IMG/VR virus record: IMGVR_UViG_3300005914_000010
Span: 1-54,041 of that record
Source: a virus
Taxonomy: Duplodnaviria; Caudoviricetes
Length of the DNA: 54,041 nucleotides
Strand: one strand, 5' to 3'
The notes beneath the pieces were generated by a model. That model saw nothing but the letters and a program-made list of their open reading frames with translations. It had not been told where the DNA came from and did no database searches. Positions 1-54,041 of the stretch are shown one piece after another. The number at the start of each line of letters is the position of its first letter. The first letter of the stretch is position 1. Made by a program: the position numbers and the translations under genes.

Positions 1-32
1 TTAGGCTGAATAGACACACACAAAGAGAAACT

Positions 33-296
33 AAAATGAGTAAATTATCAAATTTCGAGAGAGAAAAAAGATACGTAGTTATAAAGCTAAAACACTTGAA
101 TGAAAAAGAAATTTTAAGTTTAGAGGGAAAGCTTGAGGCATTGAAAATACGAACAGTTGATTGTGTTGTTTACGAGTCGAAATGGCCTTGTGTTGATGCA
201 GTTTGGAAAATGGTGAAAAATTTAAGTGAAGGAAATTTCTTTAATCCTTTCGACAGGATTGCAGAGATTGAGGCTGAGAAAATGAGTAAATTATCA
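33..296 (+). repeat. 18-bp direct repeat AAAATGAGTAAATTATCA at 33-50 and 279-296
   Basis: exact match read from the sequence; both copies are followed shortly by GAGAGAGAAA. Confidence 0.85.
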
Positions 297-494
297 GAGT
301 TGAGAGAGAAACACGAATGCCAAGATCTTAAGATAATAGCAGATACAAATGGGCCATTCATAATTAATATTAAAGTTGAAATATTAAGTGAAGTCGTAGT
401 AGAATCCAAATCAATTGAATTCATAGAGGGTTACCTTGAAGGTTTCGAAGCAGCTGTAAATAGCATGTTACCTGCCCAGTGGGAAGGCGAATGA
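36..494 (+). CDS. hypothetical protein, probably two fused small ORFs (second start at 282)
   Basis: ORF track; MSKLS occurs twice, encoded by an exact 18-bp duplication. Confidence 0.65.
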   Translation: MSKLSNFEREKRYVVIKLKHLNEKEILSLEGKLEALKIRTVDCVVYESKWPCVDAVWKMVKNLSEGNFFNPFDRIAEIEAEKMSKLSELREKHECQDLKIIADTNGPFIINIKVEILSEVVVESKSIEFIEGYLEGFEAAVNSMLPAQWEGE

Positions 495-667
495 AAGAAC
501 TAGTGTAGGAAGAGATAGAGAGGGGTAAGTTAGTTGTAAATTTAGTTAAAAAATTTTTTAGGTGGGCAAGTAGGGAGAGGGCCTGATAATGGATGTTGGA
601 AGAACAAAGTATCTTTTAATGAATTCCATGGACAATAACGTCCTAACCCACGATCGAGGAGATCAAC

Positions 668-1261
668 ATGACTAACACAACTACCTTCCTTATGAATAGC
701 GTTACAATGACTGAATTACAACATGCATTCGTTACTAGATGCTTAGCTAATAACATGATTAAGACTGTTATCACTGGTCAAGACCCTGTGTACACTAAGC
801 GCCTTGTTGATGTGTGTAGCGAGATAATACGCGATAACTTCCAAGACTATGCATTATTCGAGTGTGAAGAGGATAGTTACGAGAAGAATATAGATATTGA
901 CTATCTAGAAGATCATCAAGTAGAAGCGATGTATATTGGGTATGCTATGACTAAAGAAGAGTTCTTAGTTAAGTATACTAACTGTTTTGTACCAGAGAAC
1001 CCACCACAACCAACGGAGAATACCATGACTGAGAGAACTATGATGGAAATAACAACACCTAAGACTATAGCAGAGTTGAAAGAGATTGATGATAGAATGG
1101 GCTTTGGTAATCTTCAGGATAGCGACCTGATTGACCTCCAAGGTATAATGATAGCTAATATAGATAGTGAGACATGGGAGCACACTGACGAGTTACAAGA
1201 GCTGTTTGACAAAATACAGGATATAATTAACCTTAAATTCAACTCAGTAGAAGGGGCGTAA
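668..1261 (+). CDS. early acidic hypothetical protein
   Basis: GAGGAG SD before the ATG; second in-frame GGAG+ATG at 1025. Confidence 0.75.
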   Translation: MTNTTTFLMNSVTMTELQHAFVTRCLANNMIKTVITGQDPVYTKRLVDVCSEIIRDNFQDYALFECEEDSYEKNIDIDYLEDHQVEAMYIGYAMTKEEFLVKYTNCFVPENPPQPTENTMTERTMMEITTPKTIAELKEIDDRMGFGNLQDSDLIDLQGIMIANIDSETWEHTDELQELFDKIQDIINLKFNSVEGA

Positions 1262-1263
1262 TC

Positions 1264-3393
1264 ATGACTAACTTAACCACAACCACAACATCTCGTGAAT
1301 TAACAACTATGTTCAAGTTTAAAGCAGAACAGGTATTAGATGAGTCTAAGATAATAGTTCAGAACATCGAGCATAAGTCAGCTGGCTTCATTGCTAAGCG
1401 TCTAGTAGCTGTTCTTGAGAAGAAAGGTCACCTAACACAGTTCGACCCAGAGGATATGAGTAATGAATACTTATATAGATGCGACTTTGATGTGAGAACT
1501 ATCGCCATGCTAGGTGTGCAGCTTAGTGGATTAATAGTCCACATAGATAAGCCTATGGATATTGATAAGATAGCAGATGGTACATTCGCTTATAAGATGT
1601 TCAGGAACATAGCGAGAGCTAACCGCACTATAGATGGAGTCTTTGATGAATGTTATGATAACAAGGCACATTGGGTTACTAAGGTTAGAAGAGGCCTGAA
1701 GTTAGCTATTGATGCCAATCTACTAGATGAAGAAGACGGCATGATAGTTAGATCTAAAGCCTACATATCAGGATGCATTAGTAGAAGAAGCATAGTACAT
1801 CAGACTTCACCTATCACTGACGACACTCGTCGTAAGGAACGTGTTAAGAACAAGATGCAGCCTCGTAAAGATGGCACATCTAGTAAGGTAAGAGAAGCTT
1901 TAGCTTTCATAGAAAGCCAAGGACAATCAGTAAACGTTAATCTACTAAATGTAGTGCAACAGTTTATGAAAGATAGTGTTGAATGTAACATACCTTATCC
2001 TGATGTTATACAAGACTCGCTACATGTTATTGAAGGGTGTCAAGAGCTGAGGAATGAGAATGTACTATATTCTGAGTACTTCCAAGACCTTAGAGGTAGA
2101 ATGTATCAGTTCGCACATGGTGGACCTAACCCACAATCTAGTGACTTAGCAAGAGCATTGTGTTACCATGTAGAGTCTAATATAGTACATAAGACTGATA
2201 CAGCATGTTATAGCTTATTCATGAATGAGATGACTAACGAGATAGCGAAGTGTGATTACGCTATGTTACCTCAAGTGATAACTTGGGTAGCTGAGAATCC
2301 ACTAGATGCTATAAAAGAATATTACCGTGTAGGTAGTGACCTTGGTGGAGTTAAGAAGTTCTGGACTTACTTGACACTATGTCAGGACTGGTTGAACTTC
2401 GAGACACAAGGCTTCACTGATTGTAGAATAGGCTTTGGGCCAGATGCTAAATGTTCAGGTGCACAGATACTAGCTATACTCGCTGGTTGTGAGACTATGG
2501 GAAAAGCTTGTGGATTGACTGATCAGGACAGAGGAGATGATCCATATGAGTTATCAACACAAGAAATAGTAAGATTACAACAGAGTTCTACTAGAGCTGA
2601 GTTCCGTGGAGCGTTGTTGCTAATGAGGGAAGAGATTAAGACTTGCTTTATGGCGATACAGTATGGTGGTGGTAGTGGAGTGTTAGCTGGTAGTAACGAG
2701 TTCATAATAGCAATGAACAGAATAGGTATTCCTAACCATATGAGAGATGAGTTCTGTAAGAAGATAGTTAAGAGAGGTATAATCAATGCCCTTGGTCCAA
2801 AGATCAATGCCCTGATAGAAGGTATGCAGGCAGCAGCAAAGCAGATGCAAGAAATGACTGGTAAAGACTACTTTGAGTATAAACATGTTGATGGCAACAC
2901 TTGCACTAAACGTGGTGAAGCTCAAGTTAGAATGACTGATAACCACTTCAAGATTAACTTTGGTGAAAGAGATAACGCTATTATCTTCGGAGCAACAGAA
3001 GAGAGTAGGGCAGGAGATACAGGTTGGAAGGTACAATCGCAGACTATAGATACTCTACAAAGAGCTAACTTTAGTTACTACTTCCCTGTTCACTTCATTC
3101 AAGGCCTTGATAGTGTTATAGCTAGAGAGATAGCTCTACAGGTTAAATCGAGAGGACTGAAAGGGTTTACTACGATTCATGACCAGTTTAGAGTATGCTT
3201 GAGAGATGCTCCTATAATGATGGAAGCGGTAGCAGATGCTTACAGAGTAGTATTCATACAGAATAACCCTATCAAGAAGCTTCAAGAACAAATGAGGGGA
3301 ATAGTGATAGAGACATTAAACCCACTTGAAGATACACTTCAGATAGTAACTGAGGCAGTACTTACTTCAGATAAAGCTTACTACTTCGAGTAG
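1264..3393 (+). CDS. single-subunit (T7/Chaseviridae-type) DNA-directed RNA polymerase, 709 aa
   Basis: motifs FQDLRGRMY (DxRGRxY), A DAKCSGAQ, B RxxxKxxxMxxxYGG, C IHDQF; aromatic C-terminus YYFE. Confidence 0.95.
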   Translation: MTNLTTTTTSRELTTMFKFKAEQVLDESKIIVQNIEHKSAGFIAKRLVAVLEKKGHLTQFDPEDMSNEYLYRCDFDVRTIAMLGVQLSGLIVHIDKPMDIDKIADGTFAYKMFRNIARANRTIDGVFDECYDNKAHWVTKVRRGLKLAIDANLLDEEDGMIVRSKAYISGCISRRSIVHQTSPITDDTRRKERVKNKMQPRKDGTSSKVREALAFIESQGQSVNVNLLNVVQQFMKDSVECNIPYPDVIQDSLHVIEGCQELRNENVLYSEYFQDLRGRMYQFAHGGPNPQSSDLARALCYHVESNIVHKTDTACYSLFMNEMTNEIAKCDYAMLPQVITWVAENPLDAIKEYYRVGSDLGGVKKFWTYLTLCQDWLNFETQGFTDCRIGFGPDAKCSGAQILAILAGCETMGKACGLTDQDRGDDPYELSTQEIVRLQQSSTRAEFRGALLLMREEIKTCFMAIQYGGGSGVLAGSNEFIIAMNRIGIPNHMRDEFCKKIVKRGIINALGPKINALIEGMQAAAKQMQEMTGKDYFEYKHVDGNTCTKRGEAQVRMTDNHFKINFGERDNAIIFGATEESRAGDTGWKVQSQTIDTLQRANFSYYFPVHFIQGLDSVIAREIALQVKSRGLKGFTTIHDQFRVCLRDAPIMMEAVADAYRVVFIQNNPIKKLQEQMRGIVIETLNPLEDTLQIVTEAVLTSDKAYYFE

Positions 3394-3443
3394 GCTCTTT
3401 TACAGCATCTTCTAACGAGGGTGCTGAATAAAGAGTAAGCCTA
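3391..3443 (+). promoter_or_regulatory. long imperfect hairpin, candidate RNase III processing site
   Basis: TAGGC..CAGCATCTTC-TAAC-GAGGGTGCTG..GCCTA; same size and apex as the hairpins at 6999 and 7657. Confidence 0.55.
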
Positions 3444-3449
3444 ATAACT

Positions 3450-3860
3450 ATAACACGCGGGCACACTTATACGGGCTACGCACTAAGAGTCAGACAAGCT
3501 GACCAAAAGGCCGAACCGATTGGTAGACTACCGTCCACCGAAAGGTCTAGGTTTCTCCCATTGTTACTATATGCTGGAATTAGTGATTGGTACTATGTAC
3601 TGGTTTCAATCCATATTGTAATACCCATGTTATGGCCAGCAAGCTGTCCGAAAGGAAATCTAGGGATGTGCTTATTGTAACAGTTCACGTTTAGTGACAT
3701 TACACTCGTAAGTAATCTTCCATCCTGCGAGTAACTTCCCATGGTTAGGTCATACTTAGTTAGTAGGTTAGGCCACTATAGTCACACCCAGAATGAACAT
3801 TGTTTGGCTAAACCTTATAAGTTGGCAATGGAGCCACGGGTATGAATAGTGTCTACTAAT
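3450..3860 (+). ncRNA. candidate large structured non-coding RNA
   Basis: no ORF; closing helix 3519-3528/3851-3860, two CC-GAAA-GG tetraloop hairpins, nested helices, possible pseudoknot. Confidence 0.45.
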
Positions 3861-4429
3861 TAAGTATGTCATGGGGTTACGTAATCATATGTATATTAAC
3901 TTGGCCCTAAGCGTGTATAACTAGGAAGTAGCAGATTCGATTGCTAAACACCTACACATTAGTATGTCATGTGGTTACACCATTATTTATTCATAGCATA
4001 TCATTGAGGACGAACTTGTTCGATCCGATATTAAGAGTAGAAACAAATAAAGTTCTATTCTTTAACCTACACGGTTGGTGACTCTTTGAGTATGTAATGG
4101 TGTAACAATTAACTGGAGAACCAGAATGAAGATAATAAATATTGTGGTGACGAAGATTAGTATGTCATAGGGTTACAGCGTTGAGTCGCAGACTCCCTAT
4201 GTCTTACTTTGGGTTGGCTTGTTAGTCTGAAAGAATAAGTTGGAGCAGAGCGACCCACGTACAAACTGTCAGAGAGCCATACCCACCATGAACTTGTGAT
4301 AGTATGTCCCATGGTAACAATAAAGTATGTAATATTGTCATGACACAGACCGATTAGTAACAACCTATTATATGTACTAGGGTTACGCTTTAAGTATGTC
4401 ATGGGTTATGTACCATAACATGGGGTAAC
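3861..4429 (+). repeat. cluster of ~9 copies of the 20-bp motif wwAGTATGTCATrGGGTwAC
   Basis: copies start at 3861, 3959, 4087, 4157, 4299, 4322, 4367, 4391, 4410; irregular spacing. Confidence 0.85.
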
Positions 4430-4494
4430 CTTATATTAGTTCACTTTTAAGTTATATGCTCTTTACATTTACTTAACAACCACAGGTAGAAATC

Positions 4495-4650
4495 ATGTCA
4501 AATATAACGAATAGTTTATGCTTCAAAGCTGAATGGATTAGCCCAGTCACTGGGAAGAAAGTAACAGCTTTACACTTCTCTAGTTTTACTGATCCAATTA
4601 GAGAGATACACAACAGACCTAAATTTGTAACCGTAAGGAAACGCTTCTAA
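4495..4650 (+). CDS. small hypothetical protein (51 aa, MSNITNSLCFKAEW...), not in ORF track
   Basis: AGGT SD; its stop overlaps the next start (TAATG). Confidence 0.6.
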   Translation: MSNITNSLCFKAEWISPVTGKKVTALHFSSFTDPIREIHNRPKFVTVRKRF

Positions 4651-5060
4651 TGGAAGAATTCAGAATAGCAATTGTTGGTGGTAGAGATTTCAATGATTAC
4701 AATAGGCTGAAGAAGCTTGTGGCAAATCTATTGAGAAACAAAGCGGAAACACATAAGATCATAATTGTATGTGGAATGGCAAAAGGCGCTGATCTACTAG
4801 GTAAACAATTTGGTAACGAATGTGGCTACACTGTTGAAGAGTACCATGCTAAGTGGGAAGACTTAAATACGAGACCATTACGAATTAAAACTAATCTAAA
4901 TGGACAATATAATGCTCTAGCTGGACATAATCGTAACGCTGAAATGCGAGCAGCAGCAGACGCTGTTATAGCTTTCTGGGATGGCAAGTCAAGAGGCACT
5001 AGGGAAATGATTAATGCTTGCAAGAGTGAATCTATAACATTACGAGTTTATAATTATTAA
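4650..5060 (+). CDS. SLOG-superfamily (YspA/DUF2493-like) protein
   Basis: IVGGRDFNDY, CGMAKGAD, AGHNRNAEM, AFWDGKSRGT motifs. Confidence 0.85.
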   Translation: MEEFRIAIVGGRDFNDYNRLKKLVANLLRNKAETHKIIIVCGMAKGADLLGKQFGNECGYTVEEYHAKWEDLNTRPLRIKTNLNGQYNALAGHNRNAEMRAAADAVIAFWDGKSRGTREMINACKSESITLRVYNY

Positions 5061-5072
5061 CAGGAGAACCTT

Positions 5073-5516
5073 GTGACAATAGGTACACAAGACATGAAAG
5101 ACGTTGTAGCCCGAGCATTCAAAAAAGGTGTGATCGAAGGTAAGAGGTTGGCAACAATAGAGAAAGACTGTAGAGAGATAAGAATCATGACTAAATTAAA
5201 ACATTATAAGAACGAAGCTGGTGATTCAGTGAGTGAGTACGGGCCCTTTATATTCAATCAAGGCGACGAAGAACTCGAGAGTCTGAAATGGGGATTCGGG
5301 GATGGTTACGAACCAGATATACTATGTACAAATGTCTATTCTTTCTTAGGATGTTGTTTCCATTTGATGCAACAATGTGGTGGTAATCTTTATTACCAAG
5401 GCAAAGAAGTTAGAGCAGTGAATATAGAAGATACATGTGGCGCTGAACTCCAAGAAGAGTGTGAGATAAAGTTCGGTGAAATGAAATTAAAGATAAGCGA
5501 ACTACTTAACAGGTGA
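5073..5516 (+). CDS. hypothetical protein
   Basis: AGGAG SD with GTG start. Confidence 0.7.
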   Translation: MTIGTQDMKDVVARAFKKGVIEGKRLATIEKDCREIRIMTKLKHYKNEAGDSVSEYGPFIFNQGDEELESLKWGFGDGYEPDILCTNVYSFLGCCFHLMQQCGGNLYYQGKEVRAVNIEDTCGAELQEECEIKFGEMKLKISELLNR

Positions 5517-5776
5517 ACCTAATGCCAAGAGATAAAAATTTTAAAATTGAAATAAACAAAATTGTAACAAAGAAGACGTCTCTAAAGGAAATAAAAATTG
5601 GAGACGTATTCGAACGAGAGGGTTCATTACATATGCGTACTCGAGTAAATGATTCCAACGAAGAGTATCTCATATGGGTGGTGAACTTGAACACTGGCAA
5701 TACATGGAGAACTGATGCTAACCAAAGTGTAATAGTAGTGAATAATGTGTTAATTAAATACGACAAAGAAGTCTAG
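5513..5776 (+). CDS. hypothetical protein
   Basis: ORF overlapping the upstream stop. Confidence 0.65.
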   Translation: MNLMPRDKNFKIEINKIVTKKTSLKEIKIGDVFEREGSLHMRTRVNDSNEEYLIWVVNLNTGNTWRTDANQSVIVVNNVLIKYDKEV

Positions 5777-6281
5777 CAAAGTTGGTAAAATAATTTGAAG
5801 ACTGTAAGTAACAAAAAGTAGCAAAGCTACTCAAAAAGAAATTGAAGAGATGACAGAAGTAGTGTTCCTACATCTCTTAAAAGGGCAGGCATGGCTCCTC
5901 TGAAAACAAACCATGTACGAATTCGCTGTGCAGACCCGAGGTCAGGCGGCAATCATGGATAGTCTACTACATGTAAAACTAGATCGCGCTTTTAATATCT
6001 GCGTAAAATATTAATCATCGTTAAGGTGCGATGTTAAATAAATCCCCAACCCTTAGTCTAGCTGGTTTAAAATCAAGACTCGTGTCGCGGTGGGCGTTAC
6101 GTTAAGCAACATCCCACCAACATATAGCTATATATGATTGCAAGTGATTTCTATATCTAGGGAGATAACCCTATACTGTGGTATCACAAAGTCATGAACT
6201 CAGAGAATGACAAATAGCTTAATCAATTTAATTAATTTAAACAAACTTAACTAATAGAACTTAATTGTTCGGAGAAATACC

Positions 6282-6722
6282 ATGTCAAACAAGAAAGCAG
6301 TATTAAGTACTCCAGTAATCGCAGTAGAAACTGTAGCTGGTGAAGCAACTATAACACCTGTGGAAGCAACTGTTGCAGTTAAAACACAGCTGCCAAATGG
6401 CACACGTGGCGAAGCAGTATTCGCAACACAGCTTACTTCGTTAAACCGTCGTAACGAGAAAGACCCTCATTTCTTTGGTAGTGTAAAGATCGAAGGTTTA
6501 TGGTACCAATTGGCCACTTGGATTAACATTGCTAACAATGTTCAGAACTTGTCTACAGCATATGCACTTATGACTGAAGAGCAAGCTATCAGAGCCGAGA
6601 TTCGAGAAGAAGAGTTTCAGAAACAGCGTGCTGTTAGAGCTAACCCTCTCAGCATGCCACCTGTTAACCCTCTTGCAGAAGAAGGTGATAAGCCAGATCC
6701 AAACCCTGATTCACCTCTATAA
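6282..6722 (+). CDS. hypothetical protein
   Basis: GGAG SD; Pro/acidic tail. Confidence 0.8.
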   Translation: MSNKKAVLSTPVIAVETVAGEATITPVEATVAVKTQLPNGTRGEAVFATQLTSLNRRNEKDPHFFGSVKIEGLWYQLATWINIANNVQNLSTAYALMTEEQAIRAEIREEEFQKQRAVRANPLSMPPVNPLAEEGDKPDPNPDSPL

Positions 6723-7000
6723 TGACTAATGAAGTGATTGGAGGCCTAGTACTACTAGGTCTCGCATTGATTGTTATCGCTAAGTTCTTCCTCATTGTTA
6801 ACAAAGAGGGCGAATACAGAGTGAGAATGGCTAACTCCATTGAAGATACTCCTATAGTTAGAGGTCAGCTACGCACAGCGTCTTGGTCTTGGTCAACTGG
6901 ATGGATTATTAGAGTGAAATGCTTTGATGGTACTAATGTATGGATTAGAGTTAAACCAGATGATGTGCGCAACTGTGCCAAGAAACGAAGTAATTTCTGA
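6722..7000 (+). CDS. hypothetical membrane-anchored protein
   Basis: N-terminal hydrophobic helix; TAATG coupling. Confidence 0.75.
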   Translation: MTNEVIGGLVLLGLALIVIAKFFLIVNKEGEYRVRMANSIEDTPIVRGQLRTASWSWSTGWIIRVKCFDGTNVWIRVKPDDVRNCAKKRSNF

Positions 7001-7049
7001 TTGCTGTTGCTAATAGGTATTCAGAACGAGTACCTATTGTTAAACAATC
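6999..7049 (+). promoter_or_regulatory. long hairpin, candidate RNase III processing site
   Basis: AATAGGTATTC-AGAAC-GAGTACCTATT closed by GATTG/CAATC. Confidence 0.55.
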
Positions 7050-7074
7050 AACATAACACAACTAAGGAAGAAAA

Positions 7075-7230
7075 TTGACTAACTTAAAATTAACAGAAAA
7101 GCAAAAAGAGTTCCTTGCCTCTAAAAGTAAACTATCTTCTGGTAGTAATAATTTGAGATTCAAAGGAACAATAAAAACAAACTTCTATCTGAGGTCCTGT
7201 AGTGAACAATGCGCTGGAGCATTAGAATGA
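7075..7230 (+). CDS. small hypothetical protein (51 aa, TTG start), not in ORF track
   Basis: TAAGGA SD; its stop overlaps ATG 7227 (ATGA). Confidence 0.5.
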   Translation: MTNLKLTEKQKEFLASKSKLSSGSNNLRFKGTIKTNFYLRSCSEQCAGALE

Positions 7231-7544
7231 TTATGCGAAGACTGAAATTAGAAGCTAAACTATTGATTGCAGTAGCAACGATGTTATTGTTAACATTTTG
7301 CACTCAGCCAGCAGTGGCGGGATTAAAAGAAAATGCTCATTATCCTTCTTTAATTGATGCAAGAAGAGACGCTGTACGAATAGCTAATATAGTGTGTGCA
7401 GAACACAAGGAAAAAGAGGCTATTTACACTGCTTGTAAGAGAAGAGTATTAATGAATGACTATTCTTATTTGAGGACTAGCGAGGGGTATCTAGCGTGGC
7501 GGAGTATCACAAACTCTGAATCGGAAGCACGCGATACAAATTGA
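7227..7544 (+). CDS. hypothetical secreted/periplasmic protein
   Basis: GGAG SD before ATG 7227; signal-peptide-like N-terminus ending AVA. Confidence 0.65.
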   Translation: MIMRRLKLEAKLLIAVATMLLLTFCTQPAVAGLKENAHYPSLIDARRDAVRIANIVCAEHKEKEAIYTACKRRVLMNDYSYLRTSEGYLAWRSITNSESEARDTN

Positions 7545-7656
7545 CTGATGTTAGGGGTTAAACGAACCGCGAGCTTGAGGAGCACGTAAGGGCGTAGACG
7601 ACTGGTATACTCAATAGAGACCAGTTCCCCAAAATCGTCATAGAGACTCAAAAAGA

Positions 7657-7709
7657 ACAGAGATTTGTATTAACCCATTTTAACGAGTGGGTTAATCCGA
7701 CAATACTGT
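7657..7709 (+). promoter_or_regulatory. long hairpin, candidate RNase III processing site
   Basis: ATTAACCCATTT-TAAC-GAGTGGGTTAAT closed by ACAG/CTGT. Confidence 0.55.
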
Positions 7710-7733
7710 CTTAACACCTTCAAGGTGAATAAA

Positions 7734-7934
7734 ATGAATATGAACATAGCAGCAACAGCAGCAGAAATGGGTATAACTACGAAAGTAGTGGAAAATGCCC
7801 AAGCAATGGGTATAGAAACACACAACATACCGTGCGCTTTCAACAACCCAAAATCAGCTGAGAATTTAAAAGCAGCTAAAATGAACCGTGGAATGACTAA
7901 GATACAGAATTTTATTAGTCGCTTCGAACCTTAA
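7734..7934 (+). CDS. hypothetical protein
   Basis: AAGGTG SD before ATG 7734. Confidence 0.65.
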   Translation: MNMNIAATAAEMGITTKVVENAQAMGIETHNIPCAFNNPKSAENLKAAKMNRGMTKIQNFISRFEP

Positions 7935-7965
7935 CAATAAAATATTAGTACTGAGGAGTATTATT

Positions 7966-8112
7966 ATGAAACATACTACTTCTCAGGAAGTAAAATTACC
8001 TATGTCACGTTTTGTGCCTTCGGAACCCGCAAAAGAGTCACCTGAAACCATCGGGGATTCTATGCCTAAGGTAGATGAGCCGTTCGACGGTTACAGCTGC
8101 TCGGAGTATTAA
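7966..8112 (+). CDS. small hypothetical protein (48 aa), not in ORF track
   Basis: GAGGAG SD; MKHTTSQEVKLP... Confidence 0.6.
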   Translation: MKHTTSQEVKLPMSRFVPSEPAKESPETIGDSMPKVDEPFDGYSCSEY

Positions 8113-8113
8113 C

Positions 8114-8245
8114 ATGAAGATGAAACACGTATTAACAAAGAACGGTCGCGTAATATTTGAATCAATGAAGAAGATTGATGCGATCTTTGAACAACAGCGT
8201 TACAATAGAGGACAGCGGGTTCAATATCGTGCTGTTAAGATCTAA
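8114..8245 (+). CDS. small basic hypothetical protein (43 aa), not in ORF track
   Basis: GGAG SD; MKMKHVLTKNGR... Confidence 0.6.
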   Translation: MKMKHVLTKNGRVIFESMKKIDAIFEQQRYNRGQRVQYRAVKI

Positions 8246-8400
8246 TGCCTCGTCATGAGGATAACCACTACACCACTGAAGAGGTACCAATAGGGTACAC
8301 ACAGGGTGTCAGGTGGCATGGCTACGTGCCAATAGCAGTACTGGCAGCATTCGTGGTACTAAATTTAATATTTGGTTAATTGAAATAATAGGGGAAGCAG

Positions 8401-9018
8401 ATGAGCAACATCTTAAAATTAAAAGAATTCTTGCAGTACATTGAAAGTAATAAAGTAACAAAGGTGTTACACAAAGAACCATCTAAATCAGGTAAAATTA
8501 AAGACATTGATTATGATAACAAAACAGTCACCATAGAGAGATCCTCAAGTGCTGGCAACAGTGTTATAAAAATTAAGACTTTACTAGACTGTTACCAGCT
8601 TGAATCTGGTATATACCCTGGTTATGTGAGATTAGAAAATGGTAGAAACTTAGAAGCAGGTATGCAAGTCATATACAATGCTCTGAATTTCCGTGGCAAG
8701 AGAGGCGTCGTGAATAGTTCGTTAGATAATGTAATCTACGTGCAATGGCCTAGTCTCGAATGCACGTACCAACATAATTGGGCTAACCGAAATCTACTTG
8801 TACGAGTGAAAACTCAAGAAGAGGAGAACATGGATATATACGCTGCATCTTTAAATAAAACTTTACTTCACTATATAGTAATTATGAGTGACGGTATGGT
8901 AGCTCAAAGCATTAGAGCTGAGAACGCTAGAGCAGCTGAAGCTGAAATAATGCCTATACTGACGATAACAGGTACCAGAGACGTAGACTATTTCCTCACC
9001 CTCGTAGTGCCTAAATAA
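8401..9018 (+). CDS. hypothetical protein (internal in-frame start at 8830)
   Basis: GGGG SD; GAGGAG+ATG at 8830. Confidence 0.7.
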   Translation: MSNILKLKEFLQYIESNKVTKVLHKEPSKSGKIKDIDYDNKTVTIERSSSAGNSVIKIKTLLDCYQLESGIYPGYVRLENGRNLEAGMQVIYNALNFRGKRGVVNSSLDNVIYVQWPSLECTYQHNWANRNLLVRVKTQEEENMDIYAASLNKTLLHYIVIMSDGMVAQSIRAENARAAEAEIMPILTITGTRDVDYFLTLVVPK

Positions 9019-9714
9019 ATGGAATTCTCTGAAGACCAGTTGATAGTGCTTGAGATAATCAAGGGCTGGTTAGATGAGAATGACGCAGCTTATCTAGCCA
9101 AAGAAGACATTGTAGTACATTGGGGAAATCCCACAGGTGACATACAACAACAAGGTTGGGTGAAATATAGATGTAGTGAGATTGCCAACATAATAAGGGC
9201 TACCCTAGTACCAGTTGGAGTAATGCGTCACTGCACGACTGATATGCTTAAAGCTGCGTGTCAAGAAGAAGAGAGGACATACATATGTGGAGTCGAAGTA
9301 ACTGGAGACGTTAAGTCTCAATACTTTAATTACACTAAATATCGCAACCCTAAAGCTGAAACAGTTGAACACGAAATCGCTGTTCACTTAGTGGCTGAGT
9401 TACATGCACTTAGTGAGAATATAATCTGGAAAGATTTAGTATACATATTCGAGCAAGCGTTAAAATACTGTAAAGTAGACGTACCCAACGCTCAAAACAG
9501 AAACAATTTCCTGCGCTATGGCATAGCCAAGACAGACTTTGTTGAAAGAAGAGCTAACAAAAGCTATAACGGTCGCTACGTGCAGAAAGAGAACGGTAAA
9601 ATAGTGCAATATACTTGCCTAAAGTTACCTTATCGTTCAGGTCTTAAACGGGACTGGACAAAATCACAAATGAGAAACATTATCTTAAGAGCTGTAAAAG
9701 GCTTAAGAAAGTAA
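9019..9714 (+). CDS. hypothetical protein
   Basis: 231-aa ORF abutting the upstream gene. Confidence 0.8.
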   Translation: MEFSEDQLIVLEIIKGWLDENDAAYLAKEDIVVHWGNPTGDIQQQGWVKYRCSEIANIIRATLVPVGVMRHCTTDMLKAACQEEERTYICGVEVTGDVKSQYFNYTKYRNPKAETVEHEIAVHLVAELHALSENIIWKDLVYIFEQALKYCKVDVPNAQNRNNFLRYGIAKTDFVERRANKSYNGRYVQKENGKIVQYTCLKLPYRSGLKRDWTKSQMRNIILRAVKGLRK

Positions 9715-9762
9715 TGACTCACAACCCAACGGCGATTATGCCATTACTTTTAGGAGACTTAA

Positions 9763-10203
9763 ATGTCTAAAATTCAAGCACAACAAGTATTCGTATGTAC
9801 AGATGGTTCACAACACGCAACAGAAGCAGCAGCTGAAGGCGCTCAATTTGCATTAGATAATGCTGAGATTATCGAAACCATTTCTGAATCATATGTAAAC
9901 ACAGCTACAGCACCAGGTGCTAAAGTTGCAGGCTTATCTGGCCGTACACGTGCATTCAACAAGAATGTTGCAGCTTCAGTTATCTCTTTCATCTTGGCTC
10001 AAGGTGGAACACTACCTGAAGACTTCGAAGAAATTCTTGCCTCTGATGAGTTACAAGAACGTCTAGATGCTGACCAAGCAAAAGCAGACGCTGCTAAAGC
10101 AAAAGCAGACGCTGCTAAAGCCGCTAAAGGTGAAGCAGTGGCTGAAGAAACTGCCGATGAAAATGAAGAAGCTTCTTCTGAAGATTTATTCAGCGAAGGC
10201 TAA
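9763..10203 (+). CDS. hypothetical Ala/Glu-rich protein
   Basis: AGGAG SD; contains a 21-bp tandem duplication at 10078-10119 (AKADAAK x2). Confidence 0.8.
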   Translation: MSKIQAQQVFVCTDGSQHATEAAAEGAQFALDNAEIIETISESYVNTATAPGAKVAGLSGRTRAFNKNVAASVISFILAQGGTLPEDFEEILASDELQERLDADQAKADAAKAKADAAKAAKGEAVAEETADENEEASSEDLFSEG

Positions 10204-10221
10204 TCATTGCGGCAGTAAGAC

Positions 10222-10356
10222 GGCGGTCACCTAATGGTGGCTGCCAACTAGAGTTATTTAGGGTGGCGTGACTGATTGTGTTAGTCAAAGACATTTGTTC
10301 TCCTTGGATAAAATGTGCCTCGTGGTTGTGGTGTCACGCTACCACTAAATAACTTT
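10222..10356 (+). promoter_or_regulatory. intergenic hairpin plus long branched stem (candidate processing site)
   Basis: GGCGGTCACC-TAAT-GGTGGCTGCC (10222-10245); ~22-bp imperfect helix 10250-10272/10333-10356. Confidence 0.55.
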
Positions 10357-10380
10357 ACAACTTTGCAACTGGAGATTACC

Positions 10381-10746
10381 ATGCAATTAAACAAAACAAA
10401 ATTAGCAATACTATTAGCCTCATTCGATTCGAGTATCCAACCGTTATTCCCTGTTACAGATGATGCAGAAGCTGCGTTCAACGCAATGTTGCAAGCTGTT
10501 CCTGAAGAACACAGACAGTCTTTGAGTGCTGCCTACATGCAGATGCAGAATGTTCTATTTGTTAAAATGGGCGCTCTAACTCGTGAACTATTTAACGTGG
10601 ATATCAATGACCCACTGTTGACGTTACATTCACGTACAGCACGTGTAATCTTCGATGAGTATCATAACATTAAAGATGATCAAGAACCAGATGGGTCTTA
10701 CTGTCTTAGTCCAGACGAAGGTTCAACTGAAGAAGCAGGAAACTAA
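10381..10746 (+). CDS. hypothetical protein
   Basis: GGAG SD before ATG 10381; the longer track start lies inside the RNA stem. Confidence 0.75.
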   Translation: MQLNKTKLAILLASFDSSIQPLFPVTDDAEAAFNAMLQAVPEEHRQSLSAAYMQMQNVLFVKMGALTRELFNVDINDPLLTLHSRTARVIFDEYHNIKDDQEPDGSYCLSPDEGSTEEAGN

Positions 10747-10748
10747 GC

Positions 10749-12500
10749 ATGGCCGGTCAATGTATCGAAAAGCTAGTACATGACCATCCTAAATGCTCAA
10801 GTGTAAACAAATCGTTACAGACATTCTTAAACGACGACGATACATTTAGTGGTTTTTGTTTCTCATGTGCTAGAAGAGTGCCAAACCCTTACGGCAACAA
10901 TCCACCAAAGCTGAGTGAAATTCATGTAAAGACTCCAGAAGAGATTGCTGAAGAGATACAAGAAGTTCGTGAGTGCGATAAATTCAGTATAATGCATCGA
11001 GACATAACACCTGAGAATTGGGCGTACTACGGGGTACGCATGATATTATCGTCGTACGATGGTACTACGCCCTATGCCTTAGGTCATCCTTTCACTAAAG
11101 ACGGTAAAATATGTGGTTTTAAGATCAAGTTACTTGGTCAGAAGACCATGTGGAATGTTGGTGATGTCAAAGGTGCTGACCTATATGGTTGGGAACGAGC
11201 TAAAAGAGTAGGCGGGGCTAATCTCTGGATAACAGAAGGTGAAGAAGACGCTATAGCTCTACGTCAGATAATGCGTACTCTAAATAAGGGTACTAAATAT
11301 GAGGATATGGATTATGCAGTTGTGTCTCTTCCATCAGGAACAAACAACGCAGCCGACGTCATTGGGCGAATGGCTGAAGATATTAGATCCAGATTTAAAA
11401 AAGTGGTGCTTGTCTTTGATGACGACGCTCCAGGAATCAAAGCGTCAAGGGAAGTTAGAAAGATTATGCCAGACGCAGAAGTCGCGAAACTCCCTGAAGT
11501 GGATGCAAATGCGTGTCTCACTGCTGGAAGGCTCAAAGCAACTAGAGATGCCGTTTTATTCAACTCAAAGAAACCCGTTAGTAACAACACCTTATCAGTT
11601 GACGACGTACTAGACGATATAATGAGTGACCCTGAATGGGGCGCTCCATATCCTTGGCAATCAATGACTAAGCTAACTTATGGTCAACGTAAGGGTGAAC
11701 TGATTTCTATCGGTGGTGGCACTGGGTGTGGTAAGACACTAATAGGCCACGAACTGGCAGCATTCAATGCTACTCAAAATGGATGGAGGTCACTATGTAT
11801 TATGATGGAGGAGACTCCTGCAGAAACATATAAAGCTATAGCTGGTAAGATAGATAATGTACCGTATCATGTACCTTTGGAAGAGGGGGCTAAGCCATAT
11901 GATAAGAGTCAGTTACGAAAGACTGTTATTCATTTGCGTGACTTTGTCACAGTATGGGATATTGCAACAATTGAAGACCCTGAGACTACTTGGGAACAAA
12001 TTACGCAAGTAATTAGAACAATGGGTAAAGACTTTGATTGTGTAATGATTGACAATGCAACAACATTATCTGAAGGTTTAAACATATCTGAGAAGAATGA
12101 GTTCATAGGTAAAGTAGCAGATGAGTTTGCTAAGTTAGCTAAGAAATTTGACTTCGAAGCCATAATGTTTAGTCACTTAAATGCTCCAGATAGAAGTGCT
12201 AAGTCACATGAAAATGGTGGTAAGGTGTTGGAGAGTCAGTTCACTGGTTCTAGAGCATTACAACGTTATTCACATATGATGATGGGCTTTGAACGTAATA
12301 AAATGGCAGTTGATCCTGACTGTTCTATTACTCGATTATTGAAGAACAGGAAGTTTGGTAAGACTGGTATGTATAAAACATATTACTCTCAAAAAACTGG
12401 TAGGCTTCAAGAAAGATCATGGGATGATGAGTTGTATAAGGACAAATCAGTTGGTGGTAAAGAACCAACAGGTAAAACCTTTACACCTATCAGACCTTAA
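10749..12500 (+). CDS. T7 gp4-like DNA primase-helicase
   Basis: N-terminal Cys/His cluster (CFSC), TOPRIM ITEGEEDA and FDDD, Walker A GGTGCGKT, SF4 motifs MIDN, FSHL, GSRAL, KNR. Confidence 0.95.
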   Translation: MAGQCIEKLVHDHPKCSSVNKSLQTFLNDDDTFSGFCFSCARRVPNPYGNNPPKLSEIHVKTPEEIAEEIQEVRECDKFSIMHRDITPENWAYYGVRMILSSYDGTTPYALGHPFTKDGKICGFKIKLLGQKTMWNVGDVKGADLYGWERAKRVGGANLWITEGEEDAIALRQIMRTLNKGTKYEDMDYAVVSLPSGTNNAADVIGRMAEDIRSRFKKVVLVFDDDAPGIKASREVRKIMPDAEVAKLPEVDANACLTAGRLKATRDAVLFNSKKPVSNNTLSVDDVLDDIMSDPEWGAPYPWQSMTKLTYGQRKGELISIGGGTGCGKTLIGHELAAFNATQNGWRSLCIMMEETPAETYKAIAGKIDNVPYHVPLEEGAKPYDKSQLRKTVIHLRDFVTVWDIATIEDPETTWEQITQVIRTMGKDFDCVMIDNATTLSEGLNISEKNEFIGKVADEFAKLAKKFDFEAIMFSHLNAPDRSAKSHENGGKVLESQFTGSRALQRYSHMMMGFERNKMAVDPDCSITRLLKNRKFGKTGMYKTYYSQKTGRLQERSWDDELYKDKSVGGKEPTGKTFTPIRP

Positions 12501-12915
12501 AGTTGTAAAAGTATCTCGGGATCGCCACATACCAAAGAGATACCCCTTAATGAGCGGCCAGTTCGTGTGTGGAGGTGACATGCCCATTAAGGACAAAAAA
12601 TATCTCTTTGGATACGAGTATAAACTAATCCCGTGAAGTGCAACACGCAAACAACTGTCAATGATGAACGCTGACATAAACTAGCATCAAAGTCAATGTA
12701 AGACTATAAATACTCTCGCGTTTCCTCCAAGCGTATGAGGTAATGAGGGAAAACTGCAGCTATGCGGAACCCTTTGAAAAAGTAAATAGCTACACAAGCA
12801 GGATGGTAATCTGCAATCACAAAGTTTAATAATATACATTATCAAATAGAGTGACACTGGGAGGTGATTCATCTTAACGAGTTCTATGTCGTTGTAAAAC
12901 TATTTAGACATTGGT

Positions 12916-13166
12916 GCAGTAGCACTCGCTTAGCCCCGTAAGGGCTTTTAAATTATACAACTAACTTAGTCCGTGGCATCGCTACCTTGGGCAGTTAGAC
13001 GAACTCAGTAACGTCTAAAATAATATCTGAGGTTACTTTATGTGGTGATAGATGCGTAGGTTACGCTGGTGGTCGTAAAGCCATTACTCTGTTGATTACT
13101 CCTGCTCGTACGAGGGAGGCTATGTCTTGGGTCCAAGGTAGGTTAAACTCCTATCGCACTGCACCA
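12916..13166 (+). ncRNA. candidate tRNA/tmRNA-like structured RNA ending in ACCA
   Basis: terminal helix 12911-12920/13158-13167, T-arm GGTAGG-TTAAACT-CCTATC, H-type pseudoknot 12995-13031. Confidence 0.5.
12932..12949 (+). terminator. possible intrinsic terminator
   Basis: AGCCC-CGTAA-GGGCT followed by a short T run. Confidence 0.35.
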
Positions 13167-13191
13167 AATTTAATAACTTAAGGAGAACCTT

Positions 13192-13413
13192 ATGATTGTC
13201 GATAAAATTGACTTCATGGTAGAAATAATTGATGCTAAAGACAATCGTAAAGAGGTGACCTCTGATCAGTTCTATGAAGTAGCAATAAAGAGAAACAACA
13301 CAGCTAAAAGAATTCCAATATTGATGCGAGAAATGGAAGCTCTGAGGGATGGTCAGACTCTACTAGGTGACGATATACACTTAATTGGAATGAAGATTAG
13401 GAGGTTACCATGA
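13192..13413 (+). CDS. hypothetical protein
   Basis: AAGGAG SD. Confidence 0.75.
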   Translation: MIVDKIDFMVEIIDAKDNRKEVTSDQFYEVAIKRNNTAKRIPILMREMEALRDGQTLLGDDIHLIGMKIRRLP

Positions 13414-13694
13414 ACTTTTTATCAAAAACAATAAATAAATTTAGAAATGTGAGAAGAGAGCCATTATATAATCCAGACTTCATAAGAGACAAATATGAAA
13501 ATTGCAACCTACAGATAGTCAGAATAGGATTAGACAATTTTAATATTCTAGTAAATGCCAAATATATTTACGTAGACACTTGGATGAGTGGAGACACCTA
13601 CGCATGGTCGGCTAAAGGATTACAGGGTCCTATTGATATATTCGTTGAAAGATTTGGTGACAAAGTAATTATAACAAGGGACGATAGGCTATGA
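13410..13694 (+). CDS. hypothetical protein
   Basis: GGAGG SD; ATGA coupling on both sides. Confidence 0.75.
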   Translation: MNFLSKTINKFRNVRREPLYNPDFIRDKYENCNLQIVRIGLDNFNILVNAKYIYVDTWMSGDTYAWSAKGLQGPIDIFVERFGDKVIITRDDRL

Positions 13695-15739
13695 GACTAA
13701 ATGAAACACAGATGAGTATGTTCCCGACAAAAGTGCGCGACAGTGCCACTCTCTGGAGCTGTGACATCGAATCGACTGGTCTCCTTGAGCACCTTAATGA
13801 ACAGGGCGAAAGTGCCAGACTACACAACTTTGGAGCAAAGCAGGGCAACACAGAGATTCTCTTCTCTGCAGCCCACAACAGCCTTGACCACAGGGCATGC
13901 CCTGACATCAGACCGCTCTCAGAGTTACAGCAGTGGCTCACTGAGGGACACTCACTGGTCATGCACAATGGTATGGGCTATGACGGTGAGGCACTAAAAT
14001 TTTTTGGGTACGATGTTTCAAACAATTATATTGTTGATACAATGTATCTAGCTTGGTATCTAGAACCTAGACGTATGCGCTACGGCCTTGAATACTACGG
14101 TGAAGAATTTGGTATACCAAAGCCACCCATCATGGACTGGATAAATGGCCCACAGGAAGAATACAACAGACGTGTAATGCAAGATTGTCGTATTCAAGAG
14201 AAACTATGGGACAAATTGTGGAATATGTTGCTGACAATATATGGTAACGAAGTGGAGTCTTGGAGACTTATTGATTATCTAATGATCAAGTCAAAGCATC
14301 TTGTCAGTGCCCAAAGAACTAAATGGAAACTAAATATACCTAGCGCTGAAGAACTATCAGCAGAGTTACATGTAGACAAAGAAATTAGACATAAAGAACT
14401 AGTGGCAGTAATGCCTAAAGTGCCTTTATACAAAGATAAGAAACGCTGTGCTAAGCCATTTAAAGGCAACGGCAGTCTATCAAGTCATGGTATCAAGTGG
14501 GTTAGATTCTGTCTACAATACGGTATAGATTTCAATAGCATCGAAGAGTATAAGTGGCACGATGGATACAATGAAGGCAACCCCAATGCTCATGGACAAA
14601 TAAAAGAATGGTTATTTGACCTAGGTTGGCAACCAGAAACATTCGTATACAAAACGGAGTATGACGAGTATGGCAAACGTAAAGAAAGAAAGATTCCGCA
14701 AATCAATGTTAAAAACTCTGGAGGGCTGCTTGACCCAGATATTGTGCGTATGCTTGATGATCATATCCAGCTTAAGTTTCTGGAAGGTCTGGGGATTGTC
14801 AACCATAGGATTTCAATCGTTGATGGCTGGCTTCGGGATCACATAAATGGTTATTTGATTGCTGGTATCGGTGGACTGACAAACACTCTAAGACTTAAAC
14901 ATAGGGAAGTGGTGAATGTACCGTCTGATCGTGTTCCATATGGTTCAAGATTACGTGCATTATTAATTGCAGATGAAGGATACGTGTCACTAGGCAGTGA
15001 TTTATCGTCTTTAGAAGACAGATGCAAACATCATTATCAGATACCACTTGATCCTGAGTATGTTAAAGAGCAGAGTCACGCAGATTTTGACCCTCACCTA
15101 CTTATTGCTGGTTTGGCTGGTCTAGTATCAGATAAAGATATAGCAGAGTTTAAATTAGGTTTAAATGAAGACAACTCTCCAGTAGGGAAACTGAATAAAG
15201 ACCAATTTAAGCATATAAAGAAATCTGTTAGACCAAAAGGTAAAGCAACTAACTATGGATGTCAATATGGTGCAGGCGCTAAGAACATAAGCAGACAAGC
15301 TAAAGTATCATTTCAAGTAGCAGAACTATTACACGCAGCTTACTGGGAAGCAAACTGGTCTATTAAAGAGATTGCAGCCAGCACAGAAGTTAAGGCGGCA
15401 TGCGGTGAGAAGTGGCAACGTAATACTGTGAACGGGATATGGTATTGGTTAAAAGCTGAGAAAGACCGTTTCTCAACTCTATGTCAAGGTACAGGTTCCT
15501 TTGTATTTGACATGTGGTTAGAACAGGTATTCGTAATATGCCAAACAAGATGGAAAAGAGACCCTCAAGTCCATGCACAGTTCCACGACGAGTTCATTTT
15601 GAAATGTAAGTCTAATCTGAAAGACCTATGGTCTGAAGTAGTGATGACTGCTATTGCGCAAACAAATGGTTTACTTGGAATGAGAAGAGAAATGAATTGT
15701 GACGTGCAGTTCGGTGTAAGTTATGATCAGATTCATTAA
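13691..15739 (+). CDS. family A DNA polymerase with 3'-5' exonuclease (T7 gp5-like)
   Basis: Exo I CDIES, Exo II HNGMGYD, motif A SDLSSLEDR, motif B KxxNYGxxYG, motif C QFHDE. Confidence 0.95.
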   Translation: MRLNETQMSMFPTKVRDSATLWSCDIESTGLLEHLNEQGESARLHNFGAKQGNTEILFSAAHNSLDHRACPDIRPLSELQQWLTEGHSLVMHNGMGYDGEALKFFGYDVSNNYIVDTMYLAWYLEPRRMRYGLEYYGEEFGIPKPPIMDWINGPQEEYNRRVMQDCRIQEKLWDKLWNMLLTIYGNEVESWRLIDYLMIKSKHLVSAQRTKWKLNIPSAEELSAELHVDKEIRHKELVAVMPKVPLYKDKKRCAKPFKGNGSLSSHGIKWVRFCLQYGIDFNSIEEYKWHDGYNEGNPNAHGQIKEWLFDLGWQPETFVYKTEYDEYGKRKERKIPQINVKNSGGLLDPDIVRMLDDHIQLKFLEGLGIVNHRISIVDGWLRDHINGYLIAGIGGLTNTLRLKHREVVNVPSDRVPYGSRLRALLIADEGYVSLGSDLSSLEDRCKHHYQIPLDPEYVKEQSHADFDPHLLIAGLAGLVSDKDIAEFKLGLNEDNSPVGKLNKDQFKHIKKSVRPKGKATNYGCQYGAGAKNISRQAKVSFQVAELLHAAYWEANWSIKEIAASTEVKAACGEKWQRNTVNGIWYWLKAEKDRFSTLCQGTGSFVFDMWLEQVFVICQTRWKRDPQVHAQFHDEFILKCKSNLKDLWSEVVMTAIAQTNGLLGMRREMNCDVQFGVSYDQIH

Positions 15740-16187
15740 TGTAATACGTAATAAATTTTACGACAGAGATGGAGTATTGTATACCAGAAGAGGTAATAAA
15801 CCTGCTGGTAGTATAGGCTCCGGTGGTTACTTGAACATTAGGGTTGATATTGACGGTAAAAGAAATAACTGGAAGGCCCATAGAGTCATGTGGTTATTAT
15901 ACAACGATTCAATACCTGATGTACTTGATCACATAGATAGAAATAAACTAAATAACGCTATCATAAACCTACGGGAATCAAACCCTGAGGAGAATGCCCG
16001 TAATAAAGGCGAGTATAGCAATAACACTTCTGGAATGTCAGGTGTCTCACCAAGAGGCAATGAATGGAGAGTACGTCATAATTGTAATCATATTGGTTAC
16101 TACGACACTTTTGAAGAAGCGTGTACAATAAAAACAATACCTTATGGAGAATTAAAGAATGTTTGCACAAGCAACGAAAACAGGTAA
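15723..16187 (+). CDS. free-standing HNH homing endonuclease
   Basis: AHRVMW..LDHIDRNKLNNAIINLR..EN; C-terminal NNTSGxxGV (AP2-like). Confidence 0.9.
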   Translation: MIRFINVIRNKFYDRDGVLYTRRGNKPAGSIGSGGYLNIRVDIDGKRNNWKAHRVMWLLYNDSIPDVLDHIDRNKLNNAIINLRESNPEENARNKGEYSNNTSGMSGVSPRGNEWRVRHNCNHIGYYDTFEEACTIKTIPYGELKNVCTSNENR

Positions 16188-16932
16188 CGGTGGAAGTGGA
16201 GTGAAGATGACTGGGAATATCCTAGATCCTGGCTCCTATCCTGCAAGAGTAGTACAAATAGTTGACCTAGGTATGCAACCTGGCTCATCAATTTATCCTG
16301 AACCTAAACTCAAAATGGAAATGCGTTTCGAACTACTAGACGAATTTATGGTAGACGAAGAGGGCAAAGAATTAGAGAGTAAGCCTCGCTGGTTTAGTTA
16401 CGAACTTACTTATAATGCTGATGGATATATGGGTGAACGCTCTAATATTTCTAAAGTATTTGAAGCCTTAGACGGATTTGATAAGCCTTTGCCAGAACTA
16501 CTTGGTAAAGCTTGCAATGTAGCAATTGCAAAGGGTGTCAAACAAGACGGTAAGACACCCAAGAATAAGATAACTGGTGTAGCAGCGATGCGTCAAAAGG
16601 ATGTAGATAAGTATAAAGATACACCGCTACAAAACCCTACCACTTACTTCTCTCTGATGACACCCGATATGGAAGTATGGAAGAAATTATCCAGCAAAGG
16701 TCAGTATTCGCAACAGAGCAAAATCAAAGCTAGCTTAGAGTTACATCTAACACCACTTGCTGCTTTACTTGCTACACTGAATGGCGAGAAACCTAAGGGA
16801 GAAGAAGATGGTGAACACGACCCAATTTTACAAAACGAAGATAGCACTAGTAGTGATACTGAATCTGGGACTACGCCAGATGAACCAGATGAACCAGGTA
16901 AAGTCGACGCAGCAGCAGACGTATTTGATTAA
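16159..16932 (+). CDS. putative single-stranded DNA-binding protein
   Basis: GSYPARVVQIVDLG motif, acidic tail ending VFD, position in the replication module. Confidence 0.6.
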   Translation: MFAQATKTGNGGSGVKMTGNILDPGSYPARVVQIVDLGMQPGSSIYPEPKLKMEMRFELLDEFMVDEEGKELESKPRWFSYELTYNADGYMGERSNISKVFEALDGFDKPLPELLGKACNVAIAKGVKQDGKTPKNKITGVAAMRQKDVDKYKDTPLQNPTTYFSLMTPDMEVWKKLSSKGQYSQQSKIKASLELHLTPLAALLATLNGEKPKGEEDGEHDPILQNEDSTSSDTESGTTPDEPDEPGKVDAAADVFD

Positions 16933-16942
16933 GGATTGACTA

Positions 16943-17521
16943 ATGATTTTAGCAAGAGAGCTACTGAAGGAATTAAGAGATAGAAATATTCCAGCATGTG
17001 TTGCAGGTGGATATGTACGCGATATGATTCTAGGGCGAAAGCCTAAAGACATGGACGTAGTAGTATTCGGTGACCATGTCAATAGAAGAATTATTGATTG
17101 GCATGATGCTGCCACAATACTGACTGATGTAACTCATGAAGTACAAGAAGGCATATTAATAATTACAGACGAGAGAGGAATTGCGTCTTACCCTGTGGAT
17201 ATAATTCAACATTTATTCAAAGGTAAATACAAAGGAATGGATGTAGACTTAATATTCTACAAAGAAGTATACTTTAATGCTACAGCGGTAATCGACTCAT
17301 TCGACATGAGTATCAACCAAGGTTACATTACGGAAAAAGAATTTAAAGCTCCAGATGTAACAACATTAAAACTAAATAATTTAGCTCGTTGTACAGAAGC
17401 TAGAGTGGTAAAAGGTTACAATATGATAATGGATAATTATTGCAAGAATCATAACATATTGATACCTGGAGCTACCAATATGCATCCTACTCCTAAAGGA
17501 GTGACCCCATGCATGAAATGA
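16943..17521 (+). CDS. class II nucleotidyltransferase head domain (CCA-adding/poly(A) polymerase-like)
   Basis: AGGYVRD..GRKPKDMD signature and FDMSINQ (variant of RRDFTIN). Confidence 0.85.
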   Translation: MILARELLKELRDRNIPACVAGGYVRDMILGRKPKDMDVVVFGDHVNRRIIDWHDAATILTDVTHEVQEGILIITDERGIASYPVDIIQHLFKGKYKGMDVDLIFYKEVYFNATAVIDSFDMSINQGYITEKEFKAPDVTTLKLNNLARCTEARVVKGYNMIMDNYCKNHNILIPGATNMHPTPKGVTPCMK

Positions 17522-18543
17522 CCCCACCCGAAGAGTTCGACACTCTATTGTTAGATGGTGATCTGTTATTATTCTCAAGTTGCGCTGCTATTGAATATGG
17601 CAACGAACCTGAGAACGTGCAGTTCAACCAGATTGCTAATAATATGGATGCCCGTATTATGAACATGAAGCGAAGACTTGGTGCTAAACGTATAATTGTA
17701 TTGCTATCTGGTAAGAGGAACTTCAGATTTGTTGTTCAGCCTGACTACAAAGCGAACCGTAAAGATGCTTGGCGACCATTCAATCTTGCCAATGCTGTAG
17801 CATATATGGAGAATCAGTATGAGTGCATCAAAACAGATGGGCTAGAAGCTGATGACTATTGCGCTATACATGGGAGTGAAGATCCAAATAGTGAGTACGG
17901 TGTAACTGTAACATGCACTATTGATAAAGATATTCCTCAGATAAATGGTTGGCACTATAAGTGGGAGACTCAACACGCAGGTGAAAAGTTATTCCACGTT
18001 GGCGGTTATGGTAATCTAAACTGTCAAATTAAGTCAGGTAACAAGAAGAAAATTACTGGCGACGGTAGACGATTCTTCTTCTGGCAACTACTGACAGGTG
18101 ATCCAACAGATGGTATCATGGGTTGCGGCAAGCAGACACGAGGCGTGTATAAAACTGGTAAGAAAGCTGGTGAAGGATACACTAAGCGTGTGGGTGTAGG
18201 TGCTGTACAAGCTTACGAGTTATTACAATATGCACAGACCCCTGCTAAATGTCTACATATCGTTATGGAAGAATACAAGAAAGTATTCAAAGAACAATGG
18301 CAAAGTGAGCTCATTATGAACGGTAGATGTCTACACATGGTAGATACTATTAGTGAAGATGAGAATATGATTCGCCTGTGGACGTGGCATGAAGAAATAA
18401 ACGACAGGTTACTCGCTGCTGAATTTTTAGACCTGACTAAACAGAAAGTATCTGTTGAAACAGTGCTAAAGACATGCAATTATTGCATTGAACAATCATG
18501 GTTCAATATCGACAAACAAGAAATCTGTAGAATGGAGGGGTAG
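17509..18543 (+). CDS. 5'-3' exonuclease (T7 gp6-like)
   Basis: LLDGD, YKANRK, GLEADD, IDKD, GDPTDGI motifs. Confidence 0.92.
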   Translation: MHEMTPPEEFDTLLLDGDLLLFSSCAAIEYGNEPENVQFNQIANNMDARIMNMKRRLGAKRIIVLLSGKRNFRFVVQPDYKANRKDAWRPFNLANAVAYMENQYECIKTDGLEADDYCAIHGSEDPNSEYGVTVTCTIDKDIPQINGWHYKWETQHAGEKLFHVGGYGNLNCQIKSGNKKKITGDGRRFFFWQLLTGDPTDGIMGCGKQTRGVYKTGKKAGEGYTKRVGVGAVQAYELLQYAQTPAKCLHIVMEEYKKVFKEQWQSELIMNGRCLHMVDTISEDENMIRLWTWHEEINDRLLAAEFLDLTKQKVSVETVLKTCNYCIEQSWFNIDKQEICRMEG

Positions 18544-18545
18544 AT

Positions 18546-18788
18546 ATGTTTTTCGTAGTGCACCATCATATAGATCATGATAAATGTAAAGAAATAATAG
18601 CCTTCAGAACAAGGGTAGAATGCGAAGAAGCAATTGGAAATAACGAGTCTACTATCGTAATAGATGCTATAGTAAATTCCTATAATCCAGAAGATATGTT
18701 CAAATTGGGTGGCCTACTGGAGGGCGAAGCTATACCGATGCAACACATATTAAACTTAATAAAGGGACAAGATGTACGGGTGGTGTAA
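18546..18788 (+). CDS. hypothetical protein
   Basis: GGAGG SD. Confidence 0.7.
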   Translation: MFFVVHHHIDHDKCKEIIAFRTRVECEEAIGNNESTIVIDAIVNSYNPEDMFKLGGLLEGEAIPMQHILNLIKGQDVRVV

Positions 18789-19296
18789 GACAGATAAGAT
18801 GTTTGCTAAATGGCTCCAAGGAACTATACGTAAAACATTCTCGAAGCACCCAGCCAGACTAGCCCTGATAGAGAGAAAAAGGTATCAAGCGTTCAATAAA
18901 AATACTGGACGCAAATGCTACCACATAGATTGCGAGAAATGCAACACGTCGATACCTATGGGTAAAGGCGGTGGGACAATAGAAGTTAACCATAAGAACA
19001 CCGTTGGTGGTTTTAAGGATCTTGATGTAGAGAAATTTAAAATATTTGTGGTTAACTTACTACTGGTTAGGGAAGATGAATTAGAATTGTTATGCAGGAG
19101 ATGTCACGGTATAGTAACATATAGCGAGAGATCCGGAATGACAATTGAAGAATCAGCAATTGAGAAGAGAGTTATTAAATTCTGTTCACGACCAGCTGTT
19201 GAACAGAAGAGGCGATTAATTATCGCTGGTATGGAACCGGAAGCAACTGTAGCGAAACGACGTATACAGTTACGTAACTATTTAAGAAACAAATAA
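18772..19296 (+). CDS. HNH/zinc-finger endonuclease
   Basis: CEKC ... EVNH ... LLCRRCH pattern. Confidence 0.75.
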   Translation: MYGWCKTDKMFAKWLQGTIRKTFSKHPARLALIERKRYQAFNKNTGRKCYHIDCEKCNTSIPMGKGGGTIEVNHKNTVGGFKDLDVEKFKIFVVNLLLVREDELELLCRRCHGIVTYSERSGMTIEESAIEKRVIKFCSRPAVEQKRRLIIAGMEPEATVAKRRIQLRNYLRNK

Positions 19297-19300
19297 ACAA

Positions 19301-19390
19301 TGCAGTGTCAGGTGAGGCATTCTATGACGTGGTATCGTTCACGGTAGGATTAGTATCGATACGCTGTGGGGCTCGAACCCCACCACTGCG
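19301..19390 (+). ncRNA. degenerate tRNA-like element
   Basis: TGCAGTG/CACTGCG acceptor-like helix stacked on GTGGGG-CTCGAA-CCCCAC; no canonical D or anticodon arm, no CCA. Confidence 0.35.
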
Positions 19391-19412
19391 CTTAACATCT
19401 AGGAGAACCAAG

Positions 19413-19742
19413 ATGACAAGTGAAACAAGATTAGGAATAATAGAACCATATGAACATCAATGTGGAAACATAGATAGAATAAAAGAATCTGTAAACGAAT
19501 CAGAAAAATTTTGCAAACAAGCGATACTTGCAATAGAGAGTCAGACTGTAATTCAGGCTAACAGAGAAGCATGCCACAGACTGAATGGAATAGAAGAAGA
19601 TATTGAAGAATTAAGAACTGCAATAGAACAAGTGCGTCAATGGGGCGAGCAGTGGAAAAGTCTAGCAAAAGAGTTAATAGACGAATTCAAACCAGAATTG
19701 CTAAAAGAAGAATTAGAATTTGACGATGATATACCCTTCTAA
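19413..19742 (+). CDS. hypothetical coiled-coil protein with SSB-like DDDIPF tail
   Basis: AGGAG SD before ATG 19413; C-terminus FDDDIPF. Confidence 0.75.
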   Translation: MTSETRLGIIEPYEHQCGNIDRIKESVNESEKFCKQAILAIESQTVIQANREACHRLNGIEEDIEELRTAIEQVRQWGEQWKSLAKELIDEFKPELLKEELEFDDDIPF

Positions 19743-19771
19743 ATTAATAAATAACATTTAAGAGAACTAAA

Positions 19772-20269
19772 ATGGACATAGAAAACATATTAGAAAGTGG
19801 TGGAGTAATGCGCTACCACGCAACACCCTGTATACCTAATCAGTCATTAGCAGATCATCAGTGGCGTGTTGGATTATTACTCAAGCATTTTTACCCGAAC
19901 ATGGGACCACATGTATTAGTAGCAGCATTGACACACGATAGCGCAGAGATGCAGACTGGGGATACACCCTCTTATGCAAAGAAAGCTGAGCCTGCTTTGA
20001 AGAGAATTCTGGACAAAATGGAAGATGAAATTGCAGCTGAATGGGGCATACTTTCCAACTTGAATATAACAGAAAAAATTGCTTTGAAGTACTGCGACGT
20101 AATAGAAGGCTTACTATATTGTCACAATCAAGTAATAAGTGGCAATAGAAAAGCAATAAAAGTATTTGATAATTGGGTTATTTACTATCATTCATTGAAT
20201 GTAGACGGTAGACACTTACATATCAAATTTGTAACTGAGAAAGCACTGGAGGTGGATGATGTTCGGTAA
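19772..20269 (+). CDS. HD-domain phosphohydrolase (YfbR-like 5'-deoxynucleotidase family)
   Basis: RYH, QSLADH, THDSAE..GD, KYCD..E motifs. Confidence 0.88.
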   Translation: MDIENILESGGVMRYHATPCIPNQSLADHQWRVGLLLKHFYPNMGPHVLVAALTHDSAEMQTGDTPSYAKKAEPALKRILDKMEDEIAAEWGILSNLNITEKIALKYCDVIEGLLYCHNQVISGNRKAIKVFDNWVIYYHSLNVDGRHLHIKFVTEKALEVDDVR

Positions 20270-21155
20270 ACCAATGAAGGCCTTACATCTTCATTTAGAA
20301 GAAGATAAGAAGAAACCCAAGCATATGGGAGAAAACTACGCTGTCATGGAAAAATATGATGGTTGGTTTATGTATAACGACTGTATAGATGGAGAGTGGC
20401 AAGGTATACGGTCCAAAACAGGGCGTGTACTGCCTAGTATGGCTAAGTACTCAAAACTCTTTACAGAATTAGATTACCCCACTATAAACCTACGATTGAT
20501 ATTTGAAGCGGTCATACCCCAAGATGGCTCTCCACGTGGCTACATGGTATTCGAAGATTGTAACGGTAAGTTCAATCAGCAGAAATACACACTACAGAAT
20601 GTCCATCTAAAAGTGCATGACGTACTATTAGAAGGTCGCAACCCAGCGTTCGGGAATCGATGGAACACACTTTATAAGTTATTCCAAAGATGGACGCGTA
20701 CAGATGCAGTTGAATGGTTACATCAAGTGCAAATTCTGGATCGTTCTAGTCACAAAGAAGATTGGATGAACCAATACAATTATATTATAGAAAACAAAGG
20801 TGAAGGGATAATACTCAAGCGCATAGAAGGCCGGTACGAAGCAGGTAAACGCAACTTTAACTTGATGAAAATTAAATGCGAACTAACTCTAGACTTACTA
20901 GTAGTAGGAATCGTAGAAGGCAAAGGCAAGTATGCTGGCACTCTAGGGAACCTTGTAGTGAAAGACAAGAACGGTGTGTTGAACAACATATCTGGAATGT
21001 CGGACCAACAGAGAATGCTATGGTACGCGACACCAAGTTTAATAGTGAACCAGATAGTTGAAGCAAAAGCAATGAAGCGTTACCCTGATGGTAGACTACG
21101 TGAAGGACGTTTCAAGGCAGTACGTCACGATAAGAATATTGGAGATATCGACTGA
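20256..21155 (+). CDS. ATP-dependent DNA ligase
   Basis: EKYDG adenylation motif, EGIILK, MKIK, OB-fold GKGKYAGTLG. Confidence 0.93.
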   Translation: MMFGKPMKALHLHLEEDKKKPKHMGENYAVMEKYDGWFMYNDCIDGEWQGIRSKTGRVLPSMAKYSKLFTELDYPTINLRLIFEAVIPQDGSPRGYMVFEDCNGKFNQQKYTLQNVHLKVHDVLLEGRNPAFGNRWNTLYKLFQRWTRTDAVEWLHQVQILDRSSHKEDWMNQYNYIIENKGEGIILKRIEGRYEAGKRNFNLMKIKCELTLDLLVVGIVEGKGKYAGTLGNLVVKDKNGVLNNISGMSDQQRMLWYATPSLIVNQIVEAKAMKRYPDGRLREGRFKAVRHDKNIGDID

Positions 21156-21748
21156 TGAGAATTAGGACAATAGCAGTATTACTTAATGGACCACCTGGAA
21201 TTGGGAAAGATACTCTGGCGGATGGACTAATGGAAATAGATAGTTCTATTAAGAAAATGGAATACAAGAGGGGTCTTAGAGTAGCAACTGCAAAACGTTA
21301 TTTTGTTGACCAAGAGATAGCTGACTTCTTATTCGCACACAGAAGATTAAAAGATAGAGAGAGCCGCCTATTTGGGTGTAGCCCTAGAGCTGCCCTAATA
21401 GAGACAGATACTTACTTAAAGAATAAACATGGCCACTCTATGGTAGGAAAATGGGCTGCGAAAGCAGTGGCATTAGAGATACAAAACGGACATAAATATT
21501 TTGTATTCTCAGACTCTGGATTCTTGCCTGAAGCAGAAATGGTGGCATTGGAAGTGGATTTCTTAGTAGTAGTAAACTTATTACACAAGGATTTTAACTT
21601 CAATGGTGACTCAAGAAACTATATAAAAATGAATGGTATAAATTCTTGTACAGTTCAATTCCATAGAACAGATGAACAGATAGACCTAGATGTCAAAAGA
21701 TTGAACGGTTTAATTAGCGATGCCCTATGGGAGAATCGTAATACATAA
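21155..21748 (+). CDS. deoxynucleoside monophosphate kinase
   Basis: P-loop NGPPGIGKDT; SDSGFxxE motif. Confidence 0.85.
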   Translation: MRIRTIAVLLNGPPGIGKDTLADGLMEIDSSIKKMEYKRGLRVATAKRYFVDQEIADFLFAHRRLKDRESRLFGCSPRAALIETDTYLKNKHGHSMVGKWAAKAVALEIQNGHKYFVFSDSGFLPEAEMVALEVDFLVVVNLLHKDFNFNGDSRNYIKMNGINSCTVQFHRTDEQIDLDVKRLNGLISDALWENRNT

Positions 21749-21757
21749 GGGTAATAA

Positions 21758-22789
21758 ATGAGAAATTTTAGCGAACAAATACAAGAAAAAGTACTTAGGT
21801 GTAATATACTGACCCCAGTTGAGGGTCATATAGTTGACTATCCTCACTACGGTGAAATAGCCGACAAACAGTTTAGTATCTTATGGCCATGGGATGAGCC
21901 GAAAGTCGAGAATGATATTCAAGATCTTAAAGTCAATATGACTGGTTCTGAATATTTTGCAACGACATTTCAACTGAAATTATTCAACAAGTACGAGCAA
22001 GTTGCAGGCCAAGATTACTGGACTGGGAAGTTCATGGAGATGTTCCCTAGACCAGAGATGCAGAGAATGGCTGCACTAAATGGAGCTGTTGAACTGAATT
22101 CCCATGAACCTTTTTATGACCAAGTAAACACTGTATTACATTTGGATACTCCAGAATTTTACGAGAGCTGGAAACAATCAGAGATTCTAGTTGAGCGAAT
22201 GAAATTCATAGGTAAATACGTAGGGCATTCGAACTACTTATTATCCACTGGGGCTTTTACATTTGTAGAAGGCGCTATACTATACACATCATTTGGTTAC
22301 CTAAAACACTTCCAAGCTGAAGAGTACGGTAAGAATCTAATTGTAAACACATGTCGTGGCATAAATCAATCAACGGCAGATGAAAATATTCATGCGATTG
22401 GTAGCGCAATGGCTTTCAGAGATTTAATGCATGAGTCAAAACTTAATGAAGAAGAGACGAAATACATTGAAAATAAAATGCGGGAAATCGCACTGGAAGT
22501 ATACAGGCATGAAGAAGCAATAGTAGAAATAATGTACTCCGAGGGTGAAATACCCCGTCTAAACCGAGATAGCCTTAAAGACTTTGCTAAACATAGATGT
22601 AACATATGTCTTAATATGTTGGGATTTGGACCAGTATTTGATGAAAGCGAGTGTGACACCACTATAGCATCATGGTTCTACAAAAATATAAACAGTGTAC
22701 AACTTCATGATTTCTTCACTGCGCATGGGTCTGAATATAACGGGCACTGGGACAGAAAGAAGTTCGGGAAAGTTTGGGAAATTAAATAA
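21758..22789 (+). CDS. nrdB: ribonucleotide reductase class Ia beta subunit
   Basis: WPWDE, ELNSH..Y, VEG, DENIH di-iron motifs; DFF near the C-terminus. Confidence 0.92.
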   Translation: MRNFSEQIQEKVLRCNILTPVEGHIVDYPHYGEIADKQFSILWPWDEPKVENDIQDLKVNMTGSEYFATTFQLKLFNKYEQVAGQDYWTGKFMEMFPRPEMQRMAALNGAVELNSHEPFYDQVNTVLHLDTPEFYESWKQSEILVERMKFIGKYVGHSNYLLSTGAFTFVEGAILYTSFGYLKHFQAEEYGKNLIVNTCRGINQSTADENIHAIGSAMAFRDLMHESKLNEEETKYIENKMREIALEVYRHEEAIVEIMYSEGEIPRLNRDSLKDFAKHRCNICLNMLGFGPVFDESECDTTIASWFYKNINSVQLHDFFTAHGSEYNGHWDRKKFGKVWEIK

Positions 22790-24489
22790 TGAAAGAAGAG
22801 AAGTCATCATTCGAGAAGATGAGTGCACGTAGGAAAGAACTAGTGGAACTAGGAGAAGTACCAGATTGGTATACTACTCAAGGGTTACAAATGTTCGAAA
22901 AGAAATATTCTTACAATAACGAAACAGTCAAAGGTGCATTCAAAAGAATATCTAACGCCATAGGTGAACACTACACACCAGACAAGGAGCTTGCTAAGTT
23001 AAAGTTTATGCGTCTGTTATGGAAAGGTAACTTAGGGCCTTCTACACCGGTGATGGCTAACTCTGGAACAGAGAGAGGCCAGACAGTATCTTGTGCTGGT
23101 AGTTATATGGAAGATAGTATACATGGCTTCTACAGTGCTCACCTAGAAAACGCAGTACTGTCACAAGAAGGCTACGGTACAAGCTCTTACATGGGTGACA
23201 TACGACCGAGAGGTAGTCTAATAAGCCGTGGAGGTAAAGCCTCTGGATCTGTACCAATATTCCAAGATGCTATACGAGTGGCAAGCACTGTGTCACAAGG
23301 TGGGGTGAGGCGAGGCCAATGGGCTGGTTACACTGATATGGGTCATGGTGACTTTTGGGAGCTGCAAGGCTACGTACAGAAGAACTCATCTGAGGCCAAC
23401 ATTGGGTATAACTTCACCGACGAGTTTATAGAGTTGTTGAAACAAGATGACCCTGAAGCTGTTAAACGTTGGGATGAATGGTTATTCACTAGATGTAAGA
23501 CTGGCAAAGGTTATATGTGGAAACCTGACACTGCCAACCGAAGAACAACTCAAGCCATAAAGAACTCCGGCATACCGATCAAAGGTTCCAATCTATGTGT
23601 AGAGATAGCGTTACCACAAGACTGTCTACATACATTCACATGTGTGATCAGTAGTTTAAATCTTGCTAACTGGGATAACTTTGATGACGACACAATATAC
23701 TGGGCACTAATATTTCTAGATTGTGTAGTATCGGATATGCTAGAGCAAGCTAAAGGTGTTAGAGGTATGGAGAACGCTGTAAGATTCACTGAAAAGGCTA
23801 GAGCACTTGGGCTAGGTGTAATGGGTTACCATACTTACTTACAGAAGAAAATGATAGCCTTTGAATCATTCGAAGCGCATATGTTAAACATGCAGATATT
23901 TAAGAAGATACAATCAGAATCTGAGAGAGCAAGCAGAGATCTAGCAGCGCTATTAGGGGAACCTGAATGGTGTAAAGGGCTAGGTGTACGTAACTCTACT
24001 TGGACAACAATACCACCTACAATGAGTAGTGCTTTACTGTGTGGCTCTGTATCTCAAGGCATTGAACCTATAGTAGCAAACGCATTCAATCAGAATACAG
24101 CTGCTGGTGAAATGACTAGGATGAACCCTGAATTAATACGTGTATTAAAGCAAAAAGGTGAATACAATCTTGAACTGATGGATGACATAGCAATCAACCA
24201 TAGCGGCTCTGTACAACACTTAGAATTCTTAGATGACAATGAGAAGGCAATATTTAAAACTGCTTTTGAAATAGATCAGATGGCAGTCTTAAGAAAAGCA
24301 AGTGCTAGATCACCCTTCATATGTCAATGGCAATCATTGAACTTATTCTTCAGTGCCGATGAAGATGAAGAATACATCGCTGAAATACACAAGACTGCGT
24401 TACTAGACGAAAAGATACTAGGTTTATATTACCTGAGATCTGAACGTGGGGTTAAAGCCTCGAAGAATTCCTGTGTAGCATGTGAATAA
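22789..24489 (+). CDS. nrdA: ribonucleotide reductase class Ia alpha subunit
   Basis: STP, VSC, QGGVRRG, SNLCVEI, GLGVMG, PT, LYY, C-terminal CVACE. Confidence 0.95.
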   Translation: MKEEKSSFEKMSARRKELVELGEVPDWYTTQGLQMFEKKYSYNNETVKGAFKRISNAIGEHYTPDKELAKLKFMRLLWKGNLGPSTPVMANSGTERGQTVSCAGSYMEDSIHGFYSAHLENAVLSQEGYGTSSYMGDIRPRGSLISRGGKASGSVPIFQDAIRVASTVSQGGVRRGQWAGYTDMGHGDFWELQGYVQKNSSEANIGYNFTDEFIELLKQDDPEAVKRWDEWLFTRCKTGKGYMWKPDTANRRTTQAIKNSGIPIKGSNLCVEIALPQDCLHTFTCVISSLNLANWDNFDDDTIYWALIFLDCVVSDMLEQAKGVRGMENAVRFTEKARALGLGVMGYHTYLQKKMIAFESFEAHMLNMQIFKKIQSESERASRDLAALLGEPEWCKGLGVRNSTWTTIPPTMSSALLCGSVSQGIEPIVANAFNQNTAAGEMTRMNPELIRVLKQKGEYNLELMDDIAINHSGSVQHLEFLDDNEKAIFKTAFEIDQMAVLRKASARSPFICQWQSLNLFFSADEDEEYIAEIHKTALLDEKILGLYYLRSERGVKASKNSCVACE

Positions 24490-24498
24490 GGAGAAATC

Positions 24499-24963
24499 AT
24501 GTCTGAACAATGGAAGGTAATGAAGAATGGCAGATTTAGTGTATCTTCAAAGGGTAAAGTCTATAACTGGATGAAAGATAGATTTGTGATACAATGGCAA
24601 TCCAACGGATATAACAGAGTATCGCTACAGATAGAAGTTAACAAGAGGAAAAAATATTCTGTTGCTAGACTAGTAGCACTGGCCTTCTTACCTAATCCAT
24701 TGAAACTGAAAACAGTCGATCACATAAACGGAATAAGAAATGATAACCGTATTGAGAATTTACAATGGCTATCCCGTGGTGACAATGTTATAAAAGAGCA
24801 AGCAGGGTATTATTCATTAGTAGATCCTAAAGGTAGAACCATTGAGATATTTAATATGGAGGAGTTCTGTAGAAATAATAATCTTGATTCTGCTAATATA
24901 CATAGAGTGATGAAGAGCAGGCAAACTCATCATAGAGGGTGGACTAAATGTCAGAATATATAG
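24499..24963 (+). CDS. free-standing HNH homing endonuclease (NUMOD4-type)
   Basis: VSSKGKV, RLVALAFLPNP, VDHINGIRNDNRIENLQW. Confidence 0.9.
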   Translation: MSEQWKVMKNGRFSVSSKGKVYNWMKDRFVIQWQSNGYNRVSLQIEVNKRKKYSVARLVALAFLPNPLKLKTVDHINGIRNDNRIENLQWLSRGDNVIKEQAGYYSLVDPKGRTIEIFNMEEFCRNNNLDSANIHRVMKSRQTHHRGWTKCQNI

Positions 24964-25838
24964 ACGAACAGTATGACAAGTTCTTAACAAACTGTATGAT
25001 ACAGAATTACGGGGACTTGTTGAAGGTAAGCAGATCTAGAGGCATAAATAGGACTCTCCCATTATTGAGAAATTACTTAATTGGGAATAATAAAGTAAGG
25101 GAAGAATACCTTTTCGCAATAAGAAGCGAGATGGAAGGTCAGAATATACTTGACCACAAGGTCTTGAATTCAATCATTGATGCACAGTTGAAATCTTTCA
25201 CCGAGGGTGAGAAGAAGAATAACAAGATGTACTCCGATGAGATAAAGAAAATCATAACTGAAGGTGACGCTGAAAAGAATGCAGATGGTACCGTAAGGGT
25301 AGCCAACTCAGACAAGAAAGCTCCATCATTAGTAGATAAAATTATCAAAGACCCTCTACTCGTGGATTATACTAAAGTAACAACCGAAGATGCTAACGCT
25401 GTTCGGGATATACTTATGAATGATAAAGACGGTTTTGAACAGTTTAGTAAATGGTGCTTCCAGATTCAAATGAATTTTAAATTCCAGCATCAAGACTTTC
25501 ATTCAGTCATATTCGAGTTCTGTCAGAAAATAGTGCATGGAGAAATAGACAGAGGTATTGTAACGATACCACCGCGACACTCAAAGACGCAAATACTATC
25601 TATATTCTTACCATTGTATTCGTTCTGTTATAATCCAACAAGTCATAATATTATCACATCCTATGCTGATGATGTTGTTCAAGAATCTAGTGGCTATATC
25701 AGGCAAGTGATGACTGATAACTTATTTCAGAAGATATTTCCAACTGTGAGAATTGATCCAAATAAGCGTTCACTAGAACGTTGGGGAACAACCAAAGCGG
25801 GTGTAATGCATGCAGTGCCAACTGGCGGTAAAATGACT
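24948..25838 (+). CDS. terL: terminase large subunit, exon 1 (297 codons)
   Basis: Walker A PPRHSKT; ends ...GGKMT at the group I 5' splice site. Confidence 0.9.
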
Positions 25839-26741
25839 CAACCTTCGGGTCATTTAAAACTTACTTAATTCGGTGAATCTCTCAACACGTAGTGGTGGAG
25901 ACAATACCGAGCTAGGATTCTTTATACGATTATCGAAACCGAGTGTAACGACTATCCCGCAAGGGAGTAAGGCTCAAGTGAGCTTGAAACAGTAAGATTA
26001 GTATGAATCTAATAAGATATAGTCTAATCTTCATAGAAATATGGAGGCTTTATGCTTAAATACAATATAATAAATACGGGTGACATCTTGGAGAATAATC
26101 AAGGTGTAGAGTTGATAGTGTTAGAAATAAAAAGAGCACCAAAAAGGTGTGTAATAGAATTTACTAAAACTAAGACTAAAAAAGAAGTGGCCTTTCAACA
26201 CTTGAGATATGGGAAAGCTAAAGACCCCTATCATAAAGTACGATACGGAGTAGCGTGTTTAGGTAACCCACCGAAATACGCTGTAGAAGATTATAGGCGC
26301 TGGGATAATATGATTGAAAGATGTTATAACGAGCGTGGGCAATACACGAGTTACGAAGGAGCGACTGTCTGTGAGAGATGGTTGTGCTTCGAATACTTCC
26401 TTGAAGATTTGAAAAATATGAATGGTTATGGATTACCCAATAGACATTTAGATAAAGACCTCAAATCTCACAAGAAAATATATAGCTTGGAGAACTGTCA
26501 ATTAATAAATAATCAAGAAAACTCAAGTCATGGAAAGTTCCAAGAACAGCATCAATGGGTAGCAACCAGTGGAGGAGGTACAGTTATAAAAGCTGCAACA
26601 TCCTCAGAGTTAGGAAGATTACTACAATGTGCTGCAAGTACCATTAGGCAGAAAATGACTGATGGCTACTTAGTAAAAGGTTCTTGGAAAATAACACAAG
26701 CATAAACAGTCAAGAGTCACGAACTTGATTTAATATAAATG
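25839..26741 (+). mobile_element. group I self-splicing intron (903 nt)
   Basis: P1 AAATGACT/GGTCATTT with U-G at the splice site; core elements AATTCGGTGAA, AATACCGAGC, AACGACTA, AAGATATAGTC; terminal G; splicing restores GGKMT-GKGAG in frame. Confidence 0.92.
26052..26705 (+). CDS. intron-encoded HNH-like homing endonuclease
   Basis: YRRWDNMIERCY, VCERW..FEYF..D, LDKD..YSLENC; lies downstream of the intron core (P9 region). Confidence 0.85.
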   Translation: MLKYNIINTGDILENNQGVELIVLEIKRAPKRCVIEFTKTKTKKEVAFQHLRYGKAKDPYHKVRYGVACLGNPPKYAVEDYRRWDNMIERCYNERGQYTSYEGATVCERWLCFEYFLEDLKNMNGYGLPNRHLDKDLKSHKKIYSLENCQLINNQENSSHGKFQEQHQWVATSGGGTVIKAATSSELGRLLQCAASTIRQKMTDGYLVKGSWKITQA

Positions 26742-27863
26742 GGAAAAGGGGCAGGGTTACTATCTACTGAATACGCAGGTGTATTTGTAGTAGACGATGC
26801 AATAAAACCCAAAGACGCGTATTCTAATACGATACGAGCAGAAATAAATGACCGTTTCGATAACACTTTTCAATCGCGTTTAGCGAACGATGGAGTTGTA
26901 CAAGATGACAACGGTAATTTGATAGAATGTCCTAGAACACCTATGGTTATAATAATGCAGAGAGTGCATGATGAAGATCTAGTTGGACATATACTAAGAG
27001 GTGGCAGTTCAGATGAATACGTTTGGCTTAATATACCAGGAGTAGTCACGCCAGATTGTGGTACCAAGAAATGGTACGATACTCTTATTAAAGGTCAGGC
27101 CTACACTCATGCAATACCTTATTTGTATGACTTAAAACGTGAAGAACCACTGTCTGCCTTATGGCCAAGCCGTAAAAGCTTGCAATCTCTTTTAAGAATG
27201 AAAGAGTCCAATCCATACACTTTTAATTCACAGTATCTCGGAGATCCAACCGCTAAAGGTACAGGTCTCGTGGACGGTGATTGGTGGGTTGAATACGAAG
27301 AATTAGATAAAGCGAATATAAAGCGTACTTTCATGACGGCTGATACAGCGTCAACGAAGCAAGATTATTCCGATTACTCCATAGTTTGCCTATGGGGAAT
27401 TACTAGGGATAATAAGCTTATCTTAATAGATATTATAATAGGGAAGTGGGAGACACCAGAATTGAAAATAGAATTGATTAAATTCTGGAAGAAACACACG
27501 GATAATTTTGATGTCAATTTCCCCTTGTTATTGCCTACGGCATTATACATGGAGGATAAATCAAGTGGACAGTTCTTAAACCAACAGTTTGCTAGAGATG
27601 GCGCGATCAGAGTTCTACCAATTCCCAAAGATAAGAGCTCAGGGGATAAAGTCGCTAGATTCCTTAATACTGTACCTTATTGGGCACAGGAAAGAATATT
27701 AATGCCAGCAGAACATAAGCATAAAGCCCACATAATGCGGGAAACATTGAATATGACAGGCCTCGGCAGCGGTACAGGACACGATGATTTCATCGACAAT
27801 GTATCGGACGCTGTAGTAGTTGCATTTAGTGCTCCCTCAGCAAATTATGATTTATGGGCATAG
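26742..27863 (+). CDS. terL: terminase large subunit, exon 2
   Basis: Walker B VFVVDD, MQRVH, nuclease DTA and HDDFID. Confidence 0.9.
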   Translation, partial: GKGAGLLSTEYAGVFVVDDAIKPKDAYSNTIRAEINDRFDNTFQSRLANDGVVQDDNGNLIECPRTPMVIIMQRVHDEDLVGHILRGGSSDEYVWLNIPGVVTPDCGTKKWYDTLIKGQAYTHAIPYLYDLKREEPLSALWPSRKSLQSLLRMKESNPYTFNSQYLGDPTAKGTGLVDGDWWVEYEELDKANIKRTFMTADTASTKQDYSDYSIVCLWGITRDNKLILIDIIIGKWETPELKIELIKFWKKHTDNFDVNFPLLLPTALYMEDKSSGQFLNQQFARDGAIRVLPIPKDKSSGDKVARFLNTVPYWAQERILMPAEHKHKAHIMRETLNMTGLGSGTGHDDFIDNVSDAVVVAFSAPSANYDLWA

Positions 27864-27877
27864 GAGAACAATAATAT

Positions 27878-28060
27878 ATGGCTATTAAGACAAGATTAGA
27901 CAAACGTTCCGAAGGGAACAGTGAGCTAATAATTGTAGACACAGAAACAGGTGCGGTAGTCGCTAAAATATCTGCAGTTAGCAATAAAATTGAGTTAGAG
28001 ATAACCACTGTTTCAGGCTTACATATCGAGAAACCTAACGGTTACTCAAGCAAACGCTAG
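27878..28060 (+). CDS. small hypothetical protein
   Basis: AGGAG SD; between terminase and portal. Confidence 0.7.
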   Translation: MAIKTRLDKRSEGNSELIIVDTETGAVVAKISAVSNKIELEITTVSGLHIEKPNGYSSKR

Positions 28061-28069
28061 GAGACTTAG

Positions 28070-29380
28070 ATGTCTGAATCCTACAAAGATAGAGTAGAGA
28101 AATTCACAGGATTGAAGGATGGTTTAGAGAATGTAATGACAGGATTAGGTGGGGAGAATGATAAAAGCTCCTCTAATAGTTGGGTCAATACGGGTAAGAA
28201 TAAAGATCACCCGCAGTTAACTGCCCGGTATCGCGAAGATTGGATTGCACAAAAAGTATGTAACATAATACCCCAAGATATGACTCGTGAATGGAGAATG
28301 ATAGATACCGAAGAAGGCGTACAGGCAGATAAAGAATTCAATGTCCGTGGTATGTTTCGTGATGCACAGAAATGGGCAAGAGTATATGGTACTTCATGCA
28401 TACTACTAGATCTAAAAGGGACAGGTGATATTTCTAAGCCTCTGAATCTCAAAAGATTAAAACCAAATTGCATACGCACTTTGCAAGTAGTGGATAGAAC
28501 TAGACTGTTTCCTGTAGGGGAAGTAGACTATAATCCATTGAGCCCCAACTATGGCAACCCACAAACTTATATACTTGGTGGTAGTTCACAGCGTATTCAT
28601 TCCAGTAGAATACTAAGATTTGAAGGCACAGAACTAACTAGATATGAGCAATGGCGAAACCAATGGTATTCAGATTCTGTACTGATACCGCTAATGACCA
28701 CTATGGATAACTTCCATGTAGCAGCTCAATCAGCATCTGCTCTTACGCAAGAAGCGTGTGCAGATGTAGTCACAGTGGAAGGTCTACAGAATATACTGAC
28801 AAATCCTACTGGCGAACAAGCTATGATGAAGCGGTTCAGAATCATGAAACAAATGAAGTCTGTCCACAACATTATATTGCTAGATAGCACGGAAGCGTAT
28901 GATACGAAAACGTTATCTCTCAGTGGTGTAAAAGACCTTATCTGGGAATATCTTAGAGTAGTAGCAGCAGCAGTTGGAGTACCAGCAACAAGATTTCTAT
29001 CAGCAAGTCCTGATGGTATGAATGCTACAGGGGAATCAGATCTTAACAATTACATAGATATGCTGAAAGGGCATCAGGTGGCTCAATTCGACCCACGATT
29101 GAAAGTAATTGATAAGATATTACAAGCGCACTACGATATCCCTCCATGGGAATACGAGTGGAACTGTATATTTCCTGAATCAGAAATACAAAAGACTGAA
29201 AGAGAAAAGACATTAGCTGAAACACTTCAGATACTTGTCAACACATTTATTATAAGCGCTGATGAAGCAAAAGAAATCTTGAGATCGAAACAGACTTATA
29301 AGGGCGTAGACTTAAGTGCTAAAGCACCAACTCCGCCGCCAGAAACAAAACCAAACGGAGACTCAAATGCAAAGAAATAG
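28070..29380 (+). CDS. portal protein (DUF1073-like)
   Basis: position; YREDWIA, DMTREW, PATRFLS.SP.G.NATGESD..NY motifs. Confidence 0.9.
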   Translation: MSESYKDRVEKFTGLKDGLENVMTGLGGENDKSSSNSWVNTGKNKDHPQLTARYREDWIAQKVCNIIPQDMTREWRMIDTEEGVQADKEFNVRGMFRDAQKWARVYGTSCILLDLKGTGDISKPLNLKRLKPNCIRTLQVVDRTRLFPVGEVDYNPLSPNYGNPQTYILGGSSQRIHSSRILRFEGTELTRYEQWRNQWYSDSVLIPLMTTMDNFHVAAQSASALTQEACADVVTVEGLQNILTNPTGEQAMMKRFRIMKQMKSVHNIILLDSTEAYDTKTLSLSGVKDLIWEYLRVVAAAVGVPATRFLSASPDGMNATGESDLNNYIDMLKGHQVAQFDPRLKVIDKILQAHYDIPPWEYEWNCIFPESEIQKTEREKTLAETLQILVNTFIISADEAKEILRSKQTYKGVDLSAKAPTPPPETKPNGDSNAKK

Positions 29381-30467
29381 TGCATTAGTGAAATTCTGTG
29401 ATGAAGCAGAAACAATTGGTCTGTACGACTTTGCTTTAGACTTACCTACACAACGTAAGTTTAAAGATAGTGGTCAGATGGTTGCGCCAGCTACAATTGC
29501 TCGCACAGGTATTATGCAATATCGCGCAGGGCAATGTGGCGCTTTATTTGCAGACCGTGATCCTAACTCAACAGTTAGTATCATGACAGAAGCCGCTGAT
29601 TTATTTTGCAAGGATTCAATTGCATCTTATCACTCAGCCCCAATTACAATTGAACACCCACCTTCAGATGTTACTGCAGGCAATTCGAAAGAATTCCAAA
29701 AAGGACATATTGACGGAGTACCATTTGCAGATGAAGCAGAAGGTATGTTGGCAGCAAGTATTGTACTAAGTGATAGCGATGCTATTAACATTGTGGAAGC
29801 TGGCACATCGCAATTATCTTCTGGGCACTCCTGTGTTCTAGTAATGGCCGATGCTGGAGCAGACTACGATGCTAAGAAGACCATGATACGTGCTAATCAC
29901 GTTGCTATTGTAGCCCGTGGTAGAGCAGGTAATGCTGAAATAGCAGACGCAGCTGATGCAGAAACTGCTGAAACTAAATTGGCAGACGCTGAATCAAGAT
30001 TGGTATTAAAAGATGGAGAGTTGTCAATTATCACAGCCCAATTAGATGCTTCGAAAGAAGATCTAGAAAAGGCTCGTAGCAAGTTAGCAGACTCAGAAGT
30101 TAGATTCAAAGACGAAGTTGAAAGTGCTGTAAAGGCAAAGCTAGCATTCCTAGCAATTGCAAGTAAATTTACAGATACTGATCTAGTTGGTATGAATGAG
30201 AAAGAAGCAAAACTTCTTATACTCAAAGACAGCTTGAAGAAAGACTTCTCAAGTAAAGATAAAGTCTACATTGATGCACGATTCGACGCATTCCTTGATT
30301 CCAAATTGGAAGAAGAAGACGACGACAATAATTCAATTGCAGCGATATTAGCAGACGATGCAAAGAATAAAGAGAAACTGGTAGATACAGAAGTACCTGC
30401 AGAAAATAGTAAAGCGCGTCAGAAGATGATTGACCGCAATTCAAACAAAACAAAGAAGGAATATTAA
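29367..30467 (+). CDS. prohead protease/scaffold (DUF2213-like)
   Basis: ARTGIMQY, PITIEHP, LSSG, NHVAIV.RGRAG; coiled-coil C-half; GGAG SD before 29367. Confidence 0.88.
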   Translation: MQRNSALVKFCDEAETIGLYDFALDLPTQRKFKDSGQMVAPATIARTGIMQYRAGQCGALFADRDPNSTVSIMTEAADLFCKDSIASYHSAPITIEHPPSDVTAGNSKEFQKGHIDGVPFADEAEGMLAASIVLSDSDAINIVEAGTSQLSSGHSCVLVMADAGADYDAKKTMIRANHVAIVARGRAGNAEIADAADAETAETKLADAESRLVLKDGELSIITAQLDASKEDLEKARSKLADSEVRFKDEVESAVKAKLAFLAIASKFTDTDLVGMNEKEAKLLILKDSLKKDFSSKDKVYIDARFDAFLDSKLEEEDDDNNSIAAILADDAKNKEKLVDTEVPAENSKARQKMIDRNSNKTKKEY

Positions 30468-30470
30468 TAT

Positions 30471-30965
30471 ATGCCAGTTCAAACTTCATATAGTCTTTAC
30501 ACTCGCGACGCGGTCGTTGGTGCGTTATACGGCATCACTCTTACAAACTCTGTACGTCACTCTGGCGTAAACATTGGTTCAGCTGCAATTAGCTTTGGTC
30601 TTGGAGTTAAGAATGTTGCTGGCTTAGGCAACGATCGTCAAGTAGAGCTTGGCTCAGGCGCATTTGTAGACGGCATCTCAATGCGTCAAATCGACAAGCA
30701 AATGAACGTTGTTCCAGGTACTGGAGCTATTGCTTACCAAAAAAACGAAGTAGTTGGCATCCTAAAAGATGGTTATATCAACGTGTTACTACAAGCAGGA
30801 GCCGCAGCTGTCAAAGGCGCAGCTGCATTCGTGCACGCTACTAATGGCACATTCGCTGCTGACGCAACTGGTACTCATGTATCAACTACTAATGTGACTT
30901 TCGAGTCAACTGGCGTAGCTGGTGATATCGTAGTAGTAAACATCACACGCTCTTTACAAGCATAA
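30471..30965 (+). CDS. capsid decoration/cement protein
   Basis: position before the major capsid gene; Gly/Ala/Val-rich beta protein. Confidence 0.75.
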   Translation: MPVQTSYSLYTRDAVVGALYGITLTNSVRHSGVNIGSAAISFGLGVKNVAGLGNDRQVELGSGAFVDGISMRQIDKQMNVVPGTGAIAYQKNEVVGILKDGYINVLLQAGAAAVKGAAAFVHATNGTFAADATGTHVSTTNVTFESTGVAGDIVVVNITRSLQA

Positions 30966-30977
30966 TTAGGGAATAAC

Positions 30978-32027
30978 ATGAAAAGATTAGTTAAATTTAA
31001 AGACAGTAAAGGCGTAGTACAAGAAGTAGAGTTGCGTGCAGACATTGCCAAGCTAGTGGATAGCACTGCGTCAATGAATGATGACGATGGTTTGTTCTTC
31101 CAGCGTCAGCTTGAGGCCATTGAAGCCCAAACATATGACGTCCTATACCCGCATCTTGAAGCACGTGATTGCTTTATTACAAACACATACGGTGGCGCTG
31201 GTGCAAGATCACTTACGTACCGTTCATACGATCGAATCGGTAAAGCTCAGGTAATCAATGCCCGCGCAACTGATCTACCTAAGTCTGACATCTCTGGTAA
31301 AGAATATTCAATTGGTGTAGTGTCAATTGGTGTTGCTTATGACTATGATATCGATGAAGTAGCTGCTGCTGCAATGACAGGTATGCCTCTTGAAGCTCGT
31401 AAGGCTATGGCTGCACGTGCTGGCTATGAAGAGTTTATCAACCAAACTTCTTGGTTCGGTGATGCGACTTCTAACCTACAAGGTTTCTTCTCAGAAGCTA
31501 ATGCTGTAGCTCGTGCTAAAGTAGCAACTGGTGTTGGTGGTTTCCTATGGTCTCAGAAAACTCCCGATGAAATCCTAGCGGATCTTAACGAAGCGTGCTC
31601 TCAAATGTTCGCTGGTACAAAGAAAATTCATCGCCCTGCACAACTATGGTTAGGCGTAGCACAATGGAACTACATCCGTAGTACCCCTCGTTCAAACGTT
31701 TCAGACACAACTATCTTAAACTATTGGCTACAGAACAATGAGTTCATCACTGACAGAAGTAGCGTCAAGATGTTGAACATGCTTGACACCGCGATAACTA
31801 CTGCAGAAACTGCAGGCGATAGTGAGCCTCTAACTGACGGTGTGTTTATCATAATTAATGACAAGACACCAGACGGTCAAGAGACTGTACGTATGCGTGA
31901 ACCTTTACCACTTCAATTCTTGCCAGTACAGTTACATGGCTTAGTATACGAAGTGCCAGGACGTGGCCGCTTCGCAGGCGTAGAAGTAACTTATCCACGC
32001 GCAATGGATATCTTCTACGGCGTGTAA
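30978..32027 (+). CDS. major capsid protein (DUF2184-like)
   Basis: FFQRQLEAIE..Y, WSQKTPDEI..D, GVEVTYP motifs; size and position. Confidence 0.9.
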   Translation: MKRLVKFKDSKGVVQEVELRADIAKLVDSTASMNDDDGLFFQRQLEAIEAQTYDVLYPHLEARDCFITNTYGGAGARSLTYRSYDRIGKAQVINARATDLPKSDISGKEYSIGVVSIGVAYDYDIDEVAAAAMTGMPLEARKAMAARAGYEEFINQTSWFGDATSNLQGFFSEANAVARAKVATGVGGFLWSQKTPDEILADLNEACSQMFAGTKKIHRPAQLWLGVAQWNYIRSTPRSNVSDTTILNYWLQNNEFITDRSSVKMLNMLDTAITTAETAGDSEPLTDGVFIIINDKTPDGQETVRMREPLPLQFLPVQLHGLVYEVPGRGRFAGVEVTYPRAMDIFYGV

Positions 32028-32038
32028 ACAATCTTTAT

Positions 32039-32062
32039 GGGGGAGTACGAACTCCCTCTCAT
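32039..32062 (+). terminator. hairpin/terminator after the major capsid gene
   Basis: GGGAGT-ACGA-ACTCCC followed by a pyrimidine tract. Confidence 0.5.
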
Positions 32063-32074
32063 TAGGAGAATCAA

Positions 32075-32563
32075 ATGCAATTAAAGAATAATATGTCTCG
32101 ACCTTTCAAGGCAGTAATTAATACAAACCCAGATGCAACTGTTGATAAAATGAGTGTAGATGGAGAAGTGATTGGCAAAAAGCCAGCCATGCGTATACTA
32201 AAAACAATCCATATAGGCGCTGGTGCCACAGCAGAAATTGATGATTCAGACTGGCATATCCTATGGGATAGCAGAGGTCAAGGTGCAGGTGGGATTGAAG
32301 AAACAATCGAAGAGCACCATAAAATAAAAGATCAAGATGGCAAGCCTTTAGCTGTGAAGAGAAAAGAAGTGATCACAACAAAGACTATCTTTAATTATCG
32401 CAATATGGTTAGTAATAAATCTATTGAAATAGTTGAAAAGGCTCAGCCGAAACAAACATCTGAACAACAAATCAAAATGATTAGGGAAACTCTTGGTCTC
32501 AAAGATTGGAAACCAAAAGATTCAGAAGACTTAGAAGAGATGTTCAATAAAGTTATAGGCTAA
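32075..32563 (+). CDS. hypothetical protein (head module)
   Basis: AGGAG SD. Confidence 0.75.
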   Translation: MQLKNNMSRPFKAVINTNPDATVDKMSVDGEVIGKKPAMRILKTIHIGAGATAEIDDSDWHILWDSRGQGAGGIEETIEEHHKIKDQDGKPLAVKRKEVITTKTIFNYRNMVSNKSIEIVEKAQPKQTSEQQIKMIRETLGLKDWKPKDSEDLEEMFNKVIG

Positions 32564-32566
32564 ACT

Positions 32567-32932
32567 ATGGTAACATTTGCAACATGGGTAATTCGTTACC
32601 CGCAATTTGCTGAAATCTTAGAAGAAGTCTTTGATATATTTAAAGAAGATGCTAACATAGAGATGGGTACCGATGAGAGTCGTTGGTACGACACATACAA
32701 TGTAGCTCAATCAGCGCTAATTGCCCACGGTGTTGCTATGTACAATAGTTATAAAACTGGAGATGATACCCCACTCCAGCCTATACGTACAAAAGAAGTC
32801 GATGATGTTATGGTTGAGTTCGCTGTATCGAGAGATATGCAGAACAATCTTGATCCTCTATTGTCAACTACTTATGGGCAACAATATCTTAAGTGGCGAC
32901 GGCAAGCATTTGCTGGTCCAAGGATGCCTTAA
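32567..32932 (+). CDS. head-tail adaptor (DUF4054-like)
   Basis: YPQF N-terminus, AH, TTYGQQY motif. Confidence 0.8.
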   Translation: MVTFATWVIRYPQFAEILEEVFDIFKEDANIEMGTDESRWYDTYNVAQSALIAHGVAMYNSYKTGDDTPLQPIRTKEVDDVMVEFAVSRDMQNNLDPLLSTTYGQQYLKWRRQAFAGPRMP

Positions 32933-33315
32933 TGATTAGTATGCATGAAGCATTTAGTAGCCAGACTACTACTACAGTAGCATTACGAAGATATACTGAA
33001 GGTGAATGGAACGTAGATAACGTATGGTCAGGGGAAGGGTATGAAGCCCCTGTTGATATATCTGCAACTCCAATACCAATAGGCGAAAGACAAACTGGTA
33101 CGCACGGGGAGAACTTACTCCCAAATACAACAGGCGAGCGCACACCTGCTTCAATGAAATTTACATCTAGAACAGAATTAAACCTAAAAGATATATTAAT
33201 TTATAGAGGGTTATTTTACAAGATGACTAGAAAAGGTGATTTCAATGCAGCTGGTTACTTCACTGCTGTGGGGATATCGTACAGCACCTTCGAATTAGCT
33301 TTTGGGGGTGGATAA
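32932..33315 (+). CDS. head closure/neck protein
   Basis: position; TAATG coupling; LLP..GER pattern. Confidence 0.65.
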   Translation: MISMHEAFSSQTTTTVALRRYTEGEWNVDNVWSGEGYEAPVDISATPIPIGERQTGTHGENLLPNTTGERTPASMKFTSRTELNLKDILIYRGLFYKMTRKGDFNAAGYFTAVGISYSTFELAFGGG

Positions 33316-33836
33316 TGACGGATATCGATGTATCTAAAATGATGAAGTTGGTAGACCTAGCTTTAAATAAGCCAGGATATACTTACCCAATGCAACTAAA
33401 TGCTAGAAAGCCTGATATTCCTTTTGCGAGTGTTATGAAGATAAAAGAGCATAATCCAGGACAGGATAAAGTTGAAACTGTAGAAGTAGAAGGTGTAATA
33501 ACCACTACGACTGTTGGGGTAAGATTAATACAATTCAAAGTACTGTTCACTGAAGGTGATGAAGAACAATCAAGATTCATAACTAGTTTTAGGCGACAGG
33601 CTATATTAGATTTTATGGCATCAGAAGACTTAGCTATAATGGCTCACTTCCCTGCTGACAATGAAAATCTAACATTGGAAACCAACTGGGAAGTCAGAGA
33701 TGGCGTATTAGTAACGTGCATGGTTAGAAGAACATACACTCACGAAGAGCAAATAATAGAAGAATCAGAAATTACAGGAACATACAACGAGGGTGAAACC
33801 TCAATTGATATGGTAATACATTCTTCTATAAAATAA
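33315..33836 (+). CDS. tail terminator/neck protein
   Basis: position immediately before the sheath gene. Confidence 0.6.
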   Translation: MTDIDVSKMMKLVDLALNKPGYTYPMQLNARKPDIPFASVMKIKEHNPGQDKVETVEVEGVITTTTVGVRLIQFKVLFTEGDEEQSRFITSFRRQAILDFMASEDLAIMAHFPADNENLTLETNWEVRDGVLVTCMVRRTYTHEEQIIEESEITGTYNEGETSIDMVIHSSIK

Positions 33837-33850
33837 TTTAAGGAATTTAA

Positions 33851-35266
33851 ATGAGTATACCTATTTCTCATGTAGTAAGTGTCAATATCTCATTGTCGCC
33901 TACTGCAATCCCACTTAGAGGTTTCGGTCAACTAGCAATGGTTACTGACGAAACACCTGAAGTGGCTGGAGGCTTTAATGTAATTGAACGTATTCGTACG
34001 TATGGTTCGTTAGCCGCTGTCAATGTAGACTTCTTGACAGGTACTGAAGTATCTAACGCTGCGACATCTTACTATGCCCAAAAAGCAGAACTATTTTCTG
34101 TAGTATTAGCTTCGGATAGCGTAACAGCTGGTAAGTTAATCGGTGGACCAACTGATACTTTCGCGAATATTAAATTGATAACCACCGGAACACTAGATAT
34201 AACAGTAGACGGTGTACTGGACGAAATCACTGGGCTAGACTTTAGCGCAGCAGCTGATGAGGATGCTGTAGCAGTTATACTATCAACTGCACTTACAGAT
34301 GCCACTTGCTTATACGTTGGTACAATCTTTGAAATCACGTCTGACACAACTGGAGTAACTTCAACAGTAAGCTTCCCCTCAATCAGTGATGCTGCGACAG
34401 CATTAGGATTAGTGGTAGGCGCTTCAACTGAAGATGGCCTAGGCATTGAAACTCCTGCGGAAGCTTTAGCAGCTGCATACGCAATAACTAGAGACTTCTA
34501 TGGCGTAGTACTAAACCGTAAATGGCGTGATGATGATGCTAGTATAGACGTAGCGACATGGGTCGAAGCAAGTGAACGAGTATTCTTCAACACTTCCAAT
34601 AACCCTAGCAGCTTAACCTCTAGCACTAATCACATCATTGCAGACCTAAAAGCTATGACATTAGATCGTACCTTATCCTCTTACAGTTCTACACCTGCTG
34701 AATACCCTTCAGCCTCTGTTGCTGGCAGAGCATTCATTGTCAACTTTGAAGGTACTAATACTACCATTACGTTGAACTTGAAACAAGGTCCAACCATCAC
34801 TGTTGAAGATATGACTTTAAACCAGAAGTTAAATCTTGAGTCACATAACGGTAACGCTTTCGTTGTAATAACAGGTGTGAACGTTTACTCAGACTCCCGC
34901 ATGTCAAGTGCTAAATGGTTTGACTCTATTCACGGTACGGATTGGTTAGTAAACCGTGCTGAGACAGATGTATTCAATGTGAAGTTTCAATCTAATACTA
35001 AGATACCTTACACAGATGCTGGTGTTACAGTGTTGTATCAGGCCTTAGAAGGTGCATTACGACAGAGTGTAACAAATGGTTTAGTTGCACCTGGCAATGA
35101 TTTGGAAGGTAACTTCATGCCATTAGGTTATGAAATAACTGTTATTCCAGTCTCACAGGTTAGCCCTGCGGACAAAACGAACCGTATTTATCGTGGTCTA
35201 AGCTTCAAAGCTGCAGGTGCCAATGCCATTCATGGTAGTGTTATCTCTGGCGATTTTAACGGTTAA
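33851..35266 (+). CDS. contractile tail sheath (DUF3383-like)
   Basis: IPISHVVSV, KIPYTDAG, GAIH-type C-terminus. Confidence 0.9.
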   Translation: MSIPISHVVSVNISLSPTAIPLRGFGQLAMVTDETPEVAGGFNVIERIRTYGSLAAVNVDFLTGTEVSNAATSYYAQKAELFSVVLASDSVTAGKLIGGPTDTFANIKLITTGTLDITVDGVLDEITGLDFSAAADEDAVAVILSTALTDATCLYVGTIFEITSDTTGVTSTVSFPSISDAATALGLVVGASTEDGLGIETPAEALAAAYAITRDFYGVVLNRKWRDDDASIDVATWVEASERVFFNTSNNPSSLTSSTNHIIADLKAMTLDRTLSSYSSTPAEYPSASVAGRAFIVNFEGTNTTITLNLKQGPTITVEDMTLNQKLNLESHNGNAFVVITGVNVYSDSRMSSAKWFDSIHGTDWLVNRAETDVFNVKFQSNTKIPYTDAGVTVLYQALEGALRQSVTNGLVAPGNDLEGNFMPLGYEITVIPVSQVSPADKTNRIYRGLSFKAAGANAIHGSVISGDFNG

Positions 35267-35277
35267 GGAATAAGTAA

Positions 35278-35733
35278 ATGAAACAGTATAGTTTTTATAA
35301 CGTAGACTTATTAGTCGACGGTGTCACAATGGATGGTTATTCAGATAGCGCTGCAATCATAACCGCATCTCGTGCTGCTCCACAACATGGCAAGGTGATG
35401 GATGCGCGTGGTAAGATGGTAACAATAACATCTGCTGATAAATCAGGTGTAGTTACATTTGATCTATTACAAACATCTGATAGTAACACATTTATGCAAA
35501 CCTTAGCTTTAGCGTCTCATGATGCTGGAACTTCTGGTGCATCAGATGTGTTCCTACCTGTTCAAGTAATGTTGAATGACAAGATGGGTAAGACAGTAGT
35601 AACAGGTGTTAATGGTTTCATTACCATGCAACCTGGTATTGTCCGTGGTACTGGTATAGCAACCAATACTTGGGTAATGGAATTCGAACAGATATGGATC
35701 CTTCGTGGTCTATCTGAAACTGTAGGCGTATAA
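35278..35733 (+). CDS. tail tube protein (DUF3277-like)
   Basis: YSF, DKSG.VT..LLQTSDSN motif; follows the sheath gene. Confidence 0.85.
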   Translation: MKQYSFYNVDLLVDGVTMDGYSDSAAIITASRAAPQHGKVMDARGKMVTITSADKSGVVTFDLLQTSDSNTFMQTLALASHDAGTSGASDVFLPVQVMLNDKMGKTVVTGVNGFITMQPGIVRGTGIATNTWVMEFEQIWILRGLSETVGV

Positions 35734-35748
35734 TTTAGGAGAAGTTAG

Positions 35749-36153
35749 ATGGCAGCTAAAGATATAACTGGGATTATCAATGAAAAACCCGTGTTTGTCA
35801 AACAGTGGCCTGCTACCAAAGCCTTAGAGAATCTTAGTAAAGCTCTTTCAACATTCGGTCCTAGGATTGGTCCGTTTGTTGAAGGTAACTTTCTAATGGG
35901 TGACATAGTCTCCCTCTTAGATACCTCGGAAAGCGAAGTAGTAGTATCATTATTAAAAGAATTTGTATCTTCTGCAAGAATGGATGGTATAGAAGTAACA
36001 CCAGTACTGTTCGATAAGTACTATACAGGTGATTTATTATTTGTATTCAAAATATTCTCGTTCGTTTGTGAAGTGCAGTACAAAGATTTTTTCGAGCAAG
36101 GGCAGCGTCTAAAAGAAACCCGCCCAGAGCAAACTCAGAAGACGAAGAATTAG
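35749..36153 (+). CDS. tail assembly chaperone
   Basis: between tube and tape measure; KDFF at the slippery site. Confidence 0.8.
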   Translation: MAAKDITGIINEKPVFVKQWPATKALENLSKALSTFGPRIGPFVEGNFLMGDIVSLLDTSESEVVVSLLKEFVSSARMDGIEVTPVLFDKYYTGDLLFVFKIFSFVCEVQYKDFFEQGQRLKETRPEQTQKTKN

Positions 36154-36356
36154 ATCCTCTGGAAATAAAACCACTTGGCCTTCAAGAATTATTTCCGAAT
36201 ATAGATTTCTATTTGTATCGACCAATGATTGAAGAGCCGAGATTATGCGATCTACATCAATTACAAGACGGCACTTATAGTCTATATGACTTGTATATGT
36301 TTCATGAGTTACTAGACTTGAGGGAGCATATAAAAGAATCTAACAAGAAGGTTTAA
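35749..36356 (+). CDS. tail assembly chaperone, -1 frameshift extended form (~202 aa)
   Basis: T TTT TTC heptamer at 36087-36093; -1 frame open to TAA 36354-36356, ending 3 nt before the next ATG. Confidence 0.75.
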
Positions 36357-36359
36357 ATT

Positions 36360-39300
36360 ATGTCGACAAACAAAGGAACACTAACTTTAGGTGGTGGAAG
36401 AAGTAGAAAACCTAGAGTTAAGAAAATGCCAGAGTGGTTAGATAACCCTACTAAAAAATATGGCTACAGTAGTACAGATTCTAATACGCCACAACAAGAT
36501 AGAAGTAGAAGCTTAAGTTCAGGCTCCGGCGTAAATTCAGGTTTCTTTGGAGAAGATGATAAAGAGCTATCCCAAATGGGATGGCACTCTGATTCAGTTA
36601 TCGAAACATTTAACTCAACTACACCAGAACAAATAGCCGCTAGTAGAATATCAGGTGGTGGGCCAAGTGCAATACAATCATTTATATCTAATGCTGCAGA
36701 AGCTAAGAAGCTATTGGCATCAGGTATAAGCCCAATTTCATTACAGCATAGTAATATACCCTCTGAGAAATTAGCTTACATGGCTAACTACGCAGGACTA
36801 GATATAGGGAAAGTATCAAGAGAGGTAGCTGCAGGAGCTAATAGAAGCTGGCCTAGTAGTGAAATGAATAATCCTGATAATGACAAAGATAGTGATACAC
36901 CAGAGCAAGACTTCAATAAGGCACTAACTCAAGCTCAGATTAACGGGACGGAGTATAGAGAGAAAGGCTTCAATAGATCTGTGAAAGGAGAAACCATAGG
37001 TGGTATAGATCAACCATCTATTAAGTCACCCACAGATTATATGTTATCGACCTTCGGAGCTATGACTATATCTAAGGATATAGGTAAGCAACAAGTAGGT
37101 GCTCCTGATTCCATATCAATGGGGCTACAGGAGAAATATGATAAAAAGGTTGCCAACTCAACTAGAGCGTTAGCGAACCTTGCTGACTTATATCTACCAA
37201 AAGGCTCAGGTAGGGGATTGCAAAATGAAGTCATTACCGCGTTAGGCCAAATACTACCTCAAAGTATATCGAACGTAGGCTTCAACATGGCTGGTAACCC
37301 TGACGCACAGATACCGTGGTCAAGCGCTTTACCCATGGCTAATCAATTAGCTGTGTCTAAATCAACTTTAAGCATAATGAATAACCCTACGGTTAACTAC
37401 GCTAACAGACCTGGAATAAATGCTAGCATAAAGAATGTGAAGCATCTATTCAATACTTCAAATGAAGGTGGTCTATCAAGAAAAAGAAGTACCGACTACT
37501 TTGCAGCGAAATATATGGCTGATGAATTAGCAGCAGGTGGTATGGATGTTAGACATACTGTTCTAAGTCAAAATTCGAGTAGAGACCATATGTATGAGTT
37601 CAGAGTAACAACTGACATACGTGAACAAATGAAACAAGGTATGGAGTTGTTAGGTATGAATTCAGAAGATATGAGAGACCCAAAGAAAGTAAAACTACTA
37701 AAAGAGACTATAGAGTCAGGATTAGATAGTGATAAAGCTATAGTTGCAAGTGCCAAGGCATCAACAAATGCTAGAACGAATGTAGCTCACACAATGGAAG
37801 AACAAATGGCCGCTAGTCAAATGGCGCATAGGTCTTTCGTTGCAGCGCGTGAACAAGAAAAGATAATGACCCAGAGTGCTCTCAACTCAGAGATGGTAGC
37901 CAAACCTGACAGTCAACAGTCAAACAGACTATTGACCCTATCTGAGAAACTAGATGCTGCTATAAATTCGCCAGTATCCAGAATAAATAGTATAAACTCG
38001 ATGTTTGGAAGAGACGTCGACGGCAAATATAGGACACCCTTAACACCTATTGAGAATAGTTCAATACAATCTCTGACTGGTAATATGCCTCCATCAGGCG
38101 GACCAAATCCGCATTCTAGACCTCCTAGAGTAGGAGGCGGTACTAAAAATACACCATCGATAGGGAGAGAGGGTACATCGTTATTATCACCAGCTGATGC
38201 ATTGGCAAAGTACCAAAAGAACAATCCCCATATGACAGGATTCGTTGGTGATGGTAAGAATGCTTACGGTGAAGTGGATGAAGGCCAACATGCACTATGG
38301 CAAGCCGCTAGGAAAGGAAAACTATCTTCTTCTATAGCTGCTGGCATGGCGGGTGAACTATCTGCAGATACAGATAAAGCGATTAGTAAGGTTATAAGGT
38401 CAGGCCTCGGTATAAAAGAGAAAGACTTCGATGGAAACTCTTTTACAGAATCAGGCAACAAATTAGAACCTTTGGCACTAGATTGGTATAGACGTACTCG
38501 TGACTCTTCGACCTTTGAAACTGGACATATGGAAAACAGAAACATGCCAGGGCAATCAACTACCCCTGATGCAATGGCAGATGGTGGACGACGAGCAGTA
38601 GAAGTTAAGTCTAGAGATAGTCTTATGGATCCCAACAATCTAAAAGATAGTGAACTAAAAGCTTTTAGAAAGTACAATATGCAGATGCAACATCAGATGT
38701 ATATTACAGACAATGCAAGTGCTGATCTAGTTCAAGTCAGAAGGGGGAGTGGCAATAAGAACCAACTCTTCAACATGACTGGTAACGACAAAGAAAACTT
38801 TCGTTCAGATACTGTAAGTCGTGACCAAGAACTAATTGGTAGAATGTCACCTGTATGGAACAGAGTTGGAGCTAACGCTGAGAAGATAGCGGGCCTTGGC
38901 AAGAAAGAACAGGACGCTTTAGCTAAAGCTGTTGAAACAGGTAACATAAAATCTTTCGAGAAATTGTCTGCTAAGCACGGTCTAGATGATGCAGTCGTTG
39001 GTGGCGCATTAACTAAAGCTGGTGGCGGTGGAGGTGGGAGTGGCGGTGACGGAAAAGACTTAATAGACACTATTGGTGCTCAACATGGGCCAACCTCTTT
39101 TACTGGCGTTGCTAAAACTGCATTATCCAGAACAAGAACCGGCCGTGGTCTCAATGTAGCTAGCATAATAGCTGGCATAGCATGGGACGGAGCCAAATCT
39201 CTAAACGACACTAACCTTAACACGGCTTTCCAAGCAAAATCCTCTGGAATGTCAGAAGATATGTGGATAGGCCAAAGAAAAAGATTGGCAGGGAGTGGTT

Positions 39301-39998
39301 ATCAGACTGGTGCTCAAGCAGCCCAAGATATAAAATCTCTTGGATTGGCCACAGGCGGAATGAGCTTAGGATTCACTGAAGGCGCTGAACGTATTGTAGG
39401 AGGTACAAGAGGTTTAATAAACTTCAACGATCTAGGTACATATGAAGGCGACGCAGCAGGATTGATGGCTAAATTTAAAGAGAAAGCGGCTATAAGATTC
39501 GGTACTGGGGAAGATGCTTTAAGAAAAACAGCTGCTATGGCTGAACAGTCTGGACTTAACGGACTAGTAGCAACAGAGCAAAATGATGATGACTTAAAGA
39601 ACATGAATGAAGCCTTCCTGAGAATGGATTCTAATCTAAAGAAACTGGCTAAGAGTGCTGGTGAAGGATTCGGGGATAGTATAGCTTCCATAGCAGATAG
39701 TGCTGCTTGGTTAGTAGGCTTGTTTGGTGGAGATGTAGGTGGAGATGGCCCAGAGACAGTTCTGAGCAATACTTCTAGTGGTAAATTATCAGCTAGGTTA
39801 AATGGGATAAGTGACGCGGATATAACTAAATACAAGAACATGAGTCAAGAAGCGTCAAAACTAACAGAACAAGAGAATAAAGCCAAAAACGCTGAAGTCA
39901 CTATCAAATTAACTAGTGAGGCTAAGAGATTATTCTTACTAGATAACGACGGTAGAGCCAACTCAACTGAGGCATACGGTAACAACAATGGGTGGTAG
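36360..39998 (+). CDS. tape-measure-position protein with internal YqaJ/lambda-exonuclease domain
   Basis: position after the chaperones; W..AR.GKL.SS, GNKLEP.A..WY, TPDA, VEVKS, YNMQMQHQM motifs at aa ~640-840. Confidence 0.8.
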   Translation: MSTNKGTLTLGGGRSRKPRVKKMPEWLDNPTKKYGYSSTDSNTPQQDRSRSLSSGSGVNSGFFGEDDKELSQMGWHSDSVIETFNSTTPEQIAASRISGGGPSAIQSFISNAAEAKKLLASGISPISLQHSNIPSEKLAYMANYAGLDIGKVSREVAAGANRSWPSSEMNNPDNDKDSDTPEQDFNKALTQAQINGTEYREKGFNRSVKGETIGGIDQPSIKSPTDYMLSTFGAMTISKDIGKQQVGAPDSISMGLQEKYDKKVANSTRALANLADLYLPKGSGRGLQNEVITALGQILPQSISNVGFNMAGNPDAQIPWSSALPMANQLAVSKSTLSIMNNPTVNYANRPGINASIKNVKHLFNTSNEGGLSRKRSTDYFAAKYMADELAAGGMDVRHTVLSQNSSRDHMYEFRVTTDIREQMKQGMELLGMNSEDMRDPKKVKLLKETIESGLDSDKAIVASAKASTNARTNVAHTMEEQMAASQMAHRSFVAAREQEKIMTQSALNSEMVAKPDSQQSNRLLTLSEKLDAAINSPVSRINSINSMFGRDVDGKYRTPLTPIENSSIQSLTGNMPPSGGPNPHSRPPRVGGGTKNTPSIGREGTSLLSPADALAKYQKNNPHMTGFVGDGKNAYGEVDEGQHALWQAARKGKLSSSIAAGMAGELSADTDKAISKVIRSGLGIKEKDFDGNSFTESGNKLEPLALDWYRRTRDSSTFETGHMENRNMPGQSTTPDAMADGGRRAVEVKSRDSLMDPNNLKDSELKAFRKYNMQMQHQMYITDNASADLVQVRRGSGNKNQLFNMTGNDKENFRSDTVSRDQELIGRMSPVWNRVGANAEKIAGLGKKEQDALAKAVETGNIKSFEKLSAKHGLDDAVVGGALTKAGGGGGGSGGDGKDLIDTIGAQHGPTSFTGVAKTALSRTRTGRGLNVASIIAGIAWDGAKSLNDTNLNTAFQAKSSGMSEDMWIGQRKRLAGSGYQTGAQAAQDIKSLGLATGGMSLGFTEGAERIVGGTRGLINFNDLGTYEGDAAGLMAKFKEKAAIRFGTGEDALRKTAAMAEQSGLNGLVATEQNDDDLKNMNEAFLRMDSNLKKLAKSAGEGFGDSIASIADSAAWLVGLFGGDVGGDGPETVLSNTSSGKLSARLNGISDADITKYKNMSQEASKLTEQENKAKNAEVTIKLTSEAKRLFLLDNDGRANSTEAYGNNNGW

Positions 39999-40001
39999 AG
40001 T

Positions 40002-41093
40002 ATGTATAAACGAAGAATAAAATTAGTTGCTACAGACTTCGTCACGAAGGAAGAATTATTCTCTACAGCAGAGCATAGAATTTCATTCTCAGTCGATGTC
40101 AATATCGCCCAAGGTATGTCTAATGCAACTGTCATAATATACAATCTATCTGATGATGAGACAAAAGATCTAACCAGAGCAGACTTAGAACCTATAGGTG
40201 ATAATGACGCAACAAATAATAGAACACTGAATAAAATACGTATTCAGTTATTTGCTGGTTACGAAGACGATATAGACGGTGAACTGAGTGGTGCCCAATT
40301 GATGATAGAGGGGTTTGTAATGAACTCCACTACTGTTAAAAAGCTACCTAGTAGACTAACCTATCTGTATATAATTGCTTATGGTAGTAACATACTTATA
40401 AACAAATACGAGTCCTTCACTGTGAAAGATAGTGACAAGTTCACACTGCAAGATGTAATAACCAAGATAGGTGTATCTGCAGGTTATGATAAGGAAGCAA
40501 TAGACTTTGACTCAGTGGACCCAGTATTCTTAGGCGAGAAAACCATAGAGCATCTCAGAGGCAAGACTTTTCAGAATGATGAGAGAGGAATGTTTAAAGT
40601 CTTAGATGAACTAGCTAATGAATTCCAATTCTCATGGAGCATAAGAGCTAAGGGTATAGGAATATACCCTATCTTGAAAGATACTAAAATTGATTCACAT
40701 GAATTCGGATACTTACAGAAGAACGGCACTGCCTTAGTAATTGACCCTATCAGAGTTAAAGGAACACCCATAGCAGGCATGGCTACATTGGAAATAGAAT
40801 ACGCGTTAGATGCAACACTATTCCCAGGAACAGTTATAGATGTAGGTGAGATTCAAGGTAACAGTTATAACGACTCCTTACCTTCTAAAGGATTAATAGA
40901 CTACACTGCTGTAGGTAAGCCTGTATTCTACTCTGATGACGTAGCGAGATACGCTGTATTCCAGAAGTATATGTTATGGAGAGTAATACATAAAGGTGAT
41001 ACGCATGGAGACCAATGGAGTTCAACATTGGTTTGTAAAGTACCATCAGCAGGATACACAGCAGATGGGGAACTTAATGTCAAGACTAAATGA
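40002..41093 (+). CDS. baseplate hub protein
   Basis: IYNLS, LFAGY, HKGDTHG.QW motifs. Confidence 0.75.
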   Translation: MYKRRIKLVATDFVTKEELFSTAEHRISFSVDVNIAQGMSNATVIIYNLSDDETKDLTRADLEPIGDNDATNNRTLNKIRIQLFAGYEDDIDGELSGAQLMIEGFVMNSTTVKKLPSRLTYLYIIAYGSNILINKYESFTVKDSDKFTLQDVITKIGVSAGYDKEAIDFDSVDPVFLGEKTIEHLRGKTFQNDERGMFKVLDELANEFQFSWSIRAKGIGIYPILKDTKIDSHEFGYLQKNGTALVIDPIRVKGTPIAGMATLEIEYALDATLFPGTVIDVGEIQGNSYNDSLPSKGLIDYTAVGKPVFYSDDVARYAVFQKYMLWRVIHKGDTHGDQWSSTLVCKVPSAGYTADGELNVKTK

Positions 41094-41784
41094 ATGTTTA
41101 ATAATATGGGAGACTGTATTAGGGAAAGGCGATTGGAATGCTTTAGCATTTGATGGTGTCAGAATGGAATCCCATACGGGGGAGAACATAGTAACCTCTT
41201 ACCCTGTATCTACTGGCTTCAATGTCAGTGATCATACTATAAGACAGAACTCTAAGATACAATTAGATGCTATAATATCAAGTGTCAGTATGCCATCAGC
41301 CACACTTAGGCAAGGTTACGATGCAGCCTTCACTACCCTATGTAACGCTGCAGCTGCTGTGACTGGTGGTACACCTACTGACTTAAGTGGTGCAAACCTA
41401 TTTGGTAGATTGAAATATGACAATGATAATATTAAATTATTAGAAAACAGTCCTATAGATGACTTCCTAAATGCTACTATAAATAACTTAACTGCGCAAG
41501 TATCACTAGAGAAAGTGCAAAGAGCCTTCAGCGAAGTAGTAGACCTCACTCGTAGCGGCACTATAGTTCATCTGTTGACGATGCGTGGAATGTACGTCAA
41601 CTGCGTGATACGTAATTACGGTGTATCAAACGATGTGAGCAATTCTTATAGTTTACCCATATCGTTAAGCATAGAACAGTTAGTTGTAGTAAGCAACCTT
41701 CAAAGAGGCAATGTACTTTCAGCTACCAGTGATAGCAACGGTGCTGGTGTATTAGATGATCTAGTTAAAGTGTGGGGTATATAA
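41077..41784 (+). CDS. baseplate/tail tube initiator (Dit-like) protein
   Basis: ESH....VTSYPV.TG..VSDH motif; GGGG SD before 41077. Confidence 0.75.
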   Translation: MSRLNECLIIWETVLGKGDWNALAFDGVRMESHTGENIVTSYPVSTGFNVSDHTIRQNSKIQLDAIISSVSMPSATLRQGYDAAFTTLCNAAAAVTGGTPTDLSGANLFGRLKYDNDNIKLLENSPIDDFLNATINNLTAQVSLEKVQRAFSEVVDLTRSGTIVHLLTMRGMYVNCVIRNYGVSNDVSNSYSLPISLSIEQLVVVSNLQRGNVLSATSDSNGAGVLDDLVKVWGI

Positions 41785-42137
41785 TGGCTTCAACAAAAGA
41801 AGAATTCTTAGCACTTGATCATAAGTTAGTTCCGTTCAGTGCAAGATTTAATACGCAATTTCTATACGAAAGTATAACTTATACCCTTGGTAAAATATAT
41901 TTCAATGAATCAATTGGCTGTCTAATGACTTCCTTGACATGGAGAATTGATACAACAAATTACTCTGTGTATGGGATAGCGATACAAACAGGAGTCAATA
42001 TAGTGAAACAACATGACACTAAATTACCCTCCTTAGTCGCAGTAAACTTAAACGATCGAGGTGCAAACGTAACCGAGATAACAGATTTGAGAATGTATAT
42101 CATTCTGGAATTTGATAGTAACTTCCTAGGAGCTTAA
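41784..42137 (+). CDS. baseplate-associated protein
   Basis: position; TAATG coupling. Confidence 0.6.
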   Translation: MASTKEEFLALDHKLVPFSARFNTQFLYESITYTLGKIYFNESIGCLMTSLTWRIDTTNYSVYGIAIQTGVNIVKQHDTKLPSLVAVNLNDRGANVTEITDLRMYIILEFDSNFLGA

Positions 42138-43121
42138 ATGAACGAGGCCATGACAAACATGATTGGAAAGATAGTTGAATTCTTTCCAGACACTCAAACT
42201 GCTACAATTCAACTTCTTATGAGTAAGATTATACCCACCGAGCAGTCGAATTTCAATTCAACAACTGTAGCAGAGCTTGTCGATGTGCCATGTCAGTTCT
42301 TAAAAGTTTCTAATTTCTCTATAACAGCTCCTGTGAAAGCGGGAGATATAGCTTTAGTAACCTTCACTAAGCATGGTATAACTCACTGGTTATATAAAGA
42401 TTTAGAAGTGTACCGTGTAGACCAAGGTAGACCTGAACCTGCTGCATTAAGAAGATACAGTATCCAAGACTCAATTGCGTACGTAGGATTGAGCAATATG
42501 GTCAACCCTATAGAGAACTTCAATTCAGATAACTTAGAAATAAGGAACGCGGATGGGTCGCAGAAGATGACACTGAAGCCAACAGGCGAAATAGATATAG
42601 AGACTATCAAATACGATAAGCCTAATCTACCTGATGCTGGTGCTGTGAAACAATCTGGCTCTATTATAAGTATCAGTAAGGAAGGGACTTATAGTTCCAG
42701 TGTAACGGAATATGATGGTGAAGCTATAAAAACTAGTGTCACAATTGAAAGCGACATTACAGGTAGTATGAAGATAAACTCTCTGTTAACTGAGACGAAC
42801 CAATCGGTAGAGATAGATACATCTAAAGCTATCACTATCATGACAGGGCAATCTACGTTGACATTAAACTTTGATGGCACCGTAAACATACTAGCAGAGA
42901 CCAAAGTGAATATAACATCACCAGATGTTGAATTGACAGGTAATCTTATAGTAGGCGGGACTGCCACAATAGAGGGGAACGTAAGGACAGAAGGCAGAGT
43001 GAGTGCTAAGGTAGATTTAAGTTCAGATACATCTGGAAGTTACAATGTCCATACACACAGACCTGGTACCCTTATAGATTCACACGCAGCACCTGTTACA
43101 GGATTAACTGGAATTATATAG
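42138..43121 (+). CDS. baseplate central spike (Gp138/gpV-like)
   Basis: LVDVP..F, PVKAGD, C-terminal HTH (HxH) metal-binding tip. Confidence 0.85.
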   Translation: MNEAMTNMIGKIVEFFPDTQTATIQLLMSKIIPTEQSNFNSTTVAELVDVPCQFLKVSNFSITAPVKAGDIALVTFTKHGITHWLYKDLEVYRVDQGRPEPAALRRYSIQDSIAYVGLSNMVNPIENFNSDNLEIRNADGSQKMTLKPTGEIDIETIKYDKPNLPDAGAVKQSGSIISISKEGTYSSSVTEYDGEAIKTSVTIESDITGSMKINSLLTETNQSVEIDTSKAITIMTGQSTLTLNFDGTVNILAETKVNITSPDVELTGNLIVGGTATIEGNVRTEGRVSAKVDLSSDTSGSYNVHTHRPGTLIDSHAAPVTGLTGII

Positions 43122-43475
43122 ATGTCAAACTTAAAATTAGATTCAGACCATGATATAATCATAGGCAGAGGTATTACTAGAATAGGTGGCATGAGTGATG
43201 AGTACATTATACAGCTAGTTAAATGCAGATTATTATTCACATTAGGTTCTTGGGAGCTAGATACGAACCTTGGAATACCTTGGTTGCAAGAACTATTAGT
43301 AAAGAATGTTGACAACTCCTTGTTTCACGGCATATTAAATGATGCTATATCAGAGACACCTGGAGTCCTGAAGGTCGATACCCTATCTCTACAGAGAGAC
43401 AATGTAACACGCAAGATGGAAGTGAGATTCAGAGCTACAACAATAAATAAAACAACAATAAGCGCGGAGGTATAA
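43122..43475 (+). CDS. baseplate wedge (gp25-like) protein
   Basis: GSWELDTNLGIPW and TPGV motifs. Confidence 0.8.
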   Translation: MSNLKLDSDHDIIIGRGITRIGGMSDEYIIQLVKCRLLFTLGSWELDTNLGIPWLQELLVKNVDNSLFHGILNDAISETPGVLKVDTLSLQRDNVTRKMEVRFRATTINKTTISAEV

Positions 43476-43476
43476 A

Positions 43477-44619
43477 ATGGCAGGAGTAACTATCAATGGT
43501 TTTGTCTCTAAAACAAGAGACGAACTAGTAAACGAACTAAATCTTAGCCTTAAGACTGCCTTCGGAGAACAATTTGATGTATCGCCAGAAGGACCAGACG
43601 GTCAGATAATTGGCATAATGGCAGACTTCATGGCTACACAATGGCAAATGGCAGAAGACGCTTTTAACAGTTACAACCCAGCTACAAGCTCAGGTGTATC
43701 ATTAGATAACGCGGTTAGACTAAACGATATAATTCGTATTGCAGATAAGCCTACCGAAGTGACAGTGCAGCTGTCAGCCTCAAATGGTGCCTTCGATGGT
43801 ACGGTTATAGCAGCAGGTTCTATAGTATCCACGGCAGACGGAATTGAATTCACAACTAATAATGCTGTTGTATTGCCAGGAGAGACAATTGCTACATCAA
43901 CTACATTAGGCGCAATCATAATAAACGCGAATGAAGTAACAGTTGTTGTAACTGAGATAACTGGTTGGGACGAATGCGATAATACCAATGCTGGTACTGT
44001 TGGCATAGTACTTGAAACAGATACAGAATTGAGATCAAGAAGGGAAAGATCGATAGTAAGAACAGGTAGAGATTCCCTCGAAGCTATTGAATCAGCTATA
44101 ATAGACTTGGGGGTGGAATCAGTTCTAATAGTAGACAATGATACTGCTGCCGAAGTAGATGGTGTACCTGCTAACTCTTTCTTAACTGTAGTAAACGGTG
44201 GTTTATTACAAGAGATCGGTCAAAGAATATTTGAGAATAAGCCTCTCGGTACTCTAGCATTTGGAGATAACATAGTAATAGTAATTGATTCTAGAGGTAC
44301 CCCTCATAATATAGGTGTGTCTAGGCCTACTGTCATAGAAATTGACATCGAACTGTCTATGGCAAAATCAGTAGGTGCAGTAAACGATGCTAACGATCTA
44401 GTCAAACAGGCTATGATAGACCACATCAATGGACTCAATATGGGTGACAACGTTGTCTGGTCAAAACTATTTGCTCCTGCTAACTCAATTGCAAATATGA
44501 TTGCTACAGATATACGTGTTGCTAAACTGGGAGATTCCCTTGATAGGGTTACTGTCCCTATGGCCAACATACAAAAACCCAACTTGCTACTTGTTAATAT
44601 TAATCTAATAGAGGTCTAA
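43477..44619 (+). CDS. baseplate J-like protein
   Basis: SPEGPDGQIIG, G.SLD, ETDTELR.R motifs. Confidence 0.88.
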   Translation: MAGVTINGFVSKTRDELVNELNLSLKTAFGEQFDVSPEGPDGQIIGIMADFMATQWQMAEDAFNSYNPATSSGVSLDNAVRLNDIIRIADKPTEVTVQLSASNGAFDGTVIAAGSIVSTADGIEFTTNNAVVLPGETIATSTTLGAIIINANEVTVVVTEITGWDECDNTNAGTVGIVLETDTELRSRRERSIVRTGRDSLEAIESAIIDLGVESVLIVDNDTAAEVDGVPANSFLTVVNGGLLQEIGQRIFENKPLGTLAFGDNIVIVIDSRGTPHNIGVSRPTVIEIDIELSMAKSVGAVNDANDLVKQAMIDHINGLNMGDNVVWSKLFAPANSIANMIATDIRVAKLGDSLDRVTVPMANIQKPNLLLVNINLIEV

Positions 44620-44620
44620 A

Positions 44621-45235
44621 ATGATAGAAAGACCACTAACTAAATTACTGAAAATATTAGTACCCCAGTATAACAACTCCGTTAACCTAATAGCCTATCT
44701 AACAATATTATCAGAAGTGCAAGAAGAGATTCATATTGCACTAGAAGACTCAAAGACTGAGAGGTATCTTGTTAACGCAGCAGGTGCCCAGTTAGATGTT
44801 ATAGGTATAATAGTAGGATTGGAACGAGGCGCAGCCAACACTCTAGTAAACAACTTCTTTGGATTTGAAGGTGTACTAGGTGGTGGTACCTTTGGAACTG
44901 AGGGCAACCCCAGCACAGGTGAACTGTTTAGATCAGAGATAACAGAACTGTATAGCAAAGTGACCTTAGACGACGATAGTTACAGAGGTCACCTTGAGGG
45001 TAAAATACTTATAAACTTCAAAGGTCTCACTATAGAAACTATTATAAGATTCATTGAGAACGTCTTCGGCATAACTGAAGTAGAAGTAACAGAGGGTATA
45101 AAGAAATTCAACTTGAACTTCCCCACCACCTTAAGCACAGCTACGAAAGTGTTACTGACAACACCAGGATTCATTCCGAAACCTCTGGGAACTATCATGA
45201 CATTCTCTGACGATAACGGACAATTTACAGGATAA
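44621..45235 (+). CDS. baseplate protein (DUF2612-like)
   Basis: QY.NS, A.GAQLD.IG.IVG..R, FFGF, LDDDSYR. Confidence 0.85.
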   Translation: MIERPLTKLLKILVPQYNNSVNLIAYLTILSEVQEEIHIALEDSKTERYLVNAAGAQLDVIGIIVGLERGAANTLVNNFFGFEGVLGGGTFGTEGNPSTGELFRSEITELYSKVTLDDDSYRGHLEGKILINFKGLTIETIIRFIENVFGITEVEVTEGIKKFNLNFPTTLSTATKVLLTTPGFIPKPLGTIMTFSDDNGQFTG

Positions 45236-45239
45236 GAAA

Positions 45240-45734
45240 ATGGCAATATTAAAATTCGCTAGCTGGGCAATTCAAAATATAGCAGATATAGGCAACGGAG
45301 ATCCCAACAAAACAGATCCAGGCGACCCTAAAATAGCTGCTGGTTTTGAAATTGAGAAACCAAAAGTACAAACAATGAACTGGATACTAGGGCAGTTAGG
45401 TCTCTATTCCAAAGCAAATAATCAACGAGCGATTCAAGCTTCAGGTTACGTTGCAAGTCCAGGTCAAGATATAGCTGTAGACAACTCTGCAGGTGCCGTG
45501 ACAGGATCGTTACCAACAGACCCATTAGACGGGCAATGGGTAATATTCGCTGCACTAGAAGGAAGCCCTTTCAGTGACAATGCTGTAACAGTAAGCGGTA
45601 ATGGTAATGACATAATGGAAGTAGGAGTAACAGATATAAACCTTGATATTGATTCAGGTGTATATAGGTTTACTTGGAATGATACAGATACATTATGGAA
45701 ACTGTCTTACACTGAAACAATAGGAGAAGTATAA
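45240..45734 (+). CDS. tail fibre proximal/adaptor protein
   Basis: WA..GF...P..QTMNW fibre N-terminal motif. Confidence 0.7.
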   Translation: MAILKFASWAIQNIADIGNGDPNKTDPGDPKIAAGFEIEKPKVQTMNWILGQLGLYSKANNQRAIQASGYVASPGQDIAVDNSAGAVTGSLPTDPLDGQWVIFAALEGSPFSDNAVTVSGNGNDIMEVGVTDINLDIDSGVYRFTWNDTDTLWKLSYTETIGEV

Positions 45735-47011
45735 TGGCGACAGAAAATGCAAGTAAGTATATTAAATTAAGGCCAAGACAGCCGACCATACCTACTAATG
45801 TAAGTCCTACCGATGGTCAATCTACATCAAGCACACCTACGCTGGTGTCATCGGCATTCGATACAAACGAAGTGGAAGGTGAACTCCACCTAAGCTCAGT
45901 ATGGCGCATTGCCACTGATATAGGTATGACAACTATAATCCACGATAGCGGAATTGTATTGGATTTAGAATCGTATATAGTACCTATACAATTAGATGGT
46001 AGCACCATATACTATTTCGATGTAAGTCATATAGGAGCAAGAGGCGGTAAATCAACAAAGTCTAGTGCAACTAGTTTTGAAACCGTAGGCGAAATATCTG
46101 CTTTATTTAATACTCAGGAGTACACTGGAAATTCTGCAGTGCAAGCAATAACCACTGGATTTGACATGACGGACGAAGGATTCATGTTCTTCTGGAGGAC
46201 TGCTATAGCGAGCTATGTAGACTTTGTATTTACACAATTTGGGTTGTATAGAGTCCAGAGGATGTTTGTAAATTCAGGTGGGCAAACATTGCAGCCTGAG
46301 GGTGTAACTGGTTATAATGCCACAGGATTCGATCTAGGGGGTGGTACAGAATTAAATTCATCTGGCAATACAATGTCACTAGTCGCAGGAAAAAGATCAA
46401 AACTATTCTGTGATGTACTGAAGTGGACAGGAGACGGGCAAACTTCAAGAGCTATACCTCATATATTAGAAACTGATGTAGGATTTATGGTTAACATTAT
46501 AAATAGTACGAACACTGGTCATAACGTAACTCCTACTTGGTTCGCTGGTATGCCGGCAGACGAAATATTAGGCAGAACAGGAATAGTGACAGATACAGGC
46601 ACTTGGGGTAATACTCTACCAACATCAACTGATATATACTGCGGCACTGGCGGTGTTTATGATACTAACAATAATGGAGTTGAATACACAGCATTAATAT
46701 TTTCAAATAATTCACCATTGCAGGTAGAAGTTGGCGAATATACGGGGACTGGATTAGCCTCAGAAAAGATACTAACCTCTGGCCCTCCAGGATTCTTATG
46801 GATATTTGGTGAATCAAGTCTATCCACTCTACACAGTAAGGAGGTAGGTATTACAAAAAGTAAATTAATGCTTAATAATAGTGCTAGCGGATTAGTGTCT
46901 ACACAATTAGAATCATTTGATAGCGACGGGTTCACATTAACCGACCACCCTAATGTTAATACGGATGGTGTATTGTATAGATACCTATCCATACCTGATC
47001 CAAATCTATAG
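45734..47011 (+). CDS. tail fibre / receptor-binding protein
   Basis: Ig/FN3-like N-terminus followed by YTGN/WTGDG/YTGTG repeats. Confidence 0.7.
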   Translation: MATENASKYIKLRPRQPTIPTNVSPTDGQSTSSTPTLVSSAFDTNEVEGELHLSSVWRIATDIGMTTIIHDSGIVLDLESYIVPIQLDGSTIYYFDVSHIGARGGKSTKSSATSFETVGEISALFNTQEYTGNSAVQAITTGFDMTDEGFMFFWRTAIASYVDFVFTQFGLYRVQRMFVNSGGQTLQPEGVTGYNATGFDLGGGTELNSSGNTMSLVAGKRSKLFCDVLKWTGDGQTSRAIPHILETDVGFMVNIINSTNTGHNVTPTWFAGMPADEILGRTGIVTDTGTWGNTLPTSTDIYCGTGGVYDTNNNGVEYTALIFSNNSPLQVEVGEYTGTGLASEKILTSGPPGFLWIFGESSLSTLHSKEVGITKSKLMLNNSASGLVSTQLESFDSDGFTLTDHPNVNTDGVLYRYLSIPDPNL

Positions 47012-47019
47012 GAACTACT

Positions 47020-47532
47020 ATGAAAGCCATAATTAGAAATAACAGAGTAGTGGATAGGGTGCAGAATAGTAGCACACATGCGAATGCGTTACCTATAAAT
47101 ATAAACTGGTCAATACCCGTACCTAGAATAATGTACCATGCCACAAACTACGTACATGAGATACTTGACTACGAAGTAAATGAAACGCGCAAAGTGGAAC
47201 CCTACCCTGTAGAACACTGCAAAGATGTAATCAAAGAAGAACTGAGAGTACAAAGAGTCGTAGGCCTAAACGCTGGATTTGAATACGATGGTGACGAGTT
47301 TCACTCTGATAGTGACAGCTTAACAATGATTAAATTGTTACCTGATTCAGTACCTGCCTTTAAGCATAAGAATGGTTGGGTACCTCTACCAGATACTACC
47401 GATATTAAGTTAGCAGTGGATGACCATGTGCAAGGTTGGTACGGTTGGGAAGTAACTAAATCCATGGAAGTAAATGCGTTAACAACATTTGACGAACTAG
47501 TAGAGTACTATAATGTTCTCACTGAGCAATAA
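47020..47532 (+). CDS. tail fibre assembly protein (DUF4376-like)
   Basis: GFEYDG..FHSD..S motif; follows the fibre gene. Confidence 0.6.
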   Translation: MKAIIRNNRVVDRVQNSSTHANALPININWSIPVPRIMYHATNYVHEILDYEVNETRKVEPYPVEHCKDVIKEELRVQRVVGLNAGFEYDGDEFHSDSDSLTMIKLLPDSVPAFKHKNGWVPLPDTTDIKLAVDDHVQGWYGWEVTKSMEVNALTTFDELVEYYNVLTEQ

Positions 47533-47929
47533 CTCTCAGAAGAATAGAGAAGGTGTTGACCCTAAGTTAATTGAAATTAGTGAATTAGCTATAACTCTGA
47601 CTCTTGTTGACTTTGGTCATGGCTTGGACTCTGGTAAGCGGATTGCTAGCCAGCAATTTGGTTTATATAGATTGAATAAGAGTCTGTGCGATGGTTACAA
47701 GATAATTAGTAATCATCAAACAGGGAAAGCATTAGATTTCTACGCCTACGTAGACGGCAAAGCCTCTTGGGACGAGCATCATTTAGCTATGGTAGCTTGT
47801 GCGTTCTTCCAAGCAGCTGCTATACTAGGTTACAAAATAAGATGGGGTGGATTGTGGAAAGCAGGAAACCCTGAGAAGAAAAATGGTATTCCATATGGAT
47901 GGGATTGCCCACACATTGAATTGATATAG
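47513..47929 (+). CDS. endolysin, M15-family peptidase
   Basis: SNH..G.ALD, IRWGG.W, WDCPHIEL. Confidence 0.9.
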   Translation: MFSLSNNSQKNREGVDPKLIEISELAITLTLVDFGHGLDSGKRIASQQFGLYRLNKSLCDGYKIISNHQTGKALDFYAYVDGKASWDEHHLAMVACAFFQAAAILGYKIRWGGLWKAGNPEKKNGIPYGWDCPHIELI

Positions 47930-47937
47930 GAACAGAT

Positions 47938-48201
47938 ATGAAACTTAAAAGAATTTTACTTGTCGTGTTAGCCACTACAATGATGAGCAGCTGCTCTGCC
48001 TTAGTTAGCTATGCTAGCGAAGCCTTAAAAGAAATGCAAGATACAAATAGATATGAAGAAATTCGTGACTCTGTTTCAGTATTATGCGAAACCAAGAACT
48101 ACGGTATGTTCGTAGACAGATTTGGTAAAGAGACAGTTGACAAATGGATGACTGAAACTTGCAGTCCCGTAACAAGAACAACTGAAGATCCGGTGTTATA
48201 A
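47938..48201 (+). CDS. lipoprotein (possible spanin-like lysis protein)
   Basis: basic/hydrophobic signal with lipobox-like MSSC; adjacent to the endolysin. Confidence 0.65.
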   Translation: MKLKRILLVVLATTMMSSCSALVSYASEALKEMQDTNRYEEIRDSVSVLCETKNYGMFVDRFGKETVDKWMTETCSPVTRTTEDPVL

Positions 48202-48202
48202 T

Positions 48203-48604
48203 ATGGAACTTCAAAGACTCTTAAAAGCACAAGAGTTGGCTATTAAGGGCGTGTTATACGCTCCTAAAAGTTTCCTCTTGGCAACAGAACAGCAGCTGAT
48301 AAACATGTGCAACGGATGTGGGGCAGCTGATTCTTCATTCAGACCACCCAAGAGAGTATACGGGACTCTAATAGTGTATGCCTGTATTATCCACGACTGG
48401 ATGTATGGTGTAGGATGCACGACGGAGGACAAAGTAGAAGCTGATGAAGTATTCCATGATAATATGGGTATACTGATCGAACGTGATAGTGTAAAATGGT
48501 ACAAACCAACAGCACTACAACATCGCAGAGCACTTAAATATTACTTAGGTGTGAAATACGGTGGAAGCGCAGCCTTTTGGGCCGGAAAACATAGACCAAT
48601 CTAA
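48203..48604 (+). CDS. phospholipase A2-like/DUF1353-like protein
   Basis: CNGCG ... ACIIHDWMY ... ADEVF..N pattern. Confidence 0.6.
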   Translation: MELQRLLKAQELAIKGVLYAPKSFLLATEQQLINMCNGCGAADSSFRPPKRVYGTLIVYACIIHDWMYGVGCTTEDKVEADEVFHDNMGILIERDSVKWYKPTALQHRRALKYYLGVKYGGSAAFWAGKHRPI

Positions 48605-48615
48605 ATGAGACGAAT

Positions 48616-48963
48616 ATGAATTTATCAAAATGGAAAGACGACTTTTGTCTTAGAGTAAGATTAAATAAGATTTACATATGCCCTGCTGCTATTAGATTTA
48701 TTAACAACCCCATGTCTGCTGGAAGTAAAAAGAAATATGTTAGAGGTGTATGCTCCTTTCTAAGGGCACAAGGTCTACCAAAAGAGCTTGAGAAATTTGA
48801 GCATTTGTTTGTAGAAAAGATGACTGAAGTAGTTGTAGAAGTAACTCCTGAAGTAACTCCTGAAGTAACTCCTGAAGTAACTCCTGAAGTAATTCCTGAA
48901 GTAACTCCTGAAGTAACTCCTGAAGTAACTGAAGAAAAGACTACCGAAGACGAAGAAGATTAA
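48616..48963 (+). CDS. hypothetical protein with EVTP repeat tail
   Basis: ORF track; tandem repeat. Confidence 0.7.
   Translation: MNLSKWKDDFCLRVRLNKIYICPAAIRFINNPMSAGSKKKYVRGVCSFLRAQGLPKELEKFEHLFVEKMTEVVVEVTPEVTPEVTPEVTPEVIPEVTPEVTPEVTEEKTTEDEED
48838..48930 (+). repeat. 12-bp tandem repeat GAAGTAACTCCT x7.75
   Basis: counted directly; one copy has a C>T change. Confidence 0.95.
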
Positions 48964-48965
48964 TC

Positions 48966-49298
48966 ATGTTTAAAATGGATACTCATACTAAGCAGATATT
49001 TCTATCTGGTATTTTCGTATATGTGACCACAGTATCAGGATTGGTGTTCAACTATAGTGTAATGCAAGAAAATCATAGTGTGCGAATAGATAAACTAGAA
49101 ATAGCCTCCATTCAATCAGGCGTCCTACTAAAGAGTTTAGCAGCAGACATGGGGCAACTACGGACAAAGAGTGCCTCAGTCGAAGTAATGCTGGACACTC
49201 TGAACAAATCCGTGGTACAATTAAGCAAAACAACTATAGAGTTGGGGAAGATAGCTGCAAGGCTAGATGAACGCTCTAGAAATAACAAAGCTGTTTAG
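48966..49298 (+). CDS. single-TM coiled-coil membrane protein (holin/spanin candidate)
   Basis: N-terminal hydrophobic segment followed by a coiled coil. Confidence 0.55.
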   Translation: MFKMDTHTKQIFLSGIFVYVTTVSGLVFNYSVMQENHSVRIDKLEIASIQSGVLLKSLAADMGQLRTKSASVEVMLDTLNKSVVQLSKTTIELGKIAARLDERSRNNKAV

Positions 49299-49314
49299 AC
49301 AGTTAGGAGTACAA

Positions 49315-49512
49315 ATGAATTTAAAAACACATAGTGTCTACTCAGAAGTCACAATCGATGAACATAATATATTTACTATAAAATTACTTAACGGTGGCGG
49401 TGTGGTAAAGTTCGAAGATATGGGCGCGGGTAAAGATAGAGCAGATGCAAGAAAGCGTATTGCTGCAATTATAGAGAAAGAAGAACCCAAATACGTTAAG
49501 GGGAAAGTGTAA
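49315..49512 (+). CDS. hypothetical protein
   Basis: AGGAG SD before ATG 49315. Confidence 0.65.
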   Translation: MNLKTHSVYSEVTIDEHNIFTIKLLNGGGVVKFEDMGAGKDRADARKRIAAIIEKEEPKYVKGKV

Positions 49513-49922
49513 TGGCACTAGAATTCGCAGACACATTAGCAAACGCAAGGGCTGATAGTATAACAAGTGCTAGAGACGATGCTACAGGCGCAGGCAAGAT
49601 ACGTGTGTATAGTGGAGTACGGCCTTCAAAGGGAGGAGCTGCTACAACACTGTTAGCAGAATTACTATTTTCAACGACTTCAGCCCCAGCTGCATCTGTA
49701 GGCGTGCTCACAGCTAGCTCTATAACAGGTGATCCGAGCGCAGACGCATCAGGCGAAGCTACTTGGTTCCGTGAAGTAGACGGTGACAATGTATTCATTA
49801 TGGATGGCGGCGTGGGTTTAGCAGCCTCCTCCACTGTAGATTTAGTACTAAACGATGTAAACATAGTAACAGGTCAACCAGTGAGCATAACTTCATATGT
49901 GAATACTGAAGGCAACCTTTAA
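49512..49922 (+). CDS. virion structural protein (fibre/appendage adaptor-like)
   Basis: IRVYSG.RP..LLAE..ASG.ATWFR pattern. Confidence 0.65.
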   Translation: MALEFADTLANARADSITSARDDATGAGKIRVYSGVRPSKGGAATTLLAELLFSTTSAPAASVGVLTASSITGDPSADASGEATWFREVDGDNVFIMDGGVGLAASSTVDLVLNDVNIVTGQPVSITSYVNTEGNL

Positions 49923-49967
49923 ATAAGTATCGCCTAGCAATAGGCGGTAAACAAAAACGGAGTTAAT

Positions 49968-50603
49968 ATGTCATTTACAAATTTTCTATTAACAGCTAAT
50001 GCGAACAACGAAACTGCATTATTAGAAGCTCGTAACTATTTTCAACTAGGACGAATCAATAAAAATGACTTGGCAAACCACGATGCCACATTTGATGTTG
50101 AAACAATCATGGACGCAACATTAGCGCTTGAAATTACAGCAGAATTAAGAAAAACAGTTCGAGTATTCCGCAAAATAATCAACGGTTTGTTAGATGACCC
50201 TAGTGTTGGCGATCCTGTTACTCAAGCTGCGTTGACTGGTCTTGTTGCTGTTGATGACGAGGTATGTGGATACACTCAGACAATGCGAGACCATTTAGAG
50301 GGGTTGAGTAAAACGTATCCATGGGCTAATAAAACGCTACAGGATGTAATGATTATTCGTAACAATGTACCACAAACAACAGTTGAAGAAAGCGAAAACT
50401 TCGTGACAATAAACGTCATGTCGGATTGCGAGTTGCACAATCCACGATTAATGGCAACTAACCCTCGCACTAATAAAACTGTAAGAATTAATAATTTCAG
50501 AGGGGTAGAAAAAGCTGGCTTATATGATTGTGTAGTGCCTAGAGAAAATCGTGATTGGGTTTTATCAGTAGATGATTTCTACGGTGTGATTGAGGCAGTT
50601 TAA
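49968..50603 (+). CDS. hypothetical protein
   Basis: GGAG SD; preceded by hairpin ATCGCCTA-GCAA-TAGGCGGT (49929-49948). Confidence 0.75.
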   Translation: MSFTNFLLTANANNETALLEARNYFQLGRINKNDLANHDATFDVETIMDATLALEITAELRKTVRVFRKIINGLLDDPSVGDPVTQAALTGLVAVDDEVCGYTQTMRDHLEGLSKTYPWANKTLQDVMIIRNNVPQTTVEESENFVTINVMSDCELHNPRLMATNPRTNKTVRINNFRGVEKAGLYDCVVPRENRDWVLSVDDFYGVIEAV

Positions 50604-50605
50604 AG

Positions 50606-53026
50606 ATGGATTACTCCTTATTTTTTGACGGGTCCGGGTCCCTCGGTATTTCGGGGGTTAAATTACATACCAAGAGTTTTCTTACCAATTTCGAGTACGA
50701 ACTAACCGCTTTCTTTGGAAATACTGGTTATGATAAATTAACTATTGTAGGTAAAAACTTTAGTAGTAATGGTTTCATAAGCCTAACTCCCACAGCTTGC
50801 GCTATAAAACATGGTAACAAACTCGGCACCATTGTTACCATTCCTATTACCCTTAGTTTTAATGACACTACACAAGTCATTAAAATAACTAGAAACGGTA
50901 GCAACTATACAGTTCTCAGTGATGGCGTTTCAATCGGTTCTAAAACAGCCTCACCATCGAATAATGAAAATTTACTAGACCGTATAGGTTCATCTGGATT
51001 TTCAGACAACAGCGACGGCAACAGAATACAAAGACTGATATACCGCGAGGGTTCACCATTAGTAGATGTCCACGACTGGGATGCTAGTTCTAGTGGCGGT
51101 ACGGGTACTACGATTACCGACTCAATTGGTGGCAATACCGCAACTCAGATAGGTACATGGCCAGCAGATGATAGCGAGTGGTATTTAGAAGGAGGGGCAG
51201 CCGTTCCTGTCGGAGTCCCGTCAATCGGTACGATCACAAAAACCGAGACAACCGCTTCAATCCCTTGGACTTACACAGATGGCGACGAAACCGGTTTTGA
51301 ATATCGACTAGATGCAGGGACTATTATAGATGCAGGGACAAGCCCATTATCATTAACAGGGCTGACAGCCAGCACTTCGTACGATGTTGAAATTAGGGCG
51401 TATAACGCAACTGGTGATGGTAGTTGGTCGAGTGTTACAGCGTTTACTACTGAAGATGCGGCAGTGGTTACAGAGGGTAACTTAGCAGTACAAATGGTAA
51501 GTAATACGGTATCTGCGATTGGTATAATAGGCCAAGCCGTGACAGGTCAACTGGATAAGTCATTAGATATAAATGAGCTTAACTCAGACGGTATAATAGG
51601 CCAGTCTATATTAGGGGGCCTAGACGGGTTACTTGAATCAGATAACTTATTTTCTCAAGGGGAAATAGGTCAAGCGATATCGGGATCTCTCAGTGAGTTA
51701 CTAAACAGCAGCTCTTTAACATCAGTGGGTGTTATAGGAAGTGATATAGTAGGTGTGCTAAGTGGGCAGATAAGTAATAGTACCCTTATAGCAGGGGGTT
51801 CCATTGGACAAGCTATAGTAGGGGCACTAAGTAGACAACTTGATATCAATATATCAAATATAGATGGAACCGTAGGGTCGGCAATACTGGGTTCTATGAA
51901 TGTAGAATTCGATGACACTATATTGATATCTGACGGTACTATTGGTCAGGCTATAGCAGGCTCTATAAGTGAATTATTAGAAGACAATACATCTTCTATA
52001 TCAGGAGTTGTAGGTCAAGCTATTACTGGAGCATTGAACAAACTATTAGATAATAGTACTCTTACTTCGAGTGGAATTATAGGCCAAGCCATAACAGGTG
52101 CTCTAAATGAATTACTAACAAGTAACAAATTAACGGCAAGTGGTGTTATAGGTCAAGCAATAGTAGGCTCGTTGAGTGAGCTACTAGAAGATAATAATCC
52201 ATCCATAGCTGGGGTTGTAGGTGAAGCTATAGTTGCAACACTAAATGCCCAACTAGATGGTGATACTATAGATGCCAATGGTGTCATAGGGCAAGCAATA
52301 CTAGGAGCGTTAAGTGAACAACTAGACGTAAATACACTTAGCTCAACTGGTGTAGTAGGCAACGCCATTGCAGGCTCTTTAAGCATACAATTAGATGATA
52401 CTATATTGTTAGCTGACGGTATAATAGGCCAAGCAATAAATGCTACCTTGAATGCAAACAACGCTGATAATAAATCTACTATAATTGGGACTATTGGACA
52501 AGCAATATTAGGAGCATTAAGTGAACAACTCGATGTAGATATACTTAGTGCCACTGGTACTATAGGTAGTGACATTGCTGGTTCACTTAGTATTAAATTA
52601 GATAACAACATATTATTAGCGAATGGAGTGATAGGTCAAGCAATAATTGCTACTCTAAATACTACAAATGCTGATAATACATCTGTTATAATTGGGACTA
52701 TTGGGCAAGCTATTGCAGGTACTTTGGAAATAGATGCAGAAGATGTTAACCTAGAAGCACTTGGTGTTACAGGAATAATATCTGGAAGTGTCAATATCCA
52801 GCTAGAAGATGGTACATTATTATCCGCTGGCTTCTTAGGCTTGATAACTGTAGGCTGTAATGATATATCAATAAGTTTCGAATTTGTAAACCCTGATATA
52901 AATATTGACGCTGGGCAACTAATAAGTTTCGAATTTGTAAACCCTGATATAAATATTGACGCTGGGCAACTAATAAGCAACAAAGAAGAAGCAGACATAA
53001 ATATAGGAGATGTACTATGCGTTTAA
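50606..53026 (+). CDS. virion appendage protein: lectin/LamG-like domain, FN3 domain, 23-aa repeat stalk
   Basis: FN3 signature W..Y..LTGL..T.Y.VEIRA.N..G.GSWS; ~18 GxIGQAIxG repeats. Confidence 0.75.
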   Translation: MDYSLFFDGSGSLGISGVKLHTKSFLTNFEYELTAFFGNTGYDKLTIVGKNFSSNGFISLTPTACAIKHGNKLGTIVTIPITLSFNDTTQVIKITRNGSNYTVLSDGVSIGSKTASPSNNENLLDRIGSSGFSDNSDGNRIQRLIYREGSPLVDVHDWDASSSGGTGTTITDSIGGNTATQIGTWPADDSEWYLEGGAAVPVGVPSIGTITKTETTASIPWTYTDGDETGFEYRLDAGTIIDAGTSPLSLTGLTASTSYDVEIRAYNATGDGSWSSVTAFTTEDAAVVTEGNLAVQMVSNTVSAIGIIGQAVTGQLDKSLDINELNSDGIIGQSILGGLDGLLESDNLFSQGEIGQAISGSLSELLNSSSLTSVGVIGSDIVGVLSGQISNSTLIAGGSIGQAIVGALSRQLDINISNIDGTVGSAILGSMNVEFDDTILISDGTIGQAIAGSISELLEDNTSSISGVVGQAITGALNKLLDNSTLTSSGIIGQAITGALNELLTSNKLTASGVIGQAIVGSLSELLEDNNPSIAGVVGEAIVATLNAQLDGDTIDANGVIGQAILGALSEQLDVNTLSSTGVVGNAIAGSLSIQLDDTILLADGIIGQAINATLNANNADNKSTIIGTIGQAILGALSEQLDVDILSATGTIGSDIAGSLSIKLDNNILLANGVIGQAIIATLNTTNADNTSVIIGTIGQAIAGTLEIDAEDVNLEALGVTGIISGSVNIQLEDGTLLSAGFLGLITVGCNDISISFEFVNPDINIDAGQLISFEFVNPDINIDAGQLISNKEEADINIGDVLCV
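51521..52760 (+). repeat. ~18 degenerate 69-bp (23-aa) coding repeats
   Basis: G[IVT][IV]GQAIxGxL recurs every 23 residues. Confidence 0.85.
52870..52977 (+). repeat. exact 51-bp tandem duplication
   Basis: 52870-52920 equals 52921-52971 (ISFEFVNPDINIDAGQL x2). Confidence 0.95.
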
Positions 53027-53328
53027 GAGAATATGGTAACTTCTTAAGAGTGAACTTGAGTGAAGCAATAATCTTAGCTGACACTACAATGGAACTATAT
53101 TCCCCAAAAGGGGATGTAATGGTAATAGGTATCGCTGATGGTCTTTCGATAGGGCAAGTAGATATAGAGATAGACTCAACTAGCACTTTCAATTCTGGGG
53201 AATACCTAGAATATGAAATACCTGAAGGTAAGTTTACAGTACCAGGTGGATGGTATCTAAAAGTTATAATAAAGGATACTGAAAGCTTAAGGTCATCCGG
53301 TGCATTAGCATTTTCGATAATAGGGTAA
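53017..53328 (+). CDS. hypothetical structural (Ig/BppU-like) protein
   Basis: AGGAG SD; Y....G.F..PG.W pattern. Confidence 0.6.
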   Translation: MRLREYGNFLRVNLSEAIILADTTMELYSPKGDVMVIGIADGLSIGQVDIEIDSTSTFNSGEYLEYEIPEGKFTVPGGWYLKVIIKDTESLRSSGALAFSIIG

Positions 53329-53329
53329 T

Positions 53330-53668
53330 ATGAATACTTTTCATAAATATAACGCCTTTGTTACGAGAGTAGTAGATGGGGACACCATAGATGCTACTGT
53401 AGACTTAGGCTTCAAAATAAAGATGGATGTAAGATTCCGAATGATAGGTTACGATGCACCTGAAACTTACAGGCCTACCAGCCCAGAAGAGAAAGAAGCA
53501 GGTCTACTAGCTACAGCTGCCCTAAAGACTATGATTGAACACAAAGAAGTAATCATACAATCTGATAAGTTTGGTAAATACAGATACTTAGGCACTGTCT
53601 TCAGCTTAGACAACCTTGAGTTATCTGTGAACGACAAAATGATTAGACTTGGGCACGTAAAGCCGTAA
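53330..53668 (+). CDS. thermonuclease (SNase) family nuclease
   Basis: VVDGDTID, R..GYDAPE, DKFGKYRYL motifs. Confidence 0.9.
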   Translation: MNTFHKYNAFVTRVVDGDTIDATVDLGFKIKMDVRFRMIGYDAPETYRPTSPEEKEAGLLATAALKTMIEHKEVIIQSDKFGKYRYLGTVFSLDNLELSVNDKMIRLGHVKP

Positions 53669-53926
53669 CAGAGTACACCACTCTCCCACTTTTTGAGGTC
53701 GCGCATACAATGGCTTGGCTTTCATATAGTGACAGAGAGTGGGCCGCTGTAGCCCATACAAGGCAAGGGCTGCGAGACGCCCAGAGCTGACCTCTATGGG
53801 CCACTTTTTAATGCATTACGATGGTCTAAAATGTGTTAAAAAGTGTGTCATTTGGACACTGATGTTGCAGTATCACATCAAAAATAACAGAAACTGAAAT
53901 AAATACTTCAAAACTTAGGAAATTCG

Positions 53927-54041
53927 ATGCAAATGGAAATAAGTATTAAACCTAATATTTACACCTTAAGATTATTCTACGAAGGTACTTATGAAAATAG
54001 AGACAAAATAGGATTCATTTGTACTTTAATAACATTAGATA
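53927..54041 (+). CDS. partial ORF running off the window end
   Basis: AGGA SD plus ATG; 38 codons with no stop. Confidence 0.45.
   Translation, partial: MQMEISIKPNIYTLRLFYEGTYENRDKIGFICTLITLD

What the first reader, a model, noticed from the sequence alone, without database searches (positions are those of the whole stretch)
3861..4429. Cluster of ~9 copies of a 20-bp motif directly downstream of the phage RNAP gene: candidate promoters, RNAP-primed origin or small-RNA array
Seen: TAAGTATGTCATGGGGTTAC (3861), TTAGTATGTCATGTGGTTAC (3959), TGAGTATGTAATGGTGTAAC (4087), TTAGTATGTCATAGGGTTAC (4157), ATAGTATGTCCCATGGTAAC (4299), ATTATATGTACTAGGGTTAC (4367), TAAGTATGTCATGGGTTATG (4391), with weaker copies at 4322 and 4410. 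Start-to-start spacings are 98, 128, 70, 142, 23, 45, 24 and 19 nt, and an AT-rich tract follows (4430-4480). By eye I found no good copies ahead of middle or late genes. Known: in T7 the primary origin sits just after the RNAP gene as tandem phage promoters plus an AT-rich tract. From memory, promoters for Chaseviridae RNAPs have not been identified. Inference: these may be short promoters (about 12 nt upstream of a G-rich start) for this truncated RNAP. The enzyme would then serve replication priming, genome entry or synthesis of structured RNAs rather than general gene expression. Alternatives are iterons or packaging/terminal-repeat signals.
Basis: partly seen in the sequence, partly recalled or inferred. 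Interest (0 to 1): 0.82.

Follow-up and report, generated by a model that had tools for sequence, protein, structure and literature searches.

The report
Repeat array at phage terminal-repeat boundary
A phage of the Chaseviridae type carries eight same-direction copies of an 18-20 bp motif in the non-coding DNA after its RNA polymerase gene; relatives have matching arrays where their long terminal repeat ends, so it looks more like a genome-end signal than the polymerase's promoters.

Summary
There are seven strong copies and one weaker copy of AGTATGTCATGGGGTTAC, all on the + strand. They lie only in 3861-4410, inside a 1.1-kb non-coding gap after the RNAP gene.

The array is conserved across the family. 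A homologous core, G[CT]ATG[TA] followed about 12 nt later by GTNAC, is enriched on the + strand of the same gap in 10 of 12 genomes. It is essentially absent from the rest of the whole genomes scanned.

In 5 of 6 relatives with defined ends, the ~3-kb direct terminal repeat ends inside the array or 75-102 nt before its dense part. A conserved block places the window's repeat end near 4265-4280, between the sparse and dense copies. This is an inference.

Relatives also carry a different, dispersed, promoter-like motif. The array is therefore probably not the general RNAP promoter.

Best reading, p≈0.4: a protein-binding array that helps form or package the genome end at the inner repeat boundary. 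Rivals are specialised RNAP promoters or a primed origin (0.2), iterons (0.15), an entry-pause signal (0.1) and an operator array (0.1).

No experiment exists. The reads available were contigs only.

The parts
1264..3393 (+). Single-subunit RNA polymerase gene (709 aa). This is context; in relatives the gene lies inside the long terminal repeat.
   Evidence: Pfam RNA_pol, 28.2 bits. 46% aa identity to Chaseviridae RNAPs. The catalytic D, K, Y-G and H-D columns are invariant in the alignment with T7 RNAP.
3394..3440 (+). Strong nested hairpin directly after the RNAP stop codon. It could be a terminator, a processing site or a stabilising element.
   Evidence: 3394-3540 folds at -42.9 kcal/mol, z = -3.67, with 0 of 200 shuffles as stable. 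L018 has a hairpin at the same place.
3495..3655 (+). Two copies of CAAGCTGNCCRAAAGG (3495-3510 and 3640-3655), plus blocks conserved with L018. This is the first part of the gap, with no forward motif copies.
   Evidence: These two are the only matches with 0 mismatches in the window.
3861..4176 (+). Sparse group of four best motif copies: 3861-3880, 3959-3978, 4087-4106 and 4157-4176, with spacings 98, 128 and 70. By homology they are predicted to lie inside the terminal repeat.
   Evidence: PWM 24.7-30.1 bits. The copy at 4157 aligns with an L018 copy.
4183..4195 (+). Small hairpin GAGTC-GCA-GACTC, 7 nt after the copy at 4157.
   Evidence: L018 has GTGTC-GTA-GACAC at the aligned place, so both sides of one pair changed together.
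4229..4280 (+). Purine-rich conserved block ending in GAGCGAC (4248-4254), plus the inferred right end of the direct terminal repeat at about 4265-4280.
   Evidence: The block is shared with L018, ZPAH14 and LA93P1. In ZPAH14 the duplicated record end stops 15 nt after it. The position in the window is inference only.
4299..4429 (+). Dense group of motif copies: 4299-4318, 4322-4341 (weaker), 4367-4386 and 4391-4410, with spacings 23, 45 and 24. A partial inverted copy lies at 4410-4429.
   Evidence: PWM 24.2, 12.7, 21.2 and 22.2 bits. The copy at 4299 aligns with L018 6778.
4430..4494 (+). AT-rich leader before the first gene of the unique region (ATG at 4495). It is conserved with L018.
   Evidence: 72% AT, in the top 3.3% of windows. 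Aligned block TAAGTTA.ATGCT..TTA.ATTTACT.AACA.
53842..53861 (+). One weak motif-like copy (AAAGTGTGTCATTTGGACAC) in the non-coding end of the record, upstream of the RNAP operon.
   Evidence: 9.6 bits, within the chance range. It was the only intergenic match outside the gap. In the relatives where I inspected it, a motif-like element lies 55-60 nt before the left repeat boundary.

Best explanation
The motif copies are binding sites for a sequence-specific DNA-binding protein, presumably phage-encoded. Together they form a single-locus cis-acting array that straddles the inner (right) boundary of the long direct terminal repeat. The most likely job is forming the genome end. In concatemeric DNA, the packaging or end-forming machinery (terminase small subunit or a partner) would assemble on the co-oriented array. 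It would then cut at the purine-rich block between the sparse copies (3861-4176) and the dense copies (4299-4410). That cut creates the right end of the virion DNA.

Shown:
- The array is real and conserved across the family.
- It is strand-specific and confined to this locus.
- The repeat end sits next to it in relatives.
- A separate promoter-like motif exists in relatives.

Inferred:
- The repeat end in this window lies near 4265-4280.
- A protein binds the motif.
- That protein belongs to the packaging or end-forming system.
For: 1. It is a single locus.
- In the window, PWM hits above 20 bits occur only at 3861-4410 on the + strand.
- The family pattern GYATGWNAY-N3-4-GTNAC hits only the post-RNAP gap in the whole records of ZPAH14 and Myduc: 9 forward hits, one of them the duplicated repeat copy, and 0 reverse. 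PM1, pAh6-C and Spp001 gave no hit.
- GCATGTMANNNNGT gives 10 of 11 forward hits in the gap across 5 whole Cleopatravirinae genomes.

2. It is conserved across the family.
- The core G[CT]ATG[TA] is enriched on the + strand of the gap in 10 of 12 genomes at p<0.05, with 105 forward and 5 reverse copies in the gaps.
- The closest relative, L018 (RNAP 54% aa identity), has the same AGTATGTCATGGGG motif, with copies that align in order.

3. The repeat end sits at the array.
- The last 3373 nt of the ZPAH14 record repeat its first 3373 nt. That end falls between core copies at -80 and +45.
- In PM1 (2665) and in Myduc, 4HA13 and Mangalitsa (PhageTerm annotations 3202, 3120, 3234), the first copy of the dense cluster lies +75 to +102 after the end.
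- A purine-rich tract precedes the end in all five.
- The GAGCGAC block at window 4248-4254 matches the ZPAH14 block that lies 15 nt before that end.

4. It is not the general promoter.
- Relatives carry a different dispersed + strand motif. In PP101 it is CATTAGTWGGAAGTGA, 11 forward and 1 reverse.
- In Myduc it is CATTAGTTGAnAGTGA, 12 forward and 1 reverse.
- In ZPAH14 it is a hairpin plus AAAAGAAAGTGA, 6 forward and 0 reverse.

5. There are precedents for repeat arrays beside packaging cuts or terminal repeats.
- The T7 record shows the CCTAAAG array at 175-341, right after the 160-bp repeat.
- The P1 and SPP1 pac sites are recalled from memory only.
Against: - Nobody has mapped this phage's ends. 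The only reads available were contigs whose depth is uninformative.
- PYps23T's sequenced repeat end (2339) lies 410 nt before its dense cluster.
- There is no comparable array at the left repeat boundary, only one motif-like element 55-60 nt upstream in the relatives inspected.
- The purine-rich tract occurs at both boundaries, so it may be the actual cut determinant rather than the motif.
- Motif columns are more conserved than the rest of the gap in only 3 of 6 pairs.
- In this window no dispersed promoter-like motif was found. The RNAP therefore still lacks any other candidate promoter here.
- No binding protein is identified.
Confidence: 0.4

Rival explanations
1. The copies are promoters for the phage's own single-subunit RNAP. 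This is a specialised promoter bank at the repeat boundary. It would launch rightward transcription of the unique region and might also prime replication or pull the genome in, like T7 phi1.1A/B or phiOL.
For: - All copies point the same way as the genes and sit upstream of the first gene of the unique region.
- No sigma-70-like promoter lies in the last 350 nt of the gap.
- No other repeated intergenic motif was found in this window.
- The layout could fit a short T7-type promoter: a G[CT]ATG[TA] block, a spacer that is AT-rich in Cleopatravirinae, then G of GTNAC.
- T7 has phage promoters both after gene 1 and just inside the left repeat.
- T7 RNAP pausing at the concatemer junction is said to start packaging (PMC3276506, passage read). 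Promoter and end-formation roles could therefore coexist.
Against: - Relatives with the homologous array also have a separate dispersed promoter-like motif. One RNAP recognising two unrelated consensus sequences is unlikely.
- The motif occurs at one locus only, in every whole genome scanned.
- The distance between the two blocks varies by 1 nt.
- In this window the would-be melting region is G-rich.
- The specificity-loop comparison was uninformative.
Confidence: 0.2
2. The copies are iterons of a replication origin, bound by an initiator or helicase loader. The adjacent AT-rich leader would serve as the unwinding element.
For: - Direct repeats of 18-20 bp lie next to an AT-rich tract.
- The position matches T7's primary origin after gene 1. 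The origin itself is recalled from memory; the promoters are.
Against: - Spacings are irregular (19-142 nt) with no helical phasing.
- The AT-rich tract is only 72% AT.
- Cumulative GC skew is monotonic with no turning point.
- No initiator gene was identified. I did not annotate the replication genes.
Confidence: 0.15
3. The array is a DNA-entry pause or anchor signal, like the injection stop signal in the untranslated part of T5's left terminal repeat. It would hold the genome after the repeat, which carries the RNAP gene, has entered.
For: - A large untranslated, repeat-rich region lies at the inner end of a long terminal repeat whose main gene is an early function.
- The T5 signal is described this way in the abstract of bioRxiv 10.1101/866236 (abstract and outline read).
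Against: - None of the papers I read (ICTV profile in full; passages of the others) mentions two-step entry in Chaseviridae.
- There are no DnaA boxes in the gap: 3 in the window, all elsewhere, below the chance level of 7.4.
- The dense copies lie outside the repeat.
Confidence: 0.1
4. The array is a set of operators for a phage or host transcription regulator. It would switch the promoters at the start of the unique region on or off.
For: - In relatives the dispersed promoter-like motif also occurs within or next to the array: Myduc 3768, ZPAH14 3510.
- Some copies sit in local palindromes.
- GTWAC is enriched threefold throughout the gap, p = 0.001.
Against: - The copies are direct rather than inverted, and there are many of them.
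- No regulator is identified.
- This reading does not explain why the repeat end keeps a fixed offset to the array.
Confidence: 0.1

Closest known systems
T7 short-repeat array (CCTAAAG repeats, 'SRL') and phiOL just inside the left terminal repeat
   Same: Both are co-oriented short repeats in non-coding DNA, directly internal to the left direct terminal repeat and before the first genes. In the T7 record the array is at 175-341, after the 160-bp repeat, and phiOL is at 405.
   Different: T7's unit is 7 bp, spaced every 13 nt, beside a 160-bp repeat. Here the unit is 18-20 bp with irregular spacing (19-142 nt), and it straddles the end of a repeat of roughly 3-4 kb that contains the RNAP gene. 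The function of the T7 array is itself unsettled; that statement and the name SRL are recalled.
pac sites with repeated terminase-binding boxes on both sides of the cut (P1, SPP1)
   Same: Each is a unique site in the genome, with several oriented repeats on each side of a cleavage point. Here there are 4 copies, then the inferred end, then 4 copies.
   Different: Those phages package by headful and have permuted ends. Chaseviridae have exact long terminal repeats (PMC12842549). The array here spans 570 bp. This comparison is recalled from memory; I did not examine those sequences.
T7-type phage RNAP promoters and the T7 primary origin after gene 1
   Same: The position directly downstream of the RNAP gene and the orientation with the genes both match. 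In T7, phi1.1A at 5848 and phi1.1B at 5923 follow gene 1, which ends at 5822.
   Different: T7 promoters are dispersed through the genome, whereas this motif occurs at one locus only. Relatives have another, dispersed, candidate promoter motif.
T5 injection stop signal region in the left terminal repeat
   Same: Both are large untranslated regions full of repeats near the inner end of a long terminal repeat that carries pre-early genes (bioRxiv 10.1101/866236, abstract read).
   Different: The T5 region is built around DnaA boxes and palindromes, and there are no DnaA boxes here. Two-step entry is not known for Chaseviridae.

Membership tests
T7-type single-subunit RNAP promoter | Conserved motif of about 17-23 bp, co-oriented with the genes it serves | tested here: met
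   Eight + strand copies and no strong reverse copy. All long ORFs are on the + strand.
T7-type single-subunit RNAP promoter | Copies dispersed in front of gene groups across the genome | tested here: not met
   No copy above 13 bits outside 3861-4410. Homologous motifs are confined to the same gap in whole relatives.
T7-type single-subunit RNAP promoter | It is the phage-specific motif of the genome, with no better candidate | tested here: inconclusive
   No other dispersed motif was found in the window. Relatives do have a distinct dispersed promoter-like motif.
T7-type single-subunit RNAP promoter | RNAP-dependent transcription start at a fixed position in the motif | not testable with these tools
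   No RNA run was listed among the holders.
Terminase recognition / end-formation site (pac- or cos-like) | A unique site in the genome | tested here: met
Terminase recognition / end-formation site (pac- or cos-like) | Lies at or next to a mature genome end | tested here: inconclusive
   Met in 5 of 6 relatives with defined repeat ends; PYps23T is the exception. For the window it is only inferred from the conserved block. Contig depth was uninformative.
Terminase recognition / end-formation site (pac- or cos-like) | Bound by the small terminase subunit and needed for cutting and packaging | not testable with these tools
   This needs binding and packaging assays.
Iteron-type replication origin | Direct repeats with regular, helically phased spacing next to an AT-rich unwinding element | tested here: not met
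   Spacings are 98, 128, 70, 142, 23, 45 and 24 nt. The AT-rich tract is only 72% AT.
Iteron-type replication origin | A cognate initiator protein encoded nearby | not tested
   Neighbouring small ORFs have no family apart from a YspA/SLOG domain in 4650-5060.
T5-like injection stop region | Untranslated repeat-rich region inside the left terminal repeat | tested here: inconclusive
   The sparse copies are inferred to lie inside the repeat and the dense copies outside it.
T5-like injection stop region | Ordered series of DnaA boxes | tested here: not met
   TTWTNCACA gives 3 matches in the window, none in the gap, against 7.4 expected.

The most novel reading that the evidence does not exclude
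In this family the ends of the long terminal repeat may be set by the phage RNAP together with this array. The motif would be a second, specialised class of RNAP recognition site found only at the repeat boundaries. RNAP starting or stalling there, over the purine-rich tract about 55 nt downstream, would recruit the terminase or prime the DNA synthesis that duplicates the repeat. In the window's clade, which shows no dispersed promoter, this could be the enzyme's main role.
Probability: 0.12. Interest if true: 0.85.

Novelty: new variant of a known kind. Interest (0 to 1): 0.55.

Why it matters
How phages with long exact terminal repeats define and duplicate their ends is poorly understood. 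Chaseviridae combine such repeats with a T7-like RNAP whose promoters the ICTV profile calls unidentified.

This work adds two testable leads:
- A conserved, oriented motif array keeps a fixed relation to the repeat's inner end. That gives a concrete cis element to mutate and a bait for finding the protein that recognises it.
- In relatives a separate dispersed motif is the better promoter candidate. The two can now be told apart with purified RNAP.

For genome annotation, the array and the conserved block also predict where the repeat ends in uncultured members.

Tried and rejected
- **Structured RNA.** No tRNA. No Rfam family at gathering threshold; I did not run the E-value mode. Five inter-motif segments fold no better than shuffles. 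I rejected the small-RNA-array reading.
- **Coding.** The ORFs overlapping the array (3941-4081 +, 4157-4402 -) have no PHROG match, and the - strand ORF has no counterpart in L018. Rejected.
- **Host sigma-70 promoters.** The scan found fewer matches than in shuffles and none at motif copies on the + strand. This holds for the window, Myduc and PM1.
- **Other promoter motifs in the window.**
  - Whole-genome pair scans and intergenic scans found nothing beyond chance. The top intergenic family spanned 6 gaps, against 5-6 in shuffles.
  - GATAAAGNTATAGC matches look like coding-sequence similarity, judged from their context; I did not map them to ORFs.
  - TTAYWATGCT and CTTCTAACGAGGG gave nothing useful. 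TTAYWATGCT was at chance level. CTTCTAACGAGGG gave 17 matches against 8.5 expected, but all except its source copy at 3409 carry 3 mismatches and lie on both strands.
  - The dispersed motifs of relatives are not found in the window.
- **RNAP specificity loop against motif variants.** The loop differs between clades, but so does everything else. The window and L018 share the motif yet differ at the position aligned with T7 N748 (N against D). Uninformative.
- **Conservation of motif columns against spacers.** Significant in only 3 of 6 pairs.
- **Sequencing runs.** No RNA holder was listed. The four DNA runs I laid (of five listed), all labelled salt-lake metagenome, are held as contigs only and carry identical sequence. 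Depth is one figure per contig, so no coverage step or read-start pile-up could be read.
- **Closer relatives.** A single-protein search of IMG/VR found none. A profile search found five loci, of which two were new.
- **Papers.** The GJ1 genome paper is not held, so I cannot say whether it describes these repeats. The figure of PMC6989608 with the predicted PP101 promoter consensus is not held either, and supplements are closed.
- **ORF 668-1261.** It is not the missing N-terminal part of the RNAP. It is a separate conserved gene.

Full report
**What the window is.** The window is a whole IMG/VR virus record of 54,041 bp, classed as linear with no end repeats and estimated complete by CheckV. 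ORF 1264-3393 is a single-subunit RNA polymerase (Pfam RNA_pol). Its best relatives, at 44-47% aa identity, are RNAPs of Chaseviridae infecting Aeromonas, Vibrio and Shewanella. The catalytic columns are shared with T7 RNAP. A greedy non-overlapping set of 69 + strand ORFs covers 89% of the record (- strand ORFs were not called). The largest non-coding gap, 1,101 bp at 3394-4494, follows the RNAP gene.

**Checking the observation.**
- The consensus with up to 3 mismatches occurs 4 times against 0.02 expected.
- A PWM built from the seven main copies scores them 21-30 bits. That part is circular. The copy at 4322 scores 12.7 bits, and nothing outside the cluster on either strand exceeds 11.4 bits.
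- The nine hits above 8 bits elsewhere match what shuffles give.
- The 4410 'copy' is not a forward copy.
- No tRNA and no Rfam family at gathering threshold.
- ORFs overlapping the array have no PHROG family, and the - strand ORF is not conserved in L018.

**The array is a family feature.** All eleven relatives have a 1.0-1.8 kb gap after the RNAP gene. Each gap holds its own over-represented words on the + strand. These words are variants of one bipartite motif:

| Group | Motif |
|---|---|
| Window and L018 | AGTATGTCAT-GGG-GTTAC |
| Aeromonas phages | GTATGAGAC-N3-4-GTNAC |
| Cleopatravirinae (Myduc, PM1, PP101, MLP1) | GCATGTAA-N4-GTGAC |
| Shewanella phages | a GTGTGAC variant |

- The six-base core G[CT]ATG[TA] is enriched on the + strand of the gap in 10 of 12 genomes (Fisher p from 3e-7 to 0.035). 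It is not enriched in the two Shewanella phages. Gap copies number 105 forward and 5 reverse.
- The closest relative is the IMG/VR contig L018 (RNAP 54% identical). It carries the same AGTATGTCATGGGG motif. Its gap aligns block by block with the window's, including individual copies (4157 with 6628, 4299 with 6778). A small hairpin after the 4157 copy keeps pairing through a change on both sides.
- Motif columns are more conserved than the rest of the gap in only 3 of 6 pairs, because the whole gap is conserved.

**It is a single-locus element.** The degenerate family pattern hits only the gap in the whole records of ZPAH14 and Myduc, and gives nothing in PM1, pAh6-C or Spp001. A stricter Cleopatravirinae pattern gives 10 of 11 forward hits in the gap across five whole genomes, plus 2 reverse hits elsewhere.

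**Relation to the terminal repeat.**
- The ICTV profile (whole text read) says the family has terminal repeats of about 3 kbp and that the RNAP promoters are unidentified.
- The repeat contains the RNAP gene and ends inside the post-RNAP gap: Myduc 1-3202, 4HA13 1-3120 and Mangalitsa 1-3234 (PhageTerm annotations), PM1 1-2665 and ZPAH14 1-3373 (record ends duplicated at 100%).
- In the four Cleopatravirinae, the nearest upstream core copy lies 125-199 nt before the end, and the dense cluster starts +75 to +102 after it.
- In ZPAH14 the end lies within the array, between copies at -80 and +45.
- PYps23T, whose 2,339-bp repeat was sequenced directly (PMC8762354, passages read), is an exception. 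Its dense cluster starts at +410.
- A purine-rich tract precedes the end in the other five.
- The block ending GAGCGAC at window 4248-4254 is shared with L018, ZPAH14 and LA93P1. In ZPAH14 the repeat ends 15 nt after it.
- By homology, the window's repeat would end near 4265-4280. That is exactly between the widely spaced copies (3861-4157) and the tightly spaced ones (4299-4410). This is inference. The contig-only reads could not test it.
- Near the left repeat boundary, relatives have one motif-like element 55-60 nt upstream, then AAATTTT and a G-rich tract. The window has one weak copy at 53842, at chance level.

**Promoters or not.** Scanning whole relatives changed that.
- PP101 has CATTAGTWGGAAGTGA at 11 + strand sites and 1 - strand site, spread from 356 to 42396.
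- Myduc has CATTAGTTGA.AGTGAAGAAA at 12 + strand sites and 1 - strand site.
- ZPAH14 has a hairpin followed by AAAAGAAAGTGA at 6 + strand sites.
- Several of these sit just upstream of start codons, and one sits at the end of the array.
- This dispersed motif is probably what the PP101 authors meant by eight predicted promoters 'throughout the genome' (PMC6989608, passages read). The figure with the sequence is not held, so I cannot confirm that.
- It is not sigma-70-like by my reading of the printed sites.
- If that motif is the RNAP promoter, the array is something else. One RNAP is unlikely to read two unrelated consensus sequences.
- The caveat is that the window itself shows no dispersed motif by the same methods. 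Its RNAP therefore has no other candidate promoter.

**Other readings tested.**
- Inter-motif segments are not structured.
- There are no DnaA boxes in the gap.
- The AT-rich tract is modest and GC skew is monotonic.
- Spacings show no helical phasing.
- A strong hairpin follows the RNAP stop codon (z = -3.67).
- GTWAC is enriched threefold across the whole gap.

**Verdict.** The best-supported reading is a protein-binding array that marks and serves the inner end of the terminal repeat, most likely in end formation or packaging (about 0.4). The rivals are specialised RNAP promoters or a primed origin (0.2), iterons (0.15), a T5-like entry pause signal (0.1; T5 described in the abstract of bioRxiv 10.1101/866236) and an operator array (0.1).

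The nearest known layouts are in T7: the CCTAAAG array and phiOL just inside the left repeat, and the reported role of paused T7 RNAP at the concatemer junction in starting packaging (PMC3276506, passage read). A combined RNAP-plus-terminase mechanism is therefore not excluded.

My searches for a description of this array or of proven Chaseviridae promoters found none in the text I could read. The GJ1 paper and all supplements were out of reach.

Noticed in passing
PP101 whole record (L027-L029), Myduc (L033-L035), ZPAH14 (L030-L032): A dispersed, + strand, promoter-like motif distinct from the array. PP101: CATTAGTWGGAAGTGA, 11 forward and 1 reverse. Myduc: CATTAGTTGA.AGTGAAGAAA, 12 forward and 1 reverse. 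ZPAH14: hairpin GGCTCTnnCGAGCC plus AAAAGAAAGTGA, 6 forward. It is a likely candidate for the family's unidentified RNAP promoters.
   Followed up: partly
window 3394-3440: Strong nested hairpin right after the RNAP stop codon (z = -3.67 for 3394-3540). L018 has one at the same place. It has no U-run, so it is more likely a processing or stabilising element than an intrinsic terminator.
   Followed up: partly
window 668-1261: The ORF directly upstream of the RNAP gene (stop at 1261, RNAP start at 1264) is conserved in L018 (35% identity, E = 3e-35). It is not similar to the N-terminal extension of Aeromonas-phage RNAPs and has no Pfam or PHROG family. It could be an RNAP partner.
   Followed up: partly
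RNAP alignment A3 (window 1264-3393 against T7 gene 1): By alignment, all Chaseviridae RNAPs lack two T7 stretches. One I recall as the promoter-melting hairpin (about residues 228-243). The other is a stretch of about 35 residues in the N-terminal domain. The alignment is at 17% identity, so this is uncertain.
   Followed up: no
L001 (Myduc) 2767-3202: An exact 218-nt tandem duplication whose second copy ends exactly at the annotated terminal-repeat end (3202). It may be real or an artefact of assembly or annotation.
   Followed up: no
ZPAH14, Spp001, SppYZU05, pAh6-C, LA93P1, L019 (upstream of the RNAP gene): A strongly conserved left-boundary module: AAATTTT, a G-rich tract, GTTGTTGAAT, then GATGGGACCCGTTCC. 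The ZPAH14 left end lies 11 nt before GGGACCC. The window and L018 lack it.
   Followed up: partly
window 1 (start of record): Logan's own contig in run X1 starts at the same base as the IMG/VR record (record coordinate equals window coordinate). The record start may therefore be a real break or end in the data rather than an arbitrary cut.
   Followed up: no
window 3962-4000 (run X3): A low-depth 226-nt contig carries the motif copy at 3959 in a different sequence context, with 4 differences. This suggests a second related phage in that sample.
   Followed up: no
window 48800-48955 and 52870-52971: A 12-nt tandem repeat (CTGAAGTAACTC) lies inside an ORF. An exact 51-nt tandem duplication lies inside the 806-aa ORF 50606-53026, which also has 69-nt periodic repeats.
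   Followed up: no
window 4650-5060: The second gene after the array encodes a YspA/SLOG-family domain (PF10686, E = 2.6e-10).
   Followed up: no

Follow-up and report, generated by a model that had tools for sequence, protein, structure and literature searches.

A putative tRNA-gene relic in a probable terminator and leader region between the helicase and DNA polymerase genes of a Chaseviridae-like phage

The phage and the gap in its replication module

The stretch of DNA analysed here (the window) is a complete virus record from IMG/VR, 54,041 bp in length, in which essentially all of the long open reading frames (ORFs) lie on the + strand. The window phage is Chaseviridae-like; its helicase is 65-70% identical to those of Vibrio phage VPs20 and Aeromonas phage pAh6-C, both of which are Chaseviridae. 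According to the ICTV profile of the family, the Chaseviridae carry their own RNA polymerase, the promoters are unknown, and tRNAs are encoded by some members. Among the papers listed by literature searches, none concerns a tRNA-like element of this family. Between the primase-helicase gene and an operon of small ORFs and the DNA polymerase gene, the window phage has a gap of 690 nt (12501-13191) that contains no credible ORF. The landmarks are as follows:

1264-3393, T7-type single-subunit RNA polymerase
10749-12500, + strand, primase-helicase (Pfam DnaB_C and Toprim), the upstream neighbour of the gap
12532-12611, + strand, long imperfect hairpin, outside the interval of main interest; its outer arms pair perfectly over 11 bp and its inner arms at 10 of 11 positions; part of the minimum free energy (MFE) fold
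13691-15739, family-A DNA polymerase

The 80-nt hairpin at 12532-12611 sits directly after the helicase stop codon and is absent from L013, one of the two closest relatives (see below); it is a candidate RNase III-type processing site or attenuator. The fold of 12501-12952 as a whole is not unusually stable (z -1.66).

The window phage is unchanged in four salt-lake DNA runs (six matching runs were listed, all of them DNA and from salt-lake metagenomes), and no population variants occur within the element described below. Because the four salt-lake copies are identical, they provide no population covariation that could be used to judge its structure. A DNA search with 12500-13200 against GenBank phages gave no match.

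The replication module also contains two HNH homing-endonuclease ORFs (15723-16187 and 18772-19296, + strand), the first of which overlaps the 3' end of the DNA polymerase gene. At 16943-17521 (+ strand), 3.8 kb downstream of the element, a 192-aa ORF carries a class-II nucleotidyltransferase head motif of the CCA-adding enzyme/poly(A) polymerase type (Pfam PolyA_pol, 25.5 bits; the best solved match is a tRNA nucleotidyltransferase-related protein). A 68%-identical copy is present in the L013 record, and none was found in the record of the other close relative, L002, which is 93% complete; weak homologues, 26-31% identical, occur in nine T7-like Vibrio and Pseudomonas phage records. In the ORF-poor gap of 1.26 kb that follows the RNA polymerase gene, the motif AGTATGTCAT-nn-GGTTAC is found in four copies within 460 nt (3862-4410), with a fifth similar copy near 4392; all are on the + strand, against a chance expectation of 0.26, and they are candidate phage-polymerase promoters or origin iterons. 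Much farther along, a 12-nt tandem repeat lies inside an ORF (48800-48955, + strand), and an 806-aa ORF, likely a tail fibre, contains at 51500-52971 (+ strand) repeat arrays whose periods are 69 nt and 207 nt, as well as a stretch of 51 nt that is exactly duplicated.

A variable slot in the relatives

Relatives were collected by protein-guided searches, and a comparable gap is present in L002, in L013 and in the pair formed by VPs20 (record L007) and L010, with lengths of 590-750 nt in L002, L013 and VPs20. The helicase of L002 is 79% identical to that of the window phage and is followed by a gap at 5746-6410; in L013 it is the DNA polymerase that is 79% identical, and the gap lies at 156-743. 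Both records come from a single metagenome. A metagenome scan with the helicase returned two short contigs, L005, which ends before the gap, and L006, which has a macro-domain ORF in place of the gap. Since L003, L004, pAh6-C and ZPAH14 have no gap here at all and L006 has that ORF instead, the position is a variable accessory slot.

Our main interest is in the interval 12911-13167, and its features, together with the ribosome-binding site that follows, can be listed as follows:

12911-12920, + strand, 5' arm of a 10-bp inverted repeat, specific to the window phage
12932-12949, + strand, hairpin resembling an intrinsic terminator and followed by a short T run; unchanged in L013, and present in similar form in L002
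12950-12991, + strand, conserved block downstream of the terminator, part of a match to L013 288-345
12992-13133, + strand, variable middle, not alignable with relatives; the corresponding stretch of L013 measures 341 nt and includes a tRNA-Asp
12995-13031, + strand, hairpin and pseudoknot motifs, overlapping a sigma-70-like -35/-10 candidate (12996-13024) with 9/12 promoter matches
13137-13155, + strand, T-arm-like hairpin with a 6-bp stem and the 7-nt loop TTAAACT, from RNAalifold over the window phage, L013 and L002
13156-13166, + strand, acceptor-strand-like 7 nt followed by ACCA; GCACCA, then A or T and ATT, is identical in the window phage, L013 and L002
13167-13194, + strand, conserved spacer, Shine-Dalgarno sequence AAGGAG (13180-13185) and ATG of ORF73, part of a match to L013 687-748

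The window phage and L013 can be aligned at only two places in the gap, 12932-12991 (87% over 61 nt) and 13134-13196 (83% over 65 nt), while the 142 nt between the two blocks are not alignable and the flanking coding DNA is 72-82% identical. Global alignment of the window with the L002 gap is essentially random. L002 shares the terminator-like hairpin with L013, in a match that includes about 40 nt upstream of it.

In several relatives, the slot or its surroundings contain material of tRNA type. ARAGORN calls a tRNA-Asp in L013 (513-586), whose Rfam score of 22 bits falls short of the gathering score (29); the fold of L013 475-730 is not unusually stable (z +1.06). The VPs20 slot holds a 63-nt tRNA-like piece that lacks an anticodon arm (21.5 bits and E 0.13 against the tRNA-Sec model), and L010, the closest relative of VPs20, has not retained it. 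In L003, where the slot has no gap, a terminator is followed by a tRNA-Arg that ends in ACCA and then by the ribosome-binding site of the helicase gene, which is the layout seen at 13137-13194 in the window phage. L004 has, behind its helicase stop codon, a ribosome-binding site similar to that of ORF73.

Some further observations concern these records themselves. The VPs20 piece (L007 5347-5409, equivalent to about 12678-12740 of NC_079185) is unannotated, in a record that annotates only 39 features; it has a canonical T-loop, an acceptor stem and a D-arm-like hairpin, and a small membrane-protein-like ORF with its ribosome-binding site follows directly. A conserved non-coding segment is located near or just after the helicase stop in L007 (5212-5272), L010 (5814-5873) and L006 (1254-1333); it consists of an extended Shine-Dalgarno-like sequence, AAGGAGGTGATC, and then a hairpin, and is 93% identical between VPs20 and L010. 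In addition, an octamer at 13065-13072 (+ strand), within the interval, recurs by eye in an 81%-conserved non-coding block of VPs20 and L010. It is identical to the E. coli Chi sequence; with two copies in the genome against 0.72 expected, it is not enriched.

Probable terminator, conserved block and promoter candidate

The earlier note on this DNA, made from the window alone, pointed to a terminator-like hairpin near the 5' end of the interval, and that hairpin is indeed there (12932-12946). It has a 5-bp stem with four GC pairs and a tail, TTTAAATT, that offers a run of only four Ts, and it is present in a single copy in the genome. The hairpin and tail (12932-12949), conserved in L013 and L002, probably end the helicase transcription unit.

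Does transcription start again downstream? The promoter candidate matches 9 of 12 consensus positions and is no better than background, with 4 such sites found against 3.1 expected. By eye, the window phage and L013 would seem to have in common the string GACGAAC with a -10-like hexamer 16 nt later. In the repetition check, the motif TTAGACGAAC gave 57 matches where 46 were expected, and the 5' block has no second copy in the genome, so that neither sequence is a recurrent phage promoter. A motif search of IMG/VR with the 5' block matched the L013 contig only. The putative leader that would follow (13030-13195) has a fold of ordinary stability (z +0.06).

The arrangement resembles the terminator/restart-promoter units found between phage operons, in that a GC-rich hairpin and T run (12932-12949), conserved in relatives, precede a -35/-10-like site. 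It differs from them in the shortness of the T run and in having a promoter that is only a consensus match, in a family of phages that use their own RNA polymerase with unknown promoters.

The 3' piece

At 13137-13166 the sequence has the geometry of a tRNA 3' half, in which a 5-bp T stem with its 7-nt loop is followed by an acceptor strand of 7 nt, a discriminator and CCA. The sequence of the loop is a different matter. The canonical T-loop reads U54-U55-C56-R57-A58, while the three loops read TTAAACT (window phage), TTTGACT (L013) and TCGCCAG (L002), and C56 is absent from all three. The loops of the window phage and L013 keep T1, T2, R4 and A5, and that of L002 is not T-loop-like at all.

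In the three sequences the stem is paired at every position (15 of 15 cells), and four of five pairs have changed on both sides. These double changes all stem from L013, where one A-T pair has been inserted on both strands, and they should therefore be counted as one or two events; the covariation support for the hairpin, which comes from three sequences only, is thin. The earlier note had named loss of the T-arm and ACCA in relatives as a finding that would speak against its reading; no such loss has occurred, and the piece is kept in both closest relatives. The spacer and ribosome-binding site that follow (13167-13194) are likewise conserved with L013, although the downstream ORFs differ. 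The hairpin lies 25 nt before the Shine-Dalgarno sequence of ORF73 in the window phage; in L002 the 3' piece precedes the terminator-like hairpin and has no ribosome-binding site directly behind it.

An exact 30-mer of the 3' end had no match in IMG/VR, a motif for the 3' block matched only the L013 contig in IMG/VR and nothing in the GTDB genomes, and the motif shared by L002 and L013 matched only those two contigs in IMG/VR. A motif built from all three 3' pieces matched 19 IMG/VR stretches, of which two are the relatives themselves, eight are of tRNA-Tyr type and nine are unrelated. The eight tRNA-Tyr-type sequences end at the motif match and lie in tRNA clusters of larger phages, and ARAGORN called a tRNA-Tyr at three of the five that were scanned. 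When a covariance model of the 3' piece was applied to tRNA-Tyr genes, the E values were 0.002 to 2.3, and these matches are circular because the motif that retrieved the loci came from the sequences underlying the model. That model found no extra copy in the records of five relatives (best non-self match, E 0.25). The Rfam tRNA model had no match on the window phage, even when given only a 71-nt slice around the piece. As an aside on tRNA calling, L022 2413-2500 and L023 5988-6075 are near-identical to the ARAGORN-called tRNA-Tyr genes of L026 and L031, yet they are not called.

In their 3' halves, phage tRNA genes and pseudo-tRNAs have the same combination of a 5-6-bp stem, 7-nt loop, 7-nt strand, discriminator A and encoded CCA, and the tRNA-Arg of L003 is placed, like the 3' piece here, 10-15 nt before a ribosome-binding site. 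With phage tRNA-Tyr genes the likeness extends to the sequence of the 3' end, from GGTAGG through CCTAC to GC-ACCA, and L002 and L013 have, by eye, a tRNA-Tyr anticodon-arm-like stretch with an enlarged loop upstream of the hairpin. The piece differs from phage tRNA genes in having no D-arm, no anticodon arm, no conserved 5' acceptor strand and no C56, and in going undetected by ARAGORN and Rfam. From the geometry and these short similarities, we consider that the 3' piece is likely of tRNA ancestry.

tRNA-like RNAs without a decoding function include species 1 and 2 of the phage T4 tRNA region and the bacterial Y-RNA-like YrlA, for which Rfam includes a family. The likeness is that these phage or bacterial RNAs, too, have kept features of the acceptor and T-arm but have no anticodon function; the difference is that there is no sequence or model match to them (none in Rfam at E<=10).

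The interval as a single tRNA- or tmRNA-like RNA

The earlier note had read the whole of 12911-13167 as a single RNA of about 250 nt, a tRNA/tmRNA mimic or a degenerate tmRNA. All of the motifs that it listed can be found in the DNA. The perfect 10-bp inverted repeat is present (12911-12920 and 13158-13167), and so is the tRNA-like 3' end, with GGTAGG, a 7-nt loop and CCTATC at 13137-13155 and then GCACTGC-ACCA at 13156-13166. The proposed pseudoknot can be drawn, from a hairpin (12995-13001 with 13011-13017) that carries CTCAG in its loop, able to pair with CTGAG at 13027-13031, but it is not conserved, and L013 has neither the hairpin nor its pairing partner. In the same way, the complementarity of the internal helix ATCGCTAC/GTGGTGAT is real, but the internal helices are not conserved.

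The evidence argues against the larger claim that these motifs belong to one RNA. The terminal helix of 10 bp is specific to the window phage, as are the pseudoknot and the middle. In the aligned stretch of L013 nothing is complementary to the repeat's 3' arm, there is no pseudoknot in L013, and a conserved terminator-like hairpin lies 20 nt inside the 5' end; the 257-nt unit is therefore not supported. The interval is not unusually stable as a whole, with an MFE of -79.1 kcal/mol, a z score of -1.70 and 11 of 200 shuffles folding as well (the minus strand gives z -1.84). An unusual value does come from pairing the 3' tail with the 640 nt upstream, where the best duplex, at -19.5 kcal/mol, is equalled in only about 1 of 300 dinucleotide shuffles, for a helix that had been picked from a reading of 54 kb. 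No upstream partner of the tail is better than chance in L013, where 79% of shuffles are as good, or in L002, where 32% are. In the window phage this helix also buries the ACCA.

The programs that recognize tRNA and tmRNA found neither in the interval. ARAGORN reported no genes in the whole window, and none at 90% or 80% thresholds. Its calls at 70% were treated as noise, amounting to 4-7 each in the window, L002 and L010 and 3-4 each in L007 and L013, with none on the element as defined. Allowing introns of up to 400 nt yielded no tRNA, none of 5300 internal-deletion variants scored as a tRNA, and neither ARAGORN nor Rfam found a cloverleaf with D, anticodon and T arms. Rfam placed no family in the window at the gathering score; at E<=10 its only match in 12500-13500 was at chance level (AbsR11, E 7.7) and was not a tmRNA, and the slice 13096-13166 had none. 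ARAGORN did call a 248-nt tmRNA in an unrelated IMG/VR contig, L029, which served as a positive control. That tmRNA (2009-2256, minus strand) has the tag GATQNALALAA* and lies within a tRNA cluster.

The identity elements of tmRNA are missing as well. Alanine identity of tmRNA requires a G3-U70 pair in the acceptor stem, and here the register GCAGT(A)GC/GCACTGC puts A-U at the third pair, while the register GGTGCAG/CTGCACC puts U-A there. A tmRNA also has an internal tag frame, with a resume codon and a hydrophobic ...AA end; none of the three + frames in 12950-13140 ends in a tag-like C-terminus, and ARAGORN proposes no tag. The resemblance to tmRNA (SsrA) thus comes down to a T-arm-like hairpin beside an acceptor-like strand that ends in ACCA and, in the window phage, a long body between the 5' and 3' strands; the interval differs in lacking G3-U70, a tag frame, conserved pseudoknots and any match to Rfam or ARAGORN even at relaxed settings, and in a 5' half that is not conserved.

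A composite reading and its alternatives

We favour the explanation that 12911-13167 is a composite regulatory stretch that includes a conserved relic of a tRNA-gene 3' half, rather than one RNA gene, and assign it a probability of roughly 0.55. On this explanation, the helicase transcript would terminate at the hairpin at 12932-12949. A conserved block of 40 nt would come next, and transcription would restart within 12995-13030 from the probable promoter, giving a phage-specific leader of about 110 nt whose last part is the tRNA-derived hairpin, ahead of the ribosome-binding site of ORF73. The relic itself, consisting of the T-arm-like hairpin, the acceptor strand and the encoded CCA, would descend from a former tRNA gene. 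Since it has no D-arm, no anticodon arm and no C56 in its T-loop, it cannot act as a tRNA or tmRNA, and can be neither charged nor used in decoding. It would be kept under selection in the three phages, most likely as a hairpin of the leader that acts on the processing, the stability or the translation of the message downstream, and its retention suggests a role of this kind. Two facts sit awkwardly with the composite explanation. The L002 piece is upstream of the terminator and has no ribosome-binding site behind it, so that a leader role for one operon does not fit all three phages, and the strong long-range helix of the window phage is left unexplained.

If the relic is no longer a tRNA, why has it been kept? 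Perhaps it has not been kept in any functional sense, and is a neutral, decaying pseudogene whose apparent conservation reflects recent recombination among co-occurring phages. Decaying tRNA material does occur in the slot of relatives, and the loop sequences vary freely; with L002 and L013 coming from one metagenome and the window phage from four salt-lake runs, exchange is plausible. Against this, the blocks, at 83-87%, are conserved at least as well as the flanking coding DNA (72-82%), and the DNA between them cannot be aligned; the stem is still fully paired despite an insertion on both strands, and GCACCA is identical in all three phages though the L002 piece sits elsewhere. We consider this explanation unlikely. 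Quite unlikely, in our estimation, is a functional anticodon-less tRNA-like RNA that acts as a mimic or decoy. Once processed, it would present an acceptor-like helix, stacked on the T-arm-like hairpin and carrying a 3' ACCA, to factors that handle tRNA, such as RNase P, a CCA-adding enzyme, EF-Tu or a host tRNA-targeting defence. Such an RNA would account for the conservation of the 3' piece in all three phages of the clade that have the gap here, and for the 10-12-bp closing helix that beats chance in the window phage. In L002 a closing helix of 7 bp encloses a domain of 105 nt with a fold of z -2.32 (6 of 200 shuffles as good), VPs20 has its anticodon-less piece at the same genomic position, and the window phage and L013 each encode, 3.8 kb downstream, the head domain of the nucleotidyltransferase. 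Against this, conservation of the closing helix is lacking, since L013 has none and that of L002 is no better than chance, and in the window phage it buries the ACCA. The T-loop has no C56 and differs in sequence in all three phages, a terminator-like hairpin falls within the proposed RNA, Rfam gives no signal, the VPs20 piece is not retained in L010, and the nucleotidyltransferase was not found in the 93%-complete L002 record.

A more elaborate idea, which we regard as a long shot, runs as follows. A small Chaseviridae-like lineage would keep a selected tRNA 3'-half module on either side of the terminator, pairing it with a different upstream strand in each phage, and the resulting anticodon-less RNA would be a substrate or decoy for tRNA 3'-end enzymes (the mini nucleotidyltransferase at 16943-17521, RNase P, or a host tRNA-directed defence). 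An element that works at the level of DNA is very improbable, whether a replication origin or a miniature inverted-repeat transposable element with the 10-bp repeats as its ends. Terminal inverted repeats and a location in the replication module between the helicase and polymerase genes would suit such an element, but the interval has a single copy in the genome, no target-site duplication at its flanks and no AT-rich dip (GC 0.38-0.43), and the cluster of repeated motifs at 3862-4410 looks more like an origin or promoter array. Moreover, L013 has inner and 3' portions of the interval in common with the window phage and lacks the 5' repeat, so the interval is not a discrete insertion. The idea of a degenerate or novel tmRNA has next to nothing in its favour beyond the T-arm-like hairpin, the ACCA end and a length within reach of short phage tmRNAs (248 nt in L029); against it are the silence of ARAGORN at default, 90% and 80% settings and of the Rfam tmRNA model at E<=10, the missing G3-U70 pair and tag-like frame end, and a 5' part that is not conserved.

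Implications

A phage mimic of tmRNA or tRNA, if true, would be a notable RNA for counter-defence or for the hijacking of translation. The evidence points to something more ordinary, a terminator and leader region with the relic of a tRNA gene. Decayed tRNA genes of phages are already known, and the composite explanation adds a fresh example with a small conserved 3'-half module. It also carries a warning, that a T-arm and ACCA beside a ribosome-binding site in a phage genome can be the remains of a tRNA gene. For the Chaseviridae-like clade, the analysis marks a slot of tRNA gain and loss within the replication module. The retention of the small hairpin/GC-ACCA element in that slot needs an explanation, and may be linked to the mini enzyme of the CCA-adding type.

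Follow-up and report, generated by a model that had tools for sequence, protein, structure and literature searches.

The 54,041-bp viral genome analyzed here over its full length (hereafter, the window) raises the question of what a DNA exonuclease domain could be doing inside a tape measure protein (TMP). TMPs occupy the tail tube and, upon sheath contraction, are pushed out before the DNA (lambda gpH, T5 pb2, T4 gp29), and, to our knowledge, their described enzymatic cargoes act on the cell wall. A conserved and apparently active exonuclease in such a protein would mean that a tail is able to bring DNA-processing activity to the site of entry ahead of any gene expression. This bears on what protects linear genomes with terminal redundancy from RecBCD during the first seconds of infection and on how they become replication-competent, as well as on the storage and passage of a folded 29-kDa domain in the tail tube.

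The Tape Measure Gene and Its Genomic Setting

The window carries the attributes by which Chaseviridae are recognized, namely a myovirus tail module, a T7-like single-subunit RNA polymerase (RNAP), unidirectional genes, and a genome within 52-56 kb. The RNAP gene lies at the left end (window 1264-3393, phrog_414), the GC skew is positive along the whole window, and the 54,041-bp record is rated 100% complete by CheckV. The central part of the tail module comprises the following features:

33851-35266, plus strand: tail sheath gene (phrog_205 tail sheath, E=6.5e-98)
35278-35733, plus strand: tail tube gene (phrog_280, E=1.2e-34; syntenic with the annotated 4HA13 tail tube)
35749-36153, plus strand: G-like tail assembly chaperone, 134 aa when read in the zero frame (matched by phrog_11820 tail assembly chaperone at E=1.3e-38)
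36087-36093, plus strand: slippery heptamer T_TTT_TTC, programmed -1 frameshift (read in the sequence; conserved in relatives)
36072-36356, plus strand: chaperone extension in the -1 frame, giving a GT-like product of ~202 aa and ending 4 nt before the tape measure ATG
36360-39998, plus strand: TMP gene, 1212 aa (gene position, full-length match to phrog_149, orthology)
40002-41093, plus strand: baseplate hub gene (phrog_196 baseplate hub, E=5.3e-28)

PHROGs profile matches give the gene order completion-sheath-tube-chaperone-[1212-aa gene]-hub-spike-wedge, where the 1212-aa gene is the sole occupant of the chaperone-to-hub interval. A position between the tail chaperones and the baseplate hub had been proposed for this protein in a first, sequence-only reading of the locus, and it is borne out by these matches together with the frameshifted chaperone and the hub gene starting at 40002. 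The T_TTT_TTC heptamer is found in the same frame in 11/11 loci tested, that of phage phiEcoM-GJ1 (GJ1) among them, and the -1 ORF stops at the TMP start; in the relatives, this frame stays open for 58-76 codons beyond the chaperone stop. Moreover, 14 of 15 related loci have a chaperone upstream and 13 of 15 a hub downstream, the misses being contig ends.

The whole protein is covered by its match to phrog_149, a 1242-position profile labeled 'exonuclease' (E=2.9e-83), and its orthologues include the 'tail tape measure protein' of phage 4HA13 and GJ1 gp62, whose C-terminal region is matched with an hhalign probability of 97.5% (E=5.6e-12). Outside the nuclease, AF2 models consist mostly of helices and disordered linkers, and proteins of the family are 1150-1398 aa long. 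In ESM Atlas features, aa 60-560 fall near clusters named after tape measures with scores of 0.84-0.87, which lie below the 0.9 level and serve as a lead only. The curated TMP profiles (Pfam PF10145, PF20155, and PF06791; NCBIfam TMP models) give no match at E<=1 (Pfam) or E<=0.1 (NCBIfam), a result that weighs little because TMP families are very diverse. In excerpts of their reports, the authors who described 4HA13 (PMC9699118) and coliphage 'flopper' (PMC7552041) also call the gene a tape measure. Taken as a whole, these data identify the 1212-aa protein as the TMP of a Chaseviridae-like myophage whose genome is complete.

Across records, the orthologous gene bears the names 'exonuclease', 'tail fiber', 'tape measure', 'virion structural protein', and 'hypothetical', which constitutes an annotation problem.

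A Lambda-Exonuclease-Type Domain within the Tape Measure Protein

Along the gene, the protein is organized into five segments:

36360-37964, plus strand: N-terminal half, aa 1-535, with helical modules conserved at aa ~76-165 and 226-440 (AF2 mostly helices, pLDDT 75-92 in the modules)
37965-38177, plus strand: Pro/Gly/Ser-rich linker, aa 536-606 (pLDDT <50; S 14%, P 14%, G 14%)
38184-38984, plus strand: lambda-exonuclease/YqaJ-fold nuclease domain, aa ~609-875 (profiles and AF2 fold; Pfam match proper aa 647-784, i.e., 38298-38711)
38985-39203, plus strand: Gly-rich linker with GGGGGGSGG, aa 876-948 (pLDDT ~30-39; Gly 25%)
39204-39995, plus strand: C-terminal tape measure region, aa 949-1212, with a helical module at aa ~950-1080 and terminal beta strands (homologous to the corresponding region of GJ1 gp62)

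The nuclease domain had first been proposed from a full series of YqaJ/lambda exonuclease motifs, each of which is found in the translation: WQAARKGKLSSS at 647-658, GNKLEPLALDWY at 699-710, TTPDA at 734-738, VEVKS at 747-751, and YNMQMQHQM at 772-780. Profile and structure comparison, the check named beforehand for this proposal, agrees with it on three counts. Firstly, the Pfam model YqaJ (PF09588) matches residues 647-784 over profile positions 2-148 of 150 with 52.3 bits (cut-off 22; E=9.9e-14), and the NCBIfam model TIGR03033 'lambda-exonuclease family' matches with E=2.3e-12 and 47.3 bits, below its curated cut-off of 68.05. Secondly, a profile of 25 family members compared with PDB sequences retrieves LHK-Exo (3syy) at E=4.5e-23 and lambda exonuclease at E=7e-4. 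Thirdly, the AF2 model of the domain, with pLDDT ~85-98 across model residues 11-260, leads Foldseek to 3k93, 3sz4/3syy, and lambda exonuclease (E 1e-5 to 7e-4, target TM 0.63-0.73), the best ten matches all being YqaJ/lambda-exonuclease structures; with VIA-align, the same model superposes on 3syy (LHK-Exo) with Z 17.1 and an rmsd of 3.4 over 187/194 residues, and on 3slp (lambda exonuclease) with Z 15.4. Hence aa ~609-875 form a lambda-exonuclease/YqaJ-type PD-(D/E)xK nuclease domain.

A chance string of PD-(D/E)xK-like motifs was also considered and is rejected by profile, fold, and conservation evidence together. As regards quaternary structure, a prediction of aa 620-880 as a homotrimer (three copies) scored 0.16 against a mark of 0.42 and is uninformative on a lambda-exonuclease-like ring.

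The limits of the domain differ in part from those of the sequence-only reading, whose interval of 38283-38870 (aa ~640-840) does correspond to residues 642-837 of the protein, but the folded domain is larger (aa ~609-875) and includes a conserved C-terminal helix, KAVExGNIxSFEKLS, at aa 856-868. The same reading held that a Pro/Gly linker and a GGGGGGSGG linker flank the domain, and aa 536-606 and 876-948 are indeed low-pLDDT segments. Thus, in the models, two flexible linkers of ~70 residues each tie the nuclease to the helical parts of the TMP. A fold search with the N-terminal half (model of aa 1-640, mean pLDDT 61.5) gave no PDB match at E<=0.001, and the C-terminal helical module (model residues ~350-528) gave generic helical-bundle matches only (Z<=7.2). 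The two most hydrophobic 19-residue stretches are 930-948, at or near the start of the C-terminal region, and 1108-1126, within it.

Active Site and Conservation

The residues expected to build the active site are encoded at the following positions:

38310-38312, plus strand: R651, Arg of the W..R.G..T/SS motif, aligned with the LHK-Exo motif (25/25 family members)
38466-38468, plus strand: E703, acidic residue of the LEP motif
38568-38570, plus strand: D737, PD of PD-(D/E)xK
38601-38609, plus strand: E748-V-K750, ExK of PD-(D/E)xK

In LHK-Exo, the aligned counterparts of E703, D737, E748, and K750 lie in the LEP, PD, and E-I-K motifs. Across the 25 aligned family members, which are 18-51% identical overall, W647, R651, E703, D737, E748, Q775, Q777, and Q779 are invariant (25/25), while K750 is present in 24/25 in the global alignment and the 25th member (P0036) reads L-E-L-K after local realignment. 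The D and the E-x-K are also kept in GJ1, ST32, and 4HA13. That the catalytic D, E, and K look intact had already been remarked from the translation, and their alignment and conservation as D737, E748, and K750 uphold the remark. Moreover, in the 25-member alignment, the nuclease segment shows a mean identity of 41% to the window protein compared with 11-32% for the other segments, and it is the best conserved TMP piece in 14/14 loci where tblastn detects the TMP nuclease piece. Judged from its sequence, the nuclease domain is very probably catalytically competent.

Distribution in Chaseviridae and Presence in Virions

The best matches of the TMP all belong to Chaseviridae phages, at <36% identity, and the YqaJ domain is found in orthologues from both subfamilies of the family. 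Among the best 16 representative clusters related to the domain (E<=2e-10), 14 consist of proteins of 1150-1398 aa, and stand-alone exonucleases of ~200 aa appear only from E ~1e-6. The nuclease-bearing tape measure is a family-wide trait of Chaseviridae and not a peculiarity of the window phage. In a homologue search with aa 900-1212, the only proteins retrieved were the query itself and its closest relative, and no nuclease-free TMP relative was among them. A pattern scan of bacterial and archaeal species genomes gave 179 pattern matches, none of which encodes a relative, and thus no indication of prophage or tailocin copies.

The sequence-only reading had set nuclease cargo apart from muralytic cargo, the latter being the usual one in tape measures, a distinction that does not hold in this family. 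GJ1 gp62 carries YqaJ and an SLT transglycosylase in the same protein, and the 1204-aa 4HA13 TMP carries YqaJ at 453-589 (E=7e-10) and SLT at 1025-1117, so the two are not alternatives. No SLT domain was found in the window protein by Pfam profile search.

Absence of the domain from virions had been named as an outcome that would speak against a tail-borne nuclease. In excerpts of the 4HA13 report (PMC9699118), the TMP is the second entry among the twelve proteins that LC-MS/MS found to be most abundant in CsCl-purified virions, and 15 proteins have at least 50% sequence coverage. The protein thus found in virions is an orthologue, from a relative, whose gene encodes the YqaJ domain. GJ1 gp62 carries the RefSeq product name 'virion structural protein', a virion claim that rests on the name only. 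The tape measure protein of Chaseviridae is present in virions in the case of the 4HA13 orthologue, and it may be so in the window phage.

RefSeq, UniProt/BFVD, and PHROGs entries for relatives of the protein already carry the labels 'exonuclease', 'yqaJ', or 'YqaJ viral recombinase domain-containing protein'. A literature search, conducted mostly at listing level and therefore not proof of absence, found no paper that joins a YqaJ nuclease to a tape measure role or places a nuclease inside a tape measure. In two papers that mention both YqaJ and a tape measure, these are distinct genes.

A Nuclease Proposed to Be Ejected with the Tape Measure

The conserved, intact domain in the tape measure suggests that a DNA-processing enzyme is expelled into the cell before the genome enters. 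Since TMPs precede the DNA through the tail, the few copies per virion would carry the nuclease to the entry site, which it would reach before any phage gene expression. There, the domain would act on a double-stranded DNA end, either by Mg2+-dependent 5'-3' exonuclease activity or, at the minimum, by binding the 5'-phosphate end, and its most likely substrate would be the phage's own leading end. Terminal repeats measure ~3 kb across the family (3120 bp in 4HA13, as given in excerpts of PMC9699118). Limited 5' resection within such a direct repeat would leave a 3' tail able to anneal to, or strand-invade, the other repeat, giving a circle or a concatemer, and the enzyme, while loaded, would also keep RecBCD off the end. 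As a proposal, end resection to anneal terminal repeats is mechanistically sound. On balance, we consider it somewhat more probable than not that the TMP, with its very probably competent nuclease, is ejected at infection and acts on a DNA end, most likely the phage's own leading one. The question of delivery is directly testable because cultured family members exist, among them 'flopper', which was isolated on E. coli K-12 MG1655 according to an excerpt of its report (PMC7552041).

Some features of the genome bear on the self-resection step. The neighbors of the nuclease gene are tail genes, with no adjacent annealing protein, and no RecT/Erf/Red-beta-type annealing protein was found by PHROGs among the 40 ORFs scanned of ~70 plus-strand ORFs of at least 70 aa. 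In addition, the phage encodes a separate FEN/T7-gp6-like 5'-3' exonuclease at 17509-18543 (phrog_107). Both this enzyme and the lack of an annealing protein among the scanned ORFs count against self-resection, and so does the fact that processive digestion of the leading ~3 kb would render the early region single-stranded, including the RNAP gene (655-2601 in GJ1). The passage of the enzyme raises a further point: the tail-tube lumen is roughly 4 nm wide, so that three folded domains of ~29 kDa would be a tight fit and may be stored unfolded or in single file.

Exposure of single-stranded DNA for the RNAP, a role offered in the sequence-only reading, has little support: the RNAP is a T7-like enzyme with its gene at the left end, a putative host sigma70 promoter is annotated upstream of that gene in the GJ1 record, and there is no sign of a virion RNAP. 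A bolder extension, which we regard as unlikely, is that the TMP copies bring several nuclease domains together at the cytoplasmic mouth of the channel as a ring around the first genome end; the ring would trim the 5' strand within the ~3-kb repeat and block RecBCD, and a parental tail protein would thereby drive circularization or recombination-primed replication before transcription, without a phage annealing protein. If true, it would be the first case of a DNA-processing enzyme delivered by a tail, and tape measures would have a new class of cargo.

Alternative Roles for the Domain

The best surviving alternative, although an unlikely one, is that the fold serves mainly in end binding: the domain would grip the 5'-phosphorylated leading end in the tail, so that the expelled TMP drags the DNA and shields it from RecBCD with little or no digestion. 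The TMP and the genome end adjoin in the tail, end-protecting virion proteins such as T4 gp2 and Mu N exist, the flexible linkers would let the domain reach the DNA end, and the motif residue R651 is invariant. Yet the full catalytic set (general-base Lys, metal-binding D and E) is kept at the low overall identities given above, and binding alone would not require it.

A still less probable role is that of a counter-defense or anti-host weapon, in which the ejected nuclease attacks non-phage DNA at the entry site, be it host or plasmid ends, DNA of defense systems, or a competitor genome. Lambda-exonuclease-type enzymes need a double-stranded end, and few of these occur in a healthy host; moreover, only a few TMP copies enter per infection, and within the clade of the window phage the domain is the most conserved part of the protein, not the most variable. 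On the other hand, GJ1 and ST32 are near-identical phages whose TMPs share only 40-70% identity in the central block with the nuclease (aa 150-700) but 90-100% in the flanks, a mosaicism typical of conflict genes; an arms-race role fits at least as well as a housekeeping role. Low similarity in the tape measure gene is remarked in excerpts of both the ST32 paper and the 'flopper' paper (PMC7552041). Multidomain effectors that include nucleases and are packaged in virions form a known theme in excerpts of PMC5512222, and host defenses that act at the TMP and the injection site are reported in bioRxiv 2025.11.03.685801.

It is improbable that the nuclease acts at a late stage inside the cell that produces the phage, with replication or recombination intermediates or host DNA as substrates, or is a passenger, being clipped at the linkers during tail assembly or carried inertly. 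The two long disordered linkers that flank it would suit such a fate, and TMPs are processed in other phages, e.g., lambda gpH to H*. Nevertheless, removal of a central domain would cut the TMP in two, a replication-module exonuclease is already available to the phage, and the rank of the 4HA13 TMP among the twelve top virion proteins, with 15 proteins at >=50% coverage, is hard to square with the loss of a large centre, though it does not prove its retention.

Finally, it is highly improbable that the protein is a separate ejected or internal tail protein with tail length set otherwise, since, against the missing Pfam and NCBIfam TMP matches, the names 'probable T4 gp5 analog' (gp62, GJ1 record) and 'tail fiber' (ST32 paper), and a predicted length of ~180 nm (1212 aa at 1.5 A per residue) above most family tails (116-166 nm), it is the sole gene between the frameshifted chaperone and the hub, has tape measure clusters as language-model neighbors (a lead only), is named tape measure in the excerpted 4HA13 and 'flopper' reports, and, minus the ~270-aa nuclease and ~140 aa of linkers, would keep ~800 aa, or ~120 nm, inside the family range. 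Ejection of a nuclease with the tape measure remains the preferred reading.

Comparison with Known Systems

Known members of the lambda-exonuclease family are free-standing enzymes of ~200-230 aa that belong to recombination modules, usually beside a RecT/Red-beta-type annealing protein. An example of an exonuclease next to its annealing protein is found in an excerpt of PMC10434257. The window domain has the same fold as lambda exonuclease, LHK-Exo, and YqaJ (PF09588; 1avq, 3slp, 3syy, 3k93; Z 15-17 with the AF2 model) and shares with them the motifs W..R.G..T/SS, LE, PD, ExK, and QxQ. Unlike them, it is internal to a 1212-aa virion tail protein, has no annealing partner nearby, and is extended by ~20 inserted residues (aa ~795-815) and by an additional, conserved helix at its C terminus.

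In its architecture, the protein resembles TMPs with embedded enzymes, such as GJ1 gp62, a true orthologue, and the 4HA13 TMP, in which the gene of a long helical TMP follows that of a frameshifted chaperone and the TMP bears a globular enzyme cargo that would leave with it at infection. The cargoes described for these proteins are cell-wall enzymes (SLT in GJ1 and 4HA13), and Rpf-like or peptidase motifs are TMP cargoes in other phages, whereas the cargo in the window is a DNA exonuclease and SLT is missing.

The T7 gp6/FEN-like enzyme of the window is likewise a 5'-3' exonuclease encoded in the same genome as the TMP nuclease, but it belongs to an unrelated fold and family, is expressed with the replication module, and does not belong to the virion. 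In the passages taken from PMC5512222, on 'polyvalent proteins', the terms YqaJ, lambda exonuclease, and tape measure have 0 occurrences each. These proteins, as presented there, together with T4 gp2, Mu N, P1 Dar, and the N4 virion RNAP, accompany the DNA into the cell and do their work ahead of phage gene expression, as is proposed for the TMP nuclease; they are head-packaged or neck proteins, whereas the candidate described here would travel in the tape measure itself.

Genome context and family placement

The record is a single IMG/VR virus of 54,041 bp with a completeness rating of 100%, in which the GC skew stays positive along the whole length and essentially every long ORF is on the + strand. 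Besides the genes listed here, PHROG scans identify a primase/helicase, a DNA polymerase, a ligase, both ribonucleotide reductase subunits, a portal, a two-part terminase large subunit and, within the contractile-tail module, tail completion and wedge proteins.

Genes of the window named in the text; identities other than that of the 1212-aa ORF come from PHROG scans.
1264-3393, T7-like single-subunit RNA polymerase (RNAP)
17509-18543, FEN-like exonuclease of the replication module
33851-35266, + strand, tail sheath
35278-35733, + strand, tail tube
35749-36153, + strand, chaperone
36360-39998, + strand, 1212-aa ORF, tape measure protein (TMP)
40002-41093, + strand, baseplate hub

This gene layout is that of Chaseviridae. 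By tblastn, the 1212-aa protein was matched in 28 of 50,697 phage records, each time at less than 36% identity, and the hosts of these phages are exclusively Aeromonas (21), Shewanella (5) and Vibrio (2); the five matched records inspected are all classified as Chaseviridae, mostly Nefertitivirinae. Both the layout and these low-identity TMP matches point to Chaseviridae, so that the phage is either a new but distant member of that family or one of its close neighbours.

Identity of the tape measure protein

A -1 frameshift in the tail chaperone classically precedes tape measure genes. In the window, the chaperone ORF has a slippery heptamer, T_TTT_TTC (36087-36093), set correctly in the zero-frame register. 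Downstream of it the -1 frame stays open up to 36356, ending 4 nt short of the ATG of the 1212-aa gene, and would yield a GT-like frameshift product of ~202 aa. The same heptamer, followed by a -1 ORF that extends 58-76 codons beyond the chaperone stop and reaches the start of the long gene, occurs in 11/11 loci, i.e., the window and ten relatives including phiEcoM-GJ1 (GJ1), duplicates and the truncated related loci L013, L014, L015, L026 and L027 having been excluded. Moreover, the sequence-only reading had put the protein in the tape-measure position, and the order of chaperone, long gene and hub is kept wherever the contig allows: among 15 loci, three of which are IMG/VR duplicates of GenBank phages, 14 have the chaperone upstream and 13 have the hub downstream, and contig ends account for the missing cases. 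Curated tape-measure profiles in Pfam and NCBIfam do not match the 1212-aa protein, which weighs little because tape measure proteins are very diverse. Gene context, together with orthology to proteins named as tape measures by other authors, identifies the protein as a tape measure.

Outside the nuclease, the predicted structure consists of helices and disordered linkers, and hydrophobicity over 19 residues is highest at 930-948 and 1108-1126. The N-terminal half (36360-37964) contains two conserved helical modules, aa 76-165 and 226-440, with D388 invariant in 25/25 sequences and D250, Y278, D396 and D437 nearly so; neither module has a Pfam match or a PDB fold match at E<=0.001.

Fold and active site of the nuclease domain

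The nuclease motifs first noticed in the sequence at 38283-38870 are all found in the translation (residues 642-837), and the Pfam and structural comparisons then proposed bear out the assignment. YqaJ (PF09588) matches residues 647-784 over nearly the full profile length (E=1e-13, 52 bits, cut-off 22), while the NCBIfam lambda-exonuclease model reaches E=2e-12, yet scores under its strict cut-off. With a profile of 25 family members, the match to LHK-Exo, the Laribacter alkaline exonuclease (3syy), reaches E=4.5e-23 and that to lambda exonuclease E=7e-4. When residues 600-1212 are modelled with AlphaFold2 from a 25-row alignment, the nuclease emerges as a confident domain (block-mean pLDDT ~85-98 over model residues 11-260, i.e., aa ~609-860), with confidence falling away by aa ~875. 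The best 10 Foldseek matches of this model in the PDB are all YqaJ/lambda-exonuclease structures, and VIA-align yields Z 17.1 with LHK-Exo (rmsd 3.4, 187/194 residues) and Z 15.4 with lambda exonuclease. In the residue alignment to LHK-Exo, E703 corresponds to LEP, D737 to PD and E748-x-K750 to the E-I-K motif, and R651 aligns with the W..R.G..T.S motif. The two flanking linkers that had been described coincide with the low-confidence stretches of the models, one at aa 536-606, rich in S, P and G, and the other at aa 876-948, where Gly makes up 25%. By profile, motif and predicted fold, the domain belongs to the YqaJ/lambda-exonuclease family, and the model shows it as a folded unit on flexible tethers within the TMP, with all residues required for catalysis present.

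Across 25 aligned long proteins, 18-51% identical to that of the window, W647, R651, E703, D737, E748, Q775, Q777 and Q779 are invariant and K750 is present in 24; the exception, a long family protein labelled P0036, reveals L-E-L-K on local realignment. The acidic residue, D and E-x-K are preserved in all seven of GJ1, ST32, 4HA13, ZPAH14, VPs20, SppYZU05 and PVN03, and the nuclease segment is the best-conserved part of the TMP (mean identity 41% vs 11-32% elsewhere). Judged from these alignments, the nuclease active site is under selection. A contrary pattern is found between GJ1 and ST32 (38231-41947 of locus L002 vs 884-4606 of L027), near-identical phages with mosaic TMPs: the central block that includes the nuclease (aa ~150-700) is 40-70% identical and the flanks (1-150, 700-1000) 90-100%, which looks like module exchange; the catalytic residues are preserved in both. 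Directly after the nuclease fold lies a helix, KAVExGNIxSFEKLS (38925-38963, aa 856-868), with 10/13 positions invariant in 16 sequences; stand-alone YqaJ proteins lack it, and it may form an interface or join the domain to the helical body of the TMP.

Distribution and presence in virions of relatives

GJ1 gp62 (1239 aa, 'virion structural protein') has both YqaJ (459-591, E=4e-11) and an SLT transglycosylase (1045-1149), and its orthology to the window protein covers the nuclease, the C-terminal region and what lies between (profile-profile probability 97.5%, E=5.6e-12); the 'tail tape measure protein' of phage 4HA13 (1204 aa) contains YqaJ at 453-589 and SLT at 1025-1117. According to the 4HA13 study, LC-MS/MS of CsCl-purified virions places the tape measure second in a list of the twelve most abundant proteins, with at least 50% coverage for 15 proteins (PMC9699118). 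A domain-only search of 1.84 billion representative proteins gave 42 matches at E<=1e-3. Fourteen of the best 16 (E<=2e-10) span 1150-1398 aa, the other two being an 802-aa fragment identical to the window and a 4090-aa protein matched only via short repeated stretches; two more long proteins follow at E ~1e-6 to 1e-5, and the other 24 matches are stand-alone (132-332 aa). In IMG/VR, ten of 19 confirmed loci have the long form and nine have YqaJ-type ORFs outside it, of which eight measure 194-231 aa (one truncated by its contig end) and the ninth 443 aa. Species-representative bacterial genomes yielded no relative, as would be expected of strictly lytic phages. The nuclease-bearing TMP is a family trait, and the protein is present in virions of relatives.

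Possible functions

Tape measures fill the tail tube and exit first upon sheath contraction. Because of this, the domain would precede both the DNA and the onset of phage gene expression when it reaches the periplasm or the inner-membrane entry site, and probably the cytoplasmic face. To our knowledge, the only natural substrate of YqaJ/lambda-exonuclease enzymes is a double-stranded end with a 5' phosphate, and the nearest candidate would be the phage's own leading terminus. We therefore lean towards a virion-delivered nuclease that acts on a DNA end, as the sequence-only reading had proposed. Family genomes have direct terminal repeats of ~3 kb, as stated in sources that include PMC9699118. 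Resection in the 5'-3' direction at both termini would expose complementary 3' tails within such repeats, and an enzyme loaded on the end would also block RecBCD access. Complementary 3' tails are a classical route to circles or concatemers.

The more specific idea of a nuclease ring on the genome end is doubtful. Deep resection of the leading end would turn the early region with the RNAP gene single-stranded, the replication module already encodes a separate exonuclease (17509-18543), the 40 ORFs scanned, out of ~70, yielded no annealing protein, and three folded 29-kDa domains are hard to fit in the tail-tube lumen. The suggestion that single-stranded DNA is exposed for the RNAP has little support, because this polymerase is T7-like and known as the product of a phage gene, not as a packaged enzyme, and because in the GJ1 record a putative host promoter precedes it.

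An end clamp or pilot with little catalytic function is an unlikely but serious alternative, against which the retained catalytic residues count. A counter-defence or anti-host nuclease seems less probable still. It is improbable that the domain works in the producing cell and is clipped off or passively carried, the protein being abundant in 4HA13 virions. That the protein is something other than a tape measure is very improbable given its conserved gene context, the missing profile match notwithstanding.

Other features of the window

The terminase large subunit is split between ORFs 24948-25868 (phrog_38 positions 203-399) and 26739-27863 (positions 403-707), with an HNH endonuclease ORF (26052-26705) between them (region 24948-27863); such an arrangement suggests either an intron that carries a homing endonuclease or a split gene, and relatives such as ZPAH14 and GJ1, unlike the window, have a single terminase gene. 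Four HNH homing-endonuclease-like ORFs lie in the replication and packaging modules (15723-16187, 18772-19296, 24499-24963 and 26052-26705), in agreement with the several HNH genes annotated in GJ1. The tail protein after the hub (40996-42137) occupies two ORFs in different frames, 40996-41784 and 41772-42137, covering positions 4-228 and 267-375 of phrog_29701 (375 positions); its ZPAH14 counterpart is one gene of ~400 aa, and the split could be a frameshift, a sequencing error or real. Inside ORF 48616-48963, a 12-nt unit (CTGAAGTAACTC-like) is repeated in tandem at 48800-48955 in ~9 in-register copies, and the array therefore encodes a short peptide repeat. The 806-aa ORF at 50606-53026 matches no PHROG; it holds an exact tandem duplication of 51 nt (52870-52971) and, at 51803-52699, three diverged repeats of 207 nt each, and its position makes it a candidate for a distal tail fibre or receptor-binding protein.

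Comparison with known systems

The domain call itself is already known, because databases flag it: PHROG 149 and the RefSeq records of LA93P1 and LA93P2 read 'exonuclease', RefSeq ZPAH14 reads 'exonuclease / yqaJ', NCBI uses 'YqaJ viral recombinase family protein', and UniProt has a name for the pAh6-C protein. A full-text literature search returned no statement equating this exonuclease with a tape measure and no discussion of a nuclease role there, and in the searched text of a survey of virion-delivered 'polyvalent' effectors (PMC5512222), YqaJ, lambda exonuclease and tape measures go unmentioned. The feature is a family-level one, partly annotated before, for which we infer the function. 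It is likely to surprise specialists in tails and infection initiation, and cultured coliphages permit direct testing. Whereas described tape-measure cargoes are muralytic, that of the window is a YqaJ/lambda-exonuclease domain, and the Cleopatravirinae orthologues carry an SLT domain in addition to the nuclease.
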